Shown: piece by piece, positions 1 through 64,000 of the stretch
How the letters are laid out: every line of letters begins with the position of its first letter
How positions within the stretch are numbered: the stretch's first letter is position 1
Source: Asterias rubens
Taxonomy: Eukaryota
Assembly: GCF_902459465.1 (NCBI RefSeq)
Contig: NC_047074.1
Location: 9,176,001-9,240,000 of the forward strand
Reading direction: 5' to 3'
DNA length: 64,000 bases
The notes under the pieces: generated by a model
What the model saw: only the letters and a program-made list of their open reading frames with translations
What the model was told of the DNA's origin: nothing
The model's database searches: none
Made by a program: the position numbers and the translations under genes

Positions 1-1923
1 GATCCCCTCTTGAAACTAATGGTGTGTGTGCAAGGACAATGCTGGAATTTCATCTTTGAGTTTGAGAGGGCAAACTCATCTGCTTAGCTACATGTACTTC
101 CAGGAAGTAGGAAAGTCTTAGAGTCAATGGGATTGTTAAAGGGGCACCAGAGGAAAGACCAGGGGCCACATAGGCCATGCCAGACTAGGTATTGAAATAA
201 CCCCTTGCACCAACAGCAACTGCCGTGGTGCCCTGTGCTTTTGCTGAAGTGCCCTTTGCAAAGTTCCAATACAAATTCACATTTTCCTCGTAAAAGGACC
301 GGCCTCTCATCAGAAAAAAATTTGCCGTGCCCCTTCAAGAGAAGTTCTATACCCACCATGGTCTAAACTGAATGTGATCCTTTTTTAATTTCCACCCCGG
401 TTGTAGAAAAAGGTGGGTGCAACCATTAGGCCGATAGACTGTGCTGCATGTCCCGCGCATAGTGTTTTTATAAATTTTTGTTTAGCTTCTGGGTACAGTT
501 TCTTCGCTAGTGTAAAGGCTGCAAAATCTTGCTCAAACTTGACGAACAAATAGGGCCTACAAGCCACATTTGTACAGTCTAACGCATGTGTGATGGTCAA
601 CGTGGTTTCCTGCTTAGGTTTGTCCCAGTTATATAATTTACACACCCCCTATTTTGTTTTAAAAGCACAGAATAGACGCATTTAACTTTTAGACTTACTT
701 TATATTTCATTTTATCGATTGAACACCTAGACAATCAAATGTTTTGTACTCGGCACATTACTCCATTGAACTCTGTGTCAGGGTTCCCTCACTTTGTTTC
801 GTGATAAGACTGGTTTTCCAGTCTAGTTTTTGGTATTAAATGTGCGTTCAGAATTTCCAGTCTGTGACCTATTTTTAAAATGGTCATTAAACTATATTTC
901 TGCAGAAAGATGACACTCCTTCATCTGATCACTCGATGATTCACAGCTACATTGTACTTTAAATCCAAACACAATGTAGTGTAGAATTATTCCACAACAC
1001 TTTCTCTCTATACAAATCACATTAGCAGGATTAAACAGAGTTGGCAGAAAGTCATTATTTTGCAGTCCAAGACAAGATGCCAATTACTTTTGCAATATTG
1101 TCCAAGTCGAGTCACAAAGTCAAAAGCAAAACTTAGAAGTCAAATTACAACATGTGATCCAAGTCAAACATTCGCATGACTCAAGTCACCAACTCTGCAG
1201 GATAAATATTAGTAACCATGTGGAGAAAGGAATGCAGGGTAACACAACAACCAATAATTAAAAAATTGTAAAACAAAACTAATTTATTTCCAGCTAAAAA
1301 TTGTTTTTATAAGTTTAGCAAAAACTAACTTTACATTTAGAGTGGGGTAGCTGCAAAAGTTGCATTGGTTTTAATTGCCACATGGCCTAACTGTAACTAT
1401 CATAAAACCCAAGAAAGTCAGAAAATTTCACAAGTCAAAATTTCACAAAGGAGTACAAAAACGCACCAGACACAGTTGTTGTGTTGAGTTGCTCAGCTTA
1501 CTGGGTCAGGTGAGTATACAGACTCTACTCTTTATTGTAAATATTTAATTGCTTGCCTGACTGCCTATTCGTCCTTGAGAGATAGAATTATCACAATTTC
1601 AGAAAGCCAGACTTTTAATTAAGTAAATACAAATTTTCAATCAGAACTCAGATTAGAATTGTCGGAATTGTCCCATGCACAAATGTGGTGCTATTTTGTA
1701 ATTGAATTGAAACCACTGTTTCGTTCGGTCAATGGACATTTTTAATTTAATTTTAAGCAACCAATGGCAAGTTCAACCGAAACCCTTATTTATTGGTTAC
1801 GACTGAGGTCGGACAGCGACATCGCACCACCCAGGTCATGTCACGTTTAAATAAACTCACACTCATCTTCACAATCACACGGACACAGTGCAGACTGTAG
1901 TGTGACTGCGACTCGATTGTTAG

Positions 1924-2800
1924 TTGCGATAATGTAACCCATCTGCCGACGGCGGAGCCGGAGGCTTACGAGTCACTCCCATTCGATGCAGGGCGAAATG
2001 GTCAAACACGTACAATTTCGACAGCTAGTCAACAGATTTGCTCAATTTTTACCCCTTTCGAAAATCATGACATAAATTCTATGAACACCACCTTAATCCT
2101 CAATATCTAATGAATAACATTCAAAACACCACTGAGAAAGTATTTTGAAATAAAGTACAAAAACTTACCAGATCCCGGAGCGAAACAGTCACAAATTTCC
2201 CAGGTTCTATTTTGAACCTGTCACTTCACCATTTTGTGACTTCCCGATGTTCATTGCTGTTGGACTAAACCATTCTGTAAAAGGGGTGTTATACATGTAA
2301 GGCAGCGCGACAGTGCGTGTGCGCTGTCCGTTTACTAGCCTATGCCCGCTGTTCACTCACTTAAAGCACTGCCGCACTGCAGCACCCTTTGTAACACCCC
2401 TTTTACAGAATGGTTTAAAGTCAAACTCGGCTGAGGCTCGGTCGGCAGGTAGTCAATTCAATTGGCTGGTACCTGCGGTTGGGTTCAGCGCTTGGGGTCA
2501 GCGCATGGTAACCAGCGACAGGTTCAAAAATAGAACCTGGGAACTTTGTGACTGTTTCGCTCCTGGAATCTGTTAAGTTTTTGTCCTTTTTTTCAAAATA
2601 TTTTCTCAATGTGTTTTTGAATGTTATTCATTAGACATTGAGGATTAAGTTCGTGTTCATAGAATTTGTGTCATTATTTTTTAAAGTGGTAAAAAATGAG
2701 CAAATTAGTTGACTAAAATATTTCGCCCTGCATCGAATGGGAGTGACTCATAACCCTCCGTTCGGCTACGCCGTCGGCAGGAGGGTTACGTTATCGCAAT
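1924..2800. mobile_element. Non-autonomous foldback/MITE element with ~290-bp inverted arms
   Basis: 1924-2221 is the diverged reverse complement of ~2519-2800 (e.g. gagtcactcccattcgatgcagggcgaaat vs atttcgccctgcatcgaatgggagtgactc); ~300-bp non-coding spacer. Confidence 0.85.
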
Positions 2801-4682
2801 CGATTGTGTGACTGCTGTGCTGTGTGACTGTGTGAGTCAGTTTGTGCACAGATCAGTCTGGTCTGACTAATTTCAGTGTAAACACTGGGGGAAAAAACAA
2901 CTGTTTTACTTCTAAACCCTAAAAGTAAAAGGCAAACAAATACTGGCTCCTCTGTTCACAAACAAATGGCTCATTGCTGTAAATTGTCTACACTCCTACT
3001 ACAAAATTGAAATGAATACACCCAACCCCTTTTTTCACTTGTCGGAAACACACGTCTTTCGCTTTACAATTACCGCAAAACATGTAGGCCTACCAAAAAG
3101 AGAATTATAATCTTGTCCGCTCAATAAAAGTGTACATAACAGAGTGCACCCCGATCCCGAGTGTGCACAGCACAGCACAGTTTATAAAACAGGGGCGAGT
3201 AAGTTGGAGAAAGACCTTCCATCAAATCGCAACTTCTTTTTCCAAAACCGTTGTCCTAATCTCACCCAAATACAAAGCATTTGAACAATCAATACTTACT
3301 GGTTACAGACCGTGGTGAAACACTAATTTCCAAATAGAAAATAATGCCAAAACGGGTGGAAATTCACCTCCAATCCATTGTAGAAGGTTCAAGTGCCAAG
3401 CCACACAATCGTGATTCCCACGTAAAATAAATTACAGTGCAGTGTTGTTACGCCCAATTAAAGCCCAAAATCGTTTGTAGCACAATCTATTTTGAGTTAA
3501 AAAGTAGCCATGTTGGGCGCTATTAAGCCCAAAGGGCTTTATGTGTCAGGCGTACCAATTAGTATTGGCGAGTAGAATCAGTGTACTTACTCCCCGTTAA
3601 ACAATCTATAAAGAGATTTAAGCTTCACTAATTATCTAAATTTAATCCATTAATGTAGCTTAAAATATGAAAAACTTATATCAAAATGTTAAGTAGACTT
3701 AATTAGAATAATATATTTGTTTATCTTTTATATTTGAAAGTAAAATAACCAATTCCGCAATCATAAAGTTTGCTAAATGCAGTTGCACGATTTGTTTAGT
3801 ATGGCGACTGACATGTTCCCCCACTTTTACTTGTAAAGTGCACTTTGCAAGCAGGGTCCCATATTTCCAAATACCGCAATGATTTGCTTGTGAGGAGAAA
3901 ACCGATCAGCTGATCGGGAGAATCCTCCTGTCGAGCCTCAGCCTTGAGAGCATCTTGACTGTTGATTGATAAAACTTATATTTGTAAGATTTGCTCAGCT
4001 GTATTTTTAGGCGTCGTGTGTCATCATCAGGTGATCAGTGGGGGAGGGAATATTTTGTCACAACCGTAGGGATAAGGGTTGAGGGCTTAAGTTTTCCCAT
4101 CCAAATCCCAACTTTTGCGAGACATTTTGTTTGTTTACATACAAATCGTGCTTGATCATGTTGATTTGATGATAATGTGTGACACACCTCCCCTTCCATT
4201 TGTTGTCTATTCATTGTGTTCTGGGAATCTCGGAAATTCTTTTTTAGAGTATTTTTTTTAGGGGGTGCTTCTATAATTCTATTCAAGAGAAAAGGGGTTT
4301 GTTAACGAAGAAGATGATTGGAATAAAAATAAACATCTGTTAACATGCACTTGAATTGAAGTAGGTCAAACTTTTAACCAATCAGTGCTCTGGGTTTTAT
4401 AGTGCTGTGTAGTAGTGTATAACGTAGGCCTAAATGAATGTGGGAACTTTCACATGGTCGGCCTGTTTTGAAATTTTGACACCTTATTTTGTTTGTGAAC
4501 AATTTGCACAGTTTTTTAATTTCCAGTCAATCTGATCAAAATGATGGACATCCTTCTCCAAATCCAGCTAAAACCCCTGTCCTGGGTCACACTTTGGTGT
4601 CATTTCATTTTTTTCAAATTGATGTTTCCTTTCTGTTGACTCGCTCTTTATTTGTCTTCCACTACCTAGGAAAGAAAAAAAC

Positions 4683-7600
4683 ATGGACGTTCTGAAGCCA
4701 CCAATTCTAAACATTGATGGCCGTTGCTATCGTTTGAATCCGGTGCAGAGGCCCTCTGAGTGGGTGGAGCATGAAGATGAAATGGAGGGGTACGACGAAA
4801 TGTATGATGGTATGTTGTGTGATGTGGTCCTTCAAACGATTTGGGTACTCTTTACACAAAACACAATGTCCACAGATTAACTTTAAACTCATGTGATAGG
4901 ATTAGTAGAAAGCAATTTCCTTAATAAAAGGTACAGGATGAGGTGCTGTCATTTTTTCTGAGAAATAAGTAAAATAATGTCACAAACGAATAGTTTTCAT
5001 CTGAGTTTTATTTAGCATACAATACGTTTTTCACGCTCAAATATTCGTTGTCGACTGAGCGGAAAATTTTGTTTAGTGACTTGTTTTACGCACTTCTCAA
5101 AAACAACAGCACTTCAGCAAGTTATATTGAAAGGGAAGCCTTCTACCATCATTGTCTTCAAACTGTGTAATTTTAATATTCTGTGGACATTGTGTTTGTG
5201 TTACAAAAAGTACCAAAAGCGTTGTAAGCCAACTTTTTTTTTTTAAACCGATTTATAATTGTTTTAATTCTATATGATAAAACTGTTCATAGCATACACT
5301 TATAATTACCTGTGAATGTTTCATTTCAAAAGGTAGTCCTGTTTTTCAGATCCCCGTAAATCTGGAGCAAGTTTTTTCCACGCAAAAAGAATAATCCCTA
5401 AAGGGAATACACAATCTGAGAAGCGTTTACTGCAGTAAAACAATGCCTCTCAGATCATAGATTTGCGTTTCAATTCAGTCCCTGCTTGACTGCTCAGGTT
5501 TTTCCTAAGTATAAATATTTATACGGAGTTTTACTTCCACCATCATAAAATTGAAACTTATACTTCCTTGTTTTCTCTGCATTGGCTACAACCAGAACAA
5601 ATCATAATGAAATGGTTTTTGCCTGGCACTCTCGAACAAAGCTATTGACAAAATAGGAAGACTGCCAACATTACATAGTTTAGTTGGTAGAGCGCCAGCA
5701 TGTTTAGGTCACAGGTTCAAGCCCCGCTCTAGTCAATTTGTCTTTGTTCAATCCCAAGTTATTTTGAAACTCAATTGCAGATTAGTACCCAGAGGAAAGT
5801 TGTGAGTTTTCAGACATAAAAGAGACTGGCAATGGTTACATCCTAGATAGCTCAATTTGTAGAGTGCCAGCATGTTAATCCGGAGGTCAGAGGTTCAACT
5901 CCCGCTCTAGTCAATTTGTCTTTGTTCAACCCAAACTATTTTTAACCTCAATTACAGATGAGTACAACGAGGACAGACAAAGGTTAAATCCTAGATAGCT
6001 ATCGAGCTTTCTTTGCAACGTCACAGCCCGAGTTTTTGCCAACCCATTGGAAAACTATGGAAAGCCATAAGTGCAAATCAAGAAAAAGATCGCTATTTTT
6101 GGTAACAATGTAACAAAATTTGTTGATTTTGTTTAAAACAAACAATTAATTATGAGAGGTATTTTATTTAATTGAAAGTTTGCAGAAAATGTTGAATTTT
6201 TGTTAAAACGATCTGTTTTTACGATTTAGTGTTTTACTAACATTCGGCCGACCATGCCAACCAAGGCGGTTTGTTTATCAACAATAGAAAGGTCTATAGC
6301 TCAGTTGGTAGAGTGCCATCATCATGAGGTCACAGGTTCAAATCCCACTCTAGTCAATTTGTCTTTGTTAACCCAACAAACTTGGAATCTTGATTGCAGA
6401 TGAGTACAACGAGGAAAGTTGTGAACTTTCAGACATAAAAGAGCGGACAACGGTTACCTCCTAGATAGCCCAGTTGTTAGAACGCGATGTTAATCCAGAT
6501 CACAGGTTCCCTGCTCTAGTCAATTGGCTTTCTTCAACCTAAACTATTTTTAATCTCGATTGCAGATGAGTAGACAGGAGGAAATCTGTGAACTGTTAGA
6601 CGTAAAAGAGATGGACTAAGGTTACACCCTAGATTGCTCATTTGGTTGAGTACTGGCATGTTTATCCAGAGGTCATAGGTTCTAGTCAATTGTTCTTTAG
6701 TCAATCCCAAACTATTATTAATCTCAATTCCAGATGAGTACAATGAGGAAAGTTGTGAACTTCTAGACATAAAAGAGACGGACAAAGGTTACACCCTGAA
6801 CCTTGAGATCCCCAGCGGTTTCTTCGGTCACATCATCGGGAAGAACAAAGAGACAAAGAAGAAGATTGAGCGAGAGACTAAGACGCAGATTGTCTTCCCT
6901 AAGGCGCATAGTGATGAGGATTTGATAGGTAGGGTGTTCGCTTTTAAAACGAAGATAATTTTCAATCTTGGGCTAGTTTGATAGTAGATGCTTAAATAAG
7001 GAGAGTCATGGATGGTTTTCAACATAGTGTTGATTTATTGGCAAAAAGTGGTTTATGCTCCATCTGGTAAGAGCATAGCTGAGTTGGCAATAAGGCTACA
7101 GCATTGACTTTTACTAAGGATGTACTATCAGCACAGATGGCGCAGATTTTAGCCAAGCCAAAGCTGTAGCCGCCAATTCAGACAAAGCCTGACAAATATT
7201 TTGACAATTGAAAACAAGATGCTCCAATCTGAAAATAGACCTAAATGATGTTCATTTGAAGAGGGCGCGTTCGTTTAGAGGTCTAAAGAAGGTTCCTCAT
7301 TGGCCCATCCCGTGTGCCACCCATACATCGATGTGCGTTTGCCGCTTTTATAGCTCTAAAATTATCAGGTCAATGTATAAGGTTTGTTCAAGGTTTTGTT
7401 ATTGTGTTTTTTATTTTGTTCATAGTTATTCGTGGAGAGCAGAAGTCAGGGATCATCTCGGCCAAAACAAGAATTGACGTGATTGTTTCATCTGCCAGAC
7501 AGAGGGAGCCATTCACTCACTTCCTGTCTATGCCGTTCAACAGCGCCCCCACACAAAACAAGTTGCGCGAGTTCACGGAGGATGTGTTGAGAGACAGGAG

Positions 7601-10600
7601 AGGGGTATGGGTCAAATTCTAGAACTTGACTTTGTCCAAATTAAAAACAAGTTTCAGAGTAAGATTCAGGATTAGAAAATTTACCAAACATTGACTAGAT
7701 TATAATAATAATACTAGTTGGTCGTTATAAAGGGCGTTATCACACCCCTAGCAGCATGTCAATGTGCTAATTTTGTTGTTTTTTTAGGGAGGGGGGGTTG
7801 AACAAAGAATTGACTAGAGTGGGATTCCAACCAACGACCTCCGGATTATCGTGCCGGCGCTCTACCAGCTGAGCCATCTAAGCCCTATGTTGGCGGTGTC
7901 CCTGTTTTGTCAATATCTTTGTTCGGGTACCAGTCAGAAGCCATACAACCATAAACTGACGTGTAGCCACCAGAACACAGGGGCCAACCCCTTCTCTCAA
8001 CTAGCTACAATATAAGTGTAAAAACAACTGGGTTTCTTTACAAGCATTGCACAACAAAAGTAGACAAGGGATACTGACTAAGTAAAATTTAAATGATTTG
8101 GGGGTTGAACAAAGACAAATTTACTAGAGCAAGATATCAATCAACCACCGGCCTCCGATCCTGACTAGTTCATTTTCAACGTTTTGAAAATGAGTGGAAC
8201 AGAAACAAATCTTAGTTTACATTTCTGTTGTGGTAAACCATTAATGTGTTCAAATACAAAACTGTTTTATGCACATTAATTTTCTCGATATGTTGTTGTT
8301 TCAGCTTAGTATGTTTTTTAAACTCACTGATGGTTTTTCGGGGGCTTTGTTTTCAGGATGAAGGACTGGATGTAAGTTTATTCCAGAAGCCGGCAAAGTT
8401 ACATCTCACTCTTGGAACACTCGTCCTCATGTCAAGAAAAGAAGTGGTGAGTCGGAAGGGACTGATGGTAGATTGAAATTAATAATAAATCTATTTTCAA
8501 AGCAGTAATCTCCCTCAGAGGAGGCTAGTGCAGAAAGTGGAGAAAGTTTTGATTTTGTAAATAAAAATAAAAGGTTTAATACAGACCCGTTCCATCTACA
8601 ATTCCGGCTTGTATTGTTGAATATTAGTTGAAATCTTGGTCGAATAAATCAAACCAATCCAGCTAGAATGCAAACAGCGCAATGAGAGTTGATCGGGGGT
8701 CTGGGTGCCTAACGAGTTCTGCCTAGGTCCAATTCCAATCGAGCTAAATGAGCAGGATACCAGTCACAGTTTGTACATTCGGCATAGTAGTCTGGCTGGT
8801 ATCCTCATTCTGGTAATCATAATTTTGTTATGATTGGCTGCTTGAGTCGTGCTTCAGCCACTCTATGAAATCTGCCCAGGATTGTAGATCATGGTGCTAC
8901 ATGATAGAATATATTTTGCGGAACTACTGAAAGTAAGTGAGGTTTTTCAAATTATGTGAACGCAGAACAAGTGTCAAGCGCTCTGGGGTCAAGGGTCATA
9001 CTTGTCCAGAGACTGGAAGAGTTTATCAATAGAAGAGTTCTTCTATCCTGGCCAAATATCTTGGTGGGCCCCTGGCCTCCATTCAATGTTGGTTTTCATT
9101 GCGCTGTCTGCACTCCTAACAACATTGAGCGGGAGGCAGAGGGCACGTTTATTGTGTACGTGGCATTTTGGTCGCGATCGCAGACCTTGGTACAGACAGC
9201 CATGCGTGTCGTCTTGTCCAACTCGTCATCCATATAACTTCATCTTTTCCTTCATTGCAGGCTCAGGCGCAAGAACTTCTTGAACAGTGTAAACAAGATG
9301 TAATCAAGTGAGGACCTTTTACGAAAACTAAATGTGAAGTGTTGATATGCAATGTAAATGGGATAACACAAATATTATGATTTGGGATTGAACAAAGACA
9401 ATTTTACTAGAGCAAGATTTGAACCAAGGACCTCCGATAAATGTGCCAGTGCTCTACCAACTGAGCTATCTAGCCCTATTTTGGGTGATCTCCCTTTTTC
9501 TTCAATATCTTTGTTTGGGGTGCCAGTCAGAAGCCATACAACCGTTAACTGCTGTGTAGCCAGGGACCACACCCAAATTACGATACAACTTTGAAGCAGC
9601 AGCCAGGGGGTCACCTTAAGGGGATGCAACTTTTTGTTTCGTGAGCGGCCATATAGTTTTTATTCAGAAACTTAAGTTGTGCTCAATTTTTTCCTCCAAT
9701 CACCACAGTCCAATCCTTCAAGACTCGTTTCTATTGGTCAATCTGAGAGGCTTGGAATACATGAATGATGATCCCGGCAAAGTTGATGTGCTGTACGCCA
9801 AGGCAGAACTTAAAGATGGATCAAACAAGTAAGATTAGAATCCTTGGTATATTAACTTGTTGGGTCCCTCGATCAATGTTGGCTCTCATTAAGCGATCTG
9901 CGCTGCCAATCTGACAGTCCTTGTAATTGTTCTAAAGACAACATCTCGCCTTCATATTAGGAACAATTTCAGTGTAGTGGCATTAATAGGCCACTGTAGC
10001 CTTTCTGTATGATGAGGTCAAGGGCTATGAATAAACCACTTTCAGTGAATGCTACTGGAGTCCTGCCGTCTTTAGAATATGGTGTTAGAAACGGGATTCA
10101 GTAAAAGTGGTTTATTTATAGCCATCATACAGAAAAGCTATGGTGGCCTATAAATGCCATTCCATAACAGTCATAACTTGATGGGTCCCCTGGATTCCAA
10201 TCGGTGTTGGCTCTCATTGAGCGGTCTGCGCTGACAATCCTTGTCACAACTAGTTGCGTCCCCCATTGTTATCTGACTACCTGTTCTGGAATTATTTTGA
10301 CAAGACTTCTAAGTTATTCCTAGTCCAAGATTTGTAAAGCATCAAACATTGGTTTAACAGACTGCAGCTCATCTGTGACAGTGTTGCAGAGAGCTTCACC
10401 AGGGCAGGGCTGATGCAGAAGGAGTATGAGCGGGTCAAAGTTCACATCACTCTCATCAACACGATCTTCAGGAAAGAGCCGGACGCTGAGGATGGGTCAA
10501 GAAGGGGCAAGGGAAAACGAGATGGAGAAGGAGACAGGGTTAGGGAGTCCATTGATGCAAGCAGAATACTTCAGGTAGGTTGCTGTACAGTTTGTTTCGA

Positions 10601-11395
10601 AACTAAATAATAATAACAATAACTGAGTCTTACCAAGTGCATGAATCCACCAAAGGTGCTCAAGGCGCTGTAACAACAACGGAAGAGAATTTAAACAAAA
10701 AGGAAACCATAATAAAATTCAGTCAAGAGAAAATGATTTTCATGCGAGTCCCGTTTTGAGAGACTTTTTGATTACTTGTGGTTTAAATGTGAATGGGTGG
10801 CTGATTCCAGATAAGTGGACCAAGTAAAAGTGAATATTTATCATGTCAAGACGAGATTAAACAAATGAGTGTAGAAGTGCGGTCAAAGTATTTTCAGATT
10901 TGTCCTATGTCGCTGATACGAAATGAGGCAGAACAAACTGTGTGGGAAATGTGATTCTTGAAAGACGATGAAGAGCAAGAAATTACACAAAAGTTACGGG
11001 CGTGGTTGACTTGAGGATTATTTGCAATTCAAGTCAAAGTTCTGGACTGATGTCATGAGTTTGGTGACTTGGACTTGACTCAAGTCACATCGGCAATATA
11101 GTGAGAACTGGACTTGACTATCATGACCAGGGCTTTATGACTTGCAAATGACATAAACGTGGCCTGAGTGAAATTTAAGATTGAAGCTATCAATTTTGTT
11201 GTACACAAATTTACCACTCCTGTACATTGTGTAATCTAACCCTTGCTTTACTTGTTTTTATTTTGTATTGTCTTGTAGGAGTTTGGGGACTACTCGTTTG
11301 GGGACTGCCTAGTCAATACAATCCATATATCGCAGCGAGGCTCATATGGGGTAGATGGTTATTATCTACCTGTTGGATCTGTAACACTGCCATGA
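4683..11395 (+). CDS. ASCC1: Activating signal cointegrator 1 complex subunit 1 (KH domain + 2H phosphoesterase-like domain), 8 coding exons, 362 aa
   Basis: Exons 4683-4809, 6734-6928, 7426-7604, 8357-8446, 9261-9307, 9709-9828, 10361-10574, 11279-11395. All introns are GT-AG and phase-consistent; total 1089 nt. Translation includes MDVLKPPILNIDGRCYRLNPVQ, GHIIGKNKETKKKIERETKT (KH), ISAKTRIDV..REPFTHFL, KLHLTLG and KVHITLINT (two HxT motifs), EYMNDDPGKVDVLYAK and TIHISQR, which match the ASCC1 sequence as I know it. Confidence 0.96.
5672..6800 (+). repeat. Tandem array (~170-bp unit) made of a tRNA-derived SINE head, the ASCC1 intron-1 acceptor and the 5' part of exon 2
   Basis: The motif (c/t)aattgCAG-ATGAGTACAA.GAGGAAAGTTGTGAAC..AGACATAAAAGAG recurs with acceptor AGs ending at 5780, 5957, 6399, 6565 and 6733 (the real one). 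Each copy is preceded by a tagatagctca..ggttcaa..ctctagtcaatttgtctttgttcaacccaa segment. Confidence 0.9.
9380..9600 (-). mobile_element. tRNA-derived SINE; further copies at ~7795-7975, 8098-8160, 45410-45530 and in the 5672-6730 array
   Basis: ttgaacaaagacaattttactagagcaagatttgaaccaaggacctccgga..ctctaccaactgagctatctagccc reads on the minus strand as a tRNA-like A box (tagctcagttggtagag) and B box (ggttcaaatc); no complete acceptor stem. Confidence 0.75.
9977..10161. mobile_element. Small palindromic MITE in ASCC1 intron 6
   Basis: gtggcattaataggccactgtagcctttctgtatgatg ... catcatacagaaaagctatggtggcctataaatgccat. Confidence 0.7.
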
Positions 11396-13794
11396 TGATG
11401 CAAACATTTTAATGGACAATTGGACATAGGTCTTTTAGTAATGGATAACGTGGCTACTGCATCACTGGGCATGTTTGGGCAGCGACCATTTGTCAACCAC
11501 AAGTCAATGTTCCATGGTGTACCTGCATGCAATACATCATGGGTACCAGGCAAAGTCGCCCAATGGTCGACAATAGTCTCTTGCTCGAACTCGATCATTG
11601 CTGAAGGAATTCCATAAACGCTACCTTGGTGTCGAACTATCTGATGATGGACAATAATATGAGAAAACAAGAATGCTATGTAATGAGTTCCTTTTGACAT
11701 TTTTTATTGCCAAGTGGCTAGGTCTCAGGTGATTTTTTGTTGGAATAAATTACCTTTATGGGCTTTGAGGCATTGCATGGTGAGGTATCAATGTATACTT
11801 GGTTTACGTTTTCTACACCACTTGTACATCTACTTGCTGGATAGACAATGTTCTTTTGAGAACTTGTATTGCTATTTTATATTCTACTACTGTATGCGGA
11901 GTAGATTTTGGGGAATTTTTGAGACATCTCAATTCTGAAAAGAACTGTCCTGCTTTTCTACTACCTCGGCTGAAGGTAGGAAATCAGTCGGGACAACTAC
12001 TTTCTCTTAGTGGAGTGAGGGGACTTCTAGTCATTAACTTCACTGCCGCCGAGTGAGTTCTTAATTGGTCTTTTAAAAATGTGTGTTTACAAACAAACTT
12101 TTCAAAACAGCCTGATGTCGTGATTGAGGGTTTGGAAACAACAAAACAGATGGACATAATACACTACACAGCAGATCTATTGCACTAATCTACAGCAAGC
12201 TGCAAGTTATATTAATTTATTTCATGATATACTCTGAGTACGTTTTAAGTATGATTTCACAATGATTTTTGAATGAGGGACACAAGGAATCGGGACTGTG
12301 CAAGTCTCCAGAGTATTCAAACTTCCAGGACCAAATTGGTCTGTTTGTTTGCTTGTTTGTTTGCTCGTTTGTTGAGATGATCTTCCCATCAAGGGAACTC
12401 GTCAAACTCCCACACAGGGATATAAACACCAAGCTGGCAACAGCCAATCTCTCCTACAAAGATCGGTTTAACGTCAATGATTATGAATTGCACAAATCAA
12501 GAAATTGTGATTCAGTAACTAGACTACAATACTTATTCTAGTCATTGTGAAATTAGTGGTGAGCATTGGGGATTCCAACCCACAGAACCTTGTAATTGCA
12601 ACCACTGGACCATTCTGTTTCTCCTATATCTTCAGTTAAACAGAGTTTATGGCTATAGAAATTACATTGCATTGTTGTGAAAATGAACCTTCAGCCATGA
12701 AATATATCAAAGTAAAAAAGTTTTCAATAAATCATTAAAGAAACATGAGAATAACACTTGACCTACAATGTTTCATTCAATGTTATCATTAAACCTATTA
12801 AATGGTCACAGAAGGTCAGGGGTGACTGGGTTTCTAAAAAGACACCATTCTCGTCCCAAGTTATTATCTTGTAACATTATAAAATTAAGAATTTTTTTTT
12901 CTCGTTTTTGATATTGGGGAGACTTGCACAGTCTATTGCTGATTATCATATACGAATAACAGTTCTGAAACTGAACAAGTTTACACATACACTTGTCATG
13001 CATAGTATAGAATGTACCTTTTTATTCAAGGTTGATTTGATACCAAGGTTGCCATTAAGAACCTTCACTGTATCAATGAAAATTACGAATAGTCAACAGG
13101 CTTCTTTTCAAGTTCCTTCTGCGAAGTTGCCCAACCCCCTAAAAAAATCCTTACCAATATTTACCACTGTTCAAAATATATAGCGGAATTACACAGCATC
13201 GAATTTCTTTCTTATTTTTGGTAAAATAAAATAAAAACAAATGAACTAGCTTGGCCAGATTTAGATCTTCGGTCCCAAAGAATCCTTTGTAGGCAAGTAC
13301 AAAGACGGATACAATAAAAGTTATATGTGAAAGTTTCAACTAAAAAAAGTGTCTACTGAAAACATTACAAAAAAAAACTACAGTATAAAGGCAAGCATTT
13401 ATAATTAAAGAAAACTTGATTTGATCAAGTTATACAATGTTTGGGTTGTCCGTAATTCTTTTTGGTAGTGTTGAATAATCGTGTAACAATCTTAAAAACC
13501 GTGGCTATCTGTTTATGCTTCACAGTTATGGCTCTCCATAGTTTTACTGACCTCGGTTGGCAAAACCCAGGCTGTGATGTTGCAATAAAAAAGTAAAAAA
13601 CATGTATGAAGCACCATTTCATATCGGGGATGATATAAACCAGACTCTCATCTAAACGCAAATGTTTTAAAGTCTGCCTGCTAAACAAAAATGTTTATAA
13701 TTTTCTCAAAATACAATAAGACGTGCTCTTTGATCTACTGCTCCAGTAGTGAGGATACTGTTCCTCAAAACCTATAATTCCACCGGTTACTTAA

Positions 13795-14167
13795 AGACAG
13801 TGGACACTATTGGTAACTGTCAAAGACTAGTCTTCACAGTTCGTGCATCTCAACATATGCATAAAATAACAAACCTGTGAAAATTTGAGCTCAATCGGGC
13901 GTCGAATTTGCGAGATAATAATGTAAAGAAAAAAGCGCCCTTGTCACACAAAGTCGTGTGCTTGCTGATGCTTGATTTCGAGACCTCAAACTTGAGGTCT
14001 CGAAATCAAATTCGTGGAAAATTACTTCTTTCTCAAAAACTACGTCACTGCAGAGGGAGCTGTTTCACACAATGTTTTATACCATCAACCTCTCCCCATT
14101 ACTTGTAATCAAGAAAGGTTTTATGATGATAATTATTTTGAGAAATTACCAATAGTGTCCACTGCCT
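13795..14167. mobile_element. Kolobok-like MITE (TTAA target site, AG..CT termini)
   Basis: ttaa|AGACAGTGGACACTATTGGTAA ... ccaatagtgtccactgcct|ttaa; interior shared with many copies in the window. Confidence 0.8.
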
Positions 14168-14189
14168 TTAAAGGTGGAAATGCCATCAA

Positions 14190-14552
14190 AGGCACTGGAC
14201 ACTATTGGTAATTACTAAAGATAATTTTAGCATAAAATCTTACTTGGTAACAAGCAATGGAGAGCTGTTGATAGTATAAAAACATTGTGAGGAACGGCTC
14301 CCTCTGAATTAATGTAATTTTTGAGAAAGAAGTAATTTCTCACTCAACAAATAAAATACTTCGGCTGAAGCCTTTTACTACAGTGTATTGCATCTGAATG
14401 CATACAAAGTTGTGCAACAAGGGTGTTTCTCTTTCATTATTCTCTTGCGACTTTGATGACCAATTGAGCCCACATTTTCACATGTTTGCTACTCTATGCA
14501 AATGTTGGGATACACCAAAGGAAAATACTAGTCTTTGACGTGTCCAGTGCCT
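14190..14552. mobile_element. Kolobok-like MITE, same family, opposite orientation
   Basis: aggcactggacactattggtaatt ... tgtccagtgcct|ttaa. Confidence 0.75.
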
Positions 14553-15146
14553 TTAAAGGTACTTCCAACGATCTAGAGCTCTCTGTTTCAGACTGTTTTG
14601 TCAGCAACGACTCTCACCCCCGTCATAGAAATGGTGCAATACTGTGTGTCTCAAAAAAAACTACACACTTTTGAAATGGCTGCCAAATAAAAAATATACG
14701 ACTCGGGGGGGGGGGGGGGGGGGGGGAAAGGTTTATAGATGTATGGATAGCTTATGGATTCAACTTTCACATGAGACCAAAAAGTCTTGGGTTAGCACTG
14801 CTCACTGACGAATAAGAAGCCAACATCTTAGAGTGAATTTTGTAAGCTCCGAAGGACTTGCCTCTCACAAATTGGAAGGCTAATTCCTGCGCAACCTAAT
14901 TTTCATACACTTTACAAAAGTGAGCCGTGCTTACCCAAGCATGAATTATTTCAGGACTTATTGGTGTCATATGAAAGTTGAGATGATAAGCTATCCATAC
15001 ATACAGTGTATAAACCTTTTCCCCCAGACTCATCTTTTTTATTCAGCAGCTATTTCAAAAGTGTTTGTATATATTTTTTTATAGACACCCTGTTTAAGAC
15101 CTTATTTTGCGTAGAATGCAAAAGCACTTGCTCTACTTTGATTTAA

Positions 15147-15532
15147 AGGCAGTGGACACTATTGGTAATTACTCAAAGTATCTTTCAGCATAAAACATCA
15201 ACTGGTAACGAAAAATGGGGAGAGGTTGATAGTATTAAAACATTGTGAGAAACGCCTCCCTCTGAAGTGACGTAGTTTTCGAGAAAGAATTAATTTTCCA
15301 CGAATTTGATTTCGAGAACTCAAGTTTAGAATCTTAGGTCTCGAAATCAACCATCTAAAAGCACACAACTTCGTGGGACAAGGATGTTTTTTTCTTTCAT
15401 AGCTATCTTGCAACTCCGACGAGCAATTGAGCTCAAATTTTCACAGGTTTGTTATTTTATGCATATGTTGAGATACATGTACATGTAGTGAGAAGACTTG
15501 TCTTTGACAATTACCAATAGTGTCCACTGTCT
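15147..15532. mobile_element. Kolobok-like MITE
   Basis: TTAA at 15143-15146 and 15533-15536 flanking the TIRs aggcagtggacactattggtaatt / aattaccaatagtgtccactgtct. Confidence 0.82.
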
Positions 15533-15698
15533 TTAACTTACGATTATTGGGCTGCTCTTGGAATGTACAATTCTGGAATAAAATAACACTGTGTATTAAA
15601 ACGCTTACTGAGTAATTGTGACACACAATTATATCTATATCTACAGTTTCTCTTTTTCAAAGAGAAGTTTGCTGAGAAAGAACAATTCACAATTAAAA

Positions 15699-16050
15699 AT
15701 GTAAACTTAGTACGATTAAATGTTAACTTAAAGCTGAACTAGTTTTTTTAAAACTTAAGACTGTAAGAACAAGCCATCATTAATATTCTTTTTAACAAAC
15801 ACACACAAAGTTAGAAGATTTCAGTAACATTAAAAAAAAAATAGATGTCAGACTAGTACTGAGGGATAAAAAATACAACACACAATTAATAATGTAAACC
15901 GAGTACGATTAAATTTGAAAGCTTTTCTATTTTTTTTTTTAGCTTAAGAACAAGCCATCATTTATTTCCTTGTTAAGAAACGCACACAAAGATAAAGGCA
16001 ATTTTAGTTACATTTAAACAAAAAATAAAAAAATGTCAGACTACTACGGA
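15699..16050. repeat. Direct duplication of ~190 bp downstream of the STAND gene stop codon
   Basis: aatgtaaac..gtacgattaaat..aagaacaagccatcatt..aaac(a/g)cacacaaag..aaaa(a/ga)tgtcagacta occurs twice (~15699 and ~15891). Confidence 0.75.
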
Positions 16051-16441
16051 GAGATATTGAATACAATTGTTTGTTACCCCTGTACGATGGATGTTAAGCA
16101 CTGTTTGCTCTATACCTTCCCCCGAGTCGGTAGTGGGGTTGGGATTGGAACCCCTCACCCTTGCAACTCCCCAAATTGTTGGATCTTCACATATGACATA
16201 ACACAAACTATTGCAATCCAGTAAAGCATATATAATTAGTTCATTTTAGTGGGCTTTAAACCCCCAACTGTTGCAATTTCTTAACTTTTGGAATAAAACC
16301 CAAAGAATTGCAATGATGTAAACCCTCATAATTATCACATTTAAAATCTATCCTTTTTACTGTGTCAGACTCTCACTCATGTTGACCCAACTACATTACA
16401 CTTTGACCTTTGACCTTGATCTCTGACCTTGACCTCTGTCA

Positions 16442-19400
16442 CTAGCTGATGACACAGCGTGGCCACTTGTAGCTCACCTCTTCTTCGTCTTTAAAAGTCA
16501 TGAAATAAAATTCAGGTAGAACAAAATTATTTTAATTTTTTTAGCAACAATTAGAGGTTGGTCCTTAAAAAAGTCGGATTGAAAACTTTGCATGGCGGAA
16601 GTATTACTAAAGCCCTTTTTACACTAAAGGAATACCTGGGAAATTCTCTGGAAATATTTAACCCTGCTCAGGGATAGAATTAAAGGCATTAACCCAAGGG
16701 TAACATGTTTTTCATAACACAACACACTGGACCTACATTTATGGCTTTATACATCCCATCCGAAGGACGCAGCAATAATGATTAAGGACTAAAGTGTCAT
16801 GACCGTAACTCAAACCCACAATATGCTGTTGATCAAGCCAGGAACACACTCTCTTCATCATGGTAAGTGCACTGGGTTCTTACGAGCATTAACGCAGCAC
16901 ATGGGACCTACATGTACATGTATGGCTTTACACATCCCATCCGAAGGACGCAGCAATAATGATTAAGGACTAAAGTGTCATGACCGTAACTCAAACCCAC
17001 ACTCTGCTGATCAGAAACACCAGAGCTTGAGTTCGGTGCTCTTATCTGCTCTGCATGTATGAGACATTTTCCTGTAGAGCACCAAGTAACTGTTTACAAG
17101 GTGCTGTGGCACAATATGCGGCACAATATGCTGTTGATCAAGCCAGGAACACACTCTCTTCATCATGGTAAGTGCACTGGGTTCTTATGAGCATTAACGC
17201 AGCACATGGGACCTACATGTATGGCTTTATACATGTACATCCCATCCGAAGGTCGCAGCAATAATGATTAAGGACTAAAGTGTCATGACCAGGACTCAAG
17301 CCTACACTGATACACCAGAGCTCCAGTTTGGTGCTCTTATCTGCTCTGCCACAACACTTGACGAGAGGTACATGTACATGTACACTGACAAGAGGTAAAG
17401 GTATCAGGCATATTTGATCCATGGACAACAGTAGTGCAATAAATATTTGAGCACAACGGCTGCCCTACGTACTTGTTCATATGGTGGTTAAATGTTTGTG
17501 TTCAAGCTATTTTATTAAAGACACTGGACACTACTGGTAATTGTCAAAGACTTGTCTTCGCAGTTGGTGTATCTCAACATATGCTTAAAATAACAAACCT
17601 GTGAAAATTTGAGCTCAATTGATCGTCGCAGTTGTGAAATATTAATGAAATAAAAAGTCGCACCATGGTCACACGAAGTTGTGTGCTTGCAGATGCTTGA
17701 TTACGAGACCTCAAATTCTTAATCTGAGGTCTCAAAATCAAATTCATGGAAAATTACTTCTTTCTCGAAAACTACGTCACTTCAGAGGGAGCCGTTTCTC
17801 ACAATGTTTTATACCATCAACCTCTCCCCATTACTCGTAATCAAGAAAGGTTTTATGAAAATACTTATTTTGAGTAACTACCGATAGTGTCCAGTGCCTT
17901 TTAATCACCATTTTTCTGATTTTTCGATGGGCAAAAATAAATAGGAAAAGTAGGAATAATTTCATGCCTGGGCGAAGAAGGGTTGACACTTACCGACTGG
18001 AGCGGCTGGTGGGAAATGAACTGTGATATTGTCGTCCAGTCTCATTTTCATGGAGAACCCAGAAACGCTCGTGATGCTGGAGTCCGTCTCCACATAGTCA
18101 TCCGCATCATTGTTGGAACGTCTTTTCTTGCCTTTCGGCTTGGTCTCTATATGTGCATGTACGTCTCCTAGGAAATATACAAAAATCATATGATCATTTG
18201 CAAATCTTACAAAGAAAAAGACAAAAAGTCATAGTGTAAAAATCTAGAAATTTAGCTTTCCTTCATGTTCATCCCTGATCGTGCAACAATTTTGCATTAA
18301 AGGGAAGGTGTACACGTTTGGTAATTACTCAAAACAAATATTAAATTAAAAACTGACTTGGTAACGAGCATTGGGGAGCTGTTGGTAGTATACAACATTG
18401 TGGGAAACGACTCCCCCTGAAGTAACATAGTCTTTGAGAAAGAGGTATTTTCTCACTAAAATAATTGAAGACTTCTACCTATGTAGAAGTCTTTTATTTC
18501 TATCTGAAAGCACACATGACACAAATTTGCCAACAAGGGTGTTTTTTCTTTCATCATTTTATCGCAACACCGATGACCAATTGAGCTCAAATTTTCACAG
18601 GCTTGTTATTTTATGTATATGATGGTATACACCAAGTGGGGACACTGGTCTTTGATAATTACCAAACGTGTACCTTCCCATTAATTATTTCCCTTCTCCT
18701 CATTGAATGAACTATTTTGTTTATTCTTGGAAGAATATATAGTTTGGGTAGTTATTCACCCAAACAACGGAATCTGAGAAACAGAAATGATTCTTGCAGA
18801 AGTCGTTTCTCAAATTTGTGAGTGTTTGAGGTCTTTTTGCGACCAGAGATGCAAATGGTATTTCTTTTTTAAATATGACATAATGAAGATTGCCCCAGAG
18901 CCCAAGCTTGACCAACAGCCCTAGCCTAGGTTTGGGCAACTGGTGGAGGTACAGGCTGACTTACTCTCCTGGGGCAAATTACTCTCAGCAGAATCTACTC
19001 GACGATGAAGTTTGGCCTCGCCCTCAACTGACGAATGGCGCAAATTACTATCAGCGGGAGTTACTTGACGATGGAGTTTGGCCTCGTCTTCTACTGAGGA
19101 ATCTGTGCTTGAACAAGATCCCCTCTTCCTTTTCAACAAGGACTCACTGTCAGTTGCTGAAGAATAGATAACACAAAAAAATAAATATACAGATTCTTGC
19201 TAACAAGTCCAGGAACAAATTAACTACTCATTTGTGACACGCTCTGTGAAAATGAGTCACATGTACATGTAGGCAATTTCAAGAATTGAGTTATATGAAT
19301 GGCTGGAAAGAAAACATCAGCAGCAGTAATTTGGTATGTGTCTAAGCTTTGGGGTGTATCGCGTTGCTGAGTTACTCCTGTTTGAAATAAGCCACTACAC

Positions 19401-20352
19401 CATTTTTTGTGAAAAACGAATTACAAGTAAAATGAAATTTTTTAAACTACCATATCGTGCAAAAGGATGCAAATTAGATGACCACAAAATGACCACAAAA
19501 TTGTTGTATTTGAAGCTTTATTGCCTAAAAGTAAGTGTTCTAAAGGTTAACCATGCAACTATGTTTTTTTTTATTTGTTTTTTTATTACATTTTCCACAT
19601 TAAACTGTCCATAACTTAATAATGCATTGGGCGAAATCTGACTCATTTTCACAGAGTGGGTCACATTTTTGCAATGTCTCAGTTCGCTCGACTGTAATAT
19701 TCTAAGAGATGTCTTGAGACTTCCAGAGCAAGTCTCAAGTCCAAGTATCAACATTTTTAGCCCAAGTAATAAGTCAAGTAAAAAAAAAAATTCTCATTGA
19801 TCAACTTCTGCTTGTTTTTCATTCATGCCTACAACGTTCTGCAGTCCTTAGTGGCTGAAACATTTGCACCACTCTTGTCTCAAGTCAAGTTCCCCATCTT
19901 TCAATTCAATTTTCAAGGCCATCTCCATTTGCCATTCAAGTTCCATGTTGTTCAGGTCAAGCCTTAAGTCAAATCCCCAGTCTTTCAGAGCAAGTTTCAA
20001 GTTATCAGGCCCAAAGTATTTTATGTCAAGTAGTTAAATCTGAAGTGTTTCAGAGCAAGTCGAAAGTCAAGTCTCAAGGTCTTTCAAGTCAAGTCTTTTA
20101 GGTCAAGCCTCAATTCAAGTCTGAAGTGTTTCAGAGCAAGTCCCGAGTCAAGTCTAGGTCTTTCAGGTCAAGTCTCACGTCTTTTAGGTCAAGTCTCAAG
20201 TCAAGTCTGAAGTGTTTCAGAGCAAGTCGCAAGGCAAATATCAAGGTCTTTCAAGTCAAGTCTCAAGTCAAATAAGAAGTGTTTTAGAGCAAGTCGCAAG
20301 TCAAGTCTCAAGGTCTTTCACGTCAAGTCCAAAGTCTTTCAGGGCAAGTCTA

Positions 20353-20434
<82 letters not shown>

Positions 20435-23400
20435 TGAAGCATTTATTTAGCGCTCTACGGAGAACAGAGCGCTTTACATGAGACTATGACAACAAAAGAC
20501 AAACAAACAAACTAGGCTGGGTGGGGAAAAAGAAATGTCTTTTGAATAGAGGCTTTTGAATACAGGCCTCTCTCAGACCTGCTGGGAGCTCATTCCATAG
20601 GCGGGGGCAGCTATGGAGAATGAGCTTGTCCCAGCTTTCCGTCTACATGTAGTTCTAGGAACGGAAAGCCGGGTCTGGTCAGCTGATGAGCGGAGACTTG
20701 CCTGTATTCATCAGCAGTATTGGAGTTGTGGGAATGAACAAGTTCAACCAGATATGATGGAGATTGGGTGAGGAGGATTTTGTATACATGAATGAAAAGA
20801 GAGGTCTTGAGACTTCCAGAGCAAGTCTCAAGTCCAAGTATCAACACTTCCAAGCCAAGTATTAGAAACACTGGACACATTTGGTAATTGTCAAAGACCA
20901 ATTTCCTCACTCGGTGTATCTCAACATAATATGCACAAAAAACAAACCTGTGAAAACTTGAACTCAATTGGTCGTCAAAAGTGCGAGATACATGTAATAA
21001 CAGAAGAAAAAACACCCTTGCCACACAAAGTGTGAGCTTTCAGATGCTTTTTATACTTCCAACAGCTCTCCATTGCTCGTTAGTAAGTTGTTATGCTAAA
21101 CATTATTTTGAATAGTTACCAATAGTGTCCAGTGCCTTTAAGTCAAGGACAGATTTTCACAATGGAAATATTTCTCCTTGAGGATTGATTCTGCTATTGA
21201 TGCAATCAAGTGAAAGAAAACTTTACATGTTGAGATTGACGAGTCCGTCTCACTAGCATCTTGGACTTCCAGTTTGGGCTTGTGCTGGTTGCTCTTATTC
21301 TCTGCTTCCTGGAAAGAAAATAAAACTCATCAGAATTCTCGGAGTACTTTAATAATATTATTAATAATAGCCAGTTTATTTTTCTAGCGCTTTTCACATC
21401 CGCAGGGCGTCCCAAAGCGCTTCACATTATTACCCCTGGTCACTGGGCCTTGATTTACTCCTTAAACCACCATCTCAGCTCCCTGGTGGGGAATATGCAG
21501 CCTGTGCAACATTAATATGCGCTACTCGGCTAAATCAATCACAAGAACCATCTCTGCCCTCACAGGTACCCATTTACTCCTGGGTGGAGAGAAGCAATTA
21601 TAGTTTAAGTGTCTTGCTCAGGGACACAAGTGTAACGACCAGGATTCAAACCCACACTCTGCTGAACAGAAGCACCACAGCTTGAGTTCGGTGCTCTTAT
21701 CCACTCGGTCACGACACCCTATACTTTACTACACTCTTTACTGAAGACAGCAAACAAAGTAACTCGGCTGTTGTAAAAGCACCTATAATTTTAAACTCGT
21801 TACTCGTATTCTGAAAACGAAAATACCAGGAGACGGAAAAATTTTTATTACGGTGATTTTTACACCTCGTTTGTTATAATCGGTCAAATATTGTTGTCGC
21901 AGTAAGTGCTTACAGATGAAAGTGCCAATTTTCATTGTTGCAGTAACTCCTATTGACAAGAACCGCTTTTGAAACTTCCCGCTATTAACTTCACGCTGAA
22001 TCAGAGGAGAGACGATCATGTCAATAGGAGTTCCTGCAACAATGGAAATGGGCACTTTTCAACTGTAAGCACATACCGCGACAACAACACTCGACCAATT
22101 TTCACAAACAATGTGTCAAAATCACCGTGAATAAATTGTCCGTCTCATGGTATTTTCATTTACAATTTTTAGTAACAATTTTAAAATTATAGGTGCTTGT
22201 ACAACAGCTGAGTTACTTTTTTGCTGTCTGCACATTATAATGATTTACTACACCACCAAAGTTCTTCAAGTCCGCTTTGAGGTGACCGTGACCCAGGCTT
22301 TCATTACATTTTATTGATTCTAGTTGTGAATCCAAGGACTCTCAGAGAAGTGAACGTCATCACTGTACTAGCCAAGAACCCACTGAAGAAAACACACGGA
22401 AGAAAGGTTCAGTCTTAGATGTTGTAGGAATACCAAAGAGAATTATTCCCTGGGAAACCCATCTAGTTAGGTAGAGACTAAAAACTCAATCCACATAGTG
22501 CCCCTGTAGTGATTTTAATCAGGGCGGAAGGCGAGGGAAGATACCACCACGCCGACGCCTTAGTCATTTAGCTTTTAAGCCATTGGACAATTTCGGTAAA
22601 CATATTGTCCAAAGGCCCACACTTCTTGTATCACAACTTATATATAAAATAACAATCCTGTGAAAATTTAGGCTCAATCGGTCATCGGAGCCGGGAGAAA
22701 ATAACGGGAAAACCCACCCTTGTTTCCGCACGTTACACCGTGTCATGACATGTGTTTAAAAAAAATCTGTAATTCTTGATGTCGAGAATTGATAATTGTT
22801 TTAATGTTCTCTCAAAAAGTAAAGCATTTCAAGGAATAACATTTCAAGAGAAGTCTTTCACCATAACCTTCTGTAAACCCTGTAAGTTATTTGTAAATCT
22901 GTGAACCTTTTTTTTTTCTTTTTCCGAAAGTGTATAATGGCTCTAATCAACCTTATATTTTAAGATGTTTTTTAATTTTGTATTTTTTTTGTATTCCATA
23001 TGCAACAAAGATAATACACAGACAACAAAACACAGACTTAGCTACCCCCCCCCCCAAAAAAAGTAAAGATATTTATTTGATCTTACCCTGAAGCGTCGCT
23101 TGTAAGCCGACAGAGTCGTCGACTTCCCGAGTTTTGTCAGCAAGAACTCTAGCTTGTTCTTGAGTCTCGGCCAATCGATGCTGTGAGCCATCCCTTTCCT
23201 CCAGAGCTCCTCCTCCATCGTCAGTGCCTCGTCCAGGTACTTCCGGGCCTCCTTGTAGTTCTTGTTGACGAGGTTGAGCGAGCCGACGAAGTAGACGCTG
23301 CGAGCGGTCAGCGGGTGTACCTCAAGGAGACGTTTACGGCCCTCCATGGCCTGTCTGGCGATGGGGATTGCATCATCATAGCTGTTGGTTATAAATTAGT

Positions 23401-25987
23401 GATTTACTCAACATACTTGTAAAACAAACTCTAGGTGTTCGGATGTGTGAAAGGGGTCGTTTCACAAGTACACTTTACTAGTCACAATAAAAAAAGTTCC
23501 AATCAAAGCAAGCAATCGCTTTGGCCTACATGGTCACCAACACACCCCGTTTTGTGAAGTACGTAAAGCCCTTTCATATGATGTATAGATTGTCAAAATA
23601 GCTTTTGTGGTTGAAGAAATAGAAACTGATGAATAATGACGACTGGAGAAGAGACTATCTAACCAGAAGGGAAATGTTTGTTGAAAACGCCTTGAAAACA
23701 GGCTTAAGCAGAGCTATTTATAGAAAAATACTAGATTACATGTCTGTAACATCATTTTTTTGTGTCAATGTAGTATAGCTAATTATATTTAATAACATTC
23801 ATTTTGGTTTTACCCTTGCGCCGATGTATGTTATGAAAAAAATCAGACAATACTCTGGTGAGATTTGAACCCACGAAACTGTGTCTTTTTAGGGCAATGT
23901 CATACCAACAAGACCACCCAGATTGAAAGAAACACCCCCCCCCCCGAAAAAATATAATAAATAAAATAAAATAAAATAAAAAATAATGGTACTAATAATA
24001 AAAAAAACCTGTAGCTGAAACTTTTGAAGCTATTTGCTTACTTTCCCATCTCGTAGTAGCTCATAGCAATATTCTTGAGGGAAGTAAACATTTTGTCCGT
24101 TCCTTCCATTCCGAGCAGTCTCTCCTGTTCCATGGCCTGTTTGTAGTAGTCCACCGCACCTTCATAATCTTCCATATCATGGAGGCAGGTACCTACACGA
24201 AGATAAGAAAAACTAATTATTGAAGGAACTCCAACCTGTATGCCGGCTGGCCAAAGGCTACAGAAAAGATCTGTGAAGGGCGCCTCAAGCTTGCTGGGCA
24301 CTGTGTCTGCCACTCGGAGATTGACACTTGCCCAACCATCCTCTGGGAGCCCACACAAGGCAAGGCTTCTCATGGGAGAAGATGTCTCTCCTTTGCAGAC
24401 ATCCTGAAAAGAGACACCGGCTTAACCAGCGCTGAGGAACTACATTACGCTCCTGCATGCTGGATTTTTGGCTTGAATATCAGAGACACTTTTCAACTAG
24501 AATTTTCTGCGAAACAGCTTTATAAAATTGGGCCTGTATAGAACATAAAGTCATTCATGTAATGATGTACACGTAGGTATGTTTTTTAAATACATACAAA
24601 AGGAACCCAGTTATAGTTACAGCAAAGAGAAGGGGGTTTGCCCTGGTGTTTCTGGCATGGTCTGGCAGCATGGGTCACCTTGCAAAGGGGTGGTTTCTCA
24701 AACTGTTTACTGGACCAAAAAACATTGTGCTAGACAAGAACCAAAATGAGATAGAAACTTCTTGAGCCCTGACAGCATGCATTTTAACTGTTTTCATTTG
24801 GATACATAAAGACGGACACTATTGGTAATTGTCAAAGACCAGTCGTCTCCCTTGGTGTATCTCAACATATATGCACAAAATAACTAACCTGTGAAAATTG
24901 GAGCTCAATTGGTCGAAGTTGCGAGATATCAATGAAAGAAAAAACACCCTTGTCACATGAAGATGTGTGTTTTTTTTACTGAGAAATTACTTCTTTCTCA
25001 AAAACTACCTTGCTTCAGAGAGAGCTGCTTCTCACAATGTTTTATACTATCAACAGCTGTTGAGATACACCAAGTGAGACGACTGGTCTTTGACAATTAC
25101 CAAAGGTGTCCAGTGTCTTTAAAAATGTATCTTGTAATTACTTCTTACCTAAATTCATGAGAAATGTAGGTACTTCTAAATGTTGTCCATGAGCCCCCGT
25201 CTTCCTGCGACAAATAGCTAGCGCTTTCCGGTAACAATCTTTCCCTCTCTCCTTCTCGCTTCTGATGAACGCCGGAGCGAGCCCGGGATCGATCATCGCT
25301 TTGTCTTGGTAGGCTCCACCAAGAGAGTTGTATGCCCGGGCGGTCAAGAGGTCGTCTTCTTTCAGGTGAGCCCGACGGATGGCCAGACATCTTTCGAGCT
25401 GCGGGATGGCGTCCGCCCATTTTCTGTTTCGAAGGTAGATGTCTCCGCGGAAGTGATAGCAGGTGGCGAGGCCGAGTTGTACGCCGATTGTCGTTGTATC
25501 CAGCTTTTTCAATTCGTCTTCAGCTTCTTGAATCATAGGCAGGAGGACTTCGACTGTGTGGCCAAGGTCCATCAGTTGGTACACCTGTACAAATCAATCA
25601 ATCAAGCATAGGCCTACATAATTATTTACAAAGCGCCTTATAAATCGAAGGTTTGCTCAAAGGCGCTAAGGCACAGAAGAGATCAAACAATTTTTAGCTG
25701 TGTTGAGGGATGTTGTGTCCATGGGGTGGACTTCAAAAGAGTCCCAAGATGATACTCCAAAGTTAGGACTATCTTTGTTAAATCAAACACTGTAGACTTG
25801 CAAGTTTAATCTAGTTTGGTTCTATATCATGCATATAGAAAAAGTGATGTGGCATGTTCTTGTCAAAACAATCTATGGTGAGCAGGAGCTATTTGATCAA
25901 CATTAGTTGTCTCTGTCCAGCACTCAGTGCAGCATGTCCATAATGTAATTCGGGGCTTGTTCATGAAAGGCCTTGAACATGAGAATG

Positions 25988-26027
<40 letters not shown>

Positions 26028-29000
26028 AAACTTATAAAGCGCACAAACCTAAGTTGAGAGAAATCTAGAACATGTGGTATAGAATACAATATTACAAATG
26101 CAATATTTAATGATGACCTTGAAGTTGATCCTTTGTTGGATTGGGAACCAGTGTACATGTAGTTTGATGAGTTCTGGGGTGATAGGGTCCAACTTGTGTT
26201 TATATCTACTTGCGTTTATATCTAAATACATATAGGATTGAAATTTTCAAAGGGTTAAAAAAAAAAAAAACGATTACTAAATTTTCACAGGTTTGTTATT
26301 TTTTATATCAGTTGTGATACACGAAGTGCAGCCCTTTGGACAATACTGCTTACCGAAAGTCTCCAATGGCTTTAAACAAAAACTGCTTCATACCTCATGA
26401 CATTTGCTCTCGGCATAAACCAGCATCTGGCCATGCTCCTTAGCCGACAGGGCTCTCTCATGGTAGAATTTGAGACGGTCCTTGGTGAAAAACAGCATCT
26501 CCACGATGAGATACAGCCAATAGATCGCGTCTGGTACATGAAACTCTTTGGAAGTCTTCATTATGTTCAGAGCCTGCAAAAGTGTAAAGGATAGGTACAT
26601 GTAGATAATTCTTGAAGTTTCATTCCAATCATAAAATAAGGGAATCAATGTGTAGTGAAGAGGTCTTCAAATGGTTTAAACCCAACGAGGCCTGGTTCTT
26701 GATCATTTTACCGTAAAATAAATGCAAAAAATTAAAATTGTTCAATCATTTCTTTCAACACAACACCCCTCCAGCTATGAAATGGTAAGGCCCTCGGGTG
26801 AACAATTCCTTATATGGGAATGCTGTGCGCGTTATGCGTGTCGCGTGACGTGGCACAACTGTTTTAGCCGTTGCTCTTGAAACTGTCTGCGGTTAATTTA
26901 CATGAGCCTTGTGAAAATGTCATCAAGTCCAGTTGCGAGGTTTCAGCAAAAAATTGTGCATTTTCACATCATGTTTTTTTTGTGTGGCATGCAAGTACAT
27001 GAAGTAAGAAATGATGATCTGCTCTAGTCTTCCTTTTCCCATGACTTCATTTTTTTCTCCTGAGTATTGGTACTGGTAAGAAATTTAGGTGAGCTTTTCA
27101 GAAACTACATAAAAACAATAAATTGCTATTTATTTTTAACTTGCCTCTTGCTGGATGCTCTTGTAGTGCAATTGTTTATTTCGTGCTTCTGTTTATGTTC
27201 TTTTAAAATATTAAATGAATAGTAGCACTTAACAGAGTTTATAAGCAAGAGGTGTGTTATGCCTCCCTAGTGGAAAGTATTTTTGTATTTTAGTCTTTGA
27301 ATATCTTGTATTTTGTACTTGTACTTAAATAAATATTTTTATATCCTAATGTTTTTCTGTAATTTTAAAAAATAGTATATATATTTTCTTATGCTCTGTA
27401 ATTTTAAATGCAATTCAGCCTCTGGCTGCCAAGTTTGGATGTTTTTAAATAAACCAATAATAATAATAATCTAGTGGCTTCTTATCATAGCGCTTAAATT
27501 CGTCACTCAGTGATCCTCATGGTGCTCCAACATTCAGTATTACATGTACATGTATAACAACAAATTTGCTTTTACTTATCACTGATAGCAGGCATGAAAC
27601 TGTAACTTGGAGGAGATGACAAACTCCAATGGCCTTGTTCAAAGTTTGTTCAAGTTTGAATGGCTCAAATGAGAATACAAAAAGAGGAATTCAGCTTATC
27701 AAAGGAAAAGTTGCATACATGTGATAGTAATTAAAACAAGCATATCTGACAAACCTCAGAATAACTCTCCTCACCTTTATGTAGTTGGCGGAGTCTTCCT
27801 GAAGGTTTCCTAGTGCTGCCACTGCTCTGCTCTGCAGCAACTTGGCGAGCTTCTTCATCCTCTTACCGTAGTAGTCCACAAAGAGCATCTCGGCTTCATT
27901 GAAGAGGGTTTCCATCTCGCCCTCGGTCTCTTGGACGAACTGCTGGACGAACGAGCGCAGCAAGAGATGCAGGCTGTAGCGTGTGCTGTCCTCCTTGGAT
28001 TGCGACCACCTGGAGTCCGTCTCCTGCTTGCTGTCCAGGAGGCTGCGATACTTGAGAGCCTGCAACTCCAGTTGTAGCTCCACCTGCTGCTTACGTCTGT
28101 AGCCAAGAATCACACGGGCAACCTTCAGGGTGAACGTTCCTGGAATCACGGCCAGCTTGATCAGATTGCGTCGTTTCACAGCCGGCAGATTCTGAATGGT
28201 GTTCTTGAGGCAGGGGCCGATCTGGTCGCTCTGCGACAGCCCGAAGTGAGAGAGGGCCTTGGTGATGTTGAGGCCTTGCTCCCTGTCGCCTGAAGCTGGT
28301 GAAATGTACCGGAGGAGGTCCTTAGGTTTGACTGTCTGGTCTTGGAGGCGGCTGGCGACTACCTTGAGAGCAAGGGGAATCTTGCTGCAGAGGCGTACAA
28401 ATGCTTCTGCATCGTCATCCACTGCAATGTTAATAAAATAAACAAACTAAATGTACATCATCAGCAGAAGCAATCAAAGTAATGCCATCAAGCATAAGGA
28501 GTAATTTTTCAGAGAATAAAACTGAAAACAGTTGAGTCTAGAGCACCGGATTCAAACTCTGTTGTTTCTGATCAGTAGAGTGTGAGTTCGAGTCCCGGTC
28601 GTGACATCTGTGTGCTTCACAAAGTAAGACATTTAACCATGATGCTCTGTCCTTCGGATGGGACGTAAAGCCGTTGCGCCACAGCACCTTGTTAACACCA
28701 TTACAAGGTGCTATACATAAAAGAAGCAGGCCCCATCATTCAAACAGAGTCCCACACCTTGCAGGAAAATATTGTATGTTGAAGCGCCTTGAGCTGACGG
28801 ATAATGCACGCTATTTGTGTAAAATAAGAAGCCACTATTATTAATATGTGTAGGCCCTCACCAAGACGTGTCTTTCCAGCGTGGTATCTGACCATCTCCA
28901 CAGCGCTCTCCATGTCCAGTTCGTTCTCCCCGTCCAGTCGCCAGCAATCCATGGAGCCTTTCTTGACTGGTATTTTCTCTACTCCGAACCGTGACGTGAT

Positions 29001-30354
29001 GAGCAGCTTTAGCCGCTTGTTCGCCAGGTTTGTGATATTCTCCAGCATTGAGACGAAGTCTTCGTAGGTTGGGTTCGGGAAGGCTCCCGAGCCTGGATCT
29101 AAAGGGTCATCAACACTGTCTAGGAACAAAACAGCACCACCTAAAAAAGAAAAGAAAGAAAAACATTATTTTCCTAAGGCATATGCACCAGCAGTGTAGG
29201 TCTCAAGACCAGTTTTGCCGGTGTCGGGTCTCGGTGTTGGGTCTCGGTACTGTACCTTGTGGTCTCGATCTTGGTCTTTGGCTCAGTCTGGGATCTTCAG
29301 GTCCCGTTTTCAGTCTTGGTCTCGGACTATCAGGTCCCATTTCTTTGCAGCGCCTCCTCAGATATTCAAAAGAGATTATTACAGGATGTAGTCAACAGTT
29401 TTTCTCAATCACCCCTTTGTCTCGAGCTTGGTCTGGGTCTTTTACCTTCAGGTCTCGGACTATCGGGTCTCAACTACAACGCTGCACTGATATACAATGT
29501 ATACATACACAGACTGGCACAAAGTACTCATCTTCCAGGCTAGCCTAGCTTCTTTGCAGAGCCTCCCCTACAGATATTCTGTACAGGTGTTATCATGGTA
29601 GATTTCTCAACAGTCTTTCTACTCTTTGTATGAACTACATGCCTCTCTATTCAGTGACAAACTATCATTTTGAGTGGAATCAAATTAGGAGCCAAAACAT
29701 AAGGTAGGTTTAGTCTCCCTTTTTCTTACCATGCTCTGCTGGGTCGAAGGACCTCAACTTGCCGTACATGACTTCCGGGTCGTAGGTACGACTTTCCACT
29801 CCAAACGCATGCATGATTGCAAAGAAGATTGCCTCAATGTTCTTCAGCTCCCGCAGATCCACAAAGATCACCTTGTGGAACTGTCGGAGCCTGAGGCATA
29901 CCTCGTTCGCCAGGCGCGTCTTTCCGGTACCCGGCATGCCAGCGACGCAGACCATGTGCACATGGTCGTAGGAAGTGTCCAGGATACCAACAATCTGGTC
30001 CATGATGTCACGGTGTCCGAAGAATGGCCCGTCGACGGAGGAGCATCGTATCTTGAGTTTCCGAGTCACAGCCTGGCGCTCTCTCTCGTACTCGTCCAGC
30101 GACTCAAGAATGTCGATTCGCTTCAGGGTGGTCAAGCACATCCGCAGGAGCTCTGTGTCACCCTCGTGGATTTGGTTCTCTCGTTCGAGTACTTCAAACA
30201 ACTTCAGAGCGTCCCCGTTGATGGTGTCGTAGTTGGGCCCCAGCCGATCACGGAGATACAAGACGGCTTTGTCTACGTCGTCCTGGACCAACATGTCGGA
30301 CATGTAGACAAGGAGCCAGCGAAACCTAGAACTGACTAGTTCGGAAGCGTCCAT
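16442..30354 (-). CDS. DED - NB-ARC-type STAND NTPase - TPR repeat protein with C-terminal CaaX (CVIS), 11 coding exons, ~1035 aa
   Basis: Exons in transcript order: 30354-29730, 29140-28862, 28421-27775, 26573-26394, 25584-25149, 24192-24042, 23381-23087, 21308-21227, 19156-18965, 18167-17994, 16488-16442. All GT-AG and phase-consistent; 3108 nt. N-terminal DED-like region (FRWLLVYMSDML..DALKLFEVLERENQIHEGDTELLRMCLTTLKRIDIL). Walker A GMPGTGKT, Walker B VLFLDSVD, sensor-1 LLITSR, GLPL-like CSKIPLAL, MHD-position LHLLLR. TPR-like helices (LTARAYNSLGGAYQD; LGTCLHDMEDYEGAVDYYKQAM). The last four exons (tail) are less certain than the core. Confidence 0.88.
16715..17350. repeat. Locally duplicated SINE-like segment (catcccatccgaaggacgcagcaataatgattaaggactaaagtgtcatgacc three times); family also at ~21380-21720, 28530-28720, 57290-57530
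   Basis: Direct repeats starting at ~16753, ~16933 and ~17239. Confidence 0.75.
17519..17899. mobile_element. Kolobok-like MITE in intron of STAND gene
   Basis: ttaa|agacactggacactactggtaattg ... gatagtgtccagtgcct; shared interior. Confidence 0.78.
18300..18680. mobile_element. Kolobok-like MITE variant
   Basis: ttaaagggaaggtgtacacgtttggtaatt ... aattaccaaacgtgtaccttccc inverted termini. Confidence 0.72.
19720..20350. repeat. Degenerate (TCAAG)-rich minisatellite; related tracts at ~1085-1195, 11030-11120, 29200-29480
   Basis: Recurrent caagtcaagtct / ttcagagcaagtc / aggtcttt units. Confidence 0.75.
20354..20800 (-). mobile_element. 3' fragment of an L2/CR1-clade LINE with (ATT)n tail
   Basis: Frameshifted minus-strand VYKILLTQSPSYLVELV ... 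FSIAAPRLWNELP, typical of the L2/CR1 ORF2 C-terminus, then aagcgct..agagcgctaaataaat and the (AAT)~26 tract at 20354-20432. Confidence 0.75.
22570..22945. mobile_element. Second TTAA-type MITE family (AGCCATTGGAC... termini); further copy at ~38052-38415
   Basis: ttaagccattggacaatttcggtaaacatattgtccaaagg ... gaaagtgtataatggct; near-identical interior at 38052-38415. Confidence 0.75.
24808..25120. mobile_element. Kolobok-like MITE, internally deleted
   Basis: aaagacggacactattggtaattgtcaaagacc ... ttaccaaaggtgtccagtgtctttaa. Confidence 0.72.
25985..26200 (-). mobile_element. L2/CR1-clade LINE fragment with (ATT)n tail
   Basis: Minus-strand DPITPELIKLHVHWFPIQQRINFKV resembles the HITP.L..LHWLPI..RI.FK motif of L2 ORF2; adjacent (TAA)~12 at ~25988-26024. 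Confidence 0.65.
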
Positions 30355-31307
30355 GGTTGGATACTGATGAGAAGACAATCTACAAAATAAAGAAAACGCG
30401 GAGAAATCAACCCCAATTTAAAGGGAAGTTTGTCTGTAATCACCCTTAAAATTATAATTAATAACGATAATTTTTAGGAAGAACCTATAATAAAAAGTAA
30501 ACTTGCCAGTACACAACCATGTGAAAATCTCTTTTGTGGGAGTGTTGGTTATGAAAAGATCTGGTGTGGTATCGACAGTCGAACAGTATACTTGGCTAGT
30601 GTTTAGGACTTCTGATTAGTAGCATCTAGACTGTAGACAGCAGTTTCAAATTGTATAAAGCATTTTGAAAAAACATTTCACTTTTCACAAAAATATAGCG
30701 GTTTTTGTGTCCCTAAATTTATCTAAAGAGCATTACTAATGCAACGCTTTCTAGATAGTGTATGAAATCCTTTTAAGGATTATTCTTCCTGCGAGGACAA
30801 ATTCGCTCTTGATTTTCGTTGATCTAAGGAAAGCAAACATTTTGTTCTTGAAAATATGCCTGAATAGTGAGTCGCCAAAGGAAAAAGGTTGCACAGCTTA
30901 TGTTTTGCTTCTTATGGTTTTGTTGAGTTTTAATATGATGTCACAGTGGCCAGCCACCAACTCAGTCATCACCATGCAGTGAAGAGACGGGCTCCCCACA
31001 CTGTTTTAACACTTGTCACGAAAAACACGATCACTGACACAATCTTTTAATCGTTTCAGCTTGAATTTTACTATGTAATATCGGGCCTACGGCAAACATT
31101 GCCACAATGCATCTTTGCATTGGACGCGACTAGTGTCGTAGTCGCGACTATTTGAATCGTGACTAGTCGAGCAGTAAATTTCACTAGTCGCCCAAGCCTA
31201 GTACCCAGCCCCATCCCATATCCCCACCAGCATCTAGCCACTGAGTCTCAGACAGACTGACCTTGTTTTGTGCGATCCACGGACACGACAGATTACCCAC
31301 CCAGCAT

Positions 31308-32230
31308 GCCCAGGCTTACTCCTAGAACTATGAGGTTTGTTCGTCTATCGTCTCCCGTATTAAACCTCATAGGTTGACATGTCTCACAACACAAACGAGG
31401 AGGTTTTTGCATTTAGATTTATGAGGTCAAATCTCTCTTTTTTTAAATCAAACTCCCCAAAATTAGGCTCTACGTGTTTTTTGAACTCTCATTTGGGTTT
31501 TTGACCTGGAAATGGACAGGAAATTCACTTCCCACACGCCCCTAGGTCACGATACGTGACGATTGTGCACGTTTTTTTTTTTCCCAGGACGAATGTGGAA
31601 AATTATGTGCACAGGTTCATCCTGGAAAGAAAATATACCCGGTACGTGCTTGGTGCACAAAACATATAAGCACGCGTCTGGGAACCACGAAGCTCGTTCG
31701 GGGTACCAGTAGTACGACTCTAGATCTAACTCTTGGTTCCCGGACGCGTGGGCGTGTTTTGTACGCAAAGCACGGATCGGGATCTAGGACGAATGTGTGC
31801 ACATAACTCTCCATGTTCATCCTGGGAAAAAAGATCAGTGCACGATCGTCACGTGTCGTGACCTCGCAACGCATCGAAGACAATCGCATTTGTTGTGTAG
31901 TGGTAAAAAAAGGAATATTATGGGGACCATGTGGGGACTGAGTAAAAACGGTAAGAATTTAATTTTAAAGATTTTTTGAGATTGCGGAGTGGATTTACTG
32001 GACCATTTCCTAGGTCAATGAAAGTTCAGAGAACATGTAGAGCCTAATTTTGGCAAGCAAGATTGGATTTAAAAAAAAGAGAGATTTGACCTCATAATCG
32101 AAATGCCAAAACCCCCTCGTTTGTGTTGTGAGACATGTCAACCTATTATCCTATTATGAGGTTACGGGAGACGATAGCCAGACAAACCTCATACTTTTTT
32201 CATAGTTCTAGGACTAGGAGTAGCCCTGGC
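31308..32230. mobile_element. Foldback element with nested inverted arms
   Basis: Outer arms ~31308-31520 / ~32000-32230 (aggttgacatgtctcacaacacaaacgag and its reverse complement); inner arms ~31544-31626 / ~31780-31863. Confidence 0.78.
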
Positions 32231-32402
32231 CTAGCCCCACTTGTGTGACCAAGGATAGCTGAATTAAGGATTCAGCTATCCTTGGCCACACAAGTGAAGT
32301 GGGGCTAAAGTGGGGCTAGCCCAGGCCATGGATGTAGTACTTCATCATAAGACCATGACCATGAGTCCATGACTACTTTGGTTTAGCTAGACTACTTACT
32401 AC

Positions 32403-32879
32403 CGGTCCTACTACTTGCCGTCAACTCGCCGTCAACTCACTTGCGCCGTCAACTCGCCGTCAACTCCTCCAATATACATTTAAAATCCACAAAAGAAGCA
32501 TAGAACTGTAAAGTATCAGCTCAAAGAGCATTCGCGTAAGTTTTAGGTCATATTTCGGAATAAAAATTGATTTTTGTTCTCGTGAAAAAAAATTCTCGAA
32601 GCCAAAAAACTGTCGGCCGCCATCTTGCTTTTTCACAATAATTAGTCTTGGCCCAAGATGTCAATGATTGGTACTTTTTTTTTATCAACACAAAGTCGTT
32701 TTTGTGAATGAATTTGTACCGAAAACCATCATGAGAAATATGTAGTTTAGCCCAGACTTAACACTTCCGTGCCCCCTTTTTATAGATTTTTCATGTAAAT
32801 TTAATGAGTTGACGGCACGAAAATGAGTTGACGGCGAGTTGACGGCAATTCGGCGAGTTGACGGCAAGTAGTAGGACCG
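32403..32879. mobile_element. Non-autonomous DNA transposon with exact 8-bp TSD (CTTACTAC) and subterminal GCCGTCAACTC arrays
   Basis: TSD at 32395-32402 and 32880-32887; TIR CGGTCCTACTACTTGCCG; about four GCCGTCAACTC-type units per end in inverted orientation. Confidence 0.85.
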
Positions 32880-32948
32880 CTTACTACTGTACAACAAGAG
32901 ACAGAGTCTAGCTAGTAGTAGAAGTAGTATGAAGTAGGAATCTAGCTA

Positions 32949-33087
32949 GGGAAAAGTTTCCGTATGGCGCCACCACTTTTTCATTCGATATGAAATAACA
33001 TAGTATCTAATTTACATCAATGAGATATCCCTTTTTGTAAAAATGAGTGAATGAAAAAGTGGTGGCGTCGTACGGAAAGTTATCCCT
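32949..33087. mobile_element. Short MITE
   Basis: ggaaaagtttccgtatggcgccaccacttttt ... aaaaagtggtggcgtcgtacggaaagttatccc inverted termini. Confidence 0.7.
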
Positions 33088-34692
33088 TACATGACGTCAC
33101 TTACCTCTTTTTAATTTTTCAGCAGATTTGGAAACTAATTTTTGTGCTGTAGTTGAAGCGTTACACATCCGCCGCTGGCATGGTCTAAATATCTATTCTC
33201 AATCTATAGCGCACCGAATTCAACTCATGGTTGCTCCTTGGCATTAACGCCATAATGATAAATTATGGGTCCTAAGAAGTGGAAGTAAACGTTGTTTGCT
33301 TGCAATCTATTGTATTGAGATGGATGCGCCTAGCCTACGCCGTCGTCAGAGTTCAGTCGACAGCCTTCGCACACACACACGGTCCTGGTTACTCTTCCTT
33401 GTAGAGCGCCACCTTGTGGCAGAGAAAAAAATCAGCGTCCACTTCATCCAGTTCCCAACCAACCATTCACAGGCCCTTTTCGAAACCACGGCTTCGGCTT
33501 TGGATTCGGCTCAGGCTAGCTTGGCCCCGCATTGACAATAATATTTTGAGCGTGTTTTGCTTACGCGCTCAGGGCTTCAGACGAGAGGACGGAGCCTGAA
33601 CTGAATCCAAAGCCAATCTTGTGATTTCGAAAGGATTTTTTCAAAAAGGGACCTAAAGCCCGAATTCCATGTTCATGGTGTAATGACGCCAAGGAGGATT
33701 TGAAACTTGCACGCGCGGTGGAAATACGATAATGGAAAGGTTTGCGGTAACATCATGCCTTAGGCCAAATAAACAAAAACAAAAATACCAGTTGATCGTC
33801 CCCGCCCGCATCCTTTTGGGGGCCGAATCTTGTTTTTCTTTTTCAAAAGGACTTGCCTAGAAACCACTTTAGAAATAGTAATAATGACAATTATTTTATG
33901 ATGCAATACCTCGAATAGAACTTGAAATGAACGATATGAAAATTTACCGCTTTAAGAAATCGAAAACTGTCACTTTCGTAAAGGTCTGCTGAGGTTTCAT
34001 TTAATTGCCACACAATCAACAAATAAAAAAACAACTTTTCACTCAAAAGCGATAGAAAGAATACCGGTAATATAAACAAACAGTGCAGCACTGCAAAATG
34101 ATACGTTTTTTTAAAGTAGAAGCCAGACTTTGCCGGCAATTGAAAAGGACATGCATTGCATTGATAGAGAGAGTTACCAATTAATAATTATTATTTGTTA
34201 GGTGAACCAAATAAAAGGTGCTTGATTAATGCACGTGGGTTAAATGACTCAACATTCTGATGCATAGACAACTCAAAATGTATCTTTCATCAACTACAAA
34301 CATGCTTCGAGGCACTTGGTATATGTGGTAAAAGTAGGCCTACCCCCCCCCCCCCCCCCACTACTAGACCAGTGTAATTTACAAACATCCGAGCATCGGT
34401 CTTGACAAAATATCCCGGCAAATAAAAATGACCATTTATTTCAGGGCATCGTGTCATCCACAATACCTCAAGTCGTAAAGTCGACATTTTGTTTGCACTG
34501 TGTAGTTCTTGGGCTCTCAAATCTGTCTAGAATAGAATTTTTTGACTGGGCATTAATTTGTTTCCACAAATCTGGCTCGTTCATGCAGATGTTGTGGAGT
34601 GATACAGATCTTCTCCGTCCAGTAATAAGTGTTGCGATATCGGCAACCGTGTTAACAAAATAAACGTTGTCAATCAAGACTAAAGGACTGCG

Positions 34693-36790
34693 TCACTTTG
34701 CGGGTTCCACAACACCAACAGTTTTCACTTGTTCTGTTGTTGATGGATACGTGACAGTAGTCGGTTGTGACTCAGTTTGTGTAGTCTGTTCTCGTGTCGG
34801 TTTACTAGACGTGGATGCCGTCATGAACTGAGCTTCTGTCCGGGACTCAGACGCCACTGTTGGTGGGGTTGTCATGGCCATTTGTGTGGTCGATGATGTC
34901 ACTGTCATCCCCGTGGTCGTTGATGATGTCGAGGTCATTGTGGTTGGTGATGTGATCATTTGAGTGGTGGGTACCCTTCCCGGGGTTGTGGTTTCCCTTG
35001 GTTGATGTTTTCTACAAGGGTTCTTCTTCTTTCTGTTAGGGGCCCGACTATCACTTCCGTACTTTCCATTCACTCTGCGCCTCCCAGATGTGCGTCTCTT
35101 TCGACCCGGGAAGCGCCTCCGTGCAAAAGACACGGGAGGATTTTCAAAACTCTCTGACGAGCTACTGCTGCTCGAACATCCATCGTCGTCATCACTATCG
35201 TCTTGTTGAAATTGAATCCACATCTGATTCTTGGCCAACTTGTTTTTCTGATTTCTACGGTTGGTTTCTGATGGCGACCATGCACCGGCCATCCGTATCA
35301 GGCGGTCGCCACGACTGGCCACCGACGGCAGAGTGTGAACTAACTTGTCCCCATCTTGAGTGTGTGGGTCCACGTCTGATTCGAGTTCGGGTAGAGGAAG
35401 GGCTGGTCTCAGGCTCCCGACTCTTTCTTGTGAACTTGCACCGTCAGGAAAGACGGTATCTAAACTGTTGGTCAATTTTCGGACGCCCTCCTGCGGTTAA
35501 AAAAAATAAGAGTAAACGCCTTTAAAGTATCATGGACAGTCTCTGAAGTAATGGCTGCAACTGAGATCAATACACAAGCTTAAAAGCATTATGCTGTCTC
35601 ATTGATAAACCACTAGCAAAAGCCGTTGTCCTTGTCGACATCATGAGTGGTTCGTTTTTGGTGTTGGGGTTATCCCCACACACCCCGTCACATAAAAACA
35701 GAGCTTTAAAATGCATGTTCTCTACGACCACTTCTCCCCCTTTCATACCCGAGCGAATCTCGTCTTGGTAAAGAACTACAACTTTTTACATCGCGGGGAA
35801 AATCTCTCTTGGAGCAGGAAAATATTTCGGCACAAGGCTCAACAATGTAAAAGAAGGAGAATGTTGATTTTCTTTGTATCAATCACATTGCAGCGGAAAT
35901 GCGTGAGTCCTTGTGGAATTGTGGTAACTTTTCTCGAAAATCCGGGTTTGTGGCCGGAAGAAACATTTTACAAGGCAGGAAGCGGTTCGGGGATCGGATG
36001 AGAATGCTGTACTTTTATAAACTCATGTAGGCCATTCATGTAGGCTACTCATTGAAAACATACAAATTTTGAGAATCTAGACCTGTCTATATCGCAACAT
36101 CACAGCCTAGGTATTGCCAACCCATGTTAAAAGCCAGACCCCCCCCCCCCATCCCCCCATTAAAAAAACACAAAAAAAAACAAAAAACGCACAGATCGCT
36201 ACTTTTTTTTAATGATACACATTGACAACTAATGTCGAATTTTTTGAAAACAGAGCAACCAATCATGGCAGGTATGTTATTTAATTGTCAATTAATTTGC
36301 AGGAAATGATGAATTTGTTCACAACATTCTGTGAACACATTTTATTGCATGTTTTGCTAACATTCGGCAGTCCATGCCAAAGGGCGCGGATTGTTATGAA
36401 CGATGGAAAGGTCTTTTCAGTGAAACTTCCATTGCCTCGTTTCGTTTTGAGAAATGTTTCACTTGTTATTGAAAAAGCTTAGCCACTTTTTGTACCCCAA
36501 GATTTTATCTGAGAAGCGTTCCCCTGACAACAACATAATCGTGGACATAATCGCATCAGATTTTCGGCAATTATCTCAAAAACGCTTCATGAAAATCTCA
36601 CTTTAGTTTGATTGTATCGGATTCCAAGCACCAACGTATACAACCTCTTCAATACGGTACCGATAATTGCATTGCAAAACAGCAACGGATTTCTTACCTT
36701 TGCCAGCGCAGCATGTACCCCTGCAGGAGCAACAAAAGACTCACAGAGAATGGTAGAGAACACCAGCAAGCCAATGCCGTGAAATGTCAT
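34693..36790 (-). CDS. Orphan secreted protein: signal peptide, acidic/Ser tract, polybasic sites, Thr-rich mucin-like C-terminus; 2 coding exons, ~296 aa
   Basis: Exon 36790-36698 (MTFHGIGLLVFSTILCESFVAPAGVHAALAK, donor GTAAGA) splices in phase 0 to 35490-34693 (acceptor CCGCAG), which contains the 260-aa ORF of the track. No family recognised. Confidence 0.72.
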
Positions 36791-51749: not shown

Positions 51750-53765
51750 TAATGGACCTACATGAATTGACCCAATTTCATAGAGTTGCTTGGAGAGTTT
51801 TGGTTATTTGTGTATAGGAAAAAAAGAAGAACAAAAAACAATGTCCACAGATTTACATTACACGGCTTGAAGAAAAGTGTGGTAGAAAGCTTCCCAAATA
51901 CCAATACTGGTAAATACGTCTGTTAAAATAATGTTTTTACGTCTGTGAAAATTATTTTCATCATTGTATTACTCATTACTCAAAAACTACAGCACTTCAG
52001 CAAGTAAAATTTTAAGGGAAGCTTTCTACCATCATAATCTTTAAACCGTGTAAAGTTTACCGTAAATCTGTGGACATCGTGTTGTGTTCTACAAAAGGTA
52101 GCCACCAAACCAATTAAGCAGAAAATTGCTTTAAAGGTTCAAGCAACAATAAATACCCAGGATATCAGTCACATTCTTGCTCTACATGTGAAATTGTAGC
52201 TTTTCTTAGCTGGTAACACTTCTGGAACGCATGCCTGTGTTGTGTTTAAAGCTAATATTTGACCTCGGGCAGCTGCTATGAAATTGGATCATGTTGATGA
52301 CGTCAGTGTTTGTTTACAGACAAACTGGAAACCGTTAGTTCTGGTGCTTATCTATCGAAAAGGCAGTGCCCAGTTACAACACTATAGGCGTGTCAGCCCC
52401 AGTCCCAATGCAAAAATTTTCCATTTCACTGACACACCCTCTAAATATAAATAAAAGATTCCAGCTCAATAAGAGATCCCCCTTCGATTTATGTGGCAAA
52501 ATCCAGTCTATAGGATATCGAGGACTCAGGTTATTGCACTTTTGAGAAACTGCCGAAATAAACAAACGGTCATAAATAATGGCACATGCCTTCATCAAGG
52601 GTTGCAACGTACAAAGAAACCATAATGTCATCAGTGGGGTCTATTGGAGAAATCAAAACTAGTTAATTAAAAAAAAAAAGGAATCATAAGTTTGCCTTAA
52701 TGTCTAGTTGATTGTTAAGAAGTTTAATCATGTTTGCTATGCTATGAAATTACGTGATAAAACGATTGATAACATTTTTGAGTTCATCCCTCTCTAATTA
52801 AAAACAAATTGGTGAGGGAGGGGGTTTTCAATAGCGTTGTTCGTAAAAGTAACTGCTCATTCCTAAAGGAGTTGTGACACACATTTTGTTGAACCGAACA
52901 AATACAATATTATTTCAAGACATTGATGTTTCCATTAACTTAATAAAAAAAAATGTGCAAGAAAGAGTTTTAAATTCGTGTTTTCTTTCAAGTTTAATGT
53001 CCGGAAAGCTCTACTTCCCCATAATGTGCTGTTTAGCGTAGACTTTAAGCAATCTGGCAGAAGACCAAGAGAGGGCGCACTACACCATGGTAATAATCAA
53101 AGAGTTATCTAACGGTTGCACCACACTTTATATGATTCATATGCCGAGCTAATTATAGTTTATGTGTAAACCCAAGTATACTTACTTTTGAAATTATGTT
53201 TTTGGGGTCATGCATTTAATAGATTTAATATTTTTAGGAGATTTGATAAATTTAGGCTCTTCAGTTTCTGACGTCAACTTCGAGGCTCATATCCTTGCGG
53301 ATTCAAGACATGGACCCAGTGTAGACGCTACCGAGCTTGATATTGGTGATGGACATGGGGCATAATGGTTACCCCCCCCCCCCCACCCCCACCCCCTCTA
53401 TAAGCCATTTTGAGGTACGGTGGACACATTACCAGCGCTTTATTTGGTATGGGTAAAATCGTCTGAATACACCCAAACCGAACAGTTCATTCCTATGGTG
53501 TCACCATACTTGTGTATTCATTATCTGCTTGGAATCTCATGAATTCTTTAAATGGTTTTAATATGGGGGTATACTTCATATAACTATATAAAAGGGAAAA
53601 GGTGCGTTTAAGTAGGGGAACATGGGGATACCAATAGTCTGAACATATGACGTCACACTTCGAGGCTCGTCAGCTATGCCAGAGAGTGGCCACGGCCTCA
53701 AGTCTGCATCAATATCTGACGGTCACGTGGTACGGATGTTACCGTTGATCTCGCATTTATGTTCG

Positions 53766-54183
53766 CATTCAAATTCTACGCACACGTTGACATAACAAGC
53801 ATCATCATATCATTTTGGATGTACATGCACTGTAATTATTTACGTTGTATCAATGATATCGCTGGTTCTGTGAAACCAGGATTGCGTTTTGGCGACTCCA
53901 ACCAAGCCCAACCGAATCAACAAGTTGGTTACCGGTTGGTCTGAACAGCATCGTCACCGCGGTTCAACCGAACACGCGAAATCGCTCAACCGATGACCAA
54001 TGTTTCTGGTTGGGGTTGCCAAAACGCACTCCAATTGGCTTTCATTGTGACCCTCTTGCGGATAGAGTTAGAGTTTCACAGAACCAGCGATTTCATTGAT
54101 ACAACGTAAATAATTACAGTGCATGTACATCCAAAATGATATGATGATGCTTGTTATGTCAACGTGTGCGTAGAATTTGAATG
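53766..54183. repeat. Near-perfect 111-bp inverted repeat with a ~196-bp spacer
   Basis: 53766-53876 and 54073-54183 are reverse complements with one mismatch that I could see. Confidence 0.88.
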
Positions 54184-55437
54184 TCTACCAGTCTAGGGTA
54201 GTCCGACCCACTGCCCCCGTTTATGGCATGATATCATTTATAGAATGGTAGAAAGGTACTTGCTTTTCAGAACCAGCGATTTCATTGCATACATTACTTA
54301 ATTGGATAAACCTGCAGTGACATAGTGTTTTGATTGGTCTGCGGTGATGTGGGTGCAGCTAAACCAACATCACCTTGGACCAACCAAAACACAGAATTGA
54401 AAGCTTTCTTTCGGGTCGTCTCCATGCTGTGTGAACTGTGTATTATGTACAGTGCGTGTAATGTTGTTCTACATGTATGTAGGATTTGACTGCATATCTC
54501 CACGGGGATTGACCAAGGCTGGAGGCCACTACCTGGCCTGATTCACGGGTCTCGAAGTGTGAAGTCAGAAGTTCAGGCTAAGCTCGTTTCGGCTGTTCCT
54601 CATAGTCGTGTCACTACCCCCTCTCCCGTATAAAGTGTGGACGTGGAATGTGTTACGTCTGCACTTGATAAGAGGGGGGGGGGGGGGTATGGTGACACGA
54701 CCATGGACAGCTGGCACGGGCCTCAGACACATGCCAAATCCATCACAAATGTCAAGATAACTTCAGACTCAAATCTAGCCCACTCCGTCGATCGACCCAA
54801 AATAAAAATAATAAGTAACCGCGTTGACCCAGTATATATGGCACTCTGGAACAGTGAGAATGACAACCTGCTGTTTCAAACTGATGAAGCCAACTAAAAA
54901 AAAAAAAATGTTTAGCGTCCCCATCTGCTTCCTTTCGTATAGGCTAGAGGCCATCTCGGTTTTGTTTTGGTTTTTTTATCGATCCAAGAAAAACAACAAA
55001 ATAGCCCGGCCAGTTGTCTTTAAAAATGTGTCGGCCATAAAGGGGAGAGGGATGCTAAACGTTTTTTTTTATGTTTTTTTTTTCATTATTCCCAATGTAA
55101 TCCCTCAATCAAGATTACTAAAAAAATAATGTCATCACGATAAGGGAAAAAAGGGGTTAAAATATAAAGCTATCAAATTAATTAGTAAGTCATTGATCGA
55201 CATTTTACTGATTACTTTATACGTCCATTGTCAAGGAATGCGTTTTAGATGAAATAACTCGTGTGATTATCAAAGTGATGTTGTACAAACTTGTTCTGCA
55301 TTAAATTTTATCCTCAGTTCACGAAGTGGCTAGCTGGCTGATGAAAGGTGCGTTCAAATTGAGACACGTCGCAGGGAATACAGGTAGGTGTGTACAGATT
55401 GGATTTTTTTTTAGTTAACAAAATAATTTCATAATAC

Positions 55438-55830
55438 AGGCACTAGACACCTTTGGTATAAATTGTCAAAGATCAGTATTCTCACTTGTGGTGTATCTCA
55501 ACATTTGCATCAAAATAACCAACCTGATGGGAAATGTTTTGCTCAATTGGTCTTCGAAGTTGCAAGAGAATAATGAACGGAGAAAAACCACTGTTCTTTG
55601 CACTAGTTTGATTCAGATTGGAATTCCTAATAAAAGGCTTCAGGCCTGAATGTTTTCAATAATTATTTAAGTGAGAAATTACCTTTTTTCAAAATTATTT
55701 TACTTTAAAGTGAAGTTAATCTCACAATGGCGTATATTATCAACACGTCTCTTTTTCTCGTTACCAAAAGTAAGTTTTTATGCTAACATTGATTTTGAGT
55801 AAGTTTGAGTACCAAACTTGTCCAGTGCCT
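55438..55830. mobile_element. Diverged Kolobok-like MITE
   Basis: aggcactagacacctttggt ... cttgtccagtgccttaa; shared interior. Confidence 0.7.
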
Positions 55831-56129
55831 TAAAGTGGTTGTTGAAGACGTTTCATACTGAAAAGGGTATCGTATATTCTAAGAAATATTATTTATCCCC
55901 GATGCAAACTTCAAATCCGTTGAAACCTTGCGGTACCCTTTGCTGAAACATTCTTACATTGACAGGAAGATTCGGTATATAATAATCATAAACGATACCA
56001 CAGAATGCCTCAAGAATTTTTCTTGAGAAGGGTACATTTTGTGATACTTGAGGACTTGGAAATAACCACGGTTCACTATACTTTACAAGTGCTTAACTAT
56101 GTGTCTTGTTTATTGTATCAAACAGCATA

Positions 56130-58106
56130 ATGCAGGTTCGTGTGGGTGTATACTTGGCCGTTGCCGCCTGGCTTTGCATCCTGGGGACGGGTCAGTCAAC
56201 AGAGTTGTACATGACGACCTCGGGGAGTATCCCAACAAAAGCTCCACCGACAACCCCTGGCAAGCTCCCAACTAAGGTTCCACCGACAATTCCCCCCAAA
56301 CCACCCACAGAGGCTCCCACTGCTCCCCCAAAACCACACACAGAGGCTCCTATGACAACCCACAAACTACTCACTGAGGCCCCACACACGACTCCTAAAC
56401 CACCCACAGAGGCCCCCACTGCTCCCCCAAAACCACACACAGAGGCTCCCACGGCTCCCCAACAACCACCTACTGATGCTCACACGGCTCCCCCAAAACC
56501 ACCCACAGAAGCCCCACCCACCACACCGATCAAACCCCACATTGCTTGGCCCAAAGGAACCTACGCTCTCCCTAAGCCAGTGTCCCTATGCCCGTACAAC
56601 CACTACAACTGGAAGACGGGATACAGGTACCACGACACACAAGACACATTTCCGAACAATCAATGGTCGGATCCCCTGCATCTTCTCGGCCCGTACTATC
56701 ACAATAACATGCAGCAAAACTTCTGCGTAAAGACGGACTACCAGACGTCCGCGCTTGACCCTGAGTGGGAGAAAGGAAACTACTGCATCATGAAGAAAGG
56801 GGAATACTGTCCTAACAAGGGTGAGACCATCCCAATCTTGTGTCGTTGTTTCACTGAAAGCCACGCAAACTTCACACAACATAATAGCAAAGGATATATA
56901 CTCTCAAAAATAAATAAATAATAAAGAAACATTTATAAGCGCCTTATGCAAAGCCTCAAAGCGTTGTACACAAATATAAAATCAGCTGACATCTATTTCA
57001 CCTGACAACTCACACCTGGTATCTTCATGTAAAAATCATTTTACAAACAGTTGACCATACACTCCCTAGTAGGGCTGCTGGCTTCCCAAGACAGATTAAA
57101 ATCTCGACACCCATTATTAAGTTTGATGTCCCAAGTAATTCAATTTAAACGCACCTAATCTGTGAAAATGATGTTGTAAAAAAAAAACAAAAAAAAAACG
57201 CACGTATCTACACAACAAGGTACTCAAGGCGCTGAGTATAAACAAACTTTCAGAGATAAATTTTATTGCCGTGATGAATTCTGAGACCCTATTATTTAGC
57301 ACCTAAGGGTTTTCGAAGGTGCTACGGTGCATACAGCAGCCACAGCCAAGAACACCGGGGAGAACCCCTTCTCTTTTCGATATTAAAGTGCACTGGGTTA
57401 TTTACATGCGTTTACAACACATGGAACCAACGGCTTTACGTCCCAGCGAAGGACGAAGCAATGGCTTCAAAGTGTCTTGCTTAAGGACACAAGTGTCACG
57501 GCTGGGGATTCGAACCCACACTCGATGGACTACGGTGATTATTCAGTGTGTTTCATTTAATGGAAGAAATAAAAGATAAACATTTGAAAACTCAAGTAGA
57601 ATAGTAAACTTTGCATGGTGGAACACGATATGGTAAGATATGCAGTTAAACACAATGTAATCGATTGTCGAGTTGAAACCTATACTGTTCTTGTTTCAGA
57701 ACCACCGCAACTCAAACCTGTCATTAATTGTGTTTCTTTGTTTTATTATCTGATAGGCTTCAACGAAGGCTGGATCAAATGGGACGACCAGAACCTCTTC
57801 AATAAAAACAAACACGGCGGTGTTATGCCAGAGGGCGTCTACGACCACAACACAAAGATCTACTTCTGCTGCAGGGAGGATGGCGACGTGACCACGCCCA
57901 TAGTTCTCCCTTCAGAAGAACCGTTCTTTCTCTTCCGAAAGCACAACACTTGTCAGCGGGTCTTGGGCATGAGGGTACACGAGGAATGGTTCAAGTGGGA
58001 TGGGGAGGACGATTTCATAGACTTCGACAAGTACCGCGAGGGTTCCGTCCCGGATTTGGAGAGCAAAGGGGATAACCATAAAATAATGTACTGTTATTAC
58101 AGCTAA
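56130..58106 (+). CDS. Apextrin-like secreted protein: signal peptide + Pro/Thr tandem-repeat stalk + ApeC, 2 coding exons, 346 aa
   Basis: Exons 56130-56820 and 57757-58106 (phase 1). MQVRVGVYLAVAAWLCILGTGQS, then repeats of the type PPKPPTEAPTA, then ApeC (WPKGTYALP..YFCCREDG..YCYYS). Confidence 0.92.
56225..56535 (+). repeat. Coding tandem repeat (~33-nt / 11-aa unit PPKP[PH]TEAPT[AT]) in the stalk of the third ApeC gene
   Basis: Repeated ccccaaaaccac..acagaggctccc units; about 8-9 degenerate copies. Confidence 0.85.
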
Positions 58107-59517
58107 GCGTTTTGTTTTTGTTCAAATTCAACTTGGCATTCAGTACCTGGTGAATTTAAAGAAAGAAAACAATTAACGAATTAAGAGCAAATATGGCGAA
58201 TAAAAGACACCATAGAACTGGTTGAGAAGAAAATATTAATGAGAAGAATTAGGCCTATTAATGGTATATTTATTTCATCAATACTGATTAAAAAGACACT
58301 TACAGTAAAAACTACTGAGTTGTTGTCTTTAATTGATCTGTCATTTTCATGTAAGAAACTAGTGCTTACGGGTAAACAATTTCATGAAATTGGTTTTATG
58401 GCTCTGGAAAGAATTGGCGCTTACGGGCTTACGGAAGCAGGTATTTCACTGGACTGGGCCCATCTCTTTACCTGCAGGGATAAAGACAGGTACCTGCTAC
58501 TCAGATCCAGTGTCTCCATTGGATACAATGATATCATTGGATGAATGCAGTGACTATTAAAAGTATATGTGTTTGGGTACCCGAGTCAGTCCCCTGTGCC
58601 GTGCCTGTGGAGTGGGTCACATAAAACAATGACAACCTCTGACCGAAATAGATGGACTTGGGATCTAAACCTTAACATGAACACTGTTTGAAACCTCAGA
58701 GAACCAAGTGAAACCTAAACCAAGAACTATAAACTGAAAAACCAAAACTAAAACACAATGCCAAAGCAAAGCTGCATGCTTAAACCAACATTTATTTAAT
58801 TCAAAAATACAGTTCTTCTATCAAAGTTAGGTCAGAGGGAAACACGTGGTCTTTAAAAGTGCAGTCACAGGTTAAAGAAAAGTAAACTTCAAGACTGAAT
58901 CTTAAAAATACTAACACAGGAATATTACAATATTGTCAAAATATTTAACGTATTGTACCATACAAAACGGAAGTATAATGCATAAACAGCGGCTATACAG
59001 AATGCTCAGAAGTAAAGAGTATTTCTGTTTCCACGGAAAACGGAAAAAACATAAAACGAGTCTCGTACCTCACGTTAAAACATGGTAAAAATGGTCTTTC
59101 CCCGAAACACTCCAAGCCAAAATTCTGAAAATTGTGAGGTCAAACAAATCGGCGCGACAAAGGAATCGTGATGTCAGTGTCGGCTATAAAATAGCGCCCT
59201 CAGTTGGACAAAGATGGAGAACTTTGTTCAAACCCAAGATGAGGGGAAAATCGTCACTTGCGTCAAGGGGTTATTATAATAGATAAGCCGTTTTTGCCTC
59301 TGGGCTAAAAAAGCCGCGCAGAGAGGTGCATTTTTTACTTGAATTATTTATTACCAAATGCAAATTTTAAGCGTAAAGTGGTTATAAATCGGTATCTACG
59401 ATGTCTGTTTGCCAAAAAAAGTGTAATAGTTAAAATATTGAGATTCTCCTGAAGCCGCTGTTTAAATTTGTTCAGAAAGCGTACTGCAGAGAACCAACGC
59501 ACAACTAAATTCACATA

Positions 59518-59595
59518 ACGGGCCTGGCCGGGACTCGAACCGGGGTCACCTTGGTGAGAGGCGAGCGCTTAACACACAAGCCAACCGTACCACGA
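59518..59595 (-). mobile_element. tRNA-derived SINE head (not a functional tRNA)
   Basis: Minus strand ...ttaagcgctcgcctctcaccaaggtgaccccGGTTCGAGTCCcggccaggccc has a B box and an anticodon-arm-like segment, but the A box and acceptor stem do not fit a tRNA. Confidence 0.55.
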
Positions 59596-60839
59596 ACCCG
59601 AACTGGCATAGACTTAGACCGACCCGCTGGACGGTTTAAGTTTTTGGGTTTAGACCCATCCGGTCTAACTATTTTTGCGTTCAGACGCACAAAAGTTGAA
59701 CCCAAACCGGTCCAAGTTGAGTTAGACCAACTTTAGTACATACGGCGTGTGAACGATTGCATAATATTCAAGATAGTTCATTTATGGTTTCAAGTTAAGT
59801 GCCCTTTTCTGTTTACTTTTCCTCCTAAAGCTGTTTTTTTTTTATTTTTTTTTATTTTTTTTTTATAATCCCAGGGATTCTTATTTATTTTCCACTGTCT
59901 CTTGTTTCAATATTCGTACAAACAGTTCTTACATGACAAATACAATATACAATAGTATTAACAATAAAAGCAAGTTAACCTTGGCCTAAGATCAAAAATG
60001 AGTCCCATTTCTGATAAAACTTGAAGTTTACTCCATTAGTAAAAAACATAAATGTTTCCATTGAATAGTACTTTTTCACCTCTCGTTTTTAAACTAAAAG
60101 TGATGGGCGTTTCCCGATCATTTGCATTGTATACACACAAAGCTGTTTTATAGCACCCCTGGATTTTTTTTATTTTCTGAAAAGTCTTTCGTACTACAAG
60201 TAAACAGTCTCTTAATCCTTGGTGGTGGAGTCACGCATTCAGTACATGTACATAATAATATTCAGATATCAGCCTGGGCAGCGAAGGAGGAACACTGCAC
60301 ACTGTGCTCTCTCATCATCAAGTTCTAGTTTCTACTTGGCATTTCCAAGGTGTATTTTCTCCTATTTTGGACTCGGTAAGCATAGTATATTTTCATTTGT
60401 TATTGTAGAATTTGAAAAAAGTACACCGACGCGGTAGGGTTTGAATTGGGCATGTAATGGGCTTAAGTAGCAGCTTGGCCCACAAGCAAAGTGAAGTTCG
60501 TGAAATTGCGTTTTGGACGATCTTTTCCCTAATTTCTGCCCTTTAGGTGTTTTCATCAAAAGCAATATTCATGGATTAGTAACCTGAGGATCATGTTTTC
60601 CCCTTCAATTTGGTGGTCTTCAAGTACAGTGTGAATTTGGCATAAAATTGTGTGTGTGGGAGCAGGGGGTTTGGGGGTTGGTTGTATGGAATTTGTAAGT
60701 CCGCCCAAACAAATTATGATGATAATGTAATTCAATCTAACAATGCTGTTTTTATTGAAAACTACTCGGGAAGTGGATAAGCTGTTGAAATTTAGTTATT
60801 TGGTTGATAAATAATATAGTAAAACATTTCTATAAAAAA

Positions 60840-61079
60840 GGGCCCAATTTCATAGAGCTTCTAAGCAAACAAAATTGCTCAGCATGACATTTTTGCCTTG
60901 ATATAAAACAGGATTACCACCCAAATTTCCACGTGATTTTCAGGATAAGCAAACAACAGCTGGCCAGTAACAAGCAATTTGCAAACAATTGAAATTTGGT
61001 TGGTAATTATGTTTTTATCAAGGAAGAAATTCCATGCTAAGCAAATTGTTGTGCTCAGCAGCTCTATGAAATAGGGCCC
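60840..61079. mobile_element. MITE with gggcccaatttcatagagc termini; related pieces at ~42724-42926, 43664, 51770, 62643
   Basis: gggcccaatttcatagagctt ... gcagctctatgaaatagggccc. Confidence 0.7.
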
Positions 61080-61724
61080 TCATGATTAAATCTGCGAAAT
61101 GTTTGAAAGCATAAGGAACTAAATGTGTAACACTCATCTCAACAGATAATAACCCTCTCGTAAAAGAGAAAACGTTAGATTCAACAGAGAAGTTAACACT
61201 TATTTTCTGTCTACATCCAGTTACAGGTACACTGCATTTTTGTTAAAGTTGGACTGCGTTGTAAATACTTAGTGGTATTTGTAATTTAACCTAGTTACTG
61301 TTTAATGTCAAACTACTTTCGACACTGTTTTTGGAATGTCTGCTCTATAATAGTGCTGCTGCTATTTCTTTGATCTCCTTGGAATGACTCTCTTTCTTCG
61401 GCAATAGTTTACGGGATTAAAACATCGATTTCACAAAGCACCCAGATTCGTCTGAACATGGGTTGCTTGCCACAGTTAGTTGTATTGTAACTCTAACTGC
61501 GTCCCTCCACCCGCCCCTGCCCCCCCCCCTTATACCATACTATGCGTAAATCACCAACCGCACTTTCATACTTTGCGTTCGTCCATCCTCTTTTTTTTTC
61601 CAAAGAAATTATGTGAAATATATATATTTTTGAAATACGAAGCCGAAACAAAAATAACCCCCCTAGTATACAGATCACCGGACCCCCCCCCCCTCAAAAA
61701 AAGAAGAAAATTATAGATATATAG

Positions 61725-61920
61725 ATAGATAGATAGATATATAGATAAACGTTTTGTGTGCTATGCGTTGTTATGTAACGTCTTCCTATGATCCCTTTTT
61801 ACTAAAATCCCGTGGTCCAAAATAGATAGATAGATAAGATAAACGTTTTGTATGCTGTTCTTTGTAATTATGTAACGTCTTTCAAAGACCTTTTATACTA
61901 AAATCCGTTGGTCCAAAAAG
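61725..61920. repeat. (GATA)n plus ~105-bp direct duplication
   Basis: atagataaacgttttgt..tatgtaacgtct..tactaaaatcc..tggtccaaa twice. Confidence 0.7.
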
Positions 61921-62801
61921 CACACAAAAGCTTTGGTTGCGTAGGTTATGCAACACTAGGTGCGTTCTCAACCATGGAGGAAAAATTATGGTTCAACCAT
62001 GGAGCTATAATGTTTTGTTATCTTCAAAATTAAACAACCTATAACATTGATACGTTACGCAAACATACAAAACAATAGACCTACTAAGGAAAATATTAAT
62101 TGTCATGATCAGTCAGTTTAAGTTGAAGGGAAACACCGGCCCACCGTTTACGTTTACTTATGGTGCAGAATCATAGATAACACTCGTTTAGATGGTTGCT
62201 GTAAAACAAAATAATCAAAATATCACGTATGAAGTGGCGAAAATTTGTATTAAAACCCAAAAGCGGTCAAAAGGTGAGCGTATACGCTTTTCCAGCCGTT
62301 GCAACTGTCGAATCTACGTGACATTGTCGCGCACTGTTGCAGACTGATGCTTTGTTTATATCAACGTTTTACTATGGCGCAGCATAAGGATCCAGTCTAC
62401 TATCCATGGGTATTATAAGCAACCGAAGTATACACGCATCAGCCAAATCCTTTGACGTCCAAAGGTCGTCCCGAAGAACACAAAGAAACTACCCACAAAT
62501 ATATGACGGGACAAATTAAGAACAAAATAAAGCGTTTTAGATCCAGTATTGACTGACGTACCACTGGCATGATAAACTATGCCTATGTCATGATGCAGTT
62601 TTGAATTCGATCGTATGGCCTAACATGCTTCCGACGTGCCGGGGCTCAATTTCATAAAGTCTGTATTATTACAAGAAAATTGCTTAGCATAGAATAGTAG
62701 TGCTTAGCAGAAACTGGTTACCAACCCAAATTACTTAAATGTGGCTGGTGCTTGACTAATTTGTTTTTAGCAAAGAATTTGTTTTTGCATTTTCTGCTTA
62801 A

Positions 62802-63179
62802 AGACAGTGGACACTATTGGTAATTGTCAAAGACCAGTCTTCTCACTTGGTGTATCTCTACATATGCAAAAAATAACAAACCTGTGAAAACTTGAGCTCA
62901 ATCGGTCGTCGAGTTTGCGAGATAATAATGACAGAAAAAACACCCTTGTCATATGAAGTTGTGGGCTTTCTGATGCTTGATTTCGAGACCTCAAATTCTA
63001 AACTTGAGGTCTCGAAATCAAATTCTTTAAAAGTTACTTCTTTCTCGAAAACTACGTCACTTCAGAGGGAGCTGTTGCTCACAATATTTTATACCATCAA
63101 CCTCTCCCCACTACTTGTAATCAAGAAAGGTTTAATGATGATAATTATTTTGAGTAATTACCAATAGTGTCCACTGCCT
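62802..63179. mobile_element. Kolobok-like MITE
   Basis: ttaa|agacagtggacactattggtaattg ... ccaatagtgtccactgcct|ttaa. Confidence 0.82.
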
Positions 63180-63289
63180 TTAACAGATGAAACTGTGACC
63201 TGTTGTTACGTGATAGATTGTTTTAAGCAGCTTCGGGGAAGGGAATGGTATCTTGCGGGATTCGAAAGCGAACCTTGATGGATAGATGA

Positions 63290-63620
63290 AAGCTTCTTGA
63301 GATAACATAAGCGTATCTTGAGCGTATGTACGCGTAGCTGCGTACCTTGGAACGTAAGCGTATAGCTTGACTCAGGATTGAAAGCGTACCTTTTAATGGA
63401 ATGGAAGCGTTATAACTTGAAGGATTGTAAGCGTATCGTAGAACGTAAGCGTAGCTGCGTATCTTGGAACGTAAACGTAATGGGATTATTTAGCGAAACT
63501 TGATGGAATGAATTAAGCGTAACTTGAAGGAACATATATAGGCATCTTCTTTGGAACTAAAGCATAACCCATGGAAACATATATAGGCATCTTCTTTGGA
63601 ACTAAAGCATAACCCATGGG
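63290..63620. repeat. Degenerate aagcgta-rich tandem repeat ending in a ~46-bp exact direct duplication
   Basis: Many (a)agcgta units; ggaa(a)catatataggcatcttctttggaactaaagcataacccatgg twice at ~63529-63620. Confidence 0.7.

Positions 63621-64000: not shown

Follow-up and report, generated by a model that had tools for sequence, protein, structure and literature searches.

Does a death-fold sensor carry its own lipid anchor at its C-terminus? The question is raised by a minus-strand gene in the window, the whole stretch of 64,000 nucleotides of Asterias rubens DNA that was analysed (NC_047074.1, 9,176,001 to 9,240,000). The location of an innate-immune or cell-death sensor largely decides what it detects and kills, and the known routes of NOD/STAND proteins to membranes are N-terminal acylation, S-palmitoylation, polybasic patches and transmembrane partners. 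The first-pass annotation had placed here an NLR-like receptor with a death-effector domain (DED), an NB-ARC ATPase and TPR repeats, ending in the prenylation motif CVIS on a terminal exon at 16488-16442, and had known of no animal STAND/NLR-type receptor described with a prenylated C-terminus. Our literature searches likewise returned no report of a prenylated STAND/NLR-type receptor or of C-terminal isoprenylation in this receptor class.

The window sequence and the spliced mRNA both agree with the terminal exon as first quoted. Its acceptor is ttttaaAG/AC (16490-16489/16488), and the codons GAA GAA GAG GTG AGC TAC AAG TGG CCA CGC are followed by TGT (16456-16454), GTC, ATC, AGC (16447-16445) and TAG (16444-16442). 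The exon 10 donor after 17994 is G/GTAAGT in phase 1, and joining 18167-17994 to 16488-16442 keeps the frame and gives FPPAAPVDEEEVSYKWPRCVIS before the stop. The predicted junction, 17994 to 16488, was found as a direct join in spliced contigs of two independent RNA runs. These contigs align in the blocks 19156-18964, 18166-17994 and 16488-16403 (X1, record 3, 3422 nt) and 19156-18964, 18166-17994 and 16488-16207 (X2, record 12, 2047 nt, from another study and year than X1), the second reaching 235 nt beyond the stop. They continue from the join through the TAG into the 3' UTR, and the mRNA therefore encodes a protein ending in YKWPRCVIS. A third contig (X3, record 19, organism B) has 86 more letters past 17994. 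The 1-nt offset between 18964/18166 in the contigs and 18965/18167 as first annotated is a shared G, and the GT-AG rule sets the exon 9/10 junction at 18965/18167, as annotated. A donor-like site within the last exon (GAG/GTGAGC) was unused in the X1 and X2 contigs. The alternative ending considered in the first pass, the stop at 18921, was not borne out. Contigs splice at 18965/18167, and contig depth in the bin 18823-19021 (3.82 and 4.67) equals the exon share alone (13.1 or 16 x 57/199), so that no contig backs read-through to 18921; transcripts use the 16488-16442 exon.

The window carries an expressed gene of 11 coding exons, rebuilt on the minus strand from 30354 to 16442, for a STAND-type sensor of 1035 aa. 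Exon 1 (29730..30354) starts with the ATG at 30354, encodes the DED (residues ~11-92, with the RxDL-like KRIDIL) and the start of NB-ARC with its P-loop GMPGTGKT, and ends in phase 1 at CATG/GTAAG; splice sites, translation and Pfam support it. Exon 2 (28862..29140), placed by AG/GT sites and frame, is in phase 1 at both ends and holds Walker B (VLFLDSVDD) and a sensor-1-like LLITSR, whose columns are invariant or nearly so in the family alignment (A1). Exon 3 (27775..28421) encodes the ARC/winged-helix part, with a GLPL-like KIPLAL and an MHD-like His in RYSLHLLLR; used as a query it returned 38 hits, with the match at the same relative position in all. Exon 4 (26394..26573), a helical linker preceding the TPR region, has AG/GT sites and an open frame and aligns with orthologues. 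TPR repeats follow in exon 5 (25149..25584; splice sites, Pfam TPR_10 7.7e-10 and TPR_12 8.4e-10) and exon 6 (24042..24192; one repeat, TPR_1 3e-7). For exon 6, frame analysis led to the acceptor GTGTAG/GTACC at 24193-24194; an upstream AG implied by the long open reading frame 24038-24373 was rejected as out of frame. Exon 7 (23087..23381) encodes the last TPR and capping helices and ends in phase 0 at TTCAGG/GTAAGA.

The tail starts in exon 8 (21227..21308), whose 82 nt encode a stretch ending in EAENKSNQHKPKLEVQDASETDSSIST. A strict splice-site scan gave nothing, and the exon was found by a relaxed, frame-constrained AG..GT scan. Exons 1-7 end in phase 0 and exon 9 needs phase 1, so exon 8 is required to restore the frame, and a model without it was rejected. 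Its placement rests on frame and homology, since it lies outside the coverage of the reads; it aligns residue for residue with Acanthaster and Patiria, and the 2970 nt of contig X1 upstream of 19156 are consistent with it. Exon 9 (18965..19156), seen in contigs X1, X2 and X3 and in the alignment, encodes Ser-rich tail with a conserved basic KRKR and holds a 66-nt tandem duplication (18970-19102). Exon 10 (17994..18167), covered by contigs of three runs and by the alignment, carries the cluster KPKGKKRR and the conserved blocks ETDSSITSVSG and HFPP, and ends in phase 1 at CCAGTCG/GTAAGT. The coding part of exon 11 (16442..16488), present in contigs of two RNA runs, encodes (D)EEEVSYKWPRCVIS and the TAG, with the CaaX codons TGT GTC ATC AGC at 16456-16445 and a conserved Trp codon at 16465-16463. 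The 3' UTR (15509..16441) extends to at least 16207 in X2 record 12 and probably to about 15509, where an interspersed repeat starts; contigs cover 15509-16438 (X1, record 2) and 15511-16177 (X2, record 11). A 13-nt tandem repeat at 16403-16438 breaks some contigs, and a poly(A) signal scan found AATAAA at 15966. For annotation, the point is that the decisive residues lie in a micro-exon of 44-47 coding nt, invisible to open reading frame scans.

The domain order of the encoded protein is an N-terminal DED, an NB-ARC ATPase, TPR repeats and a tail of ~164 aa ending in CVIS. Pfam bore out the DED, NB-ARC and TPR assignments of the first pass, and the fold of an orthologue is STAND-like. The DED scored 42.6 bits against a cutoff of 35.9 (7.5e-11, profile positions 1-82 of 82) and has the RxDL charge-triad motif, which is in the family consensus of A1 and reads K-R-I-D-I-L in the window protein, with Ile for Leu. 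NB-ARC was marginal on exon 1 alone (23.6 bits against 23.5) and clear in homologues (P0018 34.4 bits, P0028 31.8, P0011 31.4). The ATPase motifs GMPGTGKT, VLFLDSVDD, LLITSR, KIPLAL and RYSLHLLLR are intact in the spliced protein; the A1 columns G141/G144/G146/K147, D218/D221, T259, P319 and R447/H451 are invariant or nearly so, with R447 and H451 invariant. For fold comparison the AF2 model of the Acanthaster planci orthologue was used in place of the window protein; in a Foldseek search of the PDB it matched 6mfv (5.5e-14), Apaf-1 (1z6t, 5.5e-10), CED-4 (8jol, 1.5e-9) and tomato NRC. The window protein belongs to the NB-ARC clade of STAND NTPases, for which nucleotide-dependent oligomerisation is predicted. 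The label NLR-like holds in the loose sense of NB-ARC with TPR. It fails in the strict sense of NACHT with LRR (Ting nomenclature as used in PMC3879445): Pfam NACHT scored 14.8 bits against a cutoff of 26.7, LRR had no Pfam match, and the sole repeat families were TPR_10, TPR_12 and TPR_1. Membership of the nephrocystin-3 (NPHP3) family was also rejected (TPR_NPHP3 16.5 bits against 100, NPHP3_N 16.3 against 24.8, start M-D-A-S).

The tail is low-complexity and rich in Ser, Asp, Glu and Lys (16% Ser and 19% Asp+Glu in the window protein). For the A. planci orthologue, AF2 modelled the final 123 residues (881-1003) with pLDDT below 35 and without secondary structure, which predicts an accessible C-terminus. 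Cys1032 lies exactly four residues from the C-terminus of the mRNA-encoded protein (PRCVIS). Under the CaaX rule that was applied, a2 is aliphatic and X is S, M, Q, A or C for farnesylation and L or F for geranylgeranylation; CVIS fits the farnesyl form. The first-pass reading of CVIS as a farnesyltransferase-type box agrees with its being the proven farnesylation box of the antiviral sensor ZAP-L (PMC8568172).

A terminal CaaX is kept in orthologues and in more distant homologues, as the first-pass annotation had proposed to look for. Echinoderm orthologues end in CIIC (Acanthaster and Patiria), CRIS (Amphiura), CHVM (Diadema) and CRVM (Lytechinus), and a Trp usually lies 2-5 residues upstream. 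In Branchiostoma there are two paralogue groups, one ending in CQLQ and the other in CTVQ, and each ending is conserved in 3-4 species or hybrids; a chiton homologue ends in CNIL, which we take to be the geranylgeranylation box of human GBP2, and a TIR-NB-ARC-TPR protein of the sponge Oscarella pearsei ends in CMVQ. In A. planci the same phase-1 intron precedes a terminal micro-exon that ends in a CaaX; compared with the window, its codons for Pro and Cys show synonymous differences, and the changes V>I and S>C leave a valid box. An ASCC1-like neighbour is shared by the window and A. planci, and this synteny supports orthology. The gene is near-single-copy and was found in sea stars, brittle stars and sea urchins.

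These data bear on the possibility that the terminal Cxxx is unlipidated, being fortuitous or constrained for some other reason (a degron, a redox or metal-binding Cys), and the protein soluble. Every CaaX-ending member has I, V or L at a2 and S, C, M, Q or L at X, and the box has been kept even though the tail around it has changed too far to be aligned. Members from four phyla have it, whereas a canonical CaaX was found in none of 132 bacterial NB-ARC/TPR relatives, and the box sits at the end of a tail modelled as disordered. The CaaX is, on this comparison of sequences, not a chance ending. Together with the proven use of CVIS as a farnesyltransferase substrate, this makes an unlipidated Cys a most improbable reading, despite several family members without the motif, the poor box CSPS of Holothuria, and the fact that CaaX-like ends occur in roughly 1-2% of proteins (PMC10541624) and are not modified in all cases.

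The bacterial set came from a profile search with A1, which was dominated by bacterial NB-ARC/TPR proteins, gave no new animal members and was used as background only; a search with the chiton protein returned only itself. Of the groups proposed for a homologue search in the first pass, echinoderms, hemichordates and cnidarians, the CaaX was present in asteroids, a brittle star and sea urchins and absent from models of crinoids, several hemichordates and the coral Porites. Outside these eleutherozoan echinoderms the CaaX is patchy, and annotated models of crinoids, the annelid Owenia, Porites and several hemichordates have none. Some models without it, such as an old S. purpuratus model and Amphiura isoform X2, may reflect a micro-exon missed in annotation. 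No hidden W..CaaX exon was found within 10 kb downstream in Anneissia. In Oscarella lobularis the CaaX is truly absent, because the next gene begins ~180 nt past the stop. A Holothuria reading frame 3.7 kb downstream that ends in HEWLCLIM was rejected for its weak acceptor and wrong intron phase. In place of a CaaX, one hemichordate relative has a TM-like helix (KD 2.31) that stops 14 aa short of the C-terminus, and another has 6 Cys clustered within 12 aa. Mapped on the family tree, the CaaX label requires 8 changes, where shuffled labels require 8.5 on average; descent from one ancestral origin is thus not demonstrated, and neither one gain nor independent gains can be claimed.

Because the mRNA encodes a CVIS end and relatives have like endings, the sensor is probably lipid-tethered to membranes. 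A farnesylated, membrane-tethered, oligomerising DED-NB-ARC-TPR sensor is the best explanation of the locus, and we regard it as likely. Protein farnesyltransferase would farnesylate Cys1032, with the usual removal of -VIS and carboxyl-methylation to follow. Through its long flexible tail the sensor would then be held, weakly and reversibly, on the cytosolic side of endomembranes or of the plasma membrane. A ligand sensed by the TPR domain would trigger nucleotide exchange in NB-ARC and oligomerisation, which would cluster several farnesyl tails and turn a weak hold into a strong membrane grip by avidity. The clustered DEDs could nucleate DED partners, a caspase-8-like protease or FADD, at that membrane.

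Weakness of the single anchor is also among the points in favour of a different role for the lipid. The farnesyl might be mainly a switch or protein-binding handle and not a constitutive anchor, buried in the TPR/NB-ARC body of the protein or held by a prenyl-binding chaperone and freed on activation. Farnesylated GBP1 and PEX19, with release on activation, are precedents. Net charge over the last 20 residues is -2, with no second signal nearby, the modelled tail appears to have the length and flexibility needed to fold against the body, and the conserved Trp just upstream of the Cys could contribute to a recognition surface. Where no polybasic or palmitoyl second signal assists it, a single farnesyl gives only weak membrane binding, as in ZAP-L (PMC8568172), and farnesylation of PEX19 acts allosterically on cargo binding (PMC5353646). 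We nevertheless judge a switch unlikely. Relatives in which a Cys cluster or TM-like tail anchor replaces the CaaX point to membrane attachment as the selected property, no pocket for the farnesyl was identified, and the AF2 model gives the tail no definite place (pLDDT below 35).

The membrane itself was considered in view of two NLS-like basic clusters in the tail, KRKR and KPKGKKRR, which could send the protein elsewhere. Combined with the CaaX, as in lamins, they might direct it to the inner nuclear membrane or the nuclear envelope and not to cytoplasmic membranes. Every echinoderm orthologue, whether or not it has a CaaX, keeps a basic cluster followed by a Ser-rich stretch. The basic clusters lie, however, 55-125 residues from the Cys, and the CaaX-ending members of amphioxus, chiton and sponge have no verified aligned equivalent; a kinase site or a lipid-binding patch would explain the cluster equally well. 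DED/NB-ARC platforms and their caspase partners, moreover, act in the cytoplasm, as do Apaf-1, CED-4 and the DISC. We therefore hold a nuclear-envelope destination very unlikely, even with the lamin logic of NLS plus CaaX in its favour (a 2000 study, as cited in PMC8568172). A tether on cytoplasmic membranes remains the preferred reading.

On that reading the conserved CaaX yields a specific hypothesis about a death-fold sensor that is uncharacterised and deeply conserved among invertebrates, offers a simple experimental handle on it, and, if true, ties the mevalonate pathway to death-domain signalling outside vertebrates. A broader proposal is offered tentatively, as one we think could well be wrong. 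C-terminal membrane anchoring might be an ancient, selected trait of the metazoan death-fold NB-ARC-TPR family, usually through a CaaX farnesyl or geranylgeranyl group and sometimes through a tail-anchor helix or palmitoyl Cys cluster. Such proteins would act as self-contained death or immune platforms that need no receptor, in which ligand-driven oligomerisation adds up weak anchors to a firm hold on a target membrane (an organelle or pathogen-containing vacuole) and fires DED or TIR signalling there; the trait would have been lost in vertebrates.

Among known systems, the NOD-TPR chassis is shared with bacterial, archaeal and fungal NB-ARC-TPR STAND proteins (AfsR, MalT-like proteins, PH0952/6mfv, fungal NLR-like proteins), and the best structural matches of the A. 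planci model were 6mfv and AfsR (1.5e-19). These differ in having no DED and no CaaX (0/132 in bacteria); to our knowledge, bacteria lack CaaX prenyltransferases. Apaf-1 and CED-4, among the top solved structures for that model, share with the window protein an NB-ARC STAND ATPase that is flanked by a death-fold adaptor domain on the N-terminal side and by repeats on the C-terminal side. The window protein has a DED for the CARD and TPR for the WD40 repeats of Apaf-1 and adds a tail of ~164 aa, predicted to be disordered, with a CaaX, whereas Apaf-1 itself is soluble and activated by cytochrome c. NB-ARC proteins with DD, DED or TIR for CARD and TPR for WD40 were described for sea urchin, for amphioxus and for Nematostella (Zmasek et al. 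2007, PMC2246300), in a text with no mention of prenyl, CaaX or farnesyl.

Covalent lipids are already known to place STAND/NOD-type proteins on membranes: N-myristoylated or palmitoylated plant RPS5 and RPS2, S-acylated NLRP3 and N-myristoylated nephrocystin-3 (PMC3801107, PMC11392533 and PMC6678300). Those lipids are an N-terminal myristate or an internal or N-terminal palmitate; a C-terminal isoprenoid is predicted here. Nephrocystin-3 is the closest reviewed animal protein by fold over the NOD-TPR body, and one hemichordate homologue is auto-named nephrocystin-3-like. The likeness is limited to the general NOD-TPR fold: nephrocystin-3 is without a DED and acts in cilia, and the window protein starts MDASEL and thus has no Gly2 myristoylation site.

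The same C-terminal box, CVIS, is found in ZAP-L (the ZC3HAV1 long isoform), where farnesylation moves the sensor to endomembranes and is essential for activity, through a weak, salt-sensitive association (PMC8568172). GBP1/2/5 and OAS1 p46 are other prenylated innate-immune proteins. There is no homology to ZAP-L, a zinc-finger/PARP RNA sensor, or to the GBPs, which are dynamin-like GTPases, and none of these proteins is a STAND ATPase or has a death-fold domain. With the DISC (death receptor, FADD and caspase-8) the shared element would be a DED platform at a membrane, where induced proximity would activate DED caspases. The DISC is linked to its membrane by a transmembrane death receptor and a DD-DED adaptor; the window protein, by contrast, is predicted to join a TPR sensor, an NB-ARC engine, a DED and its own lipid anchor in one cytosolic polypeptide.

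The terminal exon of the gene begins at 16488, and the minus strand of the window reads ttttaaAG/AC GAA GAA GAG GTG AGC TAC AAG TGG CCA CGC TGT GTC ATC AGC TAG, with the stop codon TAG at 16444-16442. The preceding exon ends CCAGTCG/GTAAGT at 17994, and joining 17994 to 16488 yields one open frame with the peptide ...HFPPAAPVDEEEVSYKWPRCVIS*. On re-reading, the coordinates, phase and peptide proposed in the first-pass annotation, which had noted the C-terminal prenylation (CaaX) box CVIS here, were all correct. Four RNA runs were placed on window positions 13450-19400. The junction 17994 to 16488, which the annotation had proposed to look for, is present in assembled transcript contigs from two separate studies of this species: X1 record 3 (3422 nt; 19156-18964, 18166-17994 and 16488-16403) and X2 record 12 (2047 nt; 19156-18964, 18166-17994 and 16488-16207). 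Both run beyond the stop codon into the 3′ UTR. The 1-nt offset (18964 and 18166) arises because a G is common to both sides; GT-AG sets the junction at 18965/18167. X3 record 19, from a closely related organism, joins 19156-18964 to 18166-17994, followed by 86 additional 3′ letters without an assigned piece. Since three introns are spliced out at canonical sites, the contigs are not of genomic-DNA origin. Read-through to a stop at 18921 was considered as another transcript end; contig depth over 18823-19021 matches what the exon fraction alone accounts for and so gives it no support, and the contigs splice into 16488-16442 instead. A donor-like GAG/GTGAGC within the last exon is unused in the contigs. 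The terminal exon is confirmed.

Splice-site and frame analysis, cross-checked with orthologues, gave 11 coding exons on the minus strand: 30354-29730, 29140-28862, 28421-27775, 26573-26394, 25584-25149, 24192-24042, 23381-23087, 21308-21227, 19156-18965, 18167-17994 and 16488-16442 (3108 nt; 1035 codons plus stop). The last three are also covered by transcript contigs. Exon 8 (82 nt) lies outside the read-covered stretch and was placed by frame and homology; the frame requires it, and its residues align one for one with those of the Acanthaster and Patiria proteins. Pfam detected a full-length DED (42.6 bits, cutoff 35.9), NB-ARC/P-loop matches and TPR repeats. The motifs GMPGTGKT, VLFLDSVDD, LLITSR, KIPLAL and RYSLHLLLR occur in the spliced protein, in columns that are invariant, or almost so, across a 14-member alignment of the family. 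In the AlphaFold2 model of the Acanthaster orthologue, residues 9-880 are confident and 881-1003 disordered (pLDDT <35); its best solved structural neighbours are the STAND-TPR protein 6mfv, Apaf-1, CED-4 and plant NRC NLRs, and its nearest reviewed proteins AfsR, a fungal NLR-like protein and nephrocystin-3. The protein is a DED-bearing STAND sensor of NB-ARC-TPR type. The domain order claimed at first pass stood, but 'NLR-like' holds in a loose sense only, because these domains are not the NACHT plus LRR of the strict definition (PMC3879445).

Exon 9 contains a 66-nt tandem duplication (18970-19102, minus strand; two copies, 82% matches) within the coding tail, repeating the 22-residue unit SSVE[D/G]EAKLHR...SNL; an alignment gap falls there in Acanthaster and Patiria, so the disordered tail has undergone a lineage-specific expansion. 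At 20032-20434, in the intron separating exons 8 and 9, a complex minisatellite (periods 12-86 nt, GTCAAGTCTCAA-type) precedes a perfect (AAT)27 microsatellite. Interspersed repeat copies at 13650-14450, 15040-15640, 16830-17030, 17430-18030 and 18230-18820 fill introns and the 3′ flank, and their ORF fragments have ...RSRNQI[RH]GKLLLS[QR]KLRH[CF]RG... in common. Every RNA run gives a summed contig depth of 10^4-10^6 over them, which implies that they are highly abundant or transcribed across the genome. One set of copies explains why the last intron spans 1.5 kb in the window, whereas that of A. planci is about 170 nt.

Only 38 relatives turned up when exon 3 was queried by phmmer against 1.84 billion representatives; the tails of the full-length ones were compared. 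C-termini are ...EWPRCIIC in Acanthaster planci and Patiria miniata, ...SWCRIS in Amphiura filiformis, ...DWNKSSCHVM in Diadema antillarum, ...NWDKSLCRVM in Lytechinus variegatus and L. pictus, ...SRCQLQ and ...GWRYYCTVQ in two Branchiostoma DED-NB-ARC-TPR groups (each constant over three or four species or hybrids), ...DWLRYYTKHCNIL in the chiton Liolophura and ...RGCMVQ in the sponge Oscarella pearsei (TIR-NB-ARC-TPR). In these CaaX endings the second aliphatic position is always I, V or L and the last residue S, C, M, Q or L; the remaining tail is highly diverged, with few alignable blocks. The A. planci gene has the same phase-1 intron as the window, then a 44-nt terminal coding micro-exon in which the Pro and Cys codons show synonymous differences and the changes V>I and S>C retain a valid box. 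The downstream neighbour in both is an ASCC1-like gene (window about 5672-6800; A. planci locus 14937-18318, opposite strand, KH_1 and AKAP7_NLS domains), a conserved micro-synteny across asteroids. The ending is already part of the RefSeq models for Acanthaster, Patiria, Lytechinus and Diadema, which are named 'uncharacterized'. The box is kept in sea stars, a brittle star and sea urchins, though patchy beyond. In the Amphiura protein XP_072023153, an OTU-like cysteine protease domain (residues about 672-764; Pfam OTU 2.4e-12, GDGNCFF motif) is inserted in the tail, between conserved blocks and the terminal ...WCRIS; this is either a real deubiquitinase fusion on a predicted-prenylated death-fold sensor or a merged gene model.

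No CaaX was found in crinoid models (nor, in Anneissia, a hidden W..CaaX exon within 10 kb downstream), Owenia, Porites or some hemichordate models, and none of 132 bacterial NB-ARC/TPR relatives collected has a canonical one. It is truly absent from Oscarella lobularis, whose TIR-NB-ARC-TPR gene lies in a cluster (locus positions 1-7171 and 11780-14865): a second AAA_22-type gene starts some 180 nt downstream and a gene matching CARD faintly is found upstream, suggesting that STAND or death-fold genes form a local array. The Holothuria annotated end is CSPS, a poor box; in H. leucospilota, ...HEWLCLIM* (locus positions 31440-31487, 3.7 kb past the annotated stop) has a Trp ahead of a canonical CaaX and could be a terminal micro-exon that annotation missed, but was judged unconvincing (weak acceptor, phase unlike asteroids). 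The family tree matches the species tree, placing the window protein with asteroids at 100% support (70% identity to Patiria). The CaaX label requires eight changes, no fewer than shuffled labels, and several near-identical sister models (S. purpuratus old model, Amphiura X2) are set apart by the ending alone, suggesting missed micro-exons, alternative isoforms or genuine turnover. For these reasons a single ancestral origin is graded plausible only.

Two Ptychodera flava DED-NB-ARC-TPR relatives lack the box. One carries a TM-like, tail-anchor-like hydrophobic helix (Kyte-Doolittle 2.31) ending 14 residues from the C-terminus, the other a basic Cys cluster (six Cys in 12 residues) typical of palmitoylation sites. 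Three distinct C-terminal membrane-anchor devices in one family argue for membrane attachment as the selected property.

We consider prenylation of the window protein in vivo very likely, one rival being no lipidation at all. Its tail is predicted to be disordered and is net acidic close to the end, with no adjacent palmitoylatable Cys or polybasic patch, so a single farnesyl should give weak, reversible membrane association. On the preferred reading, the farnesylated monomer would sample membranes; ligand binding by the TPR would set off NB-ARC oligomerisation, clustering several lipid tails and DEDs, and the complex would be held on the membrane, nucleating DED partners at that site. Lipid attachment, avidity step, target membrane, ligand and partners are all inferred, the avidity platform being the least certain step. 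Farnesyl might instead act as a switch or chaperone handle. Nuclear-envelope targeting, a further rival, would draw on the CaaX and conserved KRKR-type clusters. All echinoderm orthologues, even those without CaaX, keep a basic cluster with a Ser-rich acidic stretch after it (KRKRGSCSSTD in the window; KRKRRANSSTD, KKRRASTSSSE, RRKRKSSSSAS and RKRRDSSS elsewhere), which looks like an NLS or basophilic-kinase/CK2 phospho-site module. As far as sequence and RNA go, the interpretation of a lipid-anchored receptor is supported, and the whole reading, with membrane tethering as the selected function, is likely.

Zmasek et al., 2007 (PMC2246300), described Apaf-1-like NB-ARC proteins of invertebrates whose heads are DED, DD or TIR and whose tails are TPR; their text nowhere mentions prenyl, CaaX or farnesyl. 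No prenylated receptor of the STAND/NLR class was found in the full-text literature searched, coverage of which is incomplete, making this absence of evidence. RPS5 and RPS2 (N-acylation; PMC3801107), NLRP3 (S-acylation; PMC11392533) and nephrocystin-3 (N-myristoylation; PMC6678300) are known lipidated STAND/NLR proteins, but their lipids are not C-terminal isoprenoids. The box CVIS is identical to that by which the antiviral sensor ZAP-L is farnesylated and directed to endomembranes; its binding there is weak and salt-sensitive, and ZAP-L activity requires the farnesylation (PMC8568172). The window protein joins a known sensor chassis to an equally familiar targeting signal; the pairing is conserved and so far undescribed.

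Follow-up and report, generated by a model that had tools for sequence, protein, structure and literature searches.

A conserved starfish gene encoding a STAND-type switch with a death effector domain, an NB-ARC ATPase, TPRs, and a C-terminal CaaX box

A gene of the starfish Asterias rubens, intact and transcribed, encodes a 1035-amino-acid STAND-type molecular switch in which a death effector domain (DED) is followed in order by an NB-ARC ATPase, a helical linker, TPRs, a disordered tail of acidic/basic character, and, at the C-terminus, a CaaX box. The gene lies in a 64,000-nucleotide stretch of contig NC_047074.1, referred to here as the window. The best explanation of the protein, drawn by analogy from Apaf-1, CED-4, plant resistosomes, and AfsR and rated at somewhat better than even odds (roughly 55%), is a nucleotide-switched, probably membrane-tethered oligomerization platform that would cluster DEDs and recruit caspase-8-like or FADD-like proteins. 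The protein belongs to an old, conserved DED-NB-ARC-TPR family that has itself never been studied and that has no vertebrate member among the matches whose source organism was looked up.

Gene structure and expression

The gene is on the minus strand (30354..16442), as are all features given below by their positions in the window. Its ATG-to-stop extent is identical to the span of the original prediction (16442-30354). A single open frame of 3108 nt runs through 11 exons without a stop or frameshift, and all introns are GT-AG. Coding exon 1 (29730..30354; amino acids [aa] 1-208), which occurs once in the genome and is 66% identical to aa 1-211 of the Acanthaster protein, carries the start codon, the DED, a linker, and the N-terminal nucleotide-binding domain with the Walker A motif. 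RNA contigs place a 5' untranslated part of this exon at 30355..30381, with an acceptor at 30381/30382; three of them (X1 record 2, X8 record 10, and X9 record 14) map to 29728-30381 and extend further 5', and the transcripts bear an additional 107 to 248 nt of 5' untranslated region upstream of that acceptor. Coding exon 2 (28862..29140; aa 209-301) encodes the Walker B and sensor-1/RNBS-B motifs, exon 3 (27775..28421; aa 302-517) helical domain 1, the winged helix, and the first part of the helical linker, and exon 4 (26394..26573; aa 518-577) the pre-TPR helical region. The TPRs begin with a first block in exon 5 (25149..25584; aa 578-722), continue in exon 6 (24042..24192; aa 723-772; GT-AG; 73% identity to Acanthaster), and end with a capping helix in exon 7 (23087..23381; aa 773-871; 76% identity). 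A Ser/Asp/Glu-rich tail begins in exon 8 (21227..21308; aa 872-898) and continues through exons 9 (18965..19156; aa 899-962) and 10 (17994..18167; aa 963-1020) to exon 11 (16442..16488; aa 1021-1035 and the stop codon), which encodes the protein end YKWPRCVIS.

The exons are dispersed across 14 kb with introns rich in repeats, and when the exons were scanned singly with Pfam, exon 2 had no match at all and exon 3 no NB-ARC match. These features might be expected of a pseudogene, or of two or three neighboring genes (DED, ATPase, and TPR) misread as one. However, spliced RNA contigs of 2.8 to 4.3 kb each, from four runs in four studies, join exons 1 to 5 at the modeled splice sites; the contigs show the exon 1-2 and 2-3 joints, and the 3-4 and 4-5 joints are present in all four runs. 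Because single contigs join exons 1 to 5, the DED, the NB-ARC ATPase, and the first TPRs are on one mRNA. Furthermore, every exon is colinear with Acanthaster XP_022095060 (1003 aa; 63% identity over the whole length), and colinear full-length orthologs of about 1000 aa are known from more than 12 species. The spliced contigs, the open GT-AG model, and the colinearity with Acanthaster refute the artifact, to which we assign practically no probability.

Domains of the encoded protein

The N-terminus is a true DED, a six-helix bundle (aa 11-92; 30079..30324) that was identified with Pfam, AF2, and Foldseek. Its Pfam score of 42.6 bits (E = 7.5e-11) exceeds the cut-off of 35.9, the AF2 model (pLDDT 86.8) has six helices, and the best 50 Foldseek matches in the PDB are all DED structures, which bears out the DED-like N-terminus of the original prediction. 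The DED of FADD superposes on the model with a TM score of 0.89, a root mean square deviation of 1.0 Å, and 30 to 31% identity. An RxDL-type motif, KRIDIL (30106-30123), falls in a conserved column of alignment A2. Only about seven DED loci in the A. rubens genome exceed the cut-off. As candidate DED partners, the genome has a FADD-like locus with a DED and a Death domain (C21, 7.066-7.069 Mb) and a caspase-8-like locus with two DEDs and a caspase domain (C6, 8.960-8.978 Mb), and we infer that the starfish protein signals to caspase-8/FADD.

The NB-ARC ATPase comprises a nucleotide-binding domain, a helical domain, and a winged helix with an MHD-like His. In the Walker A motif, or P-loop (GMPGTGKT; aa 139-146; 29940-29917), the three glycines and the lysine are invariant among the 15 aligned members of the family. 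Coding exon 2 holds the Walker B motif VLFLDSVDD (aa 212-220; 29132-29106) and the sensor-1/RNBS-B motif LLITSR (aa 254-259; 29006-28989), and coding exon 3 holds the GLPLAL-type motif KIPLAL in helical domain 1 (aa 315-320; 28383-28366) and, in the winged helix, the MHD-like motif YSLHLLLRSF (27949-27978) with its invariant His. Thus, the four motifs initially read as a STAND set (GMPGTGKT, VLFLDSVD, LLITSR, and KIPLAL) are all found in one minus-strand gene. Within the family, little or no variation is seen in the Walker A and B motifs, the sensor-1 Arg, the G-x-P of GLPLAL, or the MHD-like His. The Asp of the MHD motif is replaced by Leu in the starfish protein, a difference that could alter nucleotide sensing.

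The NTPase is of the NB-ARC type, not the NACHT type. The Pfam NB-ARC model is borderline on the P-loop exon alone (23.6 versus a cut-off of 23.5), scores 27 to 42 bits on orthologs, covering up to positions 4-246 of its 248, and is slightly below the cut-off in two more distant relatives. When a family profile was compared with solved proteins, NRC4 matched at 6.8e-21 over positions 3-347 of 402, an alignment that takes in the GLPLAL and MHD-like motifs, AfsR at 2.8e-18, and Apaf-1 at 1.4e-11; NACHT proteins were absent among the best 60 matches. The nearest solved relatives of the NTPase are plant NRC4/NRC2, AfsR, and Apaf-1. An AF2 model of the NOD of the Acanthaster ortholog, rather than of the starfish protein (pLDDT 84.6), gave its best superpositions with proteins in the closed state, namely Apaf-1 bound to ADP and NRC2 at rest (TM 0.62 to 0.64), versus TM scores of 0.40 to 0.45 for active forms. 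Its top matches among Swiss-Prot models were Rv0894, AfsR, Apaf-1, and plant R proteins. The expected grouping of the NTPase with NB-ARC rather than NACHT proteins therefore stands, but kinship with immune proteins does not follow: the NTPase clade is uninformative on immunity because, beyond the animal family, the proteins closest to it are bacterial signaling ATPases of the AfsR-like NB-ARC-TPR type.

The TPR superstructure and the order DED, NB-ARC, TPR had been predicted correctly. Exon 5 matches Pfam TPR_10 (38.9 bits) and TPR_12 (39.1 bits), both exceeding their cut-offs, exon 6 matches TPR_1 (30.4 bits), and exon 7 matches TPR_16 at 21.2 bits, under its cut-off of 32.7. Identity of the TPR region versus that of the nucleotide-binding domain was 73% versus 70% with Acanthaster, 44% versus 54% with S. 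purpuratus, and 34% versus 29% with amphioxus. Judged by these alignments, the TPR region is about as conserved as the ATPase, a pattern more in keeping with a conserved trigger than with a pathogen receptor under rapid evolution.

The C-terminal end after the TPRs is a disordered tail closing in CVIS. Exon 9 encodes a basic cluster, KRKRG (19119-19133), together with an internal duplication of 22 aa (18996-19100), exon 10 a second basic cluster, KPKGKKRR (18118-18141), and exon 11 the CaaX box CVIS (16445-16456) at the protein C-terminus. Cys occupies position -4 in 15 of 25 full-length relatives, versus a Cys background of 1.6%, and CaaX ends occur in both family clades (CIIC, CRVM, CHVM, CSLA, CSPS, CQLQ, CTVQ, CLLS, and CNIL). 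The other 10 relatives lack a CaaX box and end in basic clusters or otherwise. CVIS is probably a lipid-anchor signal, with farnesylation of Cys1032 tethering the protein to membranes. The basic clusters of the tail could be nuclear-localization rather than membrane signals.

A lipid anchor together with TPRs is reminiscent of NPHP3, and DEDs can also inhibit or play non-death roles, as in cFLIP and PEA-15. The protein might then be a non-death scaffold or a negative regulator, its DED sequestering FADD or caspase-8 in the manner of cFLIP or PEA-15 or acting outside apoptosis, and its lipid-anchored ATPase-TPR part providing, like nephrocystin-3, a scaffold at membranes or cilia. The Foldseek neighbors of the DED include PEA-15, cFLIP, and viral FLIP, and NCBI named one ortholog 'nephrocystin-3-like', the orthologs otherwise being annotated 'uncharacterized'. 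However, the Pfam matches to NPHP3 models are weak: TPR_NPHP3 scores at most 35 bits versus a cut-off of 100, and NPHP3_N scores 16.3 bits on the starfish gene versus a cut-off of 24.8, which it barely reaches in two distant relatives (25.2 and 25.6 bits). NPHP3 is absent among the best 30 Swiss-Prot structural matches, and the motifs for catalysis and switching in an active NB-ARC are all conserved, which a passive scaffold would not require. We consider such a role improbable.

An ancient orthogroup

A 1:1 ortholog is present in all five echinoderm classes, and the branching order of the gene tree agrees with that of the species for the asteroids, the ophiuroid, the echinoids, the holothuroids, the crinoids, and the hemichordates. 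Relatives also occur in hemichordates, amphioxus, and some lophotrochozoans, and the tree divides the family into two clades. Only two distant tandem paralogs were found in the A. rubens genome, and lineage-specific expansion of the family was not found. The family is an ancient, slowly evolving orthogroup. With its slow 1:1 evolution, the gene is more like an Apaf-1-type adaptor of a conserved signal than like an expanded, diversifying immune receptor.

These observations bear on the possibility that the protein is an NLR-like innate immune sensor, in which the TPRs would recognize either a molecule from a microbe or a host protein modified by a pathogen, and the DED would pass the signal to a caspase-8/FADD-type defense pathway. 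STAND proteins with TPR sensors serve defense in bacteria, fungi, and plants, the top solved matches of the NOD are plant immune NLRs, and the window contains two genes with apextrin C domains (ApeC) at a distance of 20 to 27 kb. NOD1 and NOD2 are conserved sensors without expansion, and single-copy conservation does not exclude a pathogen-sensing role. However, the single ortholog across echinoderm classes, the scarcity of paralogs, the conservation of the TPRs, and the closeness to AfsR-like regulators rather than to defense proteins all argue against it, and we regard pathogen sensing as unlikely, though the strongest of the alternatives. The biochemical switch is common to the pathogen sensor and the DED-clustering platform; the trigger and the biological role differ.

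Proposed mechanism

At rest, the DED-clustering platform would be a closed, ADP-bound monomer, probably farnesylated at Cys1032 and held at the membrane. Once a conserved ligand or partner bound the TPR region, the NB-ARC would be released, and nucleotide exchange would lead to oligomerization into a ring. The clustered DEDs could then act like the FADD DED layer of the DISC and nucleate DED filaments of a caspase-8-like protease, directly or via FADD, with caspase activation leading to apoptosis or inflammatory signaling. From the slow evolution of a single ortholog, TPRs included, a conserved endogenous or danger trigger is expected rather than variable pathogen molecules.

Comparison with known systems

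Since 2007, surveys (Zmasek 2007, PMC2246300; Acropora review, PMC4083563; Trichoplax, PMC6321704) have catalogued NB-ARC proteins with shuffled death-fold and TPR or WD40 domains in sea urchin, amphioxus, cnidarians, and placozoans. The N-termini listed include the death domain, DED, TIR, and double CARD, with TPRs replacing WD40, and DED plus NB-ARC is reported there for cnidarians. Thus, the fungal/bacterial-style layout in an animal to which the original prediction pointed is not new because the class had already been described (Zmasek 2007). Strictly speaking, the starfish protein is not an NLR either, as it lacks both NACHT and LRR. The starfish gene is a member of this invertebrate class; its family is an ancient, slow orthogroup, whereas the surveys emphasize lineage-specific expansion (PMC2246300, PMC4083563, PMC6321704). 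No paper found in the literature search used the term 'DED-NB-ARC' or described a CaaX-ended NB-ARC protein, and what is new here is that the CaaX end is conserved and the orthogroup ancient.

Like Apaf-1, CED-4, and Dark (CARD-NB-ARC-WD40), the starfish protein places an animal NB-ARC STAND ATPase between an N-terminal death fold and a C-terminal repeat sensor. Closed ADP-bound Apaf-1 is the best fit of the NOD model (TM 0.63 to 0.64), and Apaf-1 is also a conserved low-copy gene; by sequence it is more remote than the plant NRCs and AfsR. The starfish protein has a DED in place of CARD, so a caspase-8-type rather than a caspase-9-type partner is expected, and TPRs in place of WD40, and thus no cytochrome-c-type propeller. 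It differs further in its disordered tail with a C-terminal CaaX box and in a Walker B of the LDxxDD/LDNAD type.

In the DISC (FADD/caspase-8/cFLIP), a death receptor clusters FADD through the death domain. The starfish DED is closest to that of FADD, with an RxDL-type motif, and FADD-like and caspase-8-like genes are also in the genome. However, the starfish DED is fused to its own predicted ATP-driven oligomerization engine and sensor, which would make a receptor or death domain unnecessary.

Outside the animal family, the whole NB-ARC plus TPR module is best matched by bacterial regulators of the AfsR type, at no more than 177 bits after a steep fall from at least 690 bits within the family. 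Rv0894, Rv0890c, and AfsR head the Swiss-Prot structural matches of the NOD model, and an LDNA-type Walker B is common to the bacterial regulators and the starfish family. Their N-termini (SARP/BTAD, HTH, kinase, or cyclase) are DNA-binding or enzymatic effectors, in contrast to the eukaryotic DED of the starfish protein, whose gene is intron-rich and encodes a CaaX tail.

Among solved proteins, the plant CC-NLR helpers (NRC4, NRC2, and ZAR1) score highest against the NOD, NRC4 over NBD-HD1-WHD, and their MHD-region His and GLPL motif align with those of the starfish family. They have LRR rather than TPR sensors and a pore-forming CC N-terminus rather than a DED. The plant helpers act at membranes, as the starfish protein is predicted to; they do so through insertion of an N-terminal helix, whereas the starfish protein would do so through a C-terminal prenyl group.

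Gene structure and expression

A single minus-strand gene fills window positions 30354 to 16442. Its 11 coding exons (exon 1, 30354-29730; exon 2, 29140-28862; exon 3, 28421-27775; exon 4, 26573-26394; exon 5, 25584-25149; exon 6, 24192-24042; exon 7, 23381-23087; exon 8, 21308-21227; exon 9, 19156-18965; exon 10, 18167-17994; and exon 11, 16488-16442; all on the minus strand) form an open frame of 3108 nt that encodes 1035 amino acids. The model was based on open frames, boundary sequence, and tblastn with the best ortholog, and every intron in it has GT-AG ends. The span of the original prediction, 16442-30354, runs exactly from the ATG to the last base of the stop codon in this model. The four motifs that it quoted were also recovered, at amino acids 139-146, 212-220, 254-259, and 315-320.

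RNA contigs from four public runs, representing four studies, were aligned to window positions 24500-30450. Exons 1 to 5 were joined in single spliced contigs of 3422, 2829, and 4272 nt, with a shorter set in the fourth run, and the RNA joints fell on the model splice sites to within the 1 to 3 nt left unresolved by the aligner. The contigs extend 5' past an acceptor at 30381 into an additional untranslated exon. The 4272-nt contig continues for 1867 nt 3' of exon 5, leaving space for exons 6 to 11 (941 nt) and a 3' untranslated region. The RNA evidence covers exons 1 to 5, and the splicing of exons 6 to 11 is based on orthology and GT-AG sites. The possibility of a pseudogene or a mis-joined gene was rejected on the basis of colinearity with orthologs, the open frame, and the spliced RNA contigs, and an artefact is refuted as an explanation. 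The gene encodes an intact, expressed, and strongly conserved protein with a death effector domain (DED), an NB-ARC domain with all of the switch motifs, tetratricopeptide repeats (TPR), and a CaaX end.

Introns 5, 4, and 2 contain abundant repeats (window 24699-25295, 26092-26887, and 28480-28678), at which the RNA-contig word depth was 10^4-10^5 versus 13-62 on the exons and at which many contigs end or join. Related open-frame fragments ('...DDQLSSNFHRFVIL...') were present at approximately 17577-17753, 18434-18622, 20611-21024, 22564-22746, and 24822-24986. The repeats probably represent a family of mobile elements, SINE-like or of another kind. ARAGORN found no tRNA in the gene region, the intron repeats included.

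The apextrin C-terminal domain (Pfam ApeC, 93 to 121 bits) was matched in three plus-strand open frames of the window (50532-50966, 56106-56921, and 57615-58106); two of the matches cover the N-terminal half of the model, and the third covers the C-terminal half. This pattern points to at least two ApeC-type genes located 20 to 27 kb upstream of the DED gene. ApeC proteins are microbe-binding proteins in invertebrates.

Death effector domain and candidate partners

The N-terminus of the protein matched the Pfam DED model PF01335 with 42.6 bits (cut-off, 35.9; E value, 7.5e-11) over model positions 1-82 of 82, and no CARD, PYD, or Death model from Pfam matched it at an E value of 1 or less. AlphaFold2, supplied with a 20-sequence alignment, modeled the domain as a six-helix bundle (pLDDT, 86.8). 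The top 50 matches in a Foldseek search of this model against the PDB were all DEDs, from caspase-8/cFLIP, FADD, MC159, and PEA-15. The FADD DED superimposed on the model with a TM score of 0.89 and an rmsd of 1.0 A at 30 to 31% identity. The RxDL motif is a hallmark of DEDs; its counterpart in helix 6 is KRIDIL, and most of the 20 proteins in the family alignment retain R-x-D-L/I. Thus, the death-fold N-terminus on which the original prediction had staked its reading both scores and folds as a DED by Pfam, AlphaFold2, and Foldseek.

Across the starfish genome (G000; contigs are numbered C, loci L), the Pfam DED model scored above its cut-off at only about seven loci. One is a FADD-like locus (L008, G000:C21:7066354-7069523, minus strand), in which a death domain lies 2.7 kb downstream of the DED. 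Because the DED frame is preceded by a stop codon, the first coding exon of the FADD-like gene starts 5' of the DED exon. The sequence HRPDCM occupies the usual RxDL site of DEDs at this locus. Another is a caspase-8-like locus (G000:C6:8960313-8978412, minus strand) with two DEDs, then caspase exons, and between them death-domain matches at 8975052, 8972759, and 8968642, all on one strand. These exons belong either to a single gene, whose DED-DED-DD-caspase layout would be unusual, or to two neighboring genes.

The ATPase is an NB-ARC domain

The ATPase core (nucleotide-binding domain, helical domain, and winged helix; NOD) has a Walker A motif, GMPGTGKT, and a Walker B motif, VLFLDSVDD, whose columns are invariant in the family. 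The sensor-1/RNBS-B motif LLITSR, the GLPLAL-type motif KIPLAL, and the MHD-type motif YSLHLLLRSF are all present and align to those of NRC4. The T/R, the G-x-P, and the winged-helix His are invariant or nearly so in the family; the Asp of MHD is Leu in the window protein.

Pfam NB-ARC scored 23.6 bits on the P-loop exon 1 alone, a borderline value given the cut-off of 23.5, and gave no match to exons 2 and 3 scanned singly because the introns split the domain, so that a family profile was needed. The orthologs scored 27 to 42 bits against Pfam NB-ARC, over up to positions 4-246 of 248, and two more distant relatives fell slightly below the cut-off. A NOD profile built from the family alignment was searched against all PDB sequences. 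It matched NRC4 at 6.8e-21, aligned from the P-loop via GLPLAL to the MHD-like His, and Apaf-1 at 1.4e-11, with further matches to AfsR, NRC2, MLA13, Sr35, Roq1, and ZAR1. There was no NACHT protein among the top 60 sequence matches.

For the fold of the NOD, the 63%-identical Acanthaster ortholog was modeled with AlphaFold2 in place of the window protein (pLDDT, 84.6). The model matched closed ADP-bound Apaf-1 and resting NRC2 with TM scores of 0.62-0.64 and the isolated NB-ARC domain of NRC1 with 0.63; TM scores with active oligomers were just 0.40-0.45. CED-4 was also among the fold-search matches, and NACHT proteins were absent from the top 50 structural matches. Among Swiss-Prot models, the best structural matches were the mycobacterial Rv0894 and Rv0890c, AfsR, Apaf-1, plant R proteins, and GutR, and the top 30 contained neither NPHP3 nor NACHT NLRs.

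Several other identities were considered. Pfam NACHT reached 14.8 bits on exon 1 (cut-off, 26.7) and at most 24.3 bits in relatives, also under the cut-off. These scores and the lack of NACHT proteins among the structural neighbors led us to reject a NACHT domain. The choice between NB-ARC and NACHT, for which HMM searches had been proposed, falls to NB-ARC by the Pfam, PDB profile, and fold searches alike. A strict NLR, with NACHT and leucine-rich repeats (LRR), was rejected because there is no NACHT and because exons 5 to 7 and all of the orthologs show TPR families and no LRR. Nephrocystin-3 was rejected because NPHP3_N (16.3 bits versus 24.8) and TPR_NPHP3 (16.5 versus 100) were below their cut-offs on the window gene and no NPHP3 was among the top 30 Swiss-Prot structural matches; in the orthologs, TPR_NPHP3 reached at most 35 bits, and two distant relatives just attained the NPHP3_N cut-off, with 25.2 and 25.6 bits. 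The protein is also not a member of the Apaf-1 family (CARD-NB-ARC-WD40), because it has a DED and TPR instead and only the NB-ARC core is common to both.

TPR region, tail, and CaaX end

Exons 5 to 7 matched the Pfam models TPR_10 (38.9 bits versus a cut-off of 27.5), TPR_12 (39.1 versus 30.1), and TPR_1 (30.4 versus 27.8), and TPR_12 reached 115 bits in the Acanthaster ortholog. Identities for the TPR region and the nucleotide-binding domain, respectively, were 73 and 70% with Acanthaster, 44 and 54% with S. purpuratus, and 34 and 29% with amphioxus. Judged by these identities, conservation of the putative sensor region matches that of the nucleotide-binding domain. In a rival reading, the trigger would be a pathogen, acting through the same switch; such a sensor would differ from the one that we favor in what it detects. 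The evolutionary pattern argues for a conserved trigger, and the strong conservation of the TPR suggests a single ligand that could be found.

Ser, Asp, and Glu abound in the tail (amino acids 881-1031), which is poorly conserved and has two basic clusters. Within this disordered tail, exon 9 (window 18996-19100, minus strand) contains an internal duplication of 22 residues, SSVEDEAKLHRQV... / SSVEGEAKLHRRV..., for which the Acanthaster tail showed no counterpart.

The last four residues, CVIS, fit the CaaX pattern (Cys at -4, two mostly aliphatic residues, and X) and resemble the H-Ras box CVLS, a farnesylation signal. A Cys at -4 is shared by 15 of the 25 full-length relatives and occurs in both clades of the family; the overall Cys background is 1.6%. 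For example, the ends are CIIC in two starfish, CRVM and CHVM in urchins, CSLA and CSPS in sea cucumbers, CQLQ and CTVQ in amphioxus, CLLS and CILS in the clade B proteins of Diadema, and CNIL in a chiton. A Trp a few residues before the CaaX is also retained in several relatives, and many relatives without a CaaX have Lys/Arg clusters at the C-terminus. The window protein is probably prenylated.

Distribution and origin of the family

The best relative, Acanthaster planci XP_022095060, is 63% identical over its full length, with Patiria next, and the tree places the Acanthaster and Patiria proteins together as the sister group of the window protein. The orthologs in an ophiuroid, echinoids, holothuroids, crinoids (as tandem copies), and hemichordates are about 940-1080 amino acids long and share its Pfam content; amphioxus, a chiton, bivalves, a brachiopod, and a nemertean have more distant members of the family. 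All of the relatives are annotated as uncharacterized, 'DED domain-containing', 'nephrocystin-3-like', or 'AfsR-like'. No vertebrate, arthropod, nematode, or cnidarian was among the approximately 27 of 45 exon 1 matches, from 1.84 billion representatives, whose source was checked.

The tree separates two groups. Clade A matches the species tree from asteroids out to hemichordates, and therefore the window gene is a 1:1 ortholog across Echinodermata. Clade B contains a second Diadema gene, a second Antedon gene, the amphioxus and lophotrochozoan members, and one paralog from the starfish genome. The deep nodes, i.e., the split between clades A and B and the placement of the lophotrochozoans, are provisional because the tree came from a quick maximum-likelihood search rooted on three bacterial sequences and has several long branches.

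The starfish genome, searched over 417.6 Mb in 150 contigs, has two tandem paralogs, of which one entered the tree. They lie on the same chromosome as the window gene, 3 Mb off, at G000:C14:12236951-12240571 (L003/L028) and C14:12254951-12258538 (L004/L029). They are 28% identical to exon 3, encode most of the NOD and TPR in one large exon versus six in the window gene, and group with Diadema P0023 and Antedon P0027 in clade B. A short DED-like fragment is located at L028:7261-7341; their DED seems to be intron-split or decayed. The top NB-ARC match of the genome (69 bits; G000:C13:11121351-11121959, minus strand; L014) is in an intron-less open frame of 1592 amino acids, and there were weak NB-ARC matches in several further open frames of about 1000 amino acids on C2 and C23. 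A multi-exon locus at 4.84 Mb on C23 looks like the Apaf-1 ortholog.

In a full-length profile search, with candidates picked by shared words, scores were at least 690 bits inside the animal family and then at most 177 bits outside it. The next matches were bacterial NB-ARC-TPR proteins with SARP/BTAD, HTH, kinase, or cyclase N-termini, and therefore the NB-ARC and TPR form a module of the AfsR type. This agrees with the fungal/bacterial-style layout suggested in the original prediction. The layout as such, the headline of that prediction, is not novel in an animal because invertebrate proteins that combine a death fold with NB-ARC and TPR or WD40 are already documented (PMC2246300, PMC4083563, PMC6321704; see also PMC3879445). 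For the grouping of the NTPase, which had been proposed as a test of an immune role, the nearest non-animal relatives are signaling regulators rather than immune proteins, and that clade is silent on biological role, which is indicated by the effector domain and not by the clade of the NTPase. One rival reading of the biological role is that the protein serves as an inhibitory or non-death scaffold.

Proposed function and significance

Our preferred reading is that the protein is a switch that starts DED signaling. At rest, it would be a closed, ADP-bound monomer, probably prenylated. Binding of a ligand at the TPR would lead to nucleotide exchange and oligomerization, and the clustered DEDs would then recruit caspase-8-like or FADD-like proteins.

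In its boldest form, which we consider doubtful, with a probability of about 0.3, this reading takes the family for an ancestral bilaterian 'DED-apoptosome', in which an NB-ARC-TPR switch, farnesylated and resident in the membrane, would sense a conserved intracellular signal and directly nucleate caspase-8-type DED filaments without a death receptor. Together with the CARD apoptosome and the receptor-driven DISC, this would make three routes to initiator caspases. Vertebrates and ecdysozoans would have lost the switch; echinoderms, hemichordates, amphioxus, and some lophotrochozoans would have retained it.

If the preferred reading holds, a STAND sensor could trigger caspase-8-type signaling from within the cell in most deuterostomes other than vertebrates, and the vertebrate arrangement would then be a reduced one.

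A literature search did not find the term 'DED-NB-ARC' in any paper, a paper tying a CaaX to an NB-ARC protein in a relevant sense, or a description of the ancient orthogroup, its slow evolution, the sensor included, or its recurrent CaaX end. The family would be a clean case for the recruitment of AfsR-type bacterial NB-ARC-TPR modules into animal death-fold signaling. It is also tractable: the gene is single-copy and expressed, and sea urchins and sea stars, whose embryos serve as models, have orthologs.

Of the routes to initiator caspases, two are well understood: CARDs are brought together by Apaf-1 for caspase-9, and the DEDs of FADD are brought together by death receptors for caspase-8. 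The family described here pairs the ATP-driven clustering engine of the Apaf-1 route with the effector domain of the death-receptor route and has, in addition, a probable lipid anchor.
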